A DNA stretch of 64,000 nt. Source: Bugula neritina. Taxonomy: Eukaryota; Animalia; Bryozoa. Below are positions 1 through 64,000 of this stretch, one piece after another; the stretch's first letter is position 1, and the number at the start of each line of letters is the position of its first letter. The notes under the pieces were generated by a model. It did no database searches, was not told the DNA's origin, and worked only from the letters and a program-made list of their open reading frames with translations. The stretch is taken from positions 17,452,633-17,516,632 of the forward strand of contig OZ037769.1 in assembly GCA_964035545.1 (NCBI GenBank), in the 5' to 3' direction. Both the position numbers and the translations under genes were made by a program.

Positions 1-84
1 AGATATGATAACTCCTCATGTCTATGTATACTCTGTAGTGCAGATATGATAACTCCATATGTCTATGTATACTCTGTAGCGTAG

Positions 85-3000
85 ATATGATGCCACTAAC
101 TCTAATATCAGCTGCTGCGGAAGGACTTTTGTACATTGACCTTAGTCCCAAATTCACATTGAATCTAACACTGCAGGTAATTCTAGTAACTAGATGCAAC
201 TGCTTACAGCGTGCTTATAGTGTGCTTATAGTGTGCTTACAGCGTGCTTATAGTGTGCTTACAGCGTGCTTATAGTGTGCTTACAGTGTGCTTATAGTGT
301 GCTTACAGTGTGCTTATAGTGTGCTTACAGCGTGCTTATAGTGTGCTTACAACTAGCAGGTGCTCAACCATTATAAACCTACAAGTTGCGGTAAGCTATG
401 AATCCTCATGCCCAGTTTACAACAGATATCAACTATATTACATAACTTCCTAACATTAAAGTTTGATAGAAAATATTAGTCAACCAATCATTTCTACACT
501 TTTAGGTACTTTTTGAGTAAATACAGTATTGAAACTATATCTTAAAATATATATTGTATCCTCTTTTACATACTAATACTGACTTTACACTTGAATGTAA
601 TTCTTTCAAGAACATACGATGCATAATAACATAAAGTGGGCAACTCCAACATCTCTTTATAGATTGTGGGTCACACTGTCTATTTATATCTCAATGGAAA
701 TTACCAACAAAAGTTTCAGCCAGAATTTTTCACTGGAAACAGCACGATACACTCTGTTGGCGTAGGATCGCGTGCCTTCAGGGGTTCCATACAGGACATA
801 CAGGTGTTGAACACAACAGCTTCGACCAGGTAAAACTCACCTCAACTTTTACAGTATGTTAGAAACAGTTATGTGTCATGCTCAACAAAGAAGAATTTTC
901 TTGTGGTTTCAATTTCATTTCTTACTACTAAAGTCTTATTTTTCAACTTAAACAACTTCTTGTAACTTGCGTCTGTTCAAAACATGCAGAACACCAAAAC
1001 GCAGTTAGGTCAATTCCGCTACAAGAACTGAATTAGAGTTTCATTCTGCAATTTTAGTCTCCGACTTCTATTTCCTGGTCACATTAAACACTCGGGCAAT
1101 GTGATGCTAGGAGTGTGGGACTTGTGTAAATCACTTCCTGTATGTTTTGATGGCCTGATTTGGCATCAGATTTTAAAATTAACATAAAATATTTCTACAA
1201 ATTTATATCAATAAGCAATTGTTCTCTTATAGTGAGATCTACGCGATGCAGAAAGGGTTGACACCAGTTCAGCACGTCGTCAGACCCGAGTGTGAATGTC
1301 CGAGGTATTACTTTGACTCATTCAATCTGCTAAACAAAGGGGCTGCGGGTGGCCCAGTTCTCAGTAGCACATGTGGAGATGACTCCCATAGCTCTACCGC
1401 AGGCAGGTTCGTCGAGTCAGATTCTAGTAACGGAAAGTACTCGGTGTTCACAGCAGACGGCTGGATGTCTCCCCTGGTGAACGAGTCAGAAATTACCATA
1501 AGACTACAGCAGTCTGTAACGGTGTGTTTATAGTCTGTTTATAGTCTGTAATGATATGCCTACAGTCTATAACGGTGTATAGTCTGTTTATAGTTTGTTA
1601 CAGTTTGTAGTATGTTTGCAGTCTGTGAATTAGTGTGTGATTTGGTTTGTCTATTACTGAATTATTCTTGGAAGTTGGACATCTGAATTATGCACTAAAT
1701 GAATACATATTTATATAGTTTGGTATAATCACTTTTCTATATTACAAGCTATATAATTTCTGAAAAAAGTATTATTGTTGCAAGGAAAATATGCTGATTC
1801 TGGTGTATAACGTAAATACGAATTAAAGTTCATTTTATTTATGTTTACAAAAAGGTGTTTTTAGTATCTGGAGTCCTCGATGGCCCACAGCCTGTGAATC
1901 TAGAGGTAGAGGTGTATGAGAGTGAGACGAGGCGGGTGGCTATGTATGTTAGTGATGACTGCATGCAAGACTATGGTATAGAAACTTACGATGTACAAGA
2001 ACTACTTGATGTCACAAACAACCAGCAGCAAGGTGGCAGTCAACCTCTCTGTTTGGCTAAGGATGACATTTTTTCTAAGATGAGCAAGTATGAGCTAAAT
2101 CATCTATGTTGTAATATTTTCATAAAAAATGTATCACCACTGCATGAGTGAAAAATTGTCTTATAGCTGTTTTGATTGTTTTCCAATTCATTACTTAAAT
2201 TGATGTTTCAGACGTTTATAACTTTGTCTTTCAATTAATTCTTCAAAGTCCGAATTATAAGTAGTTTTTAAAGTTTGATTCCATAAAAAATGACACCTGC
2301 TTAAATTTGCAGGCATTGGATGGTTCCGATTGTAATGAAATACAGATACTCGCATGACGACGTCGCTGGGGGGCTAAATGGAAACAGACTCATCATAAGA
2401 CTGAAAGGGCATTGCGGGACAACTTCTGGAAGTCACCAGAATTGGTACAAACTAAGTCAACTGAGAGTATTTGGGAGGTAAGTGATCTTGTGAATTGACT
2501 TTAAATGCAAGCTAGTAATTTTGCTTACAGCATACTCCTGTTGTCATGGCAACATAACTGTGGTGAGATAGATGTGGAGTTATGTTCTCTCTGTAGGCCA
2601 GACTGCAGGGGGCAGAACTACACCATCATACCGGAGCCGTTTGCCATCGCAGAATACTATGACCTCTCCTCTAACATGAGGATATACACATGCCGCTGTA
2701 CACCTGGGGTTAGTGGAGATCACTGTGAGGGCTGTGAAGAGGTCGATGGTTTGTATAGGTACCACACAGGAAGTGGCTGTAGAGACTGCGGTTGCTCAGA
2801 CCTGGTGTCCAGTAAGCAGTGTAACAAAACAACTGGACAATGTCCATGTACAGATGGAGGAAGCAACACTCGAGCTGGGAGACAGTGTGTGAGTATTCAG
2901 AGTGGTGATGTCATTCTTTGGATCTTGAGAAAGTTATTAAATTGCTAATTCTTTTTGTAAACTAAATGAAAGTTACAAAACAAATAAATGATTGCAAATG

Positions 3001-6000
3001 AATACAGAATGTAGTAAATGTGTGTGAATACTGCACGTAGCACTGGTATATAGAGAAGGTAAAGCCTCTGTATGGGCCTGTAGCTGGAGGCACATCTGTT
3101 ACGCTACACGGAGGGTACTTTGATAAAGGACAGCCGACGGTTGAACTGGCAGGAATTCAACAAAACTTAACTGTACAGTAAGAGTCTCAAACCTATTCTA
3201 TAGTAAGCTTGTGAAATCAGAATAGTAATACAGTGTGTGAAATATATTCTAAAGATTTTGGGATACAGCATTGATAGCCGAGTACTATAATGAACCAAAT
3301 GTTATGTTTCATTTTACTCATCTAGTCTAATAGGGAATCTCAAGTGGCAAGGACATTTTATCAGATACATATTCATAATGACCTTAAGAAGTATCTCTTG
3401 AATATATCAAATACTGTTGAATGCATGCAGTGGTTTGCAGTACGATGTCTGAGATTGCCTTTACCACAATGCCATATGAGAATGAGAACGGCACAGAGAC
3501 AGAACTAGTTGTTTCTCTGACCAACACTTCTATCGACATCGGACCACCCGCCAAGCACTTCCCCTTCGAGTTCAGACCAAACAACATAATTCATGACATA
3601 TTTCCTCGCAAGTCTATTTTGAGGTGAGTGTGAACCATGAGGCCTCGCAAGGTGTATTCTGCTTTTCTCAAGTCGTAATGCAATAGCCAACATATTATAC
3701 AATGCTGTTGTTAACTGAGCTGAATTTTCTAGCGGAGGATCTACTCTAACTATTGCGGGGGAGAACATGGACTCCGTAGCCTTCCCTAAAATCCTCATAT
3801 ACATCAGACAGGAGAAGGCAACTCTCGGTGTTGTGGAGAGGGTTTGTTTTTTCTAATGCTCAAACCCATTTATTAGAAGACTTATTTTTCATTCTAATTT
3901 ATAAAAAAACTTCATTGCTAGTTATAACTGGGTTAAAACAATTCGCATACTTACATCAACAGAGGATAAGAAGAGAGAGTTATAAAATTTGTTTAATTTC
4001 TGTAAAACAGACAATGATAGTTTCCAATTCGACTTAATAATTGCCAAGTTTAAATCTTAACATAACATCTTGCTGTGTGATTTCAGAACTGTGAGCTCAT
4101 AAATGAGACAGTAATAGAGTGCGTAACTCCATCAACAAGCGAAGAAGCGCTGCCACATCTGGTCGGGATTGCACGCTTTGGTAAGTGACCACTGTTCTCA
4201 AATAATTTGATGGAGGGTTTGAAGAATTGCAAAACTGAGTCGTTGAAGAAGAGATTTCAGCGGCAATGGTAGCCATTTATCAGCTATGCATCACGAAAGC
4301 AGTGCTTACAATTGCCGGATACTATCCACAATATTGGCCAAAACTTGCTAAATATTTCATAATTATTATGACTATCAAATTAGAGAACTGTATACGCAAC
4401 ATTTATTGTGTTTTCTGTTGACATATCAAACAGTCTAGAACTGGCTGATCTCATCTGTCAATTTCTAAAAGATTTTGTGCCAACAACCAAGCCTTCTTCT
4501 ACATCCAGCACAGTTGCACCTTTTCTTGTTACCACCACACCCAGCACTACAACCACAGCACCCACCACTACTACCACTACACCCACCACTACTACCACTA
4601 CACCCAGCACTACTACCACTACACCCAGCACTACTACCACAGCACCCACCACTACAACCACAGCACCGAGCACTACTACCACTACACCCATCACTACAAC
4701 CACCACACGCACCACTACAACCACAGCACCCACCACTACAATCACCACACCCAGCACTACTACCATTACACCCACCACCACACCTACCACTACAACCACC
4801 ACACCTACCACTACAACCACCACACCTACCACTATAACCACTACACCCACTACCACACCTACCACTACAACCACCACACCTACCACTACAACCACCACAC
4901 CCACCACTACAACCACCACACCCACCACTAAAACCACCACATCCATCACTACAACCACCACACCTACCACTACAACCACCACACCTACCACTACAACCAC
5001 CACACCCACTACTATACCTTCCTCTGTAACCACCACACCCACTACTATACCTTCCTCTGTAACCACCACACCCACTACTATACCTTCCTCTGTAACCAGC
5101 ACACTCACTACTACACCTTCCTCTGTAACCAGCACACCCACTACTATACCTTCCTCTGTAACCAGCACACCCACTACTATACCTTCCTCTGTAACCACCA
5201 CACCCACTACTACACCTTCCTCTGTAACCACCACACCCACTACTACACCTTCCTCTGTAACCACCACACCCACTACTATACCTTCCTCTGTAACCACCAC
5301 ACCCACTACTACACCTTCCTCTGTAACCACCACACCCACTACTATACCTTCCTCTGTAACCACCACACCCACTACTATACCTTCCTCTGTAACCAGCACA
5401 CCCACTACTACACCTTCTCCTGTAACCACCACACCCACTACTATACCTTCCTCTGTAACCAGCACACCCACTACTATACCTTCCTCTGTAACCAGCACAC
5501 CCACTACTACACCTTCCTCTGTAACCACCACACCCACTACTACACCTTCCTCTGTAACCACCACACCCACTACTATACCTTCCTCTGTAACCAGCACACC
5601 CACTACTATACCTTCCTCTGTAACCACCACACCCACTACTATACCTTCCTCTATAACCACCACACTCACTACTACACCTTCCTCTGTAACCACCACACCC
5701 ACTACTATACCTTCCTCTGTAACCAGCACACCCACTACTACACCTTCCTCTGTAACCAGCACACCCACTACTATACCTTCCTCTGTAACCAGCACACCCA
5801 CTACTATACCTTCCTCTGTAACCAGCACACCCACTACTATACCTTCCTCTGTAACCAGCACACCCACTACTATACCTTCCTCTGTAACCAGCACACCCAC
5901 TACTATACCTTCCTCTGTAACCAGCACACCCACTACTATACCTTCCTCTGTAACCAGCACACTCACTACTATACCTTCCTCTGTAACCAGCACACCCACT

Positions 6001-9000
6001 ACTATACCTTCCTCTGTAACCAGCACACTCACTACTATACCTTCCTCTGTAACCAGCACACCCACTACTACACCTTCCTCTGTAACCAGCACAAGTTTTC
6101 CGAAGCAGAGTGAGCCTCCAATTTCTCAAAGTCTGTTTGTAAGTGGATCACCGGGTAAGCAATTCTTTGGTTTCTCTGATGTCTCCAAAAACTATGAAGC
6201 TGTTCTACCCAAATGCATTTTAGTCTCAGAACAAGCTCAGACATTCTATTGGGGAAATCTTAAATATTTTGTTGATGGATTGAGCGTTGCCCTGGTGAGT
6301 TTTCCACAATGTTAGCAGCAGCACTACACCACGCAGCCTTGACCCACACAACTAACCACTTAGCAGCTACTAACATATCTACGTATATTTTCGGTATTTC
6401 CAATACCAACTCAACACTAGTTGAAAATTTTTATAAAGTACACATTCCAAATGCTATGCTTATTTAGGGGCACTGAATGGCATCAATGGAATAAAGTTTA
6501 CTCTGGGTCTGAAGTTGGATGGCATTTTAGTTTACCAGGATATGGCTAATAGTCATGATTCATTTATAAGAAGTTTATCCGAAATACTGATTTACACAGA
6601 CCCTAAAATATCAAAGTTCAAAGATGAAGTCTTGGTGGGTCATTTTGTTACTTGCAAATGAGTTGCACCAACTAGGTGCAGCTTCTTATAAAATATAAAG
6701 CATGAGGACCTAATGCAGTAGCCCATGTGTGTCTATTTACAAGTCTTATCACAGAATCAGCTGATAGTATGCTGCTGAGTACATAGTGCTTCAGTTTACT
6801 TCACCACTTTCCTACACACACACCTGCTGTGAAATGTCACAGGTCTACAAGTACCCAGAGAGTATAGAGTTTGAGGGAGAGCTCCTCACCACATCTGGCT
6901 TGAAGGAAGCTGACTACAAAGTCATATTAGGAAAAGACACAGAGTGCGAGACAACTTTGCTCACCACCAACAGTCTCACCTGCAAACCGCCTCCTCAGCA
7001 GCCTGAGCCAGATCCAGGGGTCACTAAAATACATAATCAGAAAACGGTGCCTCATGTAGAGGTAACTCCTATTGTCTCGTGTCTCAGGGTAGTTTTGATG
7101 GAATTTTGGCAAGCATTGTTACTGTGAGGGTACAGGTGTACATGTACCCTGTGCTTTGATTTCATGCAAAGTGTTACCTGTGTGCTGACTTTACATTACC
7201 TCAATCTGCAGTGTAACAATGCAAAGTTTTTTCAAACCAACTGAATCATGTATAAGATCTATTTCTCGACCAAGATGTGTGACATCTACCACAATTAACA
7301 TGATTACCCAGGTGAGAATTGGCAGAGGTAGCCTCTCGTACAAAGTTGGCTATATACACTACTGGACAAACCTCTGGGAGGAGAGCATTTCCCTCCGCAT
7401 ATGTGTCATGGCGGGTGTCCCGCTGGTCATCCTGGCAGCTGTTGCGACAGCCTTTGTCTGCTACAGGAGGAGGAGACATTTGAAAGCAAGAAATGCAAAG
7501 TGGAGTTACGGTGACTACTCAGTCGCAGGTAAGAGTATCGGGTATGTTGAGAGTACTGAATCAGGTTAGAAGGAATGTCAACTCAGTGAATAGTGATACG
7601 ATTACTCAGTAAATAATTGATTCCCGTAAACTTAAACCCTGAAAGAGTCTTTTTTGTAGTGTCTATAGAAGTTGAAGGTTATGTGTCTTATAGTTTTATC
7701 TAAAAACTTTAATTTTTTTGGCTATATTCTGCTATGTTGTTGTTATATGTCTGCAAATGGTGATATATTGTCATTATAATATCTATTTGCCCAAAGTTCA
7801 ACTCAAGACAGTACCAGACAACCAGTTGCGACCTGACCTCGCAATCAAAGTCACACAGCATAGAATTTCTAAGGAAGACATCAGTGTAGGAGATCAGTGT
7901 TTAGGAAAAGGCTACTTTGGAATTGTTTATAAAGGACAATTGAAAACACAGAATGGAAGTTTAAAAACTGTGGCAATCAAAGGATTCAAAGGTAAATCCT
8001 ATAAAAGTCCAGAAAGAAGAATAATTTTTATGTTTTTTTAATATTAATGAGAATTCTGAAAAGAATTTGAAATGTTATGCAAAAAGCTGTTTAAATGCGC
8101 GGTGGCCATTTGAATACCAGAGTTATATAACCATCTCCAACGTTCAGCTGACCTACTGAGAGGTTGAGATAACTTTTCCTTGTATGATTAAAGCAAGTGT
8201 TGTTATGACACGTCTATAGCCAATGATATGATCACCTCTTCCACAGATACTGTAGAGGTGACGTCTGAAGATATCGAGAAGTTTCTTGAAGAAGGGATGT
8301 TTATGATCAACTTTAGACACCCTAACGTGCTCTCTCTGATTGGTGTAGTGTTTGAGAGAAAGGACCGCCCACTTGTCATATTACCTTTCATGGAAAATGG
8401 AAACCTGCACTCCCTGATAAGCAGGGAAAGAATGGTAAAGAATTGTCTTTCCTCAGTCTTATACAACTTGACTCATTGATATAAAACTAGAAAGTATGCA
8501 GTTTAGCAAATTTCTACTTAGTATAGTATAAATGCATGCATCAGAAACCGTTTATTCAGAAGTAAATATGGCTTGAATAATGTTATTGGGAAAAAAATTA
8601 CGTGTTTGGATGTTTTAGACATTGAAATCTAAGCTCTCATTGGCTGACTTGATACACTGTGCTCATCAAATAGCCAACGGGATGGCATATCTAGAAAAGA
8701 AGAATTGTATTCACAGAGACCTTGCAGCTAGGAACTGCCTGTTAGTATATTCAACCTTGACCTGTGTTGCTATAGTTACATAGTTATACAAAGAATAGCA
8801 GGAGTAATAAGTGGACCTGGTTTTGTAGAGTAGACGGAGCACACGTAGTGAAGATATCAGACTTTGGAATGTCTGTGTACATCGAAGACGGAAACTCGTA
8901 CAAGATGTCAGACATGAGTCACCCTCTGCCTGTGAGGTGGACAGCAATAGAGGCAATGACTGAGGGAATATTCAGTTTCAAGTCAGATGTGGTAAGATAG

Positions 9001-10234
9001 TGTTATACCTACCAGATGTTTGCCTATTCACTACATCACACTTACTGTTACCATGGTTACAGTGTATAGCTCTTCACTACATCACACTTACTGTTACCAT
9101 GGTTACAGTGTATAGCTCTTCACTACATCACACTTACTGTTACCATGGTAACATTTGCTACATTTCAGTGGTCATACGGAGTAACACTGTGGGAGTTATT
9201 TACCCTTGGCCTCATCCCTTACAGCGGAATGAGAGACAAAGCTATTACATCACTTCTCTTATCTGGCAGACGATTGGACAAACCCACTTCCTGTCCGCAA
9301 ATAATGTGAGTCCCAAACTAAAAACTCTCGCTGTGCTCTGAACATGTTACTATATGCTATCTTAACTCTCATAGTTGCTCTGCCACTAATTTGCAAGTTA
9401 ATTAGGAGTTACTGTCTCCTGTAAGAGCAATCTCTGTGTGACATTCTCACTTCTCCAAATGTTATGACCAGAGAAGGCTCCATGCAGAATTTACTTCTTA
9501 TAACAATCAATACCGAACTACTCTAACGAGAGAAATAGTATGGCTTCACTATAAATTATTTTATAGAAATCATATTTTTTACCAAATAATAATACAGTAT
9601 ATTATAATGTAAAATAAGGTATCTGTTATACAATAGCTTATTTCTGCGTGCCAACAGAGTTGCTTAAATTAGAGCTCACTGTTGACCTTCACCTTTACTC
9701 TGTACTCTGATACTTGTTAGATTCCTATAGTAACTCTTTAGTCGACTACACTGAGGGAAAGATAACTCTCTGCTAACACATGAGCCCATGCTCTATAGAC
9801 TCCAGACTACTAACTCCTGTATTCAGAGTTGTCCTCTACTGAACCTTTGCAGATTTGGGCTAATGCTTAGCTGCTGGAAGGAGAACCCAGCCGACAGACC
9901 GACATTCACTGGTATTTCCGCCTTCTTTGACAGACACCAGAGGGAGGAGCTTGTTTCTGCCGTCAAATCAGAGAGAGTTCACTTCTACTCAAGACAGGCT
10001 ACTCGCAGCATTCCCGAAGACTATGTAAGGTCATCTGGTTACGTCACTGATGTGTATCTAGATGATGAGAAAAAAGAAATAGTTGACACGGAAAATGGGT
10101 ACTTCATACCCCTAGCGAGAGACGCTATAGCGAGTGATGACGTGTGTGGCGCTGTAGTAGCAGCTCCTGAGACTAGGCATTGTACATTATCTAGTTATTG
10201 CTACTTCGAAAGAAACGAGTTGCTATTTTTGTAG
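85..10234 (+). CDS. Receptor tyrosine kinase, MET/RON-like, with LamG-like/LamNT/laminin-EGF + 3 IPT + mucin ectodomain (5'-partial, 20 exons, ~1,740 aa)
   Basis: Phase-consistent GT-AG exons: 85-176, 663-829, 1233-1521, 1855-2087, 2313-2477, 2597-2888, 3041-3177, 3441-3623, 3733-3841, 4087-4180, 4472-6154, 6468-6634, 6843-7061, 7312-7528, 7797-7991, 8247-8434, 8619-8740, 8829-8991, 9169-9305, 9853-10234. IPT motifs [72 protein letters not shown] followed by RRRR. Kinase motifs [57 protein letters not shown]....ADRPTF. Confidence 0.9.
201..350. repeat. 11-bp minisatellite (gtgcttatagt) in RTK intron
   Basis: Tandem gtgctta(t/c)ag(t/c) units. Confidence 0.9.
663..2888 (+). CDS. RTK exons encoding LamG-like end, laminin N-terminal (LamNT)-like domain and laminin-type EGF repeats (usherin-like)
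   Basis: Spliced translation ..[128 protein letters not shown]. The Cys spacing is laminin-EGF; motif order resembles the usherin N-terminus (from memory). Confidence 0.7.
4472..6154 (+). CDS. Mucin-like Thr/Pro/Ser exon of the RTK (coding tandem repeats: ~21-bp TTTTTTP units, then 33-bp [12 protein letters not shown] units)
   Basis: Open frame (ORF 4408-6315); acceptor ctaaaag|ATTTT at 4471/2 and donor CCGG|gtaagc at 6154/5; both phase 1; 1683 nt = 561 codons. Confidence 0.8.
7797..10234 (+). CDS. Tyrosine kinase domain and C-terminal tail exons of the RTK
   Basis: All catalytic motifs are present across six exons (GxGxFG, VAIK, alphaC Glu, [18 protein letters not shown]); stop TAG at 10232-10234. 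Confidence 0.92.
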
Positions 10235-11392
10235 AACTGAGTAAGCGCTTAAAACCTGTTTTTGAACTTCATAGCTCCAACTTATGTTCAATTTATTACT
10301 TAGAATATCCATTTCTGTAAGCACAATTATAATCATTTTCCAGTAAATGGCTTGTTTATAAAATATTAGTCATAATTAAGATCGATTCTCAACAACTGTT
10401 CGCTGCTTCTAGAGAATTTTAAGTCAAAACTATTTTTACCAAATCTTGCCATAATCGTAATATAATCAGATAAATATAATTAACTGAAACAGCAGAACCT
10501 GTTTTGTTATGAGATAAATAAGCATGTATTTGTCTTTATATTACACCGTCACGGTCGAAGCTTCATATTACAAGCAATTTCCACGTTGCACATGTTTAGT
10601 AGGGAGATGACGCTCCCCTCCCCCAAGATCTAGGGCAGAACTGACACTCTAAGGCTATTAGTTGAGTTGGAATATCACACATAGTGGCTAAGCGTGAAGA
10701 ATATTGTCTCAAAAATCAGCAAAGTATTAGTTTTCTTAGATTTTAGTTCCACTTGAATAGATTCATCAACACTGCGGGCATACAACCACCTGCCCACAAC
10801 TTGAGACCAGCATGCTGGTGGATTTGGGTTGATATTTAGGAGTCATTTCTATTTGTGTTCAAGGTACATAAGATACACACACTGAGCTCTAACTTAAAGG
10901 TAGTACACAGCATATTATATTGGGAGAGAGAGCAATGTATAGTCAGGAAAGACAACTCCCTGTATATTTACATATACTCTGTTACTATAAACAGCTGATA
11001 GCTGAGGAAGTCAATTCAATCAAATACAAAACATGTTTTTCTGACACTCCATCCAATTATTTGAGTAATTTTATCAACTTGATACTCTTTTATTATATAA
11101 TTATGGAGAAAATGCACTCAGTGACCCCATAACTGCAACTTAACACTTTAATTTGGAATATTCTAGAAATGTTAATAACAAGTTGAGACACGTGGTCTAG
11201 GGACTGATTAGTAACCATATGCAACTTGTTTCCTCATAAAGAAAGTATTTCAACTTCTGCAGTAAGACTTTGGGCACAGAAGTTTTATTTCCTGTTATAA
11301 CTCACGTCTGTATGACAGTAGGAAGAGTTGAAATGTTTGTTTGTTGGTTAGCATTTACTAGATAGCTAATTATCTTATCAGGGTTTCATTCT

Positions 11393-11818
11393 ACTTAGAC
11401 GCTTCCCAGTTAGACACTATTTTTATTTTGGTACCATAATAATGTATATAACGGTTGTATTGATTGCTAAATAGCTAATATGCTAACAGCTATAATAGCT
11501 AATATAAATTATCTGAAATAATAGCCCACTTTTCACATATTTGTGTGGGGCAAAATACATTATTACATTAATAACAGACATTACTTTTTATGAGCACTCA
11601 TCACCAAAATATTTTTTCACACAACAAGAAGTACAGAATATGCAAAATTAATAATTTAATGCATATCAAAGAAAGTTATTTATGTGCTAAATAGCAAACA
11701 ATTGATTCAAGGGTTTATTTAAATACACATATATTTCAATAAAATTCAAATAAAATGCGCATAAAATATATATTGTACCAAAATAAATAAATAGAGACAA
11801 ACTGGGAAGCGTCTAAGT
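11393..11818. mobile_element. MITE-like element (~426 bp) with terminal inverted repeats
   Basis: acttagacgcttcccagtt (11393-11411) is the reverse complement of aactgggaagcgtctaagt (11800-11818), extending imperfectly to ~45 bp; AT-rich non-coding interior; related diverged copy near 57012-57380. Confidence 0.65.
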
Positions 11819-12113
11819 GAAACGACACAGTAATCAGAGCTGACATATTCCCATCACAAACAGCCACTCGAGGCACCCTGTAAGGAATGAGTAGTTTAGA
11901 AGTTCTATACTCGTATAGATAAACACCTCATCTACTACACAGGAAGGTATGATGATGTGCAAGTGATAAATCACCGAGTAGTTGCAGCCCAATTAGTAAC
12001 ATGAAACTTTCCGCAGTAATTAATTTGAAAAATGTACTACAAAATAGTTATGTAACGATAAAATCATTAGATGCATGAGTGTGACTTTGCCTGTACCTAT
12101 AAGATATACATAG

Positions 12114-12783
12114 GTAAGTACATAGGGCAGGTGCAGTAAGTACACAGTACAGGTGCAGTAAGTACATAGTACAGGTGCAGTAAGTACATAGTACAGGTGC
12201 AGTAAGTACATAGTACAGGTGCAGTAAGTACATAGAGCAGGTGCAGTAAGTACATAGTACATGTGCAGTAAGTACATAGTACAGGTGCAGTAAGTACATA
12301 GCACAGGTGCAGTAAGTACATAGTACAGGTACAGTAAGTACATAGTACAGGTGCAGTAAGTACATAGTACAGGTGCAGTAAGTACATAGAGCAGGTACAG
12401 TAAGTACATAGAGCAGGTGCAGTAAGTACATAGTACAGGTGCAGTAAGTACATAGTACAGGTGCAGTAAGTACATAGTACAGGTGCAGTAAGTACATAGT
12501 ACAGGTACAGTAAGTACACAGAGCAGGTGCAGTAAGTACATAGTACAGGTGCAGTAAGTACATAGTACAGGTGCAGTAAGTACATAGTACAGGTGCAGTA
12601 AGTACATAGTACAGGTGCAGTAAGTACATAGTACAGGTACAGTAAGTACACAGAGCAGGTGCAGTAAGTACATAGTACAGGTGCAGTAAGTACATAGTAC
12701 AGGTGCAGTAAGTGCATAGTACAGGTGCAGTAAGTACATAGTACAGGTGCAGTAAGTACATAGTACAGGTGCAGTAAGTACAT
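12114..12783. repeat. 22-bp minisatellite (gtgcagtaagtacatagtacag), ~30 copies
   Basis: Direct tandem repeats; explains the periodic ORFs in several frames. Confidence 0.95.
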
Positions 12784-12968
12784 CAACAGTGAGAGAATTA
12801 TTCAGCTTGTTTTTACTCAGATCAGTAAATTCCAGTGCAACGCTCAACTATGTGTTTACTTGTGATGAAACATAGAATCATGGTTGTTAATGAATGGGCC
12901 TCCTTTGTTAGTTGAGAACTGAGACTATACAAAGAACTGAGGCTAAATATACAGAACTGAGGCTATAC

Positions 12969-13233
12969 TAGCTGTGAGTGTAGGACTATATAGCTGTGAG
13001 TGTAGGACTATATAGCTGTGAGTGTAGGACTATATAGCTGTGAGTGTAGGACTATATAGCTGTGAGTGTAGGACTATATAGCTGTGAGTGTAGGACTATA
13101 TAGCTGTGAGTGTAGGACTATATAGCTGTGAGTGTAGGACTATATAGCTGTGAGTGTAGGACTATATAGCTGTGAGTGTAGGACTATATAGCTGTGAGTG
13201 TAGGACTATATAGCTGTGAGTGTAGGACTATAT
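12969..13233. repeat. 22-bp minisatellite (gctgtgagtgtaggactatata), ~12 copies
   Basis: Near-perfect tandem repeats. Confidence 0.95.
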
Positions 13234-13737
13234 CATCTCTAAGCGGAGTGTGTGTTGTACACCCCCTTCCGGCACCTTCATAGCTTCAGTTCCCAGTATG
13301 TTTCCTCGAGTCAATCTACATGCTTTCAGTTGCTGTGGGGTTTATCATCTTTCAACTATGGATTTAACACTGCAATATATGATGCCATCTCTAATTCTAT
13401 TCTTAATTATAACTAATCTATTCCTATAACAGCTCTATATTCTTATAACAATAGTGGGGAAGCCGTGACGTCACCAGCTATTGCAGTAAACAAACAAGTT
13501 AATATAGATGCACCAACAGCAGCTATCAACTTATTTGTTAATCAACAAACAGTGCGACTTGTTTACAATAAGCTATATATAGCTTTGTCTGCTGCAGCTG
13601 TAATGAGATAGGCTATACGTCTGTCACGTGATAGGCTATACGTCTGCAACACAAGAAACCACGTGGTGGTCGTTTCATCTACCCGATCTGTTTACCAGCG
13701 AATGAATCACTTGACCACTCTGTATTGTCTTAAGGAA

Positions 13738-14002
13738 ACACTCAACTGTACTGTGATATAGTATATAGACACTCAACTGTACTGTGATATAGTATATAGA
13801 CACTCAACTGTACTGTGATATAGTATATAGACACTCAACTGTACTGTGATATAGTATATAGACACTCAACTGTACTGTGATATAGTATATAGACACTCAA
13901 CTGTACTGTGATATAGTATATAGACACTCAACTGTACTGTGATATAGTATATAGACACTTAACTGTACTGTGATATAGTATATAGACACTCAACTGTACT
14001 GT
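13738..14002. repeat. 31-bp minisatellite (acactcaactgtactgtgatatagtatatag), ~8 copies
   Basis: Near-perfect tandem repeats without spacers. Confidence 0.95.
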
Positions 14003-14221
14003 GTATTGTGATACAGTTTTAGAAGGGTTTCGTGCAGTTTCTTCAAATAGCCTTTGCTCCATTGAAACTTTGTACTTGTGGAGCTTCAAACTCAAATCCT
14101 GGACCAAAAGTTATAATTCCTACAATTTTGCACTTAACTGGAAGAAATGGTGAAACTGTATCATTATATATAGAAAATGTATAAATATATAGAAAGCATA
14201 TATGATATATTATATGGAAGC

Positions 14222-14224
<3 letters not shown>

Positions 14225-14305
<81 letters not shown>
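14225..14305. repeat. (TA)n microsatellite
   Basis: Dinucleotide run. Confidence 0.95.
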
Positions 14306-14309
<4 letters not shown>

Positions 14310-14780
14310 TGACATAGTTACAAGAAATATTCCTACATATATTATGACAGTCAATATGCAAGTGTATATAGTGTATAGTGTATATAACTACTGTGTATGC
14401 TACACCAACATAACCAGTTTAAACCTTCTTCTAGTCTGCATTCATCTTGAGAAATTATATTGTATTATTATTCTTGTATATTATTCTTTAAAAATACAAG
14501 TTTTAAATAGAAAATGCAAGTAACTACAAGTTGCTTATACAACATTGTATTATATATTAGCATGTTATGTTTTATTTCTGGTGATATTGTATAAAAGGGG
14601 GGGGGGCGGTATACAGCGTACCGATAATACTATTCAAGGTGAAACAGGCAAAACACTACAGGTAAAAGGTAAAAGGTAAAAGGTAAACAAGGTAAAACAC
14701 TACGTCACTATTGAGCGGAGTAGCTGTTTACAAACTCTGCAGAATAGTCAACACAACATCCTGTTTAGAAGTAAATCACA

Positions 14781-15669
14781 TGTTTACCCTCCAAGTGGTG
14801 GTGTTTACCCTCCAAGTGGTGGTGTTTACCCTCCAAGTGCTGGTGTTTACCCTCCAAGTGCTGGTGTTTACCCTCCAAGTGCTGGTGTTTGCCCTCCAAG
14901 TGCTGGTGTTTACCCTCCAAGTGCTGGTGTTTACCCTCCAAGTGCTGGTGTTTACCCTCCAAGTGCTGGTGTTTACCCTCCAAGTGCTGGTGTTTACCCT
15001 CCAAGTGCTGGTGTTTACCCTCCAAGTGCTGGTGTTTACCCTCCAAGTGCTGGTGTTTACCCTCCAAGTGCTGGTGTTTACCCTCCAAGTGCTGGTGTTT
15101 ACCCTCCAAGTGCTGGTGTTTACCCTCCAAGTGCTGGTGTTTACCCTCCAAGTGCTGGTGTTTACCCTCCAAGTGCTGGTGTTTACCCTCCAAGTGCTGG
15201 TGTTTACCCTCCAAGTGCTGGTGTTTACCCTCCAAGTGCTGGTGTTTACCCTCCAAGTGGTGGTGTTTACCCTCCAAGTGCTGGTGTTTACCCTCCAAGT
15301 GGTGGTGTTTACCCTCCAAGTGGTGGTGTTTACCCTCCAAGTGCTGGTGTTTACCCTCCAAGTGCTGGTGTTTACCCTCCAAGTGCTGGTGTTTACCCTC
15401 CAAGTGCTGGTGTTTACCCTCCAAGTGCTGGTGTTTACCCTCCAAGTGGTGGTGTTTACCCTCCAAGTGCTGGTGTTTACCCTCCAAGTGCTGGTGTTTA
15501 CCCTCCAAGTGGTGGTGTTTACCCTCCAAGTGCTGGTGTTTACCCTCTAAGTGCTGGTGTTTACCCTCCAAGTGCTGGTGTTTACCCTCCAAGTGCTGGT
15601 GTTTACCCTCCAAGTGGTGGTGTTTACCCTCCAAGTGCTGGTGTTTACCCTCCAAGTGGTGGTGTTTAC
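14781..15669. repeat. 21-bp minisatellite (gtgtttaccctccaagtgctg), ~42 copies
   Basis: Tandem repeats with one variable c/g position. Confidence 0.95.
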
Positions 15670-16224
15670 TGTTGTTACTCCATAGTATTGAGTCTATGAA
15701 TTTCACTTCTAGTTGACAATCACACAAATATTTGTCCAACTGATGAATAAAGGGGCACCTCGGTGCTGGGGTATCCCTTACCCCCTGATTGTATCACGTG
15801 TTGCATCAATACCTCTATTCTATTTGTAAGGCCGTGCAACTTCAATACACTCCGTGATCTGTTGTTGCAATACACTCAGCCAATCACATTGACGAATCAA
15901 ATAACCTAAGTTCTTAAGGCTGTGCATTAATTGTTTGAGCACTCAATAAGACACCCAATCAATCAACTCAATTTAATGTACGACTTTAACAAATTTTCGC
16001 AACAATACAGTTCTAATTGGGGAATGTGGCTGATGTCACCGGAGTAACTCGAGTTGTATATAACTTATGGGACGTCAACTTCGCTTCAATCTGTACTCTA
16101 CTACAACGTATAGCAACACCTATAGCAACACGTATAGCAACACGTTAACTCATTGCTTGTTAAAGCATTTCAAATTCTCATTAACTATTCAATTAACTTA
16201 CCAGCGTGAACACTTGAGGTAAAC

Positions 16225-17760
16225 ATGGGGAACCTATCGGACAAAGATCACGGCGAACTACGCTGTGGCAGCCATTTGGATTCAGAAGGGAACTTTGATA
16301 CTATCGACAGAGACTTCAAATATGAAGGGTTCTCTCGGGCTAGCAGACGCTCTCCACAAAGCTCGCCAAATGCCAAGGTCAGGAAGAGCAGCCGAAGGAA
16401 GTCGATTGGCCGATCTCCTTCAGGGCGCAGGAGGGCGTCCTTCAAGGCCAAACAGTCGGTCAGAAACCGACTCATCAGACGGAACTCCAGTGTGAAGAGC
16501 ATCGAGAGAAAGTCCAGCTCAGTGGCTCTCATTGCTGACATGGAGGTCAAGGTGGACGGGAAAGTCGCTAAGTAAGCAGACGTTATACGCTCTCTATAGA
16601 TATCATAGTCTTACCCTGCTTTCTCCAAACATTTGCATGACTCATACTTTAGTGAAATGGTTTTAGAGAAAGCAGTTTGGAAATCAATTAATAATTTTAG
16701 TAATAATATGCAGAAAAGTGATCAAATCAGTTTTGTGACTCATAGCAACTGTTTTAGAGAAATATTATGTTGTATTTGAAATCATTAGTCATTGCTAGTT
16801 TAAAATGAACCAATCATATACATAGAATAATGTTGCTATGGAAACTCGTATGTTATTACTGTGCACTGCCCAAGTAATCTGTCATATACTTGTCATATAT
16901 ATGTCATATTCCTGGCATTGTGCTGCGAAGTGTCATAAATAGGTCATGCTCTTCTTGTGCCAGTAACTCCAAGTGCTGTCTGCAAGAATGTTGAACCAGT
17001 GCTACCAAACATCATAACTTATTTATGATCCATCACCTGGCTACTATGTTTTTATTGCTATTGGATTTGGTGTTAAATTTGACGTGAATTCAATTCGGCA
17101 ATTTGAGTAGAAGTTTCAAACTGCTGCTCATAGATTCAATGACTCTTGAAATATTAAAGTCAGCATGTCATAATAAAGTTTCAAAGTCTGTAGGATGTTT
17201 GTATTTATGCTGACTCTATTTATGCTGACTCTGTTTACTCCAGACTAGTGCTGAGGAACAGCGTGCTACGGAGAAGAGCTCAGGCTACAAAAACCGGACC
17301 AACCAGCAGTCCTGTTGAGTCACGGAAAGTGCCGGAAGCCGAGCCAGCAGTCAGCCCTCTGCGATCACCTCGAGAGAGAAAACCTCGACACAATGCGCCA
17401 AAAGACTCGCTGAAAATCCACTCGGCGGAGCAGCTGCGACAGTCGAGTTTAGAGAAGAGGACGTCTTGTGAGGCAGCCGCTCCTCTCGGCAGCAGCGATG
17501 AGGCTCACACATACGGTGGTGATGTCACACACAACTACACAAACAACAACAATAACAACACTAAGACAGAGTCTACCAAACCTTCTAGAGTTACTGAGAG
17601 TAGATATATAAGTACCAACACTCCAGCCAATATTACTAGTAGACTTAGTACCACCACTCCAGACAATATTACTAGTAGACTTAGTACCAACACTCCAGCC
17701 AATATTACTAGTAGACTTAGTACCAACACTCCAGACAATATTACTAGTAGACTTAGTTGA
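16225..17760 (+). CDS. Two-exon gene for an uncharacterised Arg/Ser/Lys-rich disordered protein (16225-16571, 17244-17760)
   Basis: ATG 16225; two GC-richer blocks in AT-rich DNA; donor GCTAA|gtaagc (16571/2) and acceptor tttactccag|A (17243/4) join in frame (..GKVAK-LVLRNSVLRRR..); no recognisable domain. Confidence 0.6.
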
Positions 17761-18283
17761 CAATATTACTAGTAGACTTAGTACCACCACTCCAGACAAT
17801 ATTACTAGTAGACTTAGTTCCAACACTCCAGACAATATTACTAGTAGACTTAGTACCAACACTCCAGACAATATTACTAGTAGACTTAGTACCAACACTC
17901 CAGACAATATTACTAGTAGACTTAGTACCACCACTCCAGACAATATTACTAGCAGACTTAGTACCAACACTCCAGACAATATTACTAGTAGACTTAGTAC
18001 CAACACTCCAGACAATATTACTAGTAGACTTAGTTCCAACACTCCAGACAATATTACTAGTAGACTCAGTTCCAACACGCCAGACAATATTACTAGTAGA
18101 CTTAGTTCCAACACTCCAGACAATATTACTAGTAGACTTAGTACCAACACTCCAGACAATATTACTAGTAGACTTAGTACCAACACTCCAGACAATATTA
18201 CTAGTAGACTTAGTACCAACACTCCAGACAATATTACTAGTAGACTTAGTACCAACACTCCAGACAACATTACTAGTAGACTT
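17611..18283. repeat. 36-bp minisatellite (agtaccaacactccagacaatattactagtagactt; STNTPDNITSRL), ~19 copies, one unit missing 11 bp
   Basis: Tandem repeats overlapping the 3' end of the orphan ORF. Confidence 0.95.
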
Positions 18284-18714
18284 GGTAAACTGGTTGTTTC
18301 TCCCATCACAGATGTCTAACCCTATTTACTCATTGTTATTTTCATATATTATATATATTTATATATTATATATATTTATATATTATATATATTTATATAT
18401 TATATCTACATGTAAAGCACAATTACCATGGGCTAGTCAAGATACTCAGGTTTCATTGTATTATAAAGGTAGTCATGTGATAATAACATTGCTTCACTCA
18501 GTCTTTCATCTGGTATTATATTATATACTCAAATAGTACTTCATTGTCTTCAATTTATTTAAATATTATACTGTTTCCTTATAACATATCTATATTTAGA
18601 GCATTATTATGTGATGTAGAAGGGAAATGTTACATAATAAAGTTATATACTATCTACTATATACTCTGTGATATACTATAATATACTAGCATATTGAGCT
18701 AGCAGTGATGACTA

Positions 18715-20060
18715 ACTCACTATATACTCACTGTACACTCACTGTACACTCACTGTACACTCACTGTACACTCACTGTACACTCACTGTACACTCACTGT
18801 ACACTCACTGTACACTCACTGTACACTCACTGTACACTCACTGTACACTCACTGTACACTCACTGTACACTCACTGTACACTCACTGTACACTCACTGTA
18901 CACTCACTGTACACTCACTGTACACTCACTGTACACTCACTGTACACTCACTGTACACTCACTGTACACTCACTGTACACTCACTGTACACTCACTGTAC
19001 ACTCACTGTACACTCACTGTACACTCACTGTACACTCACTGTACACTCACTGTACACTCACTGTACACTCACTGTACACTCACTGTACACTCACTGTACA
19101 CTCACTGTACACTCACTGTACACTCACTGTACACTCACTGTACACTCACTGTACACTCACTGTACACTCACTGTACACTCACTGTACACTCACTGTACAC
19201 TCACTGTACACTCACTGTACACTCACTGTACACTCACTGTACACTCACTGTACACTCACTGTACACTCACTGTACACTCACTGTACACTCACTGTACACT
19301 CACTGTACACTCACTGTACACTCACTGTACACTCACTGTACACTCACTGTACACTCACTGTACACTCACTGTACACTCACTGTACACTCACTGTACACTC
19401 ACTGTACACTCACTGTACACTCACTGTACACTCACTGTACACTCACTGTACACTCACTGTACACTCACTGTACACTCACTGTACACTCACTGTACACTCA
19501 CTGTACACTCACTGTACACTCACTGTACACTCACTGTACACTCACTGTACACTCACTGTACACTCACTGTACACTCACTGTACACTCACTGTACACTCAC
19601 TGTACACTCACTGTACACTCACTGTACACTCACTGTACACTCACTGTACACTCACTGTACACTCACTGTACACTCACTGTACACTCACTGTACACTCACT
19701 GTACACTCACTGTACACTCACTGTACACTCACTGTACACTCACTGTACACTCACTGTACACTCACTGTACACTCACTGTACACTCACTGTACACTCACTG
19801 TACACTCACTGTACACTCACTGTACACTCACTGTACACTCACTGTACACTCACTGTACACTCACTGTACACTCACTGTACACTCACTGTACACTCACTGT
19901 ACACTCACTGTACACTCACTGTACACTCACTGTACACTCACTGTACACTCACTGTACACTCACTGTACACTCACTGTACACTCACTGTACACTCACTGTA
20001 CACTCACTGTACACTCACTGTACACTCACTGTACACTCACTGTACACTCACTATACACTC
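18715..20060. repeat. 11-bp minisatellite (actcactgtac), ~120 copies
   Basis: Essentially perfect tandem array. Confidence 0.97.
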
Positions 20061-20217
20061 AATGAGGTTATTAAGTCCATCAAAGGGCTGATTGTTCATT
20101 ATATACACAAACAGTAGAGCTGACACTAACACTTGTAGTTTAGTTAGTTACGTTTATTTACTGCATGACTAATACTGGCTATGATGTCATCAAAGTAGCA
20201 TCAGTTCTAAAAAGTTC

Positions 20218-21616
20218 TCTAAGCTACGATGTAGCACTTGAGTTATAAAGATAAGAGCAGAGGCTATATCTTGACTTGATGTGTCAAGTGGGACTTGGGA
20301 TTGAATAGTATAACCCAAGACACGACTTGTTAAAGTAAACAGCTGCAGTGTAGAGAAGTTTATGCGTTGATGTCGATTTCTGCAGTGAAGTTATGAGAGT
20401 TGAAAAAAAGAAAAAGACACACACAGACCACAGAGTGTCGAGAGTAAACAGTATAAATATAAGCTGTTATAAAGTTGATAATGTTGTCACACTGTACTGT
20501 AGCAGTGAAGACTTGCTGTATTGTCAGAAGGTTTGGTTTAGGCTGAGTAAATATTCATTCATGTTGAAGTGCAGCTGAATTTAATAATCACAGGGATACA
20601 TTGAAAGTTAAAGTCAAACAGCTTCTTTGCATTTTACTTTCAATCTGATTGAATTATTAGATGTATTGCTTATAGTGATTATAACTTGTAGATGACTGCA
20701 TGCATCTTTCAGCTATTATCTGGAGAAAAATATGGAAATAAAATAATTATTATTTGATAATATTTTTATTTAAAGCCTACAGTTGACTAGTCATTAGAAT
20801 TACTTCAAAAGTTTAGATAATATAGTAGAAACTGCCCCAATGAATCTACTACCAGCTGATTCACAGTGGCCTTGACTTTCATAATGCTGACTTGGACAGA
20901 ATAGTCTAGGAACCTGCTGTGGCTATTTCCCAGGCTATATAGTCACATGTTGTTTCATCACTATAGTCAAGTGGGTTTAGTATGTCACAGATTGTGTCAG
21001 TATTTCAGACTAGAGTCTGTCTTACATTGGTATAACTTTATAGTTTATATTAATAATGTATAATAGGTAGTGACTATGTAAACAATATTGTGCCACATTT
21101 TCAAGGAGAAGATAACTTCCTTTAATAACTACTACTATAATAATTACTATTAGTACATGTAACTGGGTATAATGAGTATATTTCAAGATACTGCATTCAG
21201 ATTGCTGTAATTTATATGTTCAAATTAAATAGACATTGCCATAGCAACAGTTTAAACAAGGAAGCAGATTTCTATGTTTAGAGTTGGAACATTTCCTGCT
21301 TTCTCTACTCAACAGTTAAATGAAGGGTTTAGAAATAATAAATATAGTAAGATACATTTAGTATATAATCCAGGAGTCATCATAGAGTTTCACAACTTAG
21401 TCACTCAGACACTTACAAGGTAAATACATATAGAGCTCTGTCTGTTCTAGCTGGTAGTGGAAATATATTATAATATAATGACAGTATATAGTCTCTTCTA
21501 GTATGTTACAGGGATCGAAGGAAGCAATATGCTGGTAATGTATATACATATATATAATGTATATATATAATGTATATACAATATAATGTATATAATATAA
21601 TGTATATATATATATT

Positions 21617-21691
<75 letters not shown>

Positions 21692-24600
21692 GTATATATA
21701 TATATACTTAGAGAAATGAGATTATTAGCTTGTTATTATGATGTGAAACTTGTGGGTGTATAAATCCAAATTGTCAAATAAAAACTAACTGCTAAACTAT
21801 AATCTCATTTATTCATTTCAAATTTCTGTAATTTTTCAGATTTTCTTATACTTTATTATAGAGAGATAAGTATAAACCCGATTCCTAACTACACACTGTA
21901 TTACTACGCCTCACTCTCAGCTACACTGTATTACTACGCCTCACTCTCAGCTACACTGTATTACTACGCCTCACTCTCAGCTACACTGTATTACTACGCC
22001 TAACAGTAACGATCTAGTGTTGTAAATATACGTTGTGTTGGAAGGTTTGCTGCTGCATACATTTGTTATATTATTTGTAACATATTCACATTGCTAGAAA
22101 GACAACTAAAATATGGTGAGTAGAGTGAAGGGAATAATTTGGAGAAACTAAAAGGATGTTTATGATTTTATTGCTGCAAACAAATACCATGATGGTGCAT
22201 GTCTGTGGTACAATATTATTACTACTTTAGCTGCATAAGTCAAAAATAAATAAATCATTTCATTAAAAACATAGTTAAAAGCGATAAAGTAATAAAATAT
22301 ATATTCCCATAACCTAGTCTCATGTAACCATGTATTTCTATATATATAATAATAAACTATATATCATGTGAAAAATTGTACATAAAATAAGAATTTAAAA
22401 TGTAGGCTACTCATTATATTACTGTAAAAAGCAGAACGCAGGTCAAATAGTCTGAGAGAGAGTCTAGTAGCACTATTCTATAGTAGCACTATTTTAGTAG
22501 CACTATTCTAGGAGATGACAGTTTTGTTGGGTTTTCTATTTATCTATCAGCTAGAACAAGAAATTAAACTACAGTCACTACAAACATTGTCTGTTATCAC
22601 AGCAACACACAAACCCCACCATTGTCATTCATACAGTATACTATATATTACATATACTTCATATAAACTTCTTAATCCATTGCTTTATGTATCTGACATT
22701 AATTTCCAAGCAGAAACACTGCAAACCCTGCAACAGCAGATACACCTGCAACAACAACACCAGCAGCAGCAACAAAAGGTGCTGCCACAAATCCACCAAC
22801 AGCTGCAGCGAGAGCTCCAACAACCAAACCTATGGCAACGCCGCCTCGTAAATTAGCACGTTTTTTCATTTCAGTTTCAAGTTTCTTTAGCTCTTTCTCG
22901 TGAGCAGCTTTATCCTTCTTCAACTCTGCCATATATTTCTTTCTATCATTTGCAACAGATTCAATTTTTTTACGCATGCCTTCCTGGTGCTTTTTTAGTA
23001 TCTTCATATCAGAGGCGTGATCTTTTTCTTTCTTCCTTAGACTTTCTTTTGCGTAATCTAATCTTCTGTCTGCTCTCTTTTCAACTCTCCAATTTTTAGC
23101 CTCTGCACGTTGTTTTTCGAGGTCATCAACAACCTTCCGATTATTTGTGACAGTTTCCTGAAAGAAGCTTTCACACTTCTCAATCAAAGCTGTCACATCT
23201 TCTAGTTGCTGGACAAGCAAACTTTCAAGTTTGCCTTCTTTTGCTGCCTTCAACTCAGCTTCCATACTTCTAAGTTTCTCTCTTGTAAAATAGCTCATTG
23301 CAATCAACCGAGCATCAATGATGTTTTCTTCCAGTTCAGATTGGTATTTCCTAAAATACAGATATATAGGTAGTTAATTGTCTCGACATTTAAAAGTAAG
23401 AAAGAATTAGAAATTTAAATGACGTAATAAAAATGAGATGAGAAAAATTACTTAACCTAAAACTTGGCGATTCTAAGACTCTGTGATATTTAGCCTCACG
23501 CTGAAATCTCTTTCTGAAGGTCTCAGCTGTCTCCTCTAAGGCAGACTTCAGTTCCTCACTTTCTGAATACTTTTTCAGTTCACTAGACTCCACATGCTAA
23601 ATAGAAACAGGAGTCTTATATAATCAACAGTTTTGAGTTAAACAAGAACAATTCATATTTTCTGTCATCAAGCAGTGTTGAGTAATTACCAAGTTGTTGT
23701 GTTAAACCTGATCCCATTAAGTAAACTGAGAGTAGTTTTATTCAGTATAAGTAACTTTTTTTGTCTCCATGTGACCATGACTAAGCCTCAGAGTCAGATA
23801 GTATTATACGCTAGTATCACTCTATAAGCACTCTAAACATGTGATGTAACAAATCTCTCGATTTAAGTAAACTGGCATACTATAAGCTAAACAATCAGGT
23901 AAACAAGACTTACTTTGAACATCTCTACTTGACATATCTTTGAAACCTCGGTATAGATTTTACGACATGTAATATCTTCTAAATAGTCTTTAGGAATCAC
24001 CAGGGGAGGTAAATCTTCGTCTTCATACCTTTTTCTGATTGCCTGATAATATTATAACGCATTTATACCTGCATGTACTACATAGATAATATACATATAG
24101 CAAATATATAATATACATATACTAAATATATAATATACATATACTAAACATATAATATACATATACTAAATATATAATATACATATACTAAATATATAAT
24201 ATACATATACTAAATATATAATATACATATACTAAATATATAATATACATATACTAAACATATAATATACATATACTAAACATATAATATACATATACTA
24301 AATATATAATATACATATACTAAACATATAATATACATATACTAAATATATAATATACATATACTAAATATATAATATACATATACTAAACATATAATAT
24401 ACATATACTAAATATATAATATACATATACTAAATATATAATATACATATACTAAATATATAATATACATATACTAAATATATAATATACATATAGCAAA
24501 TATATAATATACATATACTAAACATATAATATACATATACTAAATATATAATATACATATACTAAATATATAATATACATACACTAAATATATAATATAC

Positions 24601-26495
24601 ATATAGCAAATATATAATATACATATACTAAACATATAATATACATATACTAAACATATAATATACATATACTAAATATATAATATACATATACTAAACA
24701 TATAATATACATATACTAAATATATAATATACATATACTAAATATATAATATACATATACTAAACATATAATATACATATACTAAATATATAATATACAT
24801 ATACTAAATATATAATATACATATACTAAATATATAATATACATATACTAAATATATAATATACATATAGCAAATATATAATATACATATACTAAACATA
24901 TAATATACATATACTAAATATATAATATACATATACTAAATATATAATATACATACACTAAATATATAATATACATATAGCAAATATATAATATACATAT
25001 ACTAAACATATAATATACATATACTAAACATATAATATACATATACTAAATATATAATATACATATAGCAAATATATAATATACATATACTAAATATATA
25101 ATATACATATACTAAATATATAATATACATATACTAAACATATAATATACATATACTAAACATATAATATACATATACTAAATATATAATATACATATAC
25201 TAAACATATAATATACATATACTAAATATATAATATACATATACTAAACATATAATATACATATACTAAATATATAATATACATATACTAAACATATAAT
25301 ATACATATACTAAATATATAATATACATATACTAAATATATAATATACATATACTAAACATATAATATACATATAGCAAATATATATTATACATATACTA
25401 AATATATAATATACATATACTAAACATATAATATACATATACTAAACATATAATATACATATACTAAATATATAATATACATATACTAAATATATAATAT
25501 ACATATACTAAACATATAATATACATATAGCAAATATATATTATACATATACTAAAAATATAATATACATATACTAAACATATAATATACATATACTAAA
25601 CATATAATATACATATACTAAATATATAATATACATATACTAAACATATAATATACATATACTAAATATATAATATACATATACTAAACATATAATATAC
25701 ATATACTAAATATATAATATACATATACTAAACATATAATATACATATACTAAATATATAATATACATATACTAAACATATAATATACATATAATAAATA
25801 TATAATATACATATACTAAACATATAATATACATATACTAAATATATAATATACATATACTAAACATATAATATACATACATGTATATTAAACATATAAT
25901 ATGCATATAATAAATATATAATATGCATATACTAAATATATAATATACACACACTATATATATTATACATATACTAAACATATAATATACATACATGTAT
26001 ATTAAACATATAATATGCATATAATAAACATATAATATGCATATAATAAACATATAATATACATATACTAAATATATAATATGCATATAATAAATATATA
26101 ATATACATATACTATATATATTATACATATACTAAATATATAACATACATATATTAAATATATAATATACATATACTAAATATATAATATACATATACTA
26201 AATATATATTATACATATACTAAATATATAATATACATAATTATACTAAATACATAATATACATATACTAAATATATAATATACATATACTAAATATATA
26301 ATATACATATACTAAATATATAATATACATATACTAAACAATATTTAATATTATACTTAATATAGCCTCACCTCCAAGACATGCACAGGCTCCATTGCAG
26401 TGTCCCAGCAGTGTTGCTTTGTTCTTTGGTTGTCCATGTGAGAAACTCTTCGAAACAAACTCTTTGCTGAACTCAGAAAACTTGCTTTAATTTCT
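20218..26495. repeat. Segmental/tandem duplication, copy A (paralogous to ~52720-62095)
   Basis: Co-linear match from ctaagctacgatgtagcacttga (~20220 vs ~52722) through GTPase exon 7. Confidence 0.9.
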
Positions 26496-29400
26496 ATAAT
26501 ATAGTAAAACAGAAATTGGTGAAGAATTGGAAGTCAATTTGTGATTTGGGAAACTGGACATTTTCTATTCCATGCTATCTAATAATTATAATGCTAATTT
26601 GTTTGAGTAATTGACACACAAAGCTCAGGCACTATTCTCTCGCACTTGTATTTTATTGCAGATGTATCAAAGAAAAGTTTCCAAAAAAGTGAAAATACTT
26701 GAATTCCTTATGACGTTGTGTTATGCTGCAGTAAAAAAATTGACAAATTTTCAGAAAAAAATTATTCCTGCTTTTATTCGAAAGCAATAACAGACTGCAG
26801 CTCAAACTCAGATTGCACTGCAGATACTCTAGAAGAAACTTTAATTAACAAAAAGTTTAAAACAATTATGTTTCAAACCTGTAAGATTCCAGTCAAAGGT
26901 GTCCGCCTTATCTGTATCAACAGCGTCGCCAGGGTGTGGCAAGTTAAACGTAGTGATTGAATTGAAGGATCTCTTTATACCATTCATGAGCTCCACTATG
27001 TCAGGGTTTTTTGGGTTGCTTTGCTGAAAAAAAATTTGCATTTTGCTGTAATTGATCTTTTAAAAAACATTGTAATTCAGACATTTTTATTGTACAGTCA
27101 AATAAATTACCAATTTATAAAAGATTCTGTCATCTTCTCCAACCACATCATCGTAGTTGTAGTTTCTTGTGACGAAAATCAAAGACCTAAACAAGCTATC
27201 TTCCTTATCTTCATCACCATCCAGGTCTTCATCTAGAGCAACCTCTTTACCATCAGTAGATTCTTCAGCCTCTGAACAAAACTACAAGACAATTACATAG
27301 TTATTACTGCATCAGTGTATTATATGAGTATATATGTATTATATATTATTAGTATATAATTATGTATTATATTAGTATATTTATATGTATTATATTAGTA
27401 TATACATGTATTATATTAGTATATATGTATTATATTAGTATATATGTATTATATGAGTATGTTTGTTTGTTTGTTTGTTTATTTTATCAATATATAAATA
27501 AAGTAAAAAGAACACAAGAAGGCTAGTGAAAGCGCAGGGCTTAAAATAATTAACAATTAGTCAGTTAATTAAGTTAAGACGGTTAAGTAAGTCAGTAAAG
27601 TAAGTCAATTAAGTTAAGTCATAGCTCTCCGGCAAGAAGGCAAAACCTCACACCCGCCCTGAATGCACCGGGATTAGACTCATTTTTAAGCTCAGGTTTT
27701 AACCTGTTCCATAGCGCTGACACCCGATAACATGTACTTCTTTGACCTGCAGCAGTAGAGAAAAAAGGAATGGGAAGATTTGATATTGAGAAGCGTGTAC
27801 TGTAGGAGTGAACAATTAAACTTTTTTTAGTGTTTGAGTAAAATTTATGGGCTTTTTGCAAAATTTTCAGCTTATATAAATTTTCTATTTGAAGAATGTT
27901 AGCTTTTTTAAAGAGAGGGGCTGTGTGATGCAAAAAATCTTTTTTAAAAATATACCGTAAATTTTTTTTTTGTAATGGTAAAATTTTGTTGAGCGCAGTT
28001 TGTGAGGCATTACCCCATGAGTCCAGACAGTAACTTAATTTTGAATTAATTAGTGAGTTATATAAAATTATTAAAATCTCAGCAGATAACAATTTCGAAC
28101 ATGGATATAGTAGACCAGATAACGGTCGTATTTGTAGTATTGAGTTATTTATATTGTAGTGAGTAGTGCAAAGTACAAATACGGGAATCGCCCTCTCCCT
28201 ACTCTTGGAATACTTAGCCCCTTATGTAGCAACCAATTAGCAGCTCCGGAAGATATGCTTCCGATTCACGTGACACTTCCCGGGTTATTAACATTTTATC
28301 ACGTTGTTGTAAGCGGAGGCTTGAAGGAGAAACATGTATTAGTAGTGGACTGATGTTTAGGATAATTTGATGTGATGTTTATTTTATGCTTTATTGTGGA
28401 TAATAAATATAATTACTCGACAGCTACCCTAGTAATTACTAGCAGGATAGCTAACTAACTATACGCAAGTAGATAACTCACGCACAGTAATTGCACGAAT
28501 TACTACAGTGGTGGCAGCAGTGGGATCTTGCGTATAGCAGTCATGGCAGAAGACGGCACGGAGCTACCCATTCCACTGAATGAAGGTGAGAGAGATAATG
28601 TTGATATACCTGTGGAACCAGTGGTGTTAGATGAAGAAGTGAGAATTCCTAGAGAGCATGGTGAAGACAGATACCGGCTGAAGGCGCCCACCTTCACAGG
28701 CGAAGAAGCAGTGGAGCAGTTTATCCAAGAATTCCAAGATGTGATGGAGATTGCACAATGGCCACCAAGGGTGGCGTTGCTCAAGCTCAGGATGGCGCTG
28801 ACGGACAAAGCTAAGCCGTACGGAGCGGGACCTGACATAGACGGAATCTTTGCTTCTCTGCGGGCCCGTTTTGGCATCTCCCCCATAGATGCGCGGGCCC
28901 GTCTACAAAGGATGCGGCGTGATCCTCACACGTCGCTACAAGAGCACGCTGCCACGGTGTACCCACTAGCGCAGATCGCGTTCCGCGATCTGCCTCCAGT
29001 ACACCGTGAGAGGTATACTTATGATGCCTTCATGCAGTCCATCAACGACTTGGGGCTCCACCATCAATTCCAAGCGAGGGGAGTCACCACGGTCGAAGAT
29101 GCACTTGCGGTGGGAGAAGCCTACCTCATGGCGACTCACATGCACCGCAACCGCGTGGCCTCCCGCCAGGTGACCACGGAGCACACTACTGCTCATGCTG
29201 AACCAAACGCGGAACCCTCCGCGGTGGCTAATGTGAACCAGATGTCACTAGCGTCAAAAGTCGCACAGATGACTGACATGCTAGATAAACTGGTCGCCAC
29301 ATTAGCTCCCCCAAGCCAGGTAGATACTGCCCGTGAGCCTTGCGGGCCGCAGGTACATTCACCAGGCATGGGGCACAACTTCTGCTGGGGATGCGGAAGG

Positions 29401-32400
29401 CCAGGACATTTCCAGAGGAACTGCCCTCAACTCCCACAAGGGTTAAACTACCACGGCCCGCAGATGTTCCCACCTCCTGCGGGCCGTCTGTAAATCACCC
29501 AGGGAGGCCCGCGCGTCTGTCGCCCTACTGGGCGCCGCGCGGAGATGCTGTGAAGTGGCGACCCCCGCGGCAAGTAGGCTCAAGCCACTCGCTGCCTGGG
29601 TCCTCTACGCCACTCCAACACCAACACGGAGCCGGCAGACGGTTGACCTCAGAGCCTGCGAGGGAAACGGTACAGGCGCCACAAGGCGTACCGCCCCAAC
29701 CTCGGCAGCTGGTCAATAGTCGTCGCCAACCGTGGACCCCTCGACCCACAGCGAGGGAGGTGCAACCACGGCACACACAGCTGCAGCCACACGGAAGTAG
29801 CTACTTCCTGCCAGGAAAGCTAGCCGGCAAGCCTGCCAACTTCCTCCTGGACTCAGGCTGCACCACCAACCTCCTTAGCCGTCAATTCTTTGACACCCTC
29901 AGCGCTAAGGTCAAGGACGGGTTGGCACCGTATGAGGGGGATCATGGCACCCTGGCAGACGGGTCGTGCATCCCCTTCTACGGCATTATTGAGCTAACTG
30001 GTTACGTCCGTAACCAGGCCATCCAAGAGACGTTTATCGTCGGGCAGCTCAACGAGGACGCTATCCTCGGGATGCCATTCTTACAACGACACGGATGTCG
30101 CATCGATTTCAGTAAATCTGCGATGATCATGGGCGACAAGGAGCTCGCTTGTGTCGATAAGTTTGGTCGTCCTCTAGCGGGAGCAGTGCAGGTGGTACGG
30201 AGCTGTACTATACCAGGCCACTCCCGGGCTACCGTCCGCTGCAAGGTAGACGGTGGCCAAACCTCTAAGTTGGGAGTTGTCGAAAGTACGCACTCGAGAG
30301 TCCAACTTGCCCATAGCTTTAGCCGGCTTACGGGACAAGGAGAGAACTCAGTGCAGTGTGTCAACCCCTCTTCAGAGACAGTAGACCTACCACCCAGATC
30401 TATGCTGGGCCGCTTCCATCCTGTCCAGGAGGAAGCCATTGGGCCGTCGTCGGGAGCTACGACGGAAGGTCCTCAGCAGAGCCCGTCTCAAGGGCGGAGG
30501 ACCGTCCCAACCCACGCCTCCCATCCTCCAGGGACGCGTGGCTGCACAGGCAACAGAAAGCGCCAGGCTATGGCTAGGTTGCCACATGGGTACAGTGAGG
30601 CGTTCCGCCACACGGACCACGACGCCCGCCTAAATAGAGCAGGCTGTCGTGAGGTACCACGGGCGGCGAAGACCGCCCCTGCTCAGCCACTCCAACAGAG
30701 GGCTGACACGCCCCCGGAGGCTGCCCAGAGCCTCCGCGCCAAACCTGTATGGGCTGGTAACGTTAGGGAGCTGCCAAAGCTCCAGGAAAGCCTTCCTGGG
30801 GTGGTAGCCGACGTGTACCGAGCGAAACAGGAAGGGCGACGACCCAGTAGTAAACGGCGACAGGGATGCGCCGAGTTACGGCTGTACTGTCAACGTTGGA
30901 GCTCTCTGCGGGTCGGGCCAGATGGTCTGCTGACCATGACCTTGGCCGCCAACAGCAGACAGCCAGCCAGGAAGAGGGCCGTCTGCCCAGTTGCCATCCG
31001 CCGGAAGTTGATACAAGACACCCACGAGGAGACTCACGGAGGAGTCCAAGGGGTGGTCACCAAGCTACAACTCCGGTGGTACTGGCCCAACATGGAGCGG
31101 GATATCTGGCACAGAGTGAGACGGTGCAAAGTTTGCCAGACCAACAAGCATAGCCGTCTCCCTGGTGAAGCGGGGCGGCAGACGCATTGTGCGAGAAGGT
31201 CTCGGCAAGCGGAGACTGTCATCCTGGCCGGAAACACCTCCATGACACATCAGGAAGACTTGGCGAGGCGAGAAAGGCCACTTCCATCCTTGAAAGTGCG
31301 CCCACCGCCCCCAACGTCAAGCCTGCCATCACCACCACTTCCGGAACCAGAAACGGGTCCGGAAGTGCAAAAACCCCCCGTGGGAGGGGCTCCGCAAGGA
31401 GATACCAACGTAGGAACAAACGTCACAAACAGGCTGGAAAAACCACCCGTGAGACATAACAGTCCACAGGTGAGCACACCGCCTCCCACAGTGACGACGC
31501 CTCCAGGACCACACACTAGGCAACTTCCAGCGTGTCTCAGAGACTGTGTACGTGACCGCGGTATAAGCGGCAGTAACGAAAGTCTAGAGAAGCCTCGCAT
31601 GGGAAAACAGGCAAAGAGCCGTGGGAGTTGTGAACACCACGGAAATCTCAACTTTTGCCTCGGCGGAATCTCACACCAGATTCATCCGCTGGAAGTGAAA
31701 AGCCCTAGTCACGTTTCACAACCACGCTGTCCGGTCTTTTCCTACGTTGATGCAGTGAAGAGTAGACGTGCCACTAAACAGTAATCATTTACCGCTCTCA
31801 TTCCAAAATGTCTTACTATTCTGGATCGAAGGGTGAGTTAATTATGTTTTTGGTACGATAACTAGACTGCATCAGTCAGCTTTAGCTACACTAGCTAGCG
31901 AGCTGGAGATTCGATAATGATAAACAGTGATGGGAATACACGTCGACTTTGATTTTAAATAATCTGCCATAGCGAGTGTGTTCTCCATCAACTATTCATT
32001 AGCCTGAATCTCACGAGTGTAACTGAACAGAGTACCGGTCAGGCTGTACACGCCGACGGTACCTCAGTGTATAATCTTTAACACTGCTACTCTTTCAGAT
32101 CACACTCGAGTGACCACCTCCCGGTCACGGGACCAGCCAACCTCTCTGCCTATGGAAGAGGAACCTGTAATGGAGAATGGCATACCCGTGGCGCTCCGTC
32201 GACGACACCGCTGGGTGTCACCCACGACAGAAAGGAGAATTGAGGAAGCCTGGGGACCCAGTGGACCCCACCGAACCTGCCAGGTCTGCTTCGAGGAGTG
32301 CCCGTCACACCGCTCCCTGCGTCTACATGTAGACGCCCATTTTCTACTCCACTTCTGCCCGTGCGGGTTCCACGACGTCTACCCGTATCCCGTGACAGTC

Positions 32401-35400
32401 CATAAGCTGAGCTGCTTCGCCGGAGAGAACCATACTGTCGATGAGGACAGTTTCCCCCAATACCTGGATACCATCAAGCCAGTCATCAGGAAGGCTATCA
32501 CCCTGGCCGCACTAGCGTCAGGGTTCCACGTACTGCTGCTATCCGCCCGCCACAAGTCCCCTATGGTTCAGGGCCCGTCCCCTACCCCCGTCAACCCTAG
32601 CAACACCCCCAAAGTAGAAAGAACAACAATACCATCTCTAACAGAGACTACTACAACCCCGCCAAGGCCTAGCCAGCTGGCTAATGTAGAAGAGCGGCTT
32701 GTAAGACTGCAAGCCGAGTTCACACAACTTGCCCCTGACTTGCTGGATACGACGACAGGTCTATACCAGTTGAAGGACTCAGTGGGGCGACTGAAGAGGC
32801 GGCTACGTGCCCGACAGGCTCGACATAGAGCACGCTCGCTACAAGAGTCAGAGTCCACCCAATGAGTATGCCTGGGGTAGGCACCTTTCGTTGAGCTGTA
32901 TTTTGTCTGGAAAGTGACAAGTGCTCCGACATTGGCCCGCGTGCTGGTAAGCACCCTCTCTCTTTATAGCTGACTAGATGTGTGTGATCGATCACCCTGT
33001 TAACTTCTGTATATAAATGTTGTCGTGCTCAACTATTTCTCTTCTTACTCTTTGTGGGTTTACTTATGTATGTTTTTCTTTTTGGATTATTGTATAGTTT
33101 TTCATTATGTGTTTTTTTATTGTGTTATCAGAAAGTAGGGCTTTCTGCTGGGGGGGGCGGTGTAGTGAGTAGTGCAAAGTACAAATACGGGAATCGCCCT
33201 CTCCCTACTCTTGGAATACTTAGCCCCTTATGTAGCAACCAATTAGCAGCTCCGGAAGATATGCTTCCGATTCACGTGACACTTCCCGGGTTATTAACAT
33301 TTTATCACGTTGTTGTAAGCGGAGGCTTGAAGGAGAAACATGTATTAGTAGTGGACTGATGTTTAGGATAATTTGATGTGATGTTTATTTTATGCTTTAT
33401 TGTGGATAATAAATATAATTACTCGACAGCTACCCTAGTAATTACTAGCAGGATAACTAACTAACTATACGCAAGTAGATAACTCACGCACAGTAATTGC
33501 ACGAATTACTACAATATGATCATTCCAGTTCAAATGTGGGTCAATGTATATCTCAAAGAATTTGATGGTATCTGCTTGAGTAATGAAAATGTTATTCAGT
33601 AAGATTTTATTAGTTTGTAAGGAAATTTTATTCTGAGGGTTTTTAGCACAATGTATTTTGTTTTTGATATATTTATGATGTATATGTATTATATATGAGT
33701 ATATATTATACTCATATAACTCACGCAAGTTTATAGTCACTATCCCTGTGAGAAGCCCCTGATCGAAAGGGTTTTTATTAGAACAGGCTAAGTACTTATT
33801 CAGATGAGGCACGGGAGCAATTATGACTGAATGCTCTTCCTAACATCACCAATAGCCTTTGTCGGGTTTGAACCCACAACTTTGTGTTCACTAAGCGAAC
33901 CCTCTAACCCCTGGCTGATCCCCATATTATACTCATATAATGATATAATATTATATTCACTTTGGGATATTTTATACTGTGTAAGATATTCCAAAGTGAA
34001 TTTAATATATTAACAATGATTAATAAATTAGAAACTAACAAATATTTAATAATAATTGTGAGGGTAAAATAACTATCTCTAGCATTTTACACTCTGAATA
34101 TATTTTTATATTATAGATTTAGCTTTTTGAATAAAATTTCATCTTTGCTCCACAAATATCTCTGATATTCTTAGAAGCACACATTCTCCCATATAGATTA
34201 ATACCTGAAGCCTTGTAAGGTTTATCGGTTGAAGTAACTTGTCAATATTGAAAAGCTGTACAGATGCAATCTGCAGAGAAATGTAGGTTACCAGATGGTC
34301 AACTCTGACATCACCTTCGATATGACCTTCACCTTCACAATCCATTATCAGAATAGCCATCTGCAATGTTAGTAGTCACATTATGATATTTAACACTTGT
34401 GTACCACATGTTGCACCATTATGAACATTTGCCAACTCACTCACTAAAATTGTGACTCAAAGAACAGATGGAAAGAGCTGCATATTATCATTAATAGACC
34501 GATGTTGAGATGGTGTGAAGGTCAAAGTTTAATGACTAGGGGTCTGAGCAGAGAGGCAGGATAATTTGGAATATGTTCATATTTTTCACTCCCACCTGCT
34601 GTCAGTTTAGCTGCAATCAGTATCAGACATGGAAACAAGTCAACTTTTATTCTGTCCACTTTGACCCGGCCTTATCAAAAATGCCAGGCTGATCTGGGCT
34701 GAGCAGTTTAGACATTAGGTTAAAGTAACCAGCTGCCAAAAAAACTAAATGAAGAAGCAACACTTCATCATTTATTATTAGTAAAAATAATTTATGCTAT
34801 TGCTACCAGTATTCACATTAAGTAAATTCTCAACTGCCAGCAGAGTGAGTTGGTGCATTATTACAATATAATAAAAATGTACAATATAGCCAAAAGCTTG
34901 TGTGATAATTTGTGGGTTGTGATGAAAATAAAGCTAGAGAATATAATCTGTTGTATTGCAAAAGAGAGAAGGCAATTCCCAAGTGTAGCAATATATTTTA
35001 TTAGTCTGTTTACAAAAAATTATAAGTCTTGATCAATTGGTAGCCGTACAAGCAGTAGATTGATTGTACGCTGGCAAGCTCGCCCTTCGAATTACAGGAT
35101 ATAGCTTTTACCGTTATAGACAGGTGTTCTAAATGTACATATAGGCTATAGCCAAATTTCCTGACATGTCTAACTCACAAACACTACGTTTCCATGATTC
35201 ACATTCACGGGCTTTCCATGTACCGATCTCAGATCGATATCGCTGAGATCGATCTGAGAAATGTACTCAGATCGATCGTTTTTTCATGAGAGTGTCAGAT
35301 CGATCTCGCGTAGTTGCCTCCTCTTAAGTGAAGGATACTTTGAAAAGTATATTTTGTTTATCTATTTGAGTGATTAAAGCTACTACTGTTGAAAAAAAGA

Positions 35401-38400
35401 TGGTCGTAGTCTAAAATTTAATCCCAGCTATAAAATATACGCAGCAAAGCTTTCAGGGTACGGTAATTTGGCCAATTTAAAATAATTAATTTTAATTTTT
35501 TAGCTAGACAGCTTATATAAAATTAATGGCTGTCTTGCAGATTATTAATAAACTTACAGGACTGTTAGGCTTAAAATTACAAAGAAAATAGCTAATGAAA
35601 CTAAGTTTTAATAGTCATTTAAACTCAATCCAAACTCTCCCCTTTCCGATGGGGGGTGTGTGTGGTAAATTTATGTTGTGTGTGTGTGTCCTTTGTTGCC
35701 GAGATCGGCACTTCGGTCCTCCGAAACACCGATATGCCGATTCTCGGCATTTCGGATTCCCCAGGGGACCCAGCCCCTGAGGCAGCAGCACCACCAGCCC
35801 TCACTGTTGAGGCGCTGGTCACAGCCCTCCAAGGATTGCGGGGGCAAGGACAGGCATCACCTGGTGACAGGTATCGCCTCCAGCCCCCGACTTTCGGAGG
35901 AGATGGAGACGTGGAACAGTTCATCAAGGAGTTCGAGGACGTGGCCACCACCGCTGAATGGCCAGTACGGGTGCGCGTCCTCCAACTCCGGGCCTGTCTG
36001 ACAGGCCGAGCCAGGAACTTCGCACTGGGACCCGACGAAGCCCACATCATGCGGGCTCTTAGGGCCCGGTTCGGCCTGACCACGGAAGAGGCGTCAGACC
36101 AGCTACAAGTGATGAGGAGAGACCGAAGGACACCTCTGGAAGATCACGCTAACGAGGTAGAGCGCCTGGCTCAGGCTGCTTTCGGTCACGCCACTGGCGA
36201 AGATCGGAAGCGCCTCGTTTTTAACGCGTTCTTCCGGCGCGTGAACCACCCGGACCTCCAGCGGTACTGGCTGGCCGCGAAGGTCAAGAGCCTGGACGAG
36301 GCACTAGAGATGGGGAAGGCCTACTTCCAAGTAGAAGAACCACGGAGGGCGAACTACGCAGCTCGCCAGGTGGCCGGAGATACAGAAGAGGTACCCCCAA
36401 CCACACAAGTGGCAGCAGCAACTACTCCGTCGCCCGAGCAGACGCAGCTCAACATGCTGATGAGCATGATGAAAGGCCTGCAGGCTACGGTGACAGAGTT
36501 GCAGCGCAACCAGACGGACAGGCGGGCTCCCCGCTCGCGGGACGACCCTGTCCGCCTCCCTCTGCCCACCTGTTGGGAGTGCGGGATGCCAGGACATGTG
36601 AGAAGGCACTGCCCTAAGGGACAGAAGCCTTTAAACACCCGAGGCTCACGGTGAATTCCGCCACCCGTGGGCCCCACGCCAATCCGGTCCGGGATAGGAC
36701 TCGGAAGACAACAGAAGAGACCTCTCCAGAGTCGACCTACATCGAGTGGCAAGTAAACCAAAGATCTCGGAGACCGAAAGGCCTACCCGATCCTCCTGCC
36801 ATACCACTCGAAACCCGGATGGAACTAGAAGAAACCGGATGGCAGGCACCTCGGAGATCTCGGAGACCGCAAGGTCTACCCGATCCTCCAGCCTGGCCAC
36901 TCCGTAACCGGTTCGCGGGGTTGCCCGAGGAGGTTGTGGAGGAAGATTCAGCTTACTCGCAAGAGTACCCCAAGCTACCCTCCCGACCTCAGAAAACCCC
37001 CGTTGTCTCTAAGACGAAGAGGAAGCCCGCTATGCGGACCCAAGTTGTGTCTCCCCCAGAGACTGACCGCTCCAGGAGCACCCAGCCGTACGGAAGCAGC
37101 TACTTCCTGCCCGGGAAGATTTCGGGTAAAGCTGCCACATTCCTACTGGATACTGGGTGCACTACCAACCTGCTGAGTCGGCGTCTCTTTGACACTCTTG
37201 GGGCTCGAGAGCGGGCAAGCCTCGAGCCGTATGAAGGTGCGCATGGTACGTTGGCGGACGGATCATGCATTCCTTTCTACGGCGTCATCTCACTGCCTGG
37301 ACGCGTCCGTGATCAAGCAATTCACGAGACGTTCATAGTCAGCCAGCTGAAGGAGGACGCCATCTTGGGAATGCCCTTCCTGGAGAAACACCAGTGTCAC
37401 ATGGATTTCCAGAAGTCAGTGGTGGTGATGGCTGGGAAGGAACTTGTCTGTGTTGACAAGTTTGGCAGGCCCTTGGTGGGCGGAGTCCAGGTAGTGCGGG
37501 ACTGCACAGTTCCGGGGAGGTCCCAGGCGACTCTCTGATGCAGAGTCAACTGCAAGGGGATCGCCGGCCTGGGGATGGTTGAAGGAACGCACGGAGCCAT
37601 CCGACTAGCAAACAGCCTGAATCGGCTAGATTGTCGGCAAGAGCTCCTCGTGCAGTGCATCAACCCCTTCACGGAACCTGTCCGATTATCGGCCGGAGCG
37701 CTGGTGGGGAAGTACCACTCCATCCAGGAAGCGGATGTGGGTCCGGCACTGGAGACAGTGGCCGACACCCAGGGGAACCCCCCTCACACCAGACGAGGAG
37801 CAGTCCCGAAGCACCTGGCTGACCTGTATGGCGGAGCGTGCGGAGACTGTACGAGTACTACTGAACGCCAAGTACTGGCTCAACTACTTGCGGAGTACAG
37901 TGATGTCTTCAGTTGTGGCGATGGAGACATGGGGCTGACTAAGGTTATCTCCCACGAGATACCCCTGGCAGCCGGCACCACTCCCATCAGGCAGCCTACC
38001 CGACGTCTAGGCCCGGAGAAGGAGAAGAAGGTGAGCCGACAGGTACAGGATCTTCTGGACCGGGATCTGATTGAGCCTGCCCACGGTGCGTGGAGCTCCC
38101 CAGTGGTCCTGGTCAAGAAGAAGGATGGTAGCTGGAGATTCTGCGTGGACTACCGCAGACTCAACAACGTTACTATCCAGAACGCCTACCCTCTCCCACG
38201 GATAGATGAGTCTTTAGATGCCCTCGCGGGTAGCAAGTATTTCAGTACTTTGGATCTGCTTAGCGGGTACTGGCAAGTGCCCCTCAGTCCTGATGCCCAG
38301 GACAAAGCAGCATTCATTACTCGCGACGGGCTCTGGAAATGAAAAGTACTGCCATTCGGACTAACGTCCGCTCCGGCAACATTCCAACGACTCACGGAGC

Positions 38401-41400
38401 AAGTCCTCAGTGGGTTACACTGGAAGACCCTCCTCATCTATCTGGACGATGTCATTGTCATCTCCCCAGACTTCTCGACTCATGTCAGTCGTCTGCGGGA
38501 GGTCTTTGACCGTCTCCGGGCAGCTGGACTGAAGCTGAAGCCCTCCAAGTGTGCACTCCTGCAGCCAGAAGTCAGGTACCTGGGCCATGTGGTTGGCCGT
38601 GATGGGGTCGCTACCGATCCAGAGAAGGTACAAGCTGTGAAGGAGTGGACTGTCCCCCGTGACCTCCCTGAGTTGCGTGCCTTCCTGGGCCTAGTAGGGT
38701 ACTACCAGCAGTACATACCTGGGTTCGCAGGAGTGGCTCAGCCGTTAAATCGGCTGACCGCAAAGGGAGTCCGGTGGCAGTGAACACAGGAGGAACAGCA
38801 GGCATTCGACCACCTCAAGCAACGGCTAATGGAAGCGCCAATCCTGGCGTATCCTGATTCAGCCAAGGAGTACATCCTGGACACCGACGCCAGCGACCAC
38901 AGCGTGGGAGCCGTCCTGTCTCAAGTCCAGAGTGGAAGTGAGGTGGTCGTGGCTTACTACAGCAAGACTCTCGCGGCCGCCGAGAAGAACTACTGCACCA
39001 CTAGGAAGCAACTCTTAGCAGTGGTCAAGGCGGTCAAGCACTTTCGGCCATATCTGTATGGGAAATCGTTCCGTCTGCGAACAGACCATGCATCACTGAT
39101 ATGGCTGTGTAAGCGTGCAAAGCCCTCGAGCCAGGTGGCTCGTTGGCTAGAGATTCTTGCCGAGTTCTCTTACCGGATAGAGCACCGTGCAGGCCGGAAG
39201 CATGGGAACGCCGACGGCATGAGCCGCCGGCCGGTAGAGGACTGTAAGTAATGCCTGCACATTGAACAGCGGGACGGGGGACCCGCTCGCCTTGACGTGG
39301 AAGCAGAGCTAGTGAAGGGCACCGCCTACCAGTGGGAGCACGGCCATCTTCGGACCGAAACCCACCAGGACGGTGTCCAGGCACTCCACGCCAACCCTAC
39401 TCTGCACCAGAATGTCAAGGAGCTGTGCCGACTCCAGGAGACGCTACCCGGCGCGGTAGCGGACATCTTCCGGGCCAAGAAGGAGGGCCGACGACCTAGC
39501 GAGGAACAGCAGCGGCAGGGAGACGTTGAGTTCCAACTCTTCTGTCGTCGCTGGGATGCCCTCAAGGTCAGTCCTGATGGCCTCCTGATGATAACGTTAG
39601 CAGCAGACAACCGCCGGCAGGAGAGGGACCGCGTCGTCTGTCCACGCGCCCTCCGGCGGGAACTGATCTGGGACACCCATAAGCAGGCTCATGCTGGAGT
39701 CAGTCGGGTCATCAGGTGTCTGTGGCTGCGTTGGTATTGGCCCGGAATGACTCGGGACGTACGACTGCGGGTACGGCAATGCGAGGTCTGCCAAGCTAGC
39801 AAGCATGGCCGCCCCACGGAAACCACTGGTCGACGCCGGCTGTACGCTGGTCGACCGTGGCAAGTAGTGGCGGTAGACCTCGTCGGGCCTATGCCGTTAT
39901 CCGCCAGAGGGAACACCTGGATACTGATGCTCACGGACCACTTTACCCGGTGGGCGGATGCTCTGGCTATTCCAGACGCAACCGCCCCCACGGTGGCCCG
40001 GACCCTGGACCAACATGTGTTCTGTTACCTCGGTTTGCCCGAGCAGATACATACGGACCACGGCGCCCAGTTCCAGTCCCAGCTCATGGGAGACCTCTGC
40101 CGGATATGGGAGGTGAACCAGAGTCGGACCACCCCATATCACTTGCAAGGGAACGGAGTCATTGAGCGGAACAACAGGATGTTGGGTGACGCGCTCCGGA
40201 GCCTGCTCCTTGGTCGAGGTCAAGAAGAATGGGACGTGGTGCTGCCGCAGATCATGCGGGCTTACCGCAGCACACCACACTCTGCCACGCAGGAGACCCC
40301 AAACTTCCTGATGCTAGGCCGAAAGACGCGGGTCCCGGAACACCTGACGTACCATGTTCCCGCCCCCGAGTCACCGGTACCCGAATATGTGGAGGGTCTG
40401 ATGGACATCATGGGCAAAGCTCATGATGCGCTGCGTACCCAGCAGTGGCAGACCCGCACAGAGGACTCGGAGGAGCCCCCGTTGTACCAGGTGGGAGACT
40501 GGGTCTGGATGGTGAGCTACCGTAGGCGACGCGGACAGTCGGCTAAGCTTCAGCCCAAGTTTGTCGGTCCCTACTGCGTAGTGGAGGTGCTGCCCAACCA
40601 CACGTACCGTGTGGAGCGCTCTGGACAGATCTCCGTCTAGAGCGAGCAGCGCCTCAAACCTTACCATGCCAGCCCAGACGCGGTGGGTCAGGCTCCACCC
40701 CTCCTGGAGCCCCACCGTCAGCCCAACCGTCGAGGACGGGCCACCCAGCCCCGAGAGGTGGAAATAATGGTCCCCAGGGAAACGGACCAGGAGCAGGCCG
40801 CCTTGGTAGAGCAGCTAGAGCGGCAGCAGAGAGCGGAGCGGGAGCAGGAACAGCGGCAAGCCCTTGGACCACCACCCTTCCTGGGGGAGGACACCCCCAC
40901 CCCCGTACGGGGTGAAGACGGGGACCCCCCTACTAGGGCAGCCCAGGAGCCACCAACACCACCAGTGCCTGTTCCACTTGAGAGGAGCCAGCGGTCAAGA
41001 AGACCCCCCAGGTATCTGGCAGACTATGCTGTAGGGCACCTGGAGTGGCCCCCTCCTGAGGACGACTCCCCCCGCACCGACTGCCACCCCATCTTGGTTG
41101 GAAATTCCCTCCATCACCCCGGGGAATTCCACCAAGAAGAAGAAATGGCCGACCAAATTTCGGAAGACACTCGATTACGCGAGTTGTCTTTTCGAAATCC
41201 GGGGGAAATTCCCACGAGCCACGCGACTCGGGCTTCAGCAGGTAATACTTCTGAAGCACGAGGTTCGGCCATTTCTTATTCTGATTTCACACAGCTCGCA
41301 CGGCAATTACAGCTCAAGTTAAATTCTGATTTTAATACTAAGTTTGATTTTAATACTGTTCTCCAGACGCTATCAGCAGCTATGGGAATTACTTTACCAG

Positions 41401-44400
41401 ACACGCAATCAGGTATTTCTTCTAGATTAGATCCTCCAGTTACGGAGTCTAGTCAAACTAGAGTAGACTGGTCTTTATTAGACTTACTTGGTTCTGATTT
41501 CTTAGAACCGGAGGCCGAGATGGATCTTGGAGATGACTCTGCCATTGATACTTTGTTAAATCACGACGTAGGCTCAGTCAATTTCTGCGATACACCTCGG
41601 CCCTCGGTTTTTAATTTAACTCCATACACACCTGTGCCGAATTTCGGCGATAGTGAGACCGGCTTATCACAGCCTCTACTATCTGTTCTAGAGGAGCGTA
41701 TGGACATTGAGGAGGCCAGTCAGTCAGCCTCCCCTCTCCCACCAGCCCTTGCTTCGGCTTCTAATAGCCAGCAGGCCGCCACCTCCTCCACAGAGGTGTG
41801 TTCCGCCATCGTTAGTGGCCCTGGCCCCAAACCGGTCGAGCTTCAGCTCACGGCCGGGGAGGAGCAGGGCATCCTACACGGCGACCACCTGCCAGCAGAA
41901 GAAGATAACTCCCCAATACTGGCCCTGCCTCGGGCCCTGGTTGCCCGCCAGTATTGGGTGACTGGACCCACCAATCTTGAGATTGGTGAAGCTTGCGGTG
42001 AGCCGGGCAACCGCATCTGCCATGAGTGCAAGAGAAAATTCTCCTCTGCACGGCGGTTGCGTGTACACGCCCCACAGCACTACATCAACGTGTTTTGCCC
42101 GTGTGGGGAATTCTCCTACCAGAGAGACTATGTGTTGAGACATCAACGCATAGCTCACTGCCACACGGGCTACACGTTTGCTGTAGACCAGGCCTCCTTT
42201 CCCGAGTTTCGGGACCTGGTGCTGCCACACGTGGCGGATTCTCATAAACGGGCTGCTCTCGCCCTGGGATTCCCCGCGTGTAGGCCTGTTCGGGAGGAAG
42301 AAGGGGAGCCCGCCGCGACACCCCAACCGGCAGCCACCCAGCCACTTCGAGTCATGCTGGCACAGGTCGGACCAGGCGCCAGGACCGATTCATCGGACCT
42401 GGGCCCCCGGCCCTCGGCGGCGGGGGAGAAGCAGACACACCGCCAGCGACGTCCTACCCATGGTACCACCGACCGCCCCAGACACCAGACGTCGGCCCAG
42501 TTGGCGGAGGAGGTACAACATCTACGCCGGCAGCTCCGCAGGTATGAGGAGGAGCTGGGGCAACTCAGGAGACGTGTAAGCCGCCTAGAGCGGGGCCGAT
42601 CTGGAGACCGCCGCTGAGACTATTTGTATAGTATTTTCCTTTCCTGTTCTTATTTCTTTGTTTTTTTTGTGTGTGTGTGTAAATTCTTTCATGTAATGTA
42701 TGTACCTATTCACGCTCTGTCTTTTTTGTGCGTGCACAACTTTCCCTGTTTTTTTTCTTTTATTATTGTATTATTAATATCACGGCATGGCTACCGTACT
42801 TGTTTTTTTTTTGTGTTACCTATTAACTGTGTGTTTTATTGTCGTGTCATTCCCTGTTGTGTGTTTGTTGTTGTGTACGCCTCTTTATCGGAAAGCATGC
42901 TTTCCGGTGGGGGGTGTGTGTGGTAAATTTATGTTGTGTGTGTGTGTGTCCTTTGTTGCCGAGATCGGCACTTCGGTCCTCCGAAACACCGATATGCCGA
43001 TTCTCGGCATATCAGAATACCGAAGTGCTGAAATGCCGGATTCGGCATTTCGGATTCCCGAAGTGCCGATATTCGGCATATCGGGCCTCCGATCTCAGCA
43101 AACAAAGGAATGTTATTGTCCTGCATGTATATAAAAGCCAGCGAGTTCCAGTATAGTGCAGTCTACTACTGGAGCTCGCTGGATAAAGACTATTGATTCA
43201 CTCGGACTACAATAAAGCTATCTTACCTTTTACCTTATTTCTCGCCTTTTTTCTCATGACAAGCATGTAAAGCACTAGTTTCATTCACAACCCACAAAAC
43301 TATCACAATAGTCATTTAAATTCAATTTAAATTCTCCCATTTTTTTTTGCTTTCTGCTGCATAAAATTGAGTTTTCTTAATCATTGTGCATCTGAAAAAG
43401 TGGCTATCATAATTATTTAATACTTTGCTTAGTAATTATCAACAAGTTATCATTTTTATTAGCAGACAACATTGTAGCGAGCAGTCTTTTTCTACTTCTC
43501 AGATCGATCTGGCGTCTTTCCATGGTCTTATATTGACATAAGAGCGATCTGAGTTCGAGCTCCACAGACCGACCAGCTCAGAACGACGGAGATCGATCTT
43601 TGGCGTCTTTCCATGGATCGATCTCACCGAGATCGATCTGAGATCGGTACATGGAAAGCCGGTGATTATGAAAATAAACTTTTTCATTCACTTCATGGAA
43701 ATAGTTGCATTGAAGAAAAACCTCATTTGAAGGGTTTCTTAGGAGGAAAATTCTATTTGCATTATGCAGCACGTGCTGGCTTGGAAATGGGTCTTTCAAT
43801 TAAATCGAATGAAACCTTTTGTGACGGAGGCAGAGATAGGCTATTGTGGCGGTTAGGTACATAGTTACGCTATGTAAACAATTCAATTATAAATCATAAC
43901 CTACGCTAAAGTGCAGTCCATCCCATCACAATTTAAATCATTCTATTTATCTTAGCTGATATTATTAAAACAACTACTAATCATCCTAAATTTATAAAAC
44001 TTTTCTGTAAGCAAAGGCATTCCTAAGCTAAAAATAAATTGGTAGATATTTTCACTTTGAAAATTTAAATTACTCTTAAGCTTTAGTTTACTGAATGCAA
44101 AATACTCTATGCTTTCATTGGTTTATGCTTTTTTAATTTTAAATAAACTGACTCAAAGTTTGCGTATTGAATTAACTTAATCTATCGAAAACGAAAACAG
44201 AAGTGGTAATTAAAAAAATTGTCATTGGCACCCGAAACAATTAGAAACACTCAGCCAATCACTTCTCAGACAAGAACAAATGAAGCAGGTTTTTCTACTA
44301 AACTTATAAACCTGTTTTGTTCCAGTAGAGCAACAGTATAATATGAACTATATAATACCATATACTTGTGGCTTAATGAGCCACCAACACTCTGCTTCTT

Positions 44401-44959
44401 CTGTAGAATGAAACATTAGCGTTGATTCTCTGTGCGAAAGCTTATTGCGCAAATTGACATGTATTTCTCCTACACACTGACCTTTTTTCCCTCTTCTGGT
44501 TCAACAATAAAAGGTTTGCTCCACACAGATATTCCTCTGGTTACAGCTGTTCTACTACTTCCCCAGGGGAAACCTTTAGTTTTTGTTGTTGAGTGTTCCC
44601 AATTATCATCATTACCATTCTGTATAACCAGGTATATTATATTACACACAGTGTATATTGTACAATATATTGAATATATAATACAGCATATTATACTGTA
44701 TAATCAACTGCATTTTTACTATGCAATACTGTATAATTATTGACAGAGAATAACTCACCAGCTCCAAGTAAGTTAAATAATTGATGTACAGATTGAGAAG
44801 GAAAGACTTTCCACTTCTAGCAACTCCAACCATAGAGACAATGACCAGAGGCAAGTTACCAACTTTCTCAAGAACTTTGTGTAGTTCCTTCTCTTTTATT
44901 TGAGGTTGACCAGACTCAAAGGTTACAATCTCCACAACCCTTATGTTTCCTGAATCCAT
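22699..44959 (-). CDS. Atlastin/GBP/RNF112-family (GB1/RHD3) large GTPase with coiled coil and C-terminal hydrophobic anchor; 10 exons, ~625 aa
   Basis: Minus-strand exons 44959-44759, 44619-44482, 34360-34205, 33758-33725 (34-nt microexon inferred from phase), 27271-27111, 27023-26879, 26493-26372, 24042-23914, 23596-23457, 23350-22699. Motifs: IVSMVGVARSGKSFLLN (P-loop), GFPWG..VTRGISVWSKPF (G2), ILIMDCEG (G3), FRSLIFVTRNY (G4 region), FNLPHPG, YEDEDLP; K/E-rich coiled coil; Gly/Ala/Val-rich C-terminus. Confidence 0.88.
24085..26340. repeat. 22-bp AT-rich minisatellite (actaaatatataatatacatat) in GTPase intron 7
   Basis: ~100 tandem units; a shorter homologous array lies at 60985-61962. 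Confidence 0.95.
28155..28507 (+). repeat. 5' LTR of element 1
   Basis: Direct repeat of 33161-33513; TG...CA ends; AATAAA inside. Confidence 0.95.
28509..28526 (+). promoter_or_regulatory. Primer-binding site, probably tRNA-Leu
   Basis: TGGTGGCAGCAGTGGGAT begins 1 nt after the LTR; complementary to a tRNA 3' end ..AUCCCAC(U/C)GCUGCCACCA as in Leu tRNAs. Confidence 0.75.
28543..29493 (+). CDS. gag: Gag of element 1
   Basis: ATG 28543 after the PBS; APTFTGEEAVEQFIQEF capsid-like start; CCHC knuckle CWGCGRPGHFQRNC; homologous to gag of element 2. Confidence 0.9.
   Translation: MAEDGTELPIPLNEGERDNVDIPVEPVVLDEEVRIPREHGEDRYRLKAPTFTGEEAVEQFIQEFQDVMEIAQWPPRVALLKLRMALTDKAKPYGAGPDIDGIFASLRARFGISPIDARARLQRMRRDPHTSLQEHAATVYPLAQIAFRDLPPVHRERYTYDAFMQSINDLGLHHQFQARGVTTVEDALAVGEAYLMATHMHRNRVASRQVTTEHTTAHAEPNAEPSAVANVNQMSLASKVAQMTDMLDKLVATLAPPSQVDTAREPCGPQVHSPGMGHNFCWGCGRPGHFQRNCPQLPQGLNYHGPQMFPPPAGRL
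29442..31784 (+). CDS. pol: Internally deleted Pol of element 1 (-1 frame): aspartic protease and integrase HHCC domain only
   Basis: FLLDSGCT...ILGMPFL protease; HEETHGG..WYWPNM..CKVC; co-linear with element 2 but jumps from the eroded start of RT to the post-RNase H linker (NVRELPKLQESLPG) and lacks the DDE core. Confidence 0.85.
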   Translation, partial: VKLPRPADVPTSCGPSVNHPGRPARLSPYWAPRGDAVKWRPPRQVGSSHSLPGSSTPLQHQHGAGRRLTSEPARETVQAPQGVPPQPRQLVNSRRQPWTPRPTAREVQPRHTQLQPHGSSYFLPGKLAGKPANFLLDSGCTTNLLSRQFFDTLSAKVKDGLAPYEGDHGTLADGSCIPFYGIIELTGYVRNQAIQETFIVGQLNEDAILGMPFLQRHGCRIDFSKSAMIMGDKELACVDKFGRPLAGAVQVVRSCTIPGHSRATVRCKVDGGQTSKLGVVESTHSRVQLAHSFSRLTGQGENSVQCVNPSSETVDLPPRSMLGRFHPVQEEAIGPSSGATTEGPQQSPSQGRRTVPTHASHPPGTRGCTGNRKRQAMARLPHGYSEAFRHTDHDARLNRAGCREVPRAAKTAPAQPLQQRADTPPEAAQSLRAKPVWAGNVRELPKLQESLPGVVADVYRAKQEGRRPSSKRRQGCAELRLYCQRWSSLRVGPDGLLTMTLAANSRQPARKRAVCPVAIRRKLIQDTHEETHGGVQGVVTKLQLRWYWPNMERDIWHRVRRCKVCQTNKHSRLPGEAGRQTHCARRSRQAETVILAGNTSMTHQEDLARRERPLPSLKVRPPPPTSSLPSPPLPEPETGPEVQKPPVGGAPQGDTNVGTNVTNRLEKPPVRHNSPQVSTPPPTVTTPPGPHTRQLPACLRDCVRDRGISGSNESLEKPRMGKQAKSRGSCEHHGNLNFCLGGISHQIHPLEVKSPSHVSQPRCPVFSYVDAVKSRRATKQ
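32099..32865 (+). CDS. ORF3 of element 1: C2H2-like zinc fingers + C-terminal coiled coil, probably expressed by splicing
   Basis: CQVC-x12-HVDAH, then CPCG..H...C; heptad Leu tail LANVEERLVRLQAEF..LYQLKDSVGRLKRRL; acceptor ctactctttcag| at 32098; homologous to 41692-42617. Confidence 0.8.
33161..33513 (+). repeat. 3' LTR of element 1, preceded by G-rich PPT (33150-33160)
   Basis: Direct repeat of the 5' LTR; ggggggggcgg immediately upstream. Confidence 0.95.
33855..33924 (-). mobile_element. Possible tRNA-derived SINE head
   Basis: Minus strand reads tcagccaggggttagag..gtgggttcaaacccg (A-box-like, B-box GGTTCAAACC); no clean cloverleaf. Confidence 0.4.
35762..36654 (+). pseudogene. gag: Gag of element 2 (N-terminus lost, fused to LTR fragment)
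   Basis: DRYRLQPPTFGGDGDVEQFIKEF; CCHC knuckle CWECGMPGHVRRHC; PBS and native start absent. Confidence 0.85.
36630..40900 (+). pseudogene. pol: Pol of element 2 (protease, RT, RNase H, integrase) with five in-frame stops
   Basis: One reading frame: LLDTGC; WSSPVVLV..RFCVDYRRLN; YLDD (38439-38450); LDTDAS; HKQAHAG..CEVC; VAVDLVG/IHTDHG/VIERNN; KFVGPY. Stops at 37536, 38340, 38781, 39249, 40638. 3' boundary approximate because the frame runs on into ORF3. Confidence 0.93.
41692..42617 (+). CDS. ORF3 of element 2: C2H2-like zinc fingers + coiled coil
   Basis: CHECKRKFSSARRLRVHAPQH, CPCG..HQRIAHC, tail LAEEVQHLRRQLRRYEEELGQLRRRVSRLE; acceptor ctatctgttctag| at 41691, ATG at 41700; same frame as pol. 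Confidence 0.78.
42919..43307 (+). repeat. 3' LTR of element 2 (389 bp)
   Basis: TGTGGTA...TATCACA termini; G-rich PPT upstream; TATATAAAA at 43128, AATAAA at 43211; first ~90 bp match 35661-35750. Confidence 0.85.
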
Positions 44960-46157
44960 CTGATGAAAACAATTTCATAAAATTTATAAAAGACAAAATA
45001 ACTTAAAACTCTGACCGTATCATTTTATCATGGTGCTTCATATCCTTGTGGTAATGATTTTTAATTAACTTGGTTTTGGTCCTGCTGGAAGATATCTATG
45101 TAAAAAATATTCTCTGTTTTAGTTATGCAATCCACCATAAGCAAATTTTTATGTAGGTAGTAAAAATTTATAGTGATGTGTTATTTATCTCCATAAACAA
45201 CATCAAAATCTAGTTCAACTTGATGTTTTAATTTGAATTCTTTATATTGCTATATACAGATATTTTCAATATAAAAAGAAAATTAGATCAGCGAGGTAAA
45301 TTTTCTATAGAATATATATAGAAGATAGTTATAGTAGAAGATACATATGTATAATTCTTCAATCACAATATTAAGAAGGCTATTTATAGCTACTAGTCCT
45401 TGCTCTTAGAGAGTTTTAAACCTAAGTTAATTTGAAAGGTGGAGATTTGCATGCTGAAAAACCATTGTTTTATAACAACTTATTCGAGCAAATGTCTTGA
45501 GAATTAATTTGGAATTTCTTATTGCTTGCTGATGACTTTTCATTTGGCTCTCAAATCCGCGACACTATAAAACCAATCGTAATCATTGCTTGCTATTCTT
45601 TATAGCTGCTGCAACACACTGCTTCATCACTAAACTGATACTTACGAGTTATGTGAATTAAAAGAAATAAAACTTACTTTCAATTTCAAATCCTTGCTCT
45701 AAAAGCTGTTCTTGTATTCAGAGAGTGATGTATGCAGATCAGAATCTATAGTAACTATTAGAAAGTTACTCTCAGTTAGAAAGTGAATAAGTGAGGCCCC
45801 TTATAGTCTACCTTGTGATGGTGGGCGTGTACTTAGTAGAGCAGAGTTTCTATTGGTTGATATGGTTGCTATGATAATGTAAAACAGTATGGGGGTTGGG
45901 GGTAGAATCAGAGCAATAGCACACTGTATTTATTTGTTGTAGAGTAGTTGATATGTGTTCTTTTACAGAAAACAAGATAATAATCCCAATCAACATGATA
46001 GAAAGTTATGTTAACACTTACATTTCAAAATGCCAGCGTGGAATTACATAAAGACATACATGTCTGATTACATTTAACAAATGTGAGATGAATGCTGCTA
46101 GACAATTAGGTATCAAGAAGAGCTTTGCTTAAACTCCCTCTGCATGGTGCAAGCAGT

Positions 46158-46450
46158 GACACCCCCTCTGTATATACTAGACTGACACCTCCTCAGTATA
46201 TACTAGACTGACAACCCTTCAGTATATACTAGACTGACACCCCTTCAGTATATACTCAACTGACACCCCCTCAGTATATACTAGACTGACACCCCTTCAG
46301 CATATACTAGACTGACACCCCCTCAGTATATACTAGACTGACACCCCCTCAGCATATACTAGACTGACACCCCCTCAGCATATACTAGACTGACACCCCC
46401 TCAGCATATACTAGACTGACACCCCCTCAGTATATACTAGACTGGCACCT
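46158..46450. repeat. 26-bp minisatellite (tcagtatatactagactgacaccccc), ~11 copies
   Basis: Tandem repeats. Confidence 0.9.
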
Positions 46451-47939
46451 CTGATATAGTCTTAGTACCAAGCATTCACTCAGGAGTTGTAGTGGAATAC
46501 AGCCTGAAATGAGCTGATCACTAAGTTACGTAGTGAGCTAGTAAGCTAGGACAGATTTCTCAAAGTAACCAAATAGTAGGATTTATAACAAAACTCATAT
46601 ATCGTTCTATATTCTAGAAGAACTGCCTATACTATCATAGTGCAAGGTATTGTAACTTGTTTTGCATTTTACTGAGGTTATAGTAACCTCAATAAGCTGT
46701 GAGAGATATCTTTAAGGCTAAATATATATCTGCTCTGAACCTTTTCTAAATATTGGGTAGATAAGTTGATAAGGAGTTAAGAAAATCAAGAGCCTTGATT
46801 GTTTAGGTGTATTAATTCATATTTTACTAGTTTTGGGCAAAAAACCATGTTCATTAGCAGCTAAATTGTAAAAAATAGCTAGAAACTGGAGATTTCCGGT
46901 GTGTACTAAATTAACTAAAAGGACCCATTTGTATTGGGAAGTTCAACTCTTTCAAAAATTACGCATAGAATCAGCAAATACTTGGCAGTGTGTTTACTAT
47001 TCATGCACAGTATGAAAATAGCTCATTTAACAAAATCTAATAAGTTGATTTGTTTTGAAGTCAATATACTTAGTCATTAGTGAGTACAGATAGTAACCAA
47101 AGAGAACTGTTTGATACAGTTGTATCAGGGTTTGAGGTTTGTGGTTGGCATGTAGCATATCTAGGCCAGGCAGAACAATAAAACAAGCAAAAGTATAAGA
47201 GGTTTAACATTTTAAACAATTCTGCATCCAAAATATGTCCAGATCTTAATGCCAAGAAAGCACATTAAGACCCCTGAACTTTATTCTTAGAAAATGTCAA
47301 ATGTAGGTTATATTTCTTGTCAATTTTCATATAGAGTGCCAAAAGATCTACAAGCCATCACAAATAACTGAATATATAAAATCCATACACTGTAATAGAA
47401 CAATAAATAATGCAATATGCCTTAGTGACAAAGTTAAGCTTATTGTAGCAAAGAGTTTATAGAAAGAGGGTTTACATGACAAGGTATGCTAAGTGAATAC
47501 AGACAGTAAGCATGGTTAAATTGAATCAGAGGAGAAGGCTGAATGATGAAAGTTGACTGTATACAAGGGGTGGGTGGGAACACACTTCAAGACAACCAGC
47601 CGGTAATAACTAGGACCTGGTAATAGGCATTTATCTCAACTTAAGTGGGTGAGACAGTAAGATATCAATAAGTAAGAGACACATTGATGTCTACGTACCA
47701 TCATCTATTAGGTTAGCATCTTCTATGAGACTAGAGAGCAATACATGGTCATCTGTCTCGTCATCACTAATATCTTTATACTCATCAACCTTTATTGAAA
47801 ATAATCAAAGTGTAAATATTTGTAGTGAACGTATAAACTAGATAAGAGAGGGTTATCAGAGAAGGTATCAGAGAGGGTATCAGAGGTGAGTGTAAAGGAT
47901 AGTCTGTAACATTTGACAAACAGATAATATTATAGATAT

Positions 47940-50900
47940 AATATACAGAGTAATATAATACACTGAGTTATATAATATAATATACTGAGTAATATAATAC
48001 ACTGAGTTATATAATATAATATACTGAGTCATATAATATAATATACTGAGTTATATAATATAATATACTGAGTTATATAATATACTGAGTTATATAATAT
48101 AATATAATGAGTTATATAATATAATATACTGAGTTATATAATATAATATACTGAGTTATATAACATAATATACTGAGTTATATAATATAGTATACTGAGT
48201 TATATAATATAATATACTGAGTTATATAATATAATATACTGAGTTATATAATATAATATACTGAGTTATATAATATAATATACTGAGTAATATAATATAA
48301 TATACTGAGTTATATAATATAATATACTGAGTTATATAATATACCGAGTAATATAATATACTGAGTTATATAATATAATATACTGAGTTATATAATATAA
48401 TATACTGAGTAATATAATATACTGAGTAATATAATATACTGAGTTATATAATATACTGAGTTATATAATATAATATACTGAGTAATATAATATAATATAC
48501 TGAGTTATATAATATAATATACTGAGTTATATAATATAATATACTGAGTTATATAATATACTGAGTAATATAATATAATATACTGAGTTATATAATATAC
48601 TGAGTTATATAATATAATATACTGAGTTATATAATATAATATACTGAGTAATATAATATAATGAGTTATATAATATAATATACTGAGTAATATAATATAA
48701 TATACTGAGTTATATAATATACTGAGTTATATAATATAATATACTGAGTAATATAATATAATATACTGAGTTATATAATATACTGAGTTATATAATATAA
48801 TATACTGAGTTATATAATATAATATACTGAGTAATATAATATAATGAGTTATATAATATAATATACTGAGTAATATAATATAATATACTGAGATATATAA
48901 TATACTGAGTTATATAATATAATATACTGAGTAATATAATATACTGAGTTATATAATATAATATACTGAGTTATATAATATAATATACTGAGTTATATAA
49001 TATAATATACTGAGTTATATAATATAATATACTGAGTTATATAATATACTGAGTAATATAATATAATATACTGAGTTATATAATATACTGAGTTATATAA
49101 TATAATATACTGAGTTATATAATATAATATACTGAGTAATATAATATAATGAGTTATATAATATAATATACTGAGTAATATAATATAATATACTGAGTTA
49201 TATAATATACTGAGTTATATAATATAATATACTGAGTAATATAATATAATATACTGAGTTATATAATATACTGAGTTATATAATATAATATACTGAGTTA
49301 TATAATATAATATACTGAGTAATATAATATAATGAGTTATATAATATAATATACTGAGTAATATAATATAATATACTGAGATATATAATATACTGAGTTA
49401 TATAATATAATATACTGAGTTATATAATATAATATACTGAGTTATATAATATACTGGGTTATATAATATAATATACTGAGTTATATAACATAATATACTG
49501 AGTAATATAATATAATGAGTTATATAATATAATATACTGAGTAATATAATATAATATACTGAGATATATAATATACTGAGTTATATAATATAATATACTG
49601 AGTTATATAATATAATATACTGGGTTATATAATATAATATACTGAGTTATATAACATAATATACTGAGTAATATAATATAATGAGTTATATAATATAATA
49701 TACTGAGTAATATAATATAATATACTGAGTTATATAATATACTGAGTTATATAATATACTGAGTTATATAATATAATATACTGAGTTATATAATATAATA
49801 TAATATACTGAATAGTATAATATACTGAGTTATATAATATAATATACTGAGTAATATAATATACTGAGTTATATAATATAATATACTGAGTTATATAATA
49901 TACTGAGTTATATAATATAATATACTGAGTTATATAATATAATATACTGAGTTATATAATATAATATACTGAGTTATATACAGGGATGTAGTGGTACCCA
50001 TACGGTCCCATACGCCGTATGGCCTAGAAGAAAATAGACTGTTCTAGGCCATACGCCCGTATGGGCATAATTATTTTTGATAGATGATTAGTGCACAGGA
50101 TAGTTTGGGCATCCTCACTGAGAATATCATAAATTTCGCTTACAATCTAATTCAAGTTCTTGTCATGTTAATGCTATGTGGGTGGCATGCGTGTTGCCTA
50201 CTTGTGATTGTTTAGCCTGAGATTACACTATGAATAATAAGCAGCTATCAACATGCCATCTTCTCATTTCTACGTGTTCATTGAAGCGCGAAGTGCTGTG
50301 CATAGGTGATTACTAAGAAAACAACATTTCATTTTTAGTGTATAAATCACTAACTTGTAGAAAATCTATGAAGGCTATTGAAAAGATCAAAAAATTTGCC
50401 ATGCATAGATTTCTCAGGTTTCCGACAGTGTTTGTTCTACTCGAATACCATGCTTTCCTGCTGAGATATTTGGCAGGGATTGAAAAATAAATTTTTCAGG
50501 TAAAATTGGCCAAAAATGGGTAGATTTTTGTCTAACTTTGCAAAAAATATTGAAAATTCAAAAAAGCAGGTGCTCTGAGGAACAGGAAGATCTAAAACAT
50601 GATTTTTAAATTTTAATTCTAGCACAATTAAGTGAGGTTTTATTTTGCGGGACTGAATTCTTATAATTTACCAATAATGTGACCTCAGCAAGGCTGTGAC
50701 AGCTAGAAGGTTGCCCTTATCTATCTTGTGTAGACTTGCATTTTGTCAATAAGCAATGGAATTTGGAAAAAACCAATTACATGAAATCCAGAAATAAAAT
50801 CAAAATGTCTTCAAGAAACAGTACCAGGTGTGTATAGGAGAGGCTAATGAAAATTTATCACTGAGGTCTACAGGTACTATATCCACATTTTGGTCCAAAA

Positions 50901-52613
50901 CCTAGTGTTATTGCATGTTAATTATTAATGCAAGAAGGTTTTTCAAACTGTACACCACCATAAGTAACCTTTTATTTTTGATTGTACTAACGTCTGGCTT
51001 TACATTTAATCATCTTCTAGGTTAACACATATTAAACCTGTCAAATTTGTTCTTTTGGGGTATATTTCCTTGATGTATCTAGTGAAAACTCAGGGGTTTT
51101 ATTTTAAAACTAAGTTAACATACTCTTCTTGGGTGTGCTTTATTGTGTGTAAAGAGGTGTGGCAGTATCACCTTATGAATGAGACTAGTACTCTAATAAA
51201 CTCCAAATAGGTTTTCAACCAATTTCTGCTTGCCAATGAGTTATCAATTCAAATTGCTCTTTATAAATAACAAACACACATTTTCTGATTTGCAATCTTC
51301 CTCTGTTCTGATCTCTATTATTCTTTTTCTGTGCACGGCAGTGTATTAGTTATTCAAAGTAATCAGGTTGCATTTGGAGAGCACTCGTTACCTGCCTCTA
51401 TCCTTCCATCTTTTTGAGATATTCAGCAATTTTTCTGTACAGGTTGGACTTAGTGTCAGAACAAACCTAACTGCAGTTGAGTAAGACTACATTACATTAC
51501 ATTACAGTCAACAGGTATGGGACAAGACTGAATATTTATATAGTTTGCAGCAATGCCCAGTCGTCATGTAGCTGGTATGGTATGAAAATAATAGCGAGGT
51601 ACAAATTTCAACACAGATTTTTTTCAGAAGAATTATAATTCACAATGGCTTTAAACTGCATAAATTTGCATCAGAAGCGCTCTGAGGGCTTCGGCAGCCG
51701 GGGCGCTGCCCCGGACCCCGCCGGGGGCCTGGGCGGCCCCCTGGACCCCCGGCCTGAGAGTATGGCCTAGAATATTTTTGCCACTACATCCCTGGTTATA
51801 TAATATACTGAGTAATATAATATACTGAGTTATATAATATAATATACTGAGTTATATAATATAATATACTGAGTTATATAATATACTGAGTAATATAATA
51901 TACTGAGTTATATAATATAATATACTGAGTAATATAATATACTGAGTTATATAATATAATATACTGAGTAGTATATTATAATATACTGAGTAATATAATA
52001 TAATATACTGAGTTATATAATACAATATACTGAGTTATATAATATAATATACTGGGTTATATAATATACTGAGTTATATAATATAATATACTGAGTTATA
52101 TAATATAATATACTGAGTTATATAATATAATATACTGAGTAATATAATATAATACACTGAGTTATATAATATAATATACTGAGTTATATAATATAATATA
52201 CTGATTAATATAATATACTGAGTTATATAATATAATATACTGAGTAATATAATATACTGAGTTATATAATATAATATACTGAGTTATATAATATAATATG
52301 CTGAGTTATATAATATACTGAGTTATATAATATAATATACTGAGTTATATAATATAATGTACTGAGTAATATAATATACTGAGTTATATAATATAATATA
52401 CTGAGTTATATAATATAATATACTGAGTCATATAATATACATATGGTACTGAGTCATATAATATACATATGATACACATAGTTATATAATATACATATAA
52501 TACACATAGTTATATAATATACATATATTACACATAGTTATATAATATACATATAATACACATAGTTATATAATATACATATAATACACATAGTTATATA
52601 ATATACATATAAT

Positions 52614-52710
<97 letters not shown>
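47940..52710. repeat. AT-rich satellite (actgagttatataatataatat, ~17-22-bp units) interrupted by a DNA transposon, ending in (CA)n(TA)n
   Basis: Tandem units at 47940-49980 and 51795-52620. Confidence 0.93.
49981..51794. mobile_element. Non-autonomous hAT-like DNA transposon (1,814 bp)
   Basis: Perfect 14-bp TIRs cagggatgtagtgg / ccactacatccctg; 8-bp flanking duplication gttatata; subterminal ccatacg/cgtatgg repeats; no transposase ORF. Confidence 0.85.
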
Positions 52711-52711
<1 letters not shown>

Positions 52712-55700
52712 CATAGTCTTCTAAGCTACGATGTAGCACTTGATTTATAAAGATAAGAGCAGAGGCTATATCTTGACTTGATGTGTCAAGTGGGACTTGG
52801 GATTGAATAGTATAACCCAAGACACGACTTAAGGTAAAGTAAACAGCTGTAGTGTAGAGGACGTTATGGGTTGATGTTGATTTCTGCAGTGAAATTATGG
52901 GAGTTGAAAGTTAGAAAAAGATGTACACAGACCACACGAGTGTCGATAGTAAACAGTATAAATATAAGCTGTTATAAAGTTGATAATGTTGTCACACTGT
53001 ACTGTAGCAGTGAAGACTTCCTGTATTGTCAGAAGGATTGGTTTAGGCTGAGTAAATATTTGAAGTGCAGCTGAATTTAATAATCACAGGGATACATTGA
53101 AAGTTAAAGTCAAACAGCTTCTTTGCATTTTAGTTTCAATCTATTGAATTATTAGACGCATTACTTATAGTGATTACAACTTGTAGATGGCTGCATGCAT
53201 CTTTCAGCTATTATCTGGAGAAAATATGGAAATAAAATATATTTATTTGATAATACTATTAATCAAAGCCTGCAGTTGACTAGTTATTAGAAGTACTTCA
53301 GCAGTTTAGATTAAAGAGTAGAAACTGCCCCAATAAATCTACTACCAGCTGATTCACAGTGGCCTTGACATTTCATAATGATGACTTGGACAGAATAGTC
53401 TAGGAACCTGCTGTGGCTATTTCCCAGGCTATAGGCACATGTTGCTTCATCACTATCTTCAAGTGGGTTGAGTATGTCACAGATTCTGTCAAGATTTCAG
53501 ACTAGAGTCTGTCTTACATTGCTATAACTTTAGAGTGACTATGTAAACAATATTATGCCACATTATCAAGGTAAGATAACTTCCTTTAATAACTACTACC
53601 ATAATAATTACTAGTAGTGCATATAACTGCATGGGTGATATAAGGTTTAGATATTATGAATATATTTAAAAATACTGCATTCAGACTGGTATAATTTATT
53701 TGTTCAAATTAAAACTGACTCTAAATAGACGTTGCCATAGCAACAGTTTAAACAAGGAAGCAGATTTCTATGTTTAGAGTTGGAACATTTTCTGCTTTCT
53801 CTACTCAATAGTTAAATGAAGAGTTTAGAAATAATAAATATAGGAAGATACATTTAGTATATAATCCAGGAGTTATCATAGAGTTTCACAACTTAGTCAC
53901 GCTGAAACTTACAAGGTAAATACGTAGTGCTCTGTCTGTTCTAGTTATGGCGGATATATATTATAATAGGCTATAGTGACAGTATAGTCTCTTCTAGTAT
54001 ATTACAAGGAAGAAAGCACTATGCTGGTAATGTATATAGTCGTAGAGGAAAGATATGAGTTACGTAGATAATCAACTACTATATATCACAGAGAGAAATA
54101 TTAGTGTTAGAGTGAACATTAGCTGACAACTAAAACAGCTCGTTTTTTGGCTCCTAAATTGACCAGCAGTGAATAGAAATTAGTGTCAGGTACTGTTCAC
54201 AGTGAATAGTATGTTAGATCAATGTTGATATAAAGAGTTGTGAAGTTGATTCTTTGTATTTATCACAATGAGCCAAGTTATGTTCAATGGTGAGCTTATA
54301 TATTTTCAATAGTGATCTTATTTATGCTCAATAGTGATATTATATATGTTCAATAGTCATCTTATATATGTTCAATGGTGAGCTTATATATATTCAATGG
54401 CGATCTTATTTATGCTCAATAGTGATATTATATATGTTTAATGATGATCTTATTTCTGTTCAATGATGATCTTAGATATGCTCAATGCTGAACTAAGTTA
54501 TATTCAAAGCTGAACTTTTAAATGTTCCATGCTGCTCTAATTTTTGTTGGAAATAAGCTTCTGCAAAAATTATTACTGATCACTCTGAACTAACTTGTCA
54601 TAACTTCTAACCAGTATGAGAGTATAGTAATGTGGATTTTATTGTATATGATAGTTGAATATAAGAAATGCAACAAAAAATAACTTCTAAAGATTAAAAT
54701 AAGAAAAAAAAACATGAAAATAAACATTTGCAGAATTTTTCTACGACTGTAAATTCAGTTCACTTTTCTCAATATTAGCAGAACCTGCTAAGACCATAGT
54801 GTGTGTCATTACATTCTTGCTCTGTAGTGTAGCGATAACCAAGCAGTTGTAGTGTGTAATGGTTAGCACACCTGTGTGCAAGTCCGAGGTCTGTGATAGT
54901 AACCCAAGTACGGGAGGGGGAGAGGGGGAAGTTTTATCACTAATTCCAGCGGTTAGTAAAGTGTGGTAGTACTCCGAGAGGAGTTGAGTGGTCAGGGAAA
55001 CTTGAAGGAGTAGTATAAAAAAGGCAGCTGAGTTCTTGAAAAGTGGGTGAGGTGTAGTGTCGAGAGCACCCAGTGACGCTTGTAATGTAGTGGTGAGTGC
55101 GCCTGCTTGCAGGCTGAAGGTCTCAGCATGATTCAAAGTTTTGTAGCGGTCAAATTCTTTTTTGTGCTCCTATTCAGCATCTTTGAGTGCATTTTTTAAA
55201 AAAATGTTATGGGATCTACAACAAAAGATAAAAGTTGTGTAATATTTAAACTGTATTAGTATGAACAGTAAACATTTGGTTAAGATATACAATCACAAGC
55301 AGCGTAAAGAAATTAAGTTCAACTTTGAAGAAGCTGAAGTCTAAGGCCGAAACTAATAGTATAAATGATGTTAGCTATGAATCTTTCAGCATATTTTCAG
55401 CACCATCGTACCAATTGTTTGACTCTGAATAACCATACAGGCTTTGGCAAACTTATGATCATTATGTTGCGTAGTGTTTGGGTTAGTTTGAGCTTATCAA
55501 AATTTAGTAACAATTTTGGCCACCATTTTATTTTACTTCTTTCTTAATTACAAATGCAAGAGCTGTTGGGCATAATTAGTTAATAGAAGTTTCTCTGTAT
55601 TAAAATTATCTCAAAATGTCAGTGAACCACAATTTAAGCTAGATTCAGCATCTTATATGGACCCCTCATATCAAGATAACAGATATTGATAAGTTTCAGT

Positions 55701-57011
55701 ATGTCTATAAATTGAAAAACAAATAGAGTACTGCCAAGAAAAATATTGCTACTTAAACATGTTTTTATATTTAATTGTGCCGTGCAAAGATAAATAAAAG
55801 AATAAACTTGTAGCACGGAAGTTAATAAAAGATTTTGCCAACTTTGCCAACTCACCACTAATATTGGCATTTTGGTACTTATAGCTATAAAACAAGAAGC
55901 TAGCTTGGCAGCTGCTTAAGGCTAATAACTACTTGTAGGCTGCTAAACTGCATTATTAACAATACTTCTACAATGGGGGGGGGGGAGAATTCAAATTAAT
56001 GAATTTAGCACAAATTGCTAGAAGGTGAAGTGGAAATAAAACGCTAAATTTTTTGAAAATAGAATGTTACAGGAAAACTCGTATCAAATTGATATAGGAA
56101 TAGAGTAGTTTGGGAAATATTAGTCAATGTGGTCTCTTAAAAGTTATAGTTGCACAAATTCAATTTTCTGTCTACAGCAATAGTCATACTGTCATTGTGA
56201 TATAAAATGACAACGTTAAGCAAATGATTGAGCTTACCTTTTGCTGCAATGACAACTTCAGTTCCTAACTCTGAAAGAAAGTGATCATCTTCTATCTCTG
56301 AGAGGTAGCTGCAATCTTTACCCATGTGATGAAATGATTCAATGTTTTCCATGTTGTGAGGTTGTTTGGAAGCACAAATTCACTGAATCTCAAAGCACAA
56401 CCTCTTAGTCTGAGCCTCTGGTGTTCACTATGCCGGCAGAATATTTCTTCTGTCAATAGCCGTGAATGAAAACTATGTGCTGTTATGTAATAACCTTTGT
56501 TTTGCTCTTTCGATGCTTGGTAAGCCAGTTTCTTGCCTTTGAATTACAATTTAAGTATTTCCTTACTATAGCTCTGTTATGCAACATCTTCTTTTGTTCC
56601 ACCAGGTAGTTTACACAAATTACTTAGGCTTTTGAAGTGGTTCACCTGATCCACAATTGACTATTCAGTATAGCTTGTTTCATTGTTAATTTTAAGCTTC
56701 TTGTTTGAAACACATTTGCTGATAACTGAGTACATTGGAGTTTAATGGTGCATCTCCCTGATCTCTCTTTTACACACATTTTAAATTAGTTGGCTTTCCT
56801 TTCCATGAATGAAATTGACTAGTGAAGCCTAAACTACCCATGCAAGAGATATGTGCGATTTAAATTTTTTGTTGATAAATTCAACTTAAGTCTTTGATAA
56901 ACGGAGTGGGGCGATGTTTAATAGTAGTCTGGTAACAAGCTATTTGAAAATGTCTTGGGTTCAAAAAAATTTCGAAATCATAAACAGCTAGTAGGTTGAA
57001 GGAGTTTCATT

Positions 57012-57380
57012 CCACTTATATGCTCCCCAGTTAGGTTGTATTTTTTGTTTTGGTACTAAGTATTATATACCTATATACCCTTATATAACTTTCATATCGA
57101 TTGCTAAATATAAATTAACCATTAATATGATATATTTGCAATAATATTAAAATTTTCCCAAATTCGTGTTGAAAAAAGCATTAAATGCATTAATAACATT
57201 TTTTCAAAAAACAAAAAATATAGAAAATGCAAAATTAATAGGTTTATGCAGAGCAAAGAAATTTATTTGTGTGCCAATTATAAAAAGCAATTGACTCAAA
57301 TTTATTTAAATACACATATATTTCAATAGTGTTCAAATAAATTGCATGTAAAATGTATAAATAGCATCTAACTTGGAAGC
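57012..57380. mobile_element. Diverged relative of the MITE at 11393-11818
   Basis: Shares acttatatgctccccagttag..ttttggtac and tttatttaaatacacatatatttcaata. Confidence 0.5.
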
Positions 57381-57814
57381 AATGACCCAAATGTAGGGTT
57401 CAACTTTATCCTAGCTTCCTATAAAGGTTTGTGATCATCATTAGTGCACATGTGAACGAATAATGTTGTTAGGTGAACAACTGCCAATTGTTCCATAATT
57501 CTTATGTAAATAAAATTTTGCTTGAACATATGTAGTTGTAGCATTGATCTCACTTTCTGCTCCTATCAACTACTGTTTAGCATCATTCAGACCTAGGGAT
57601 GATTATTACGTAATACTTGTGAAAAGTAGCATTGACTTAACAACTAAGTGGTTTCAGAGCTACTACAAAATATTTTTCAGCTTACACTAATCGGATTAAT
57701 TTTCAATTTCATCAAAATAAGTGCAGGTCTAACAACTATTAGAGGTGTGGTGCAGGCTATACCAACAATAAAAGGCTCTTTGAACAACTTTAGTGCAAGC
57801 GCTGCACTAATATT

Positions 57815-57870
<56 letters not shown>

Positions 57871-58780
57871 CAGGGAAATGAGATTAATAGCTTGTTATTA
57901 TGATGTGAAACTTGTGGGTGTATAAATCCTAATTGTCAAATAAAATCCAACTGCTGAAATATAATCTCATTTATTTATCTTAAATGTCTGAAATTTTTCA
58001 GATTTTTTAGTTTATAGAGAGATCATAAGTATTCCTAACTACACACTGTATTACTACGCCTCACTCTCAGCTACACTGTATTACTACGCCTCACTCTCAG
58101 CTACACTGTATTACTACGCCTCACTCTCAGCTACACTGTATTACTACGCCTAACAGTAACGATCTAGTGTTGTAAATATACGTTGTGTTGGAAGGTTTGC
58201 TGCTGCATACATTTGTTATATTATTTGTAACATATTCACATTGCTAGAAAGACAACTAAAATATGGTGAGTAGAGTGAAGGGAATAATTTGGAGAAACTA
58301 AAAGGATGTTTATGATTTTATTGCTGCAAACAAATACCATGATGGTGCATGTCTGTGGTACAATATTATTACTACTTTAGCTGCATAAGTCAAAAATAAA
58401 TAAATCATTTCATTAAAAACATAGTTAAAAGCGATAAAGTAATAAAATATATATTCCCATAACCTAGTCTCATGTAACCATGTATTTCTATATATATAAT
58501 AATAAACTATATATCATGTGAAAAATTGTACATAAAATAAGAATTTAAAATGTAGGCTACTCATTATATTACTGTAAAAAGCAGAACGCAGGTCAAATAG
58601 TCTGAGAGAGAGTCTAGTAGCACTATTCTATAGTAGCACTATTTTAGTAGCACTATTCTAGGAGATGACAGTTTTGTTGGGTTTTCTATTTATCTATCAG
58701 CTAGAACAAGAAATTAAACTACAGTCACTACAAACATTGTCTGTTATCACAGCAACACACAAACCCTACCATTGTCATTC

Positions 58781-59560
58781 ATACTGTATACTATATATTA
58801 TATATACTTCATACGGTATACTATATATTATATATACTTCATACTGTATACTATATATTATATATACTTCATACAGTATACTATATATTATATATACTTC
58901 ATACTGTATACTATATATTATATATACTTCATACAGTATACTATATATTATATATACTTCATACTGTATACTATATATTATATATACTTCATACAGTATA
59001 CTATATATTATATATACTTCATACAGTATACTATATATTATATATACTTCATACTGTATACTATATATTATATATACTTCATACTGTATACTATATATTA
59101 TATATACTTCATACTGTATACTATATATTATATATACTTCATACTGTATACTATATATTATATATACTTCATACTGTATACTATATATTATATATACTTC
59201 ATACTGTATACTATATATTATATATACTTCATACTGTATACTATATATTATATATACTTCATACAGTATACTATATATTATATATACTTCATACAGTATA
59301 CTATATATTATATATACTTCATACTGTATACTATATATTATATATACTTCATACTGTATACTATATATTATATATACTTCATACTGTATACTATATATTA
59401 TATATACTTCATACTGTATACTATATATTATATATACTTCATACTGTATACTATATATTATATATACTTCATACTGTATACTATATATTATATATACTTC
59501 ATACAGTATACTATATATTATATATACTTCATACTGTATACTATATATTATATATACTTC
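58781..59560. repeat. 30-bp minisatellite (atactgtatactatatattatatatacttc), 26 copies, just downstream of the stop of GTPase paralog 2
   Basis: Tandem repeats; a single unit is present at the paralogous position 22631-22660. Confidence 0.95.
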
Positions 59561-59598
59561 ATATAAACTTCTGAATCTAATGCTATACGTATCTGACA

Positions 59599-62093
59599 TT
59601 ACTTTCCAAACAGAAATGTAAGAAGCCCTGTGACAGCAGATACACCTGCAACAGCAGCACCAGCAGCCAAAACATAAGGTACTGCCACAAACGCACCAAC
59701 AGCTGCAGCGAAAGCTCCAACAGCCAAACCTATAGCAACGCCTGTTCGTAAATTAGCACGATTTTTCATTTCAGTTTCAAGTTTCTTTAGCTTTTTCTCG
59801 TAAGCAGCTTTCTCCTTCTTCAACTCTGCAATATATTTCTCTTTATCCTTTGCAACAGATTCAATTTTCTTACGCATGCCTTCCTGGTGCTTTCTCAGCA
59901 TCTCCTTTTCAGTGGCGTGCTTTTCTTCTTTCTTTCTTAGACTTTCTTTTGCAATAACTAATTTTCTCTCTGCTCTTTCTTTAACTCTCCAATTTTTAGC
60001 CTCCGATAGCTTGGTTTCCAGGTCATCAACAACCTTCCGAATATTTGTGACAGTTTCCTGAAAGAAGCTTTCACACTTCTCAATCAAAGCTGTCACATCT
60101 TGCAGTTGCTGGACAAGCAAACTTTCAAGTTTGCCTTCTTTTGCTGCCTTCAACTCAGCTTCCATACTTCTAAGTTTCTCTCTTGTAAAATAGCTCATTG
60201 CAATCAACCGAGCATCAATAATGTTTTCTTCCAGTTCAGATTGGTATTTCCTAAAATACAGATATATAGGTAGTTAATTGTCTCGACATTTAAAAGTAAG
60301 AAAGAATTAGAAATTTAAATGACGTAATAAAAATGAGATGAGAAAATTTACTAAACCTAAAACTTGGTGATTCTAAGACTCTGTGATATTTAGCCTCACG
60401 TTGAAATCTCTTTCTGAAGGTCTCAGCTGTCTCCTCTAAGGCAGACTTCAGTTCCTCACCTTCTGAATACTTTTTCAGTTCACCAGATTCCACATGCTAA
60501 ATAGAAACAGGAGTCTTATATAATCAACAGTTTTGAGTTAAACAAGAACAATTCATATTTTCTGTCATCCAGCAGTGTTGAGTAAGTAACAAGTTGTTGT
60601 GTTAAACCTGATCCCATTAAGTAAACTGAGAGTAGTTTTATTCAGTATAAGTAACTTTTTTGTCTCCATGTGACCATGACTAAGCTTCAGAGTCAGATAG
60701 TATTATACGCTAGTATCACTCTATAAGCACTCTAAACATGTGATGTAACAAATCTCTCGATTTAAGTAAACTGGCATACTATAAGCTAAACAATCAGGTA
60801 AACAAGACTTACTTTGAACATCTCTACTTGACACATATTTGAAACCTCGGTATAGATTTTACGACATGTAATATCTTCTAAATATTCCTTAGGAGTCACC
60901 AGGGGAGGTAAATCTTCGTCTTCATACCTTTTTCTGATTGCCTGATAATATTATAACGCATTTATACCTGCATGTACTACATAGATAATATACATATAGC
61001 AAATATATAATATACATATACTAAATATATAATATACATATACTAAATATATAATATACATATACTAAATATATAATATACATATACTAAATATATAATA
61101 TACATATACTAAATATATAATATACATATACTAAATATATAATACACATATACTAAATATATAATATACATATACTAAATATATAATATACATATACTAA
61201 ATATATAATATACATATACTAAATATATAATATACATATACTAAATATATAACATACATATATTAAATATATAATATACATATACTAAACATATAATACA
61301 CATATACTAAATATATAATATACATATACTAAATATATAATACACATATACTAAATATATAATATACATATACTAAATATATAATATACATATCCTAAAT
61401 ATATAATACACATATACTAAATATATAATATACATATACTAAATATATAATATACATATACTAAATATATAATATACATATACTAAACATATAATACACA
61501 TATACTAAATATATAATATACATATACTAAACATATAATATACATATACTAAATATATAATATACATATACTAAACATATAATATACATATACTAAATAT
61601 ATAATATACATATACTAAACATATATTATACATATACTAAATATATAATATACATATACTAAATATATAATATACATATACTAAACATATATTATACATA
61701 TACTAAATATATAATATGCATATACTAAATATATAATATACATATACTAAATATATAATATACATATACTAAATATATAATATATATATACTAAATATAT
61801 AATATATATATACTAAATATATAATATACATATACTAAACATATAATATACATATGCTAAACATATAATATACATATACTAAATATATAATATACATATA
61901 CTAAACATATAATATACATACACTAAATATATAATATACATATACTAAATATATAATATACATAGCGTCACCTCCAAGATTTGAACAGGTTTGATAGCTT
62001 TGTTCCAGCAGCGTTGTTGTTCTCTCCTGCTGTCCATGTGAGAAACTCTTCTAAACAGCTTTTTTGCTGCTTTCAAAAAAGCTTCATCAACAT
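59599..62093 (-). CDS. Atlastin/GBP-like GTPase paralog 2, last four exons (62093-61972, 60941-60813, 60496-60357, 60250-59599); upstream exons not seen in window
   Basis: Same exon sizes (122, 129, 140, 652 nt) and phases as paralog 1; frames open. Confidence 0.88.
60985..61962. repeat. 22-bp AT-rich intronic minisatellite, homologous to 24085-26340
   Basis: Same unit, shorter array. Confidence 0.95.
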
Positions 62094-62524
62094 CTATGGT
62101 AACATAAAAAGTGTGATAGTTGAATTTAAATGAACGTTTATCAAACTGAAAATACTGGGCTGCAATGAAAGAATACTACAAAATATCAGCTACTTTTATT
62201 ATGTTATATCCCAAGATAATTAGTAATCTATAACTAATACTCAGCTTGAATATAGCCAATGCTGAACATTTTTTTTTATTTATTTTTAATTTTAATAATA
62301 GGAATATATAACGAGACGTAAACTTTATGCCAGTTGTAGAATTAGATTACATTTTGAGTAGTGTCTTCTAGCAGTAATGTAATTTGAGGTCAACGTCTAA
62401 TAGCCTGTTACCATGGTGCCATTTTTTTCATAGTAGAGCCACTGGCAACTAAACCAATGCACACGTTCCGCCATGTAGGATGTATTTTATGAACACAAAG
62501 GCTACGGTCCCTATACAAATCTAA

Positions 62525-63126
62525 CCCCCTGTTCACACATTGCCGCACCGTACGCCGTAACAGCAAATATTCACCATCTTTGTTAACATCCGGGCTGAAT
62601 CGTACTACGGTATACGCTGCGGCGTTGATCAAGCAGTGCTTGATTCAAAAAATCACGGCGGGCTCCTATTAGGTAGAGTTGGTCTGGTACTAAAGTTTAA
62701 AGAACATTTTCGCTATTTTATTTTAATAACATATTTTTTATTTAATTTAACTACTTCAAAAGTTTTAAAACATTAAAAAACGTTTATCCGGCTTGTTTGA
62801 ATTAAACTCAGCTTAAAAATCTAGCTTTCCCTAATCACAAAAGCACGCAAACCAAAAACTTAAAAATGATTTGGATGGCTTAAATATTCATTATTTGAAT
62901 TAGTTTGCACAATTATTTTAAAAAAGAATATATTTAAAAGAGAGATTCTTTTCATGTAATTGCTTTTATTTAGTAAATAGCATTTATATAACATTTTTTG
63001 AAAATAATGTTGCTAATAACTTGTGAATGATATCCAAGTCACCGCAGACAAAAATTAGCCTCATTATGATTGGTCACAGCTCACCGTTATGTGTTGTATA
63101 CTTTGCGGCAATGTGTGAACAGGGGG
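62525..63126. mobile_element. PIF/Harbinger (Tourist-like) MITE, 602 bp
   Basis: Perfect 23-bp TIRs ccccctgttcacacattgccgca / tgcggcaatgtgtgaacaggggg with TAA on both flanks. Confidence 0.85.
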
Positions 63127-64000
63127 TAACGAGTTTGTAAAAACTAGTTATGTAACTGAAAGGGCAAATTAATTTTATTAGTCAAGCTCACTGCAAATGA
63201 ACTCATTTCCATTAACCGAGGCTCCTTTACTACTGGACCTGGATATACATAGCCAAGTTTGTAGAGTGTTTTTTGTGCGACTATAGTTATTACCACGAGC
63301 AGTTCCTGCCTGCTATCTTCAACCTTGCTGTGATTGGATAGTGAAGATTGGAACAATAATATAGTGAAGCCGCTCAACTTAGGACAGTATAACGTTGCTT
63401 GGTCTCTATGACTGAACAACCCTTTTCTGAACCCGCTCAGTTCAACGCAATACGAAAAGGGAACTAGAAAAAGGGCCCTAAACATAAGCTTCTCTCACCA
63501 CCGAATTTACTTTTTTTGTGGTCATAAAACAAAACTGAATATGGCAACCTGAAATGATGGACTGTGAGAAATTGCACAGCCCTAAGAAACAGCTTGCATA
63601 GCCTGTGAACGTAGAAAACTAAATTTAGACATAGGAAACTTTTAAAAATCTTATGAAGAGCAGCTTACAGAAACTGGTGGAGAGAAAAAGCGGATAAACA
63701 AAGAAGTTATGTATTCTATTGCTGAATTTTAGTTAAGCTAATTAAACTGACTATCTTAAACCAATCATCATATTGATAGATTATTTAGGGGAGGGTGGGG
63801 ATAGTTGAACCAAGAGGCTAGGTGAACCACATGGTCTAAATTTTCTCCTTTAAATCATTGCACTATATTTCCCCTTCTTTACTTAAGAGTGGTTTATAAG
63901 GTGAACTACCTGCAGACATATAGAAACATATAAAATCAAAGCAGAATTTTTCAGGTGAGCGAGGACTTTTCATATTTTTTGCATAAAAAATGATCAATCT

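Follow-up and report, generated by a model that had tools for sequence, protein, structure and literature searches.

A predicted receptor tyrosine kinase with a probable usherin-type head on a MET-type body in the bryozoan Bugula neritina

MET and RON are receptor tyrosine kinases in which Sema, PSI and four IPT domains precede a transmembrane (TM) helix and a kinase domain. Usherin begins with a signal peptide, a LamG-like domain, an LN domain and laminin-EGF (LE) modules in that order, and contains 10 LE modules, an LG pair and a long FN3 array, with no kinase. In human usherin, the LamG-like domain (LGL) and the LN domain occupy residues 146-283 and 295-516, respectively (PMC7317166). Netrins and laminins likewise carry an LN-like jelly roll followed by LE modules, whereas they are secreted or GPI-linked and have neither a LamG-like domain in front nor a kinase.

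Borrowed ectodomains on tyrosine-signalling receptors of non-model animals are represented by the Lefftyrin cadherins, in which a tyrosine phosphatase receptor bears an LN-EGF head, and by the Venus kinase receptors. By description, both are set apart from the gene reported here by other heads, stalks and enzymes. The Met-LP receptors of Lophotrochozoa and Echinodermata have a complete plexin ectodomain with Sema (PMC6374515). They resemble the present gene in that domain shuffling has given an invertebrate MET-type kinase an unusual ectodomain, whereas the head of the present gene is of the LamG-LN-LE type. The Met/Met-LP survey collected Sema-containing proteins and laminin domains are unmentioned in it (PMC6374515). 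No protein of the present design is mentioned in that survey or in a review on wiring receptors (PMC10084454). Protein searches run by exon or with a Watersipora model returned no relative named from outside Bryozoa. A full-text literature search found no description of such a protein, in agreement with the initial annotation, which knew of no named receptor tyrosine kinase family with this architecture.

The gene begins 1.3 kb before, and continues in, a window of 64,000 nucleotides (C5:17452633-17516632, contig OZ037769.1) of the 216-Mb genome of Bugula neritina. It probably belongs to a small bryozoan family and encodes a functional receptor tyrosine kinase with a single membrane pass, assembled from usherin 5' exons and MET by exon shuffling through introns. 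The protein is a new ectodomain variant of the MET-type receptors. It shares the IPT stalk, TM helix and kinase of MET/RON, whereas Sema, PSI and IPT1 are lacking, three IPT domains are present instead of four, and a LamG-LN-LE head and a mucin exon have been added. Nor is it usherin, from which it differs in having 2 LE modules, an IPT stalk, a TM helix and a kinase, and in lacking the LG pair and the FN3 array.

Gene model, exon structure and related loci

The predicted gene is composed of 22-23 exons on the + strand (Table 1). Every intron has GT-AG borders, phases agree across each of them, and the exons form one frame of 1946 codons (1385 without the mucin exon) with 0 internal stops. The exon boundaries were set by hand. 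The encoded order is signal peptide, LamG-like domain, LN-like domain, two laminin-EGF modules, three IPT domains, TM helix and tyrosine kinase. The segments named in the initial annotation are all present in the order given there, on the + strand and in a phase-consistent frame, and the chimeric receptor is confirmed at the level of the gene model. The first in-window exon, which had been placed at 85, starts instead at position 80, where phase 2 is required.

Table 1. Features of the predicted gene (window positions unless a contig is given)
Feature	Position	Strand	Remarks
Start exon, predicted	L003:8635-8648 (14 nt, ~1265 nt upstream of window position 1)	+	90% conservation in L042/L043, the orthologue from Bugula
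Signal peptide, Cys-rich region and LamG-like start	L003:8911-9438 (528 nt, upstream of the window)	+	
Intron end after the two upstream exons	1-79	+	
LamG-like exon	80-176	+	Phase 2-0; conserved in L042 and the C4 copy
Possible small exon, uncertain	331-390 (60 nt)	+	Phase 0-0
LamG-like domain end	663-829	+	Phase 0-2; Pfam Laminin_G_3
CxC linker and LN-like start	1233-1521	+	Phase 2-0
LN-like remainder, exon	1855-2087	+	Phase 0-2
LN-like remainder, exon	2313-2477	+	Phase 2-2
Two laminin-EGF modules	2597-2888	+	Phase 2-0; Pfam PF00053, E 7e-6
Junction intron, head/stalk	2889-3040	+	Phase 0
First IPT and first part of second IPT	Exons 3041-3177, 3441-3623, 3733-3841, 4087-4180	+	TIG
Mucin-like exon inside second IPT	4472-6154	+	Phase 1-1
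Second IPT end and third IPT	Exons 6468-6634, 6843-7061	+	TIG, E 0.038; conserved in paralogues
Third IPT end, TM helix, basic stop-transfer	7312-7528	+	19-residue window, mean KD 2.47
Tyrosine kinase and Tyr-bearing tail	Exons 7797-7991, 8247-8434, 8619-8740, 8829-8991, 9169-9305, 9853-10234 (including stop)	+	

Inspection of the upstream sequence revealed a signal peptide and no Sema domain. No Sema match was obtained at this locus in a search that is insensitive for this domain, and the upstream exons encode the signal peptide and a Cys-rich/LamG-like region. Every paralogue contains a homologue of the 528-nt upstream exon, for which a Pfam search gave 0 matches.

Three full paralogues (P1-P3), whose head and body exons follow one another as in this gene, have been identified at C5:16.62-16.69 Mb, and a fourth C5 paralogue (P4) is broken. 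A more distant gene of the same design is located at C2:14.109-14.126 Mb. The Watersipora subatra RefSeq model XP_067931128.1 (P0003) spans the junction of head and stalk, and the IPT exons continue downstream in a second model; this locus was read as far as the IPT exons. LN, LE and IPT exons are also found in order on the metagenome contig L038.

The acceptor of the candidate exon 331-390 sits in an 11-bp tandem repeat (201-351), and because the exon is of phase 0-0 the frame is kept with or without it. When it is skipped, the junction matches that of P3 well, but the LamG-like domain is ~30 residues short. A single exon spanning 80-390 was rejected, being out of phase in 3/3 related copies.

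The exon inside the second IPT went unmentioned in the initial annotation. It comprises 1683 nt and encodes 560 aa, including 280 Thr, 100 Ser and 91 Pro, in 21- and 33-nt repeats. P1 (60 nt), P3 (84 nt) and Watersipora (~260-290 nt) carry S/T-rich phase 1-1 exons at the corresponding position, so the stretch is probably a true, expanded exon and its reading as a plain intronic repeat is disfavoured. The resulting long stalk loop is probably O-glycosylated. Speculatively, it might hold the head away from the membrane or define a clustering threshold.

MET-type body and junction intron

PF07714 is matched on 6/6 kinase exons, and the Gly-rich loop, VAIK lysine, helix-C Glu, HRD and DFG motifs are all intact. 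The best PDB matches of the kinase exon 8249-8431 are MET (E 1.5e-11) and then MER, AXL and RON. For the C2 paralogue, MET fills the top matches except for one EGFR-labelled entry of equal score. The kinase exons end at the same points as in the genome's own Sema-MET on C4, which, together with the PDB matches, bears out the MET-like body proposed earlier. A tree of 7 in-genome kinases, built with no outgroup, is uninformative, with weak support, and the kinase identities of 40-42% in the Sema-MET row are slightly low, a 24-residue piece being in the wrong frame. MET carries tandem activation-loop tyrosines. These are retained as YY in P1-P4 and the C2 gene, whereas this copy differs from MET/RON in having a single activation-loop Tyr. 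Its tail contains seven tyrosines.

In the stalk, TIG is matched on 3041-3172 above the Pfam cut-off (E 2.6e-4), and a further TIG match, within the exons of the first IPT and the first part of the second, has E 0.072. No PSI precedes the IPT domains, as the laminin-EGF exon joins the IPT directly. The three IPT domains contrast with the four of MET, and the first of them corresponds to IPT2 (intron position; score 67 vs 43).

The Sema-MET at C4:9.480-9.492 Mb is an ordinary MET that encodes a signal peptide, a 394-codon first exon, a PSI (E 1.1e-5), four IPT domains, a TM helix and a kinase. The 394-codon exon has no Pfam match and is provisionally read as Sema. In this gene the acceptor of the IPT2 exon is of phase 0 and lies eight codons ahead of the conserved Pro, precisely as in exon 3041, and the first IPT of the chimeras scores higher against its IPT2 than against its IPT1. 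The match of the IPT2 intron together with the IPT2 score indicates that the head replaced Sema-PSI-IPT1 at an intron that the donor still has. The initial annotation had attributed the architecture to exon shuffling at a phase-0 intron. The phase of the intron 2889-3040 is as reported there, and exon shuffling is supported by its identity, in phase and codon position, with the intron before IPT2 of the C4 Sema-MET.

One DNA contig of run X1, probably from the source sample, covers 1423-4480 at flat depth. The junction 2888/3041 is therefore not an assembly join, and an assembly chimera was rejected. The junction intron occurs at the same codon, in phase 0, in 7 other loci (P1, P2, P3, the C2 gene, Watersipora, L038 and L045). 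The fusion event is older than the Bugula-Watersipora split and is not particular to this gene. It is very improbable that a gene for a secreted LN-LE protein and a neighbouring one for a headless MET-like kinase have been misread as a single gene: RefSeq has two models for the Watersipora locus and the Bugula annotation is also split, but these splits fall elsewhere and P0003 crosses the junction. There is no stop after the last LE module and no signal peptide before the IPT domains, and the intron, of 152-1054 nt, is of phase 0 in all eight loci. In the shuffling event favoured here, a copy of the 5' usherin exons (signal peptide, LamG-like, LN, LE) would have been joined at the phase-0 intron to a MET copy kept from IPT2 onward, with Sema-PSI-IPT1 replaced by the usherin-type head.

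Head domains and their origin

The searches were run exon by exon or with P0003, and exons were joined only for the frame check and for alignment columns. At the N-terminus, the LamG-like, LN, LE order is clear for LE, with a laminin EGF Pfam match on 2598-2888 that lies above the cut-off. The Laminin_G_3 match on 663-812 (E 0.083) is below the cut-off, and the LN-like exons of this gene have no Pfam match, the LN being placed by weak structure and paralogue matches. Of the LamNT and LE assignments made for these exons in the initial annotation, the LE part thus holds at the level of Pfam profiles and the LN part does not. In the C2 paralogue, the exon for the LN-like start matches F5/8 type C (E 0.0028) and Laminin_N (E 0.059).

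The linker/LN-start exon 1233-1521 gave 21 matches in a large protein search, 1 of them (P0019) spurious, and only bryozoan-named or unnamed fragments were returned. This result shows that the diverged exon has few detectable relatives; it does not show the design to be absent from other phyla. Only P0003 itself was returned by word searches with two P0003 regions and an alignment, nothing was found in PDB sequence searches with the head exons, P0003 and an exon profile, and a metagenome scan with a laminin-EGF alignment gave one uninformative contig end only.

In an ESM Atlas model, residues 357-619 of P0003 are nearest to netrin/laminin LN+LE structures (TM 0.36-0.45), and in another residues 197-555 resemble Laminin_G_3 proteins (TM 0.32). 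AF2 prediction of P0003 gave a pLDDT of 32 for the sequence alone and 46 with a partial alignment. For the latter, low-confidence model, a VIA comparison gave galactose-binding jelly rolls (best Z 5.1), among them a netrin-4/laminin chain at Z 4.6; the same model gave no match in Foldseek. The LamG-like and LN-like identities are indirect assignments from these models and the C2 paralogue match, no single one of which is strong.

An usherin-type head, as suggested in the initial annotation, agrees with the domain order, the spacing and five intron phases. The head sequence is too diverged for a direct match to usherin, none being found among the matches of searches by exon, P0003, alignment and family profile. 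The distance from the end of LGL to the end of LN is 233 aa in human usherin and ~239 aa in P0003. Over exons 2-8 of USH2A, introns follow c.485, 651, 784, 848, 1143 and 1550 (PMC9399374 supplement). The head intron phases 2,0,2,0,2 equal those at c.485, 651, 848, 1143 and 1550 (5/5 compared, same landmarks) in a comparison by domain landmarks and lengths with no alignment and with unmatched introns skipped; the c.784 intron has no counterpart in the bryozoan family. The segments between them measure 166, 197, 295 and 407 nt in human USH2A, 175, 164, 274 and ~437 nt in Watersipora, and 157 (or 97), 167, 289 and 398 nt in this gene. At typical phase frequencies, five phase matches arise by chance about 1 time in 400, a figure to be read for a landmark comparison in which unmatched introns are skipped. 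At C3:5.92-5.96 Mb, a Laminin_N match precedes FN3 matches, and this locus probably represents the retained usherin.

A real chimeric kinase could instead have received its head from another protein with LamG and a galactose-binding fold (pentraxin/F5-8, CASPR-like) or from an older independent LN-LE protein. Consistent with such a donor, the Atlas feature matches are pentraxin-F5/8 and CASPR-like clusters (0.76-0.79), F5/8 type C gives the C2 exon a better score than Laminin_N does, and the family profile misses the probable usherin locus on C3. However, this origin is unlikely, as the succession and spacing of the LamG-like, LN-like and laminin-EGF domains are those of usherin (PMC7317166), the five intron phases match USH2A, and the nearest structures for the region are netrin/laminin LN+LE.

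Selection, family turnover and proposed function

Compared with the Bugula orthologue, which is a pseudogene, dN/dS is 0.35 for the head exons and 0.32 for the kinase exons. Among P1-P3, the values are 0.26-0.43 and 0.11-0.19, respectively. Both halves are under purifying selection, and dN/dS of the head and kinase exons of this gene and P1-P3 gave no sign of positive selection. Proteins of Bugula neritina and Watersipora subatra are close relatives of the exons of this gene, and the dS at this locus is 0.19-0.28 against the published Bugula neritina assembly, so that the animal most likely represents a Bugula lineage separate from the one in that assembly. The syntenic gene in that assembly (GCA_010799875.2) and in two JGI contigs has a stop within its first IPT exon, has lost window positions 3097-7004 and carries a frameshift and a second stop. 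The C4 copy of the head is head-only and frameshifted. Since the Bugula syntenic, C4 and P4 copies are broken, the subfamily is either dispensable or subject to fast turnover.

Basic furin-type sites are present in Watersipora, P1, P3, the C2 gene, L038 and a kinase-less gene, and are absent in this copy, which is a divergent member of the family with a long stalk loop, no furin-type site and one activation-loop Tyr. That the family is real and this copy has recently been silenced, its frame still undecayed, is quite unlikely. The pseudogene at the orthologous locus in another Bugula lineage, the long branch, the loss of the activation-loop YY and furin-type sites, the possible lack of ~30 aa of LamG and the expanded repeat would fit silencing, whereas the 1946 codons contain no stop or frameshift, the splice sites are all canonical and dN/dS is ~0.3 even against a pseudogene.

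The kinase-less gene, located at C5:12.42-12.44 Mb, encodes a signal peptide, LamG-like, LN-like and LE domains, three IPT domains and a TM helix. Its tail of 290 residues contains 25 tyrosines, 12 of them in I/L-Q-Y repeats, and no kinase motif was found within 15 kb after the gene. Another head exon is located at C1:60 kb. The linker exons of the C2, C1 and kinase-less heads score 9.9, 8.8 and 11.7 bits, against shuffled maxima of 11.6, 7.4 and 3.6, respectively. By this exon alone, the placement of these heads in the family is borderline; it is also based on exon structure.

The HGF/MSP-type binding domain (Sema) is absent from this gene, and the product is most likely a ligand- or contact-activated receptor kinase. 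By analogy with the LN-LE modules of netrins and laminins, the LN-LE head would bind a ligand in the matrix or another extracellular protein. Such binding would cluster the receptors, the kinase would trans-autophosphorylate, and the phosphorylated tail tyrosines would recruit SH2 adaptors. Contact with the matrix or a neighbouring cell would in this way become MET-type motility and growth signals. A wider proposal, to which a low probability is given, is that of an old, unnamed spiralian usherin-head/IPT family with kinase-bearing and kinase-less Tyr-repeat members, in which fast turnover in colonial bryozoans would reflect contact or self/non-self recognition via a MET-type kinase.

Ectodomain swapping on invertebrate receptor tyrosine kinases is well known from the Met-LP and Venus kinase receptors, so the surprise is limited. 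The gene nevertheless brings into the MET lineage an ectodomain that had not been described. Both likely donors are still present in the genome, and an intron marks the breakpoint of the shuffling. Little is known of the ligand of the usherin N-terminal head, and with a receptor in which a head of this type is coupled to a kinase, ligands could be screened for by phosphorylation. The many broken copies, together with the kinase-less member, suggest that these bryozoan surface receptors form a rapidly evolving family.

Members of the receptor family

The kinase-less relative encodes, in order, a signal peptide, LamG-like, LN-like and LE domains, three IPT domains, a TM segment and a tail. A basic RRR site lies within its three-IPT region, and the tail contains 25 tyrosines, including 12 I/L-Q-Y repeats. 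The C2 member carries the tandem tyrosines (YY) in the activation loop of its kinase and an RRKR site in its second IPT, and its intron following the exon for the CxC linker and the start of the LN-like domain is probably of the GC-AG type.

Loci of the source genome (G000) related to the chimeric receptor gene or to its candidate donor types
Feature	Position	Strand	Remark
Kinase-less relative of the chimeric receptor gene	C5:12421800-12435100 (L032:1834 to L033:5079)	+	
Family member with MET-like kinase	C2:14109387-14125600 (L030-L031)	+	more conserved
Further LN-like head exon pair	C1:58872-62114 (L037)	-	close to contig start
Frameshifted copy with head only	C4:12790300-12796300		~82% identity
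Ordinary MET-type gene	C4:9480400-9492200 (L024-L025)	-	
Laminin_N match, then FN3 matches	C3:5920250-5959380	-	

Broken copies in other places; variation and other features of the window

In the published Bugula neritina assembly, the syntenic copy of the gene under study is a pseudogene (loci L042:5024-16364, L043 and L044): 3.9 kb of its interior has been deleted, and its frame is broken by stops and a frameshift. The head of the head-only C4 copy abuts directly on sequence matching the last intron. DNA reads (run X1) revealed a G/A variant at window position 1416, at about half depth, that is synonymous in the frame of the gene model.

Elsewhere in the window, positions 28477-42614 form a GC-rich block that resembles a retrotransposon and contains long open frames. 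Two open frames of 224 codons each (22702-23373 and 59602-60273, both on the minus strand) have near-identical starts and are probably copies of one mobile element.

Candidate donor-type genes and other kinases

Six related tyrosine-kinase exon sets are clustered at C3:23587000-23687000 and C3:24330872. The ordinary MET-type gene is composed of a probable Sema domain, PSI, four IPT domains, TM and kinase. The Laminin_N and FN3 matches on C3 mark a probable usherin gene.
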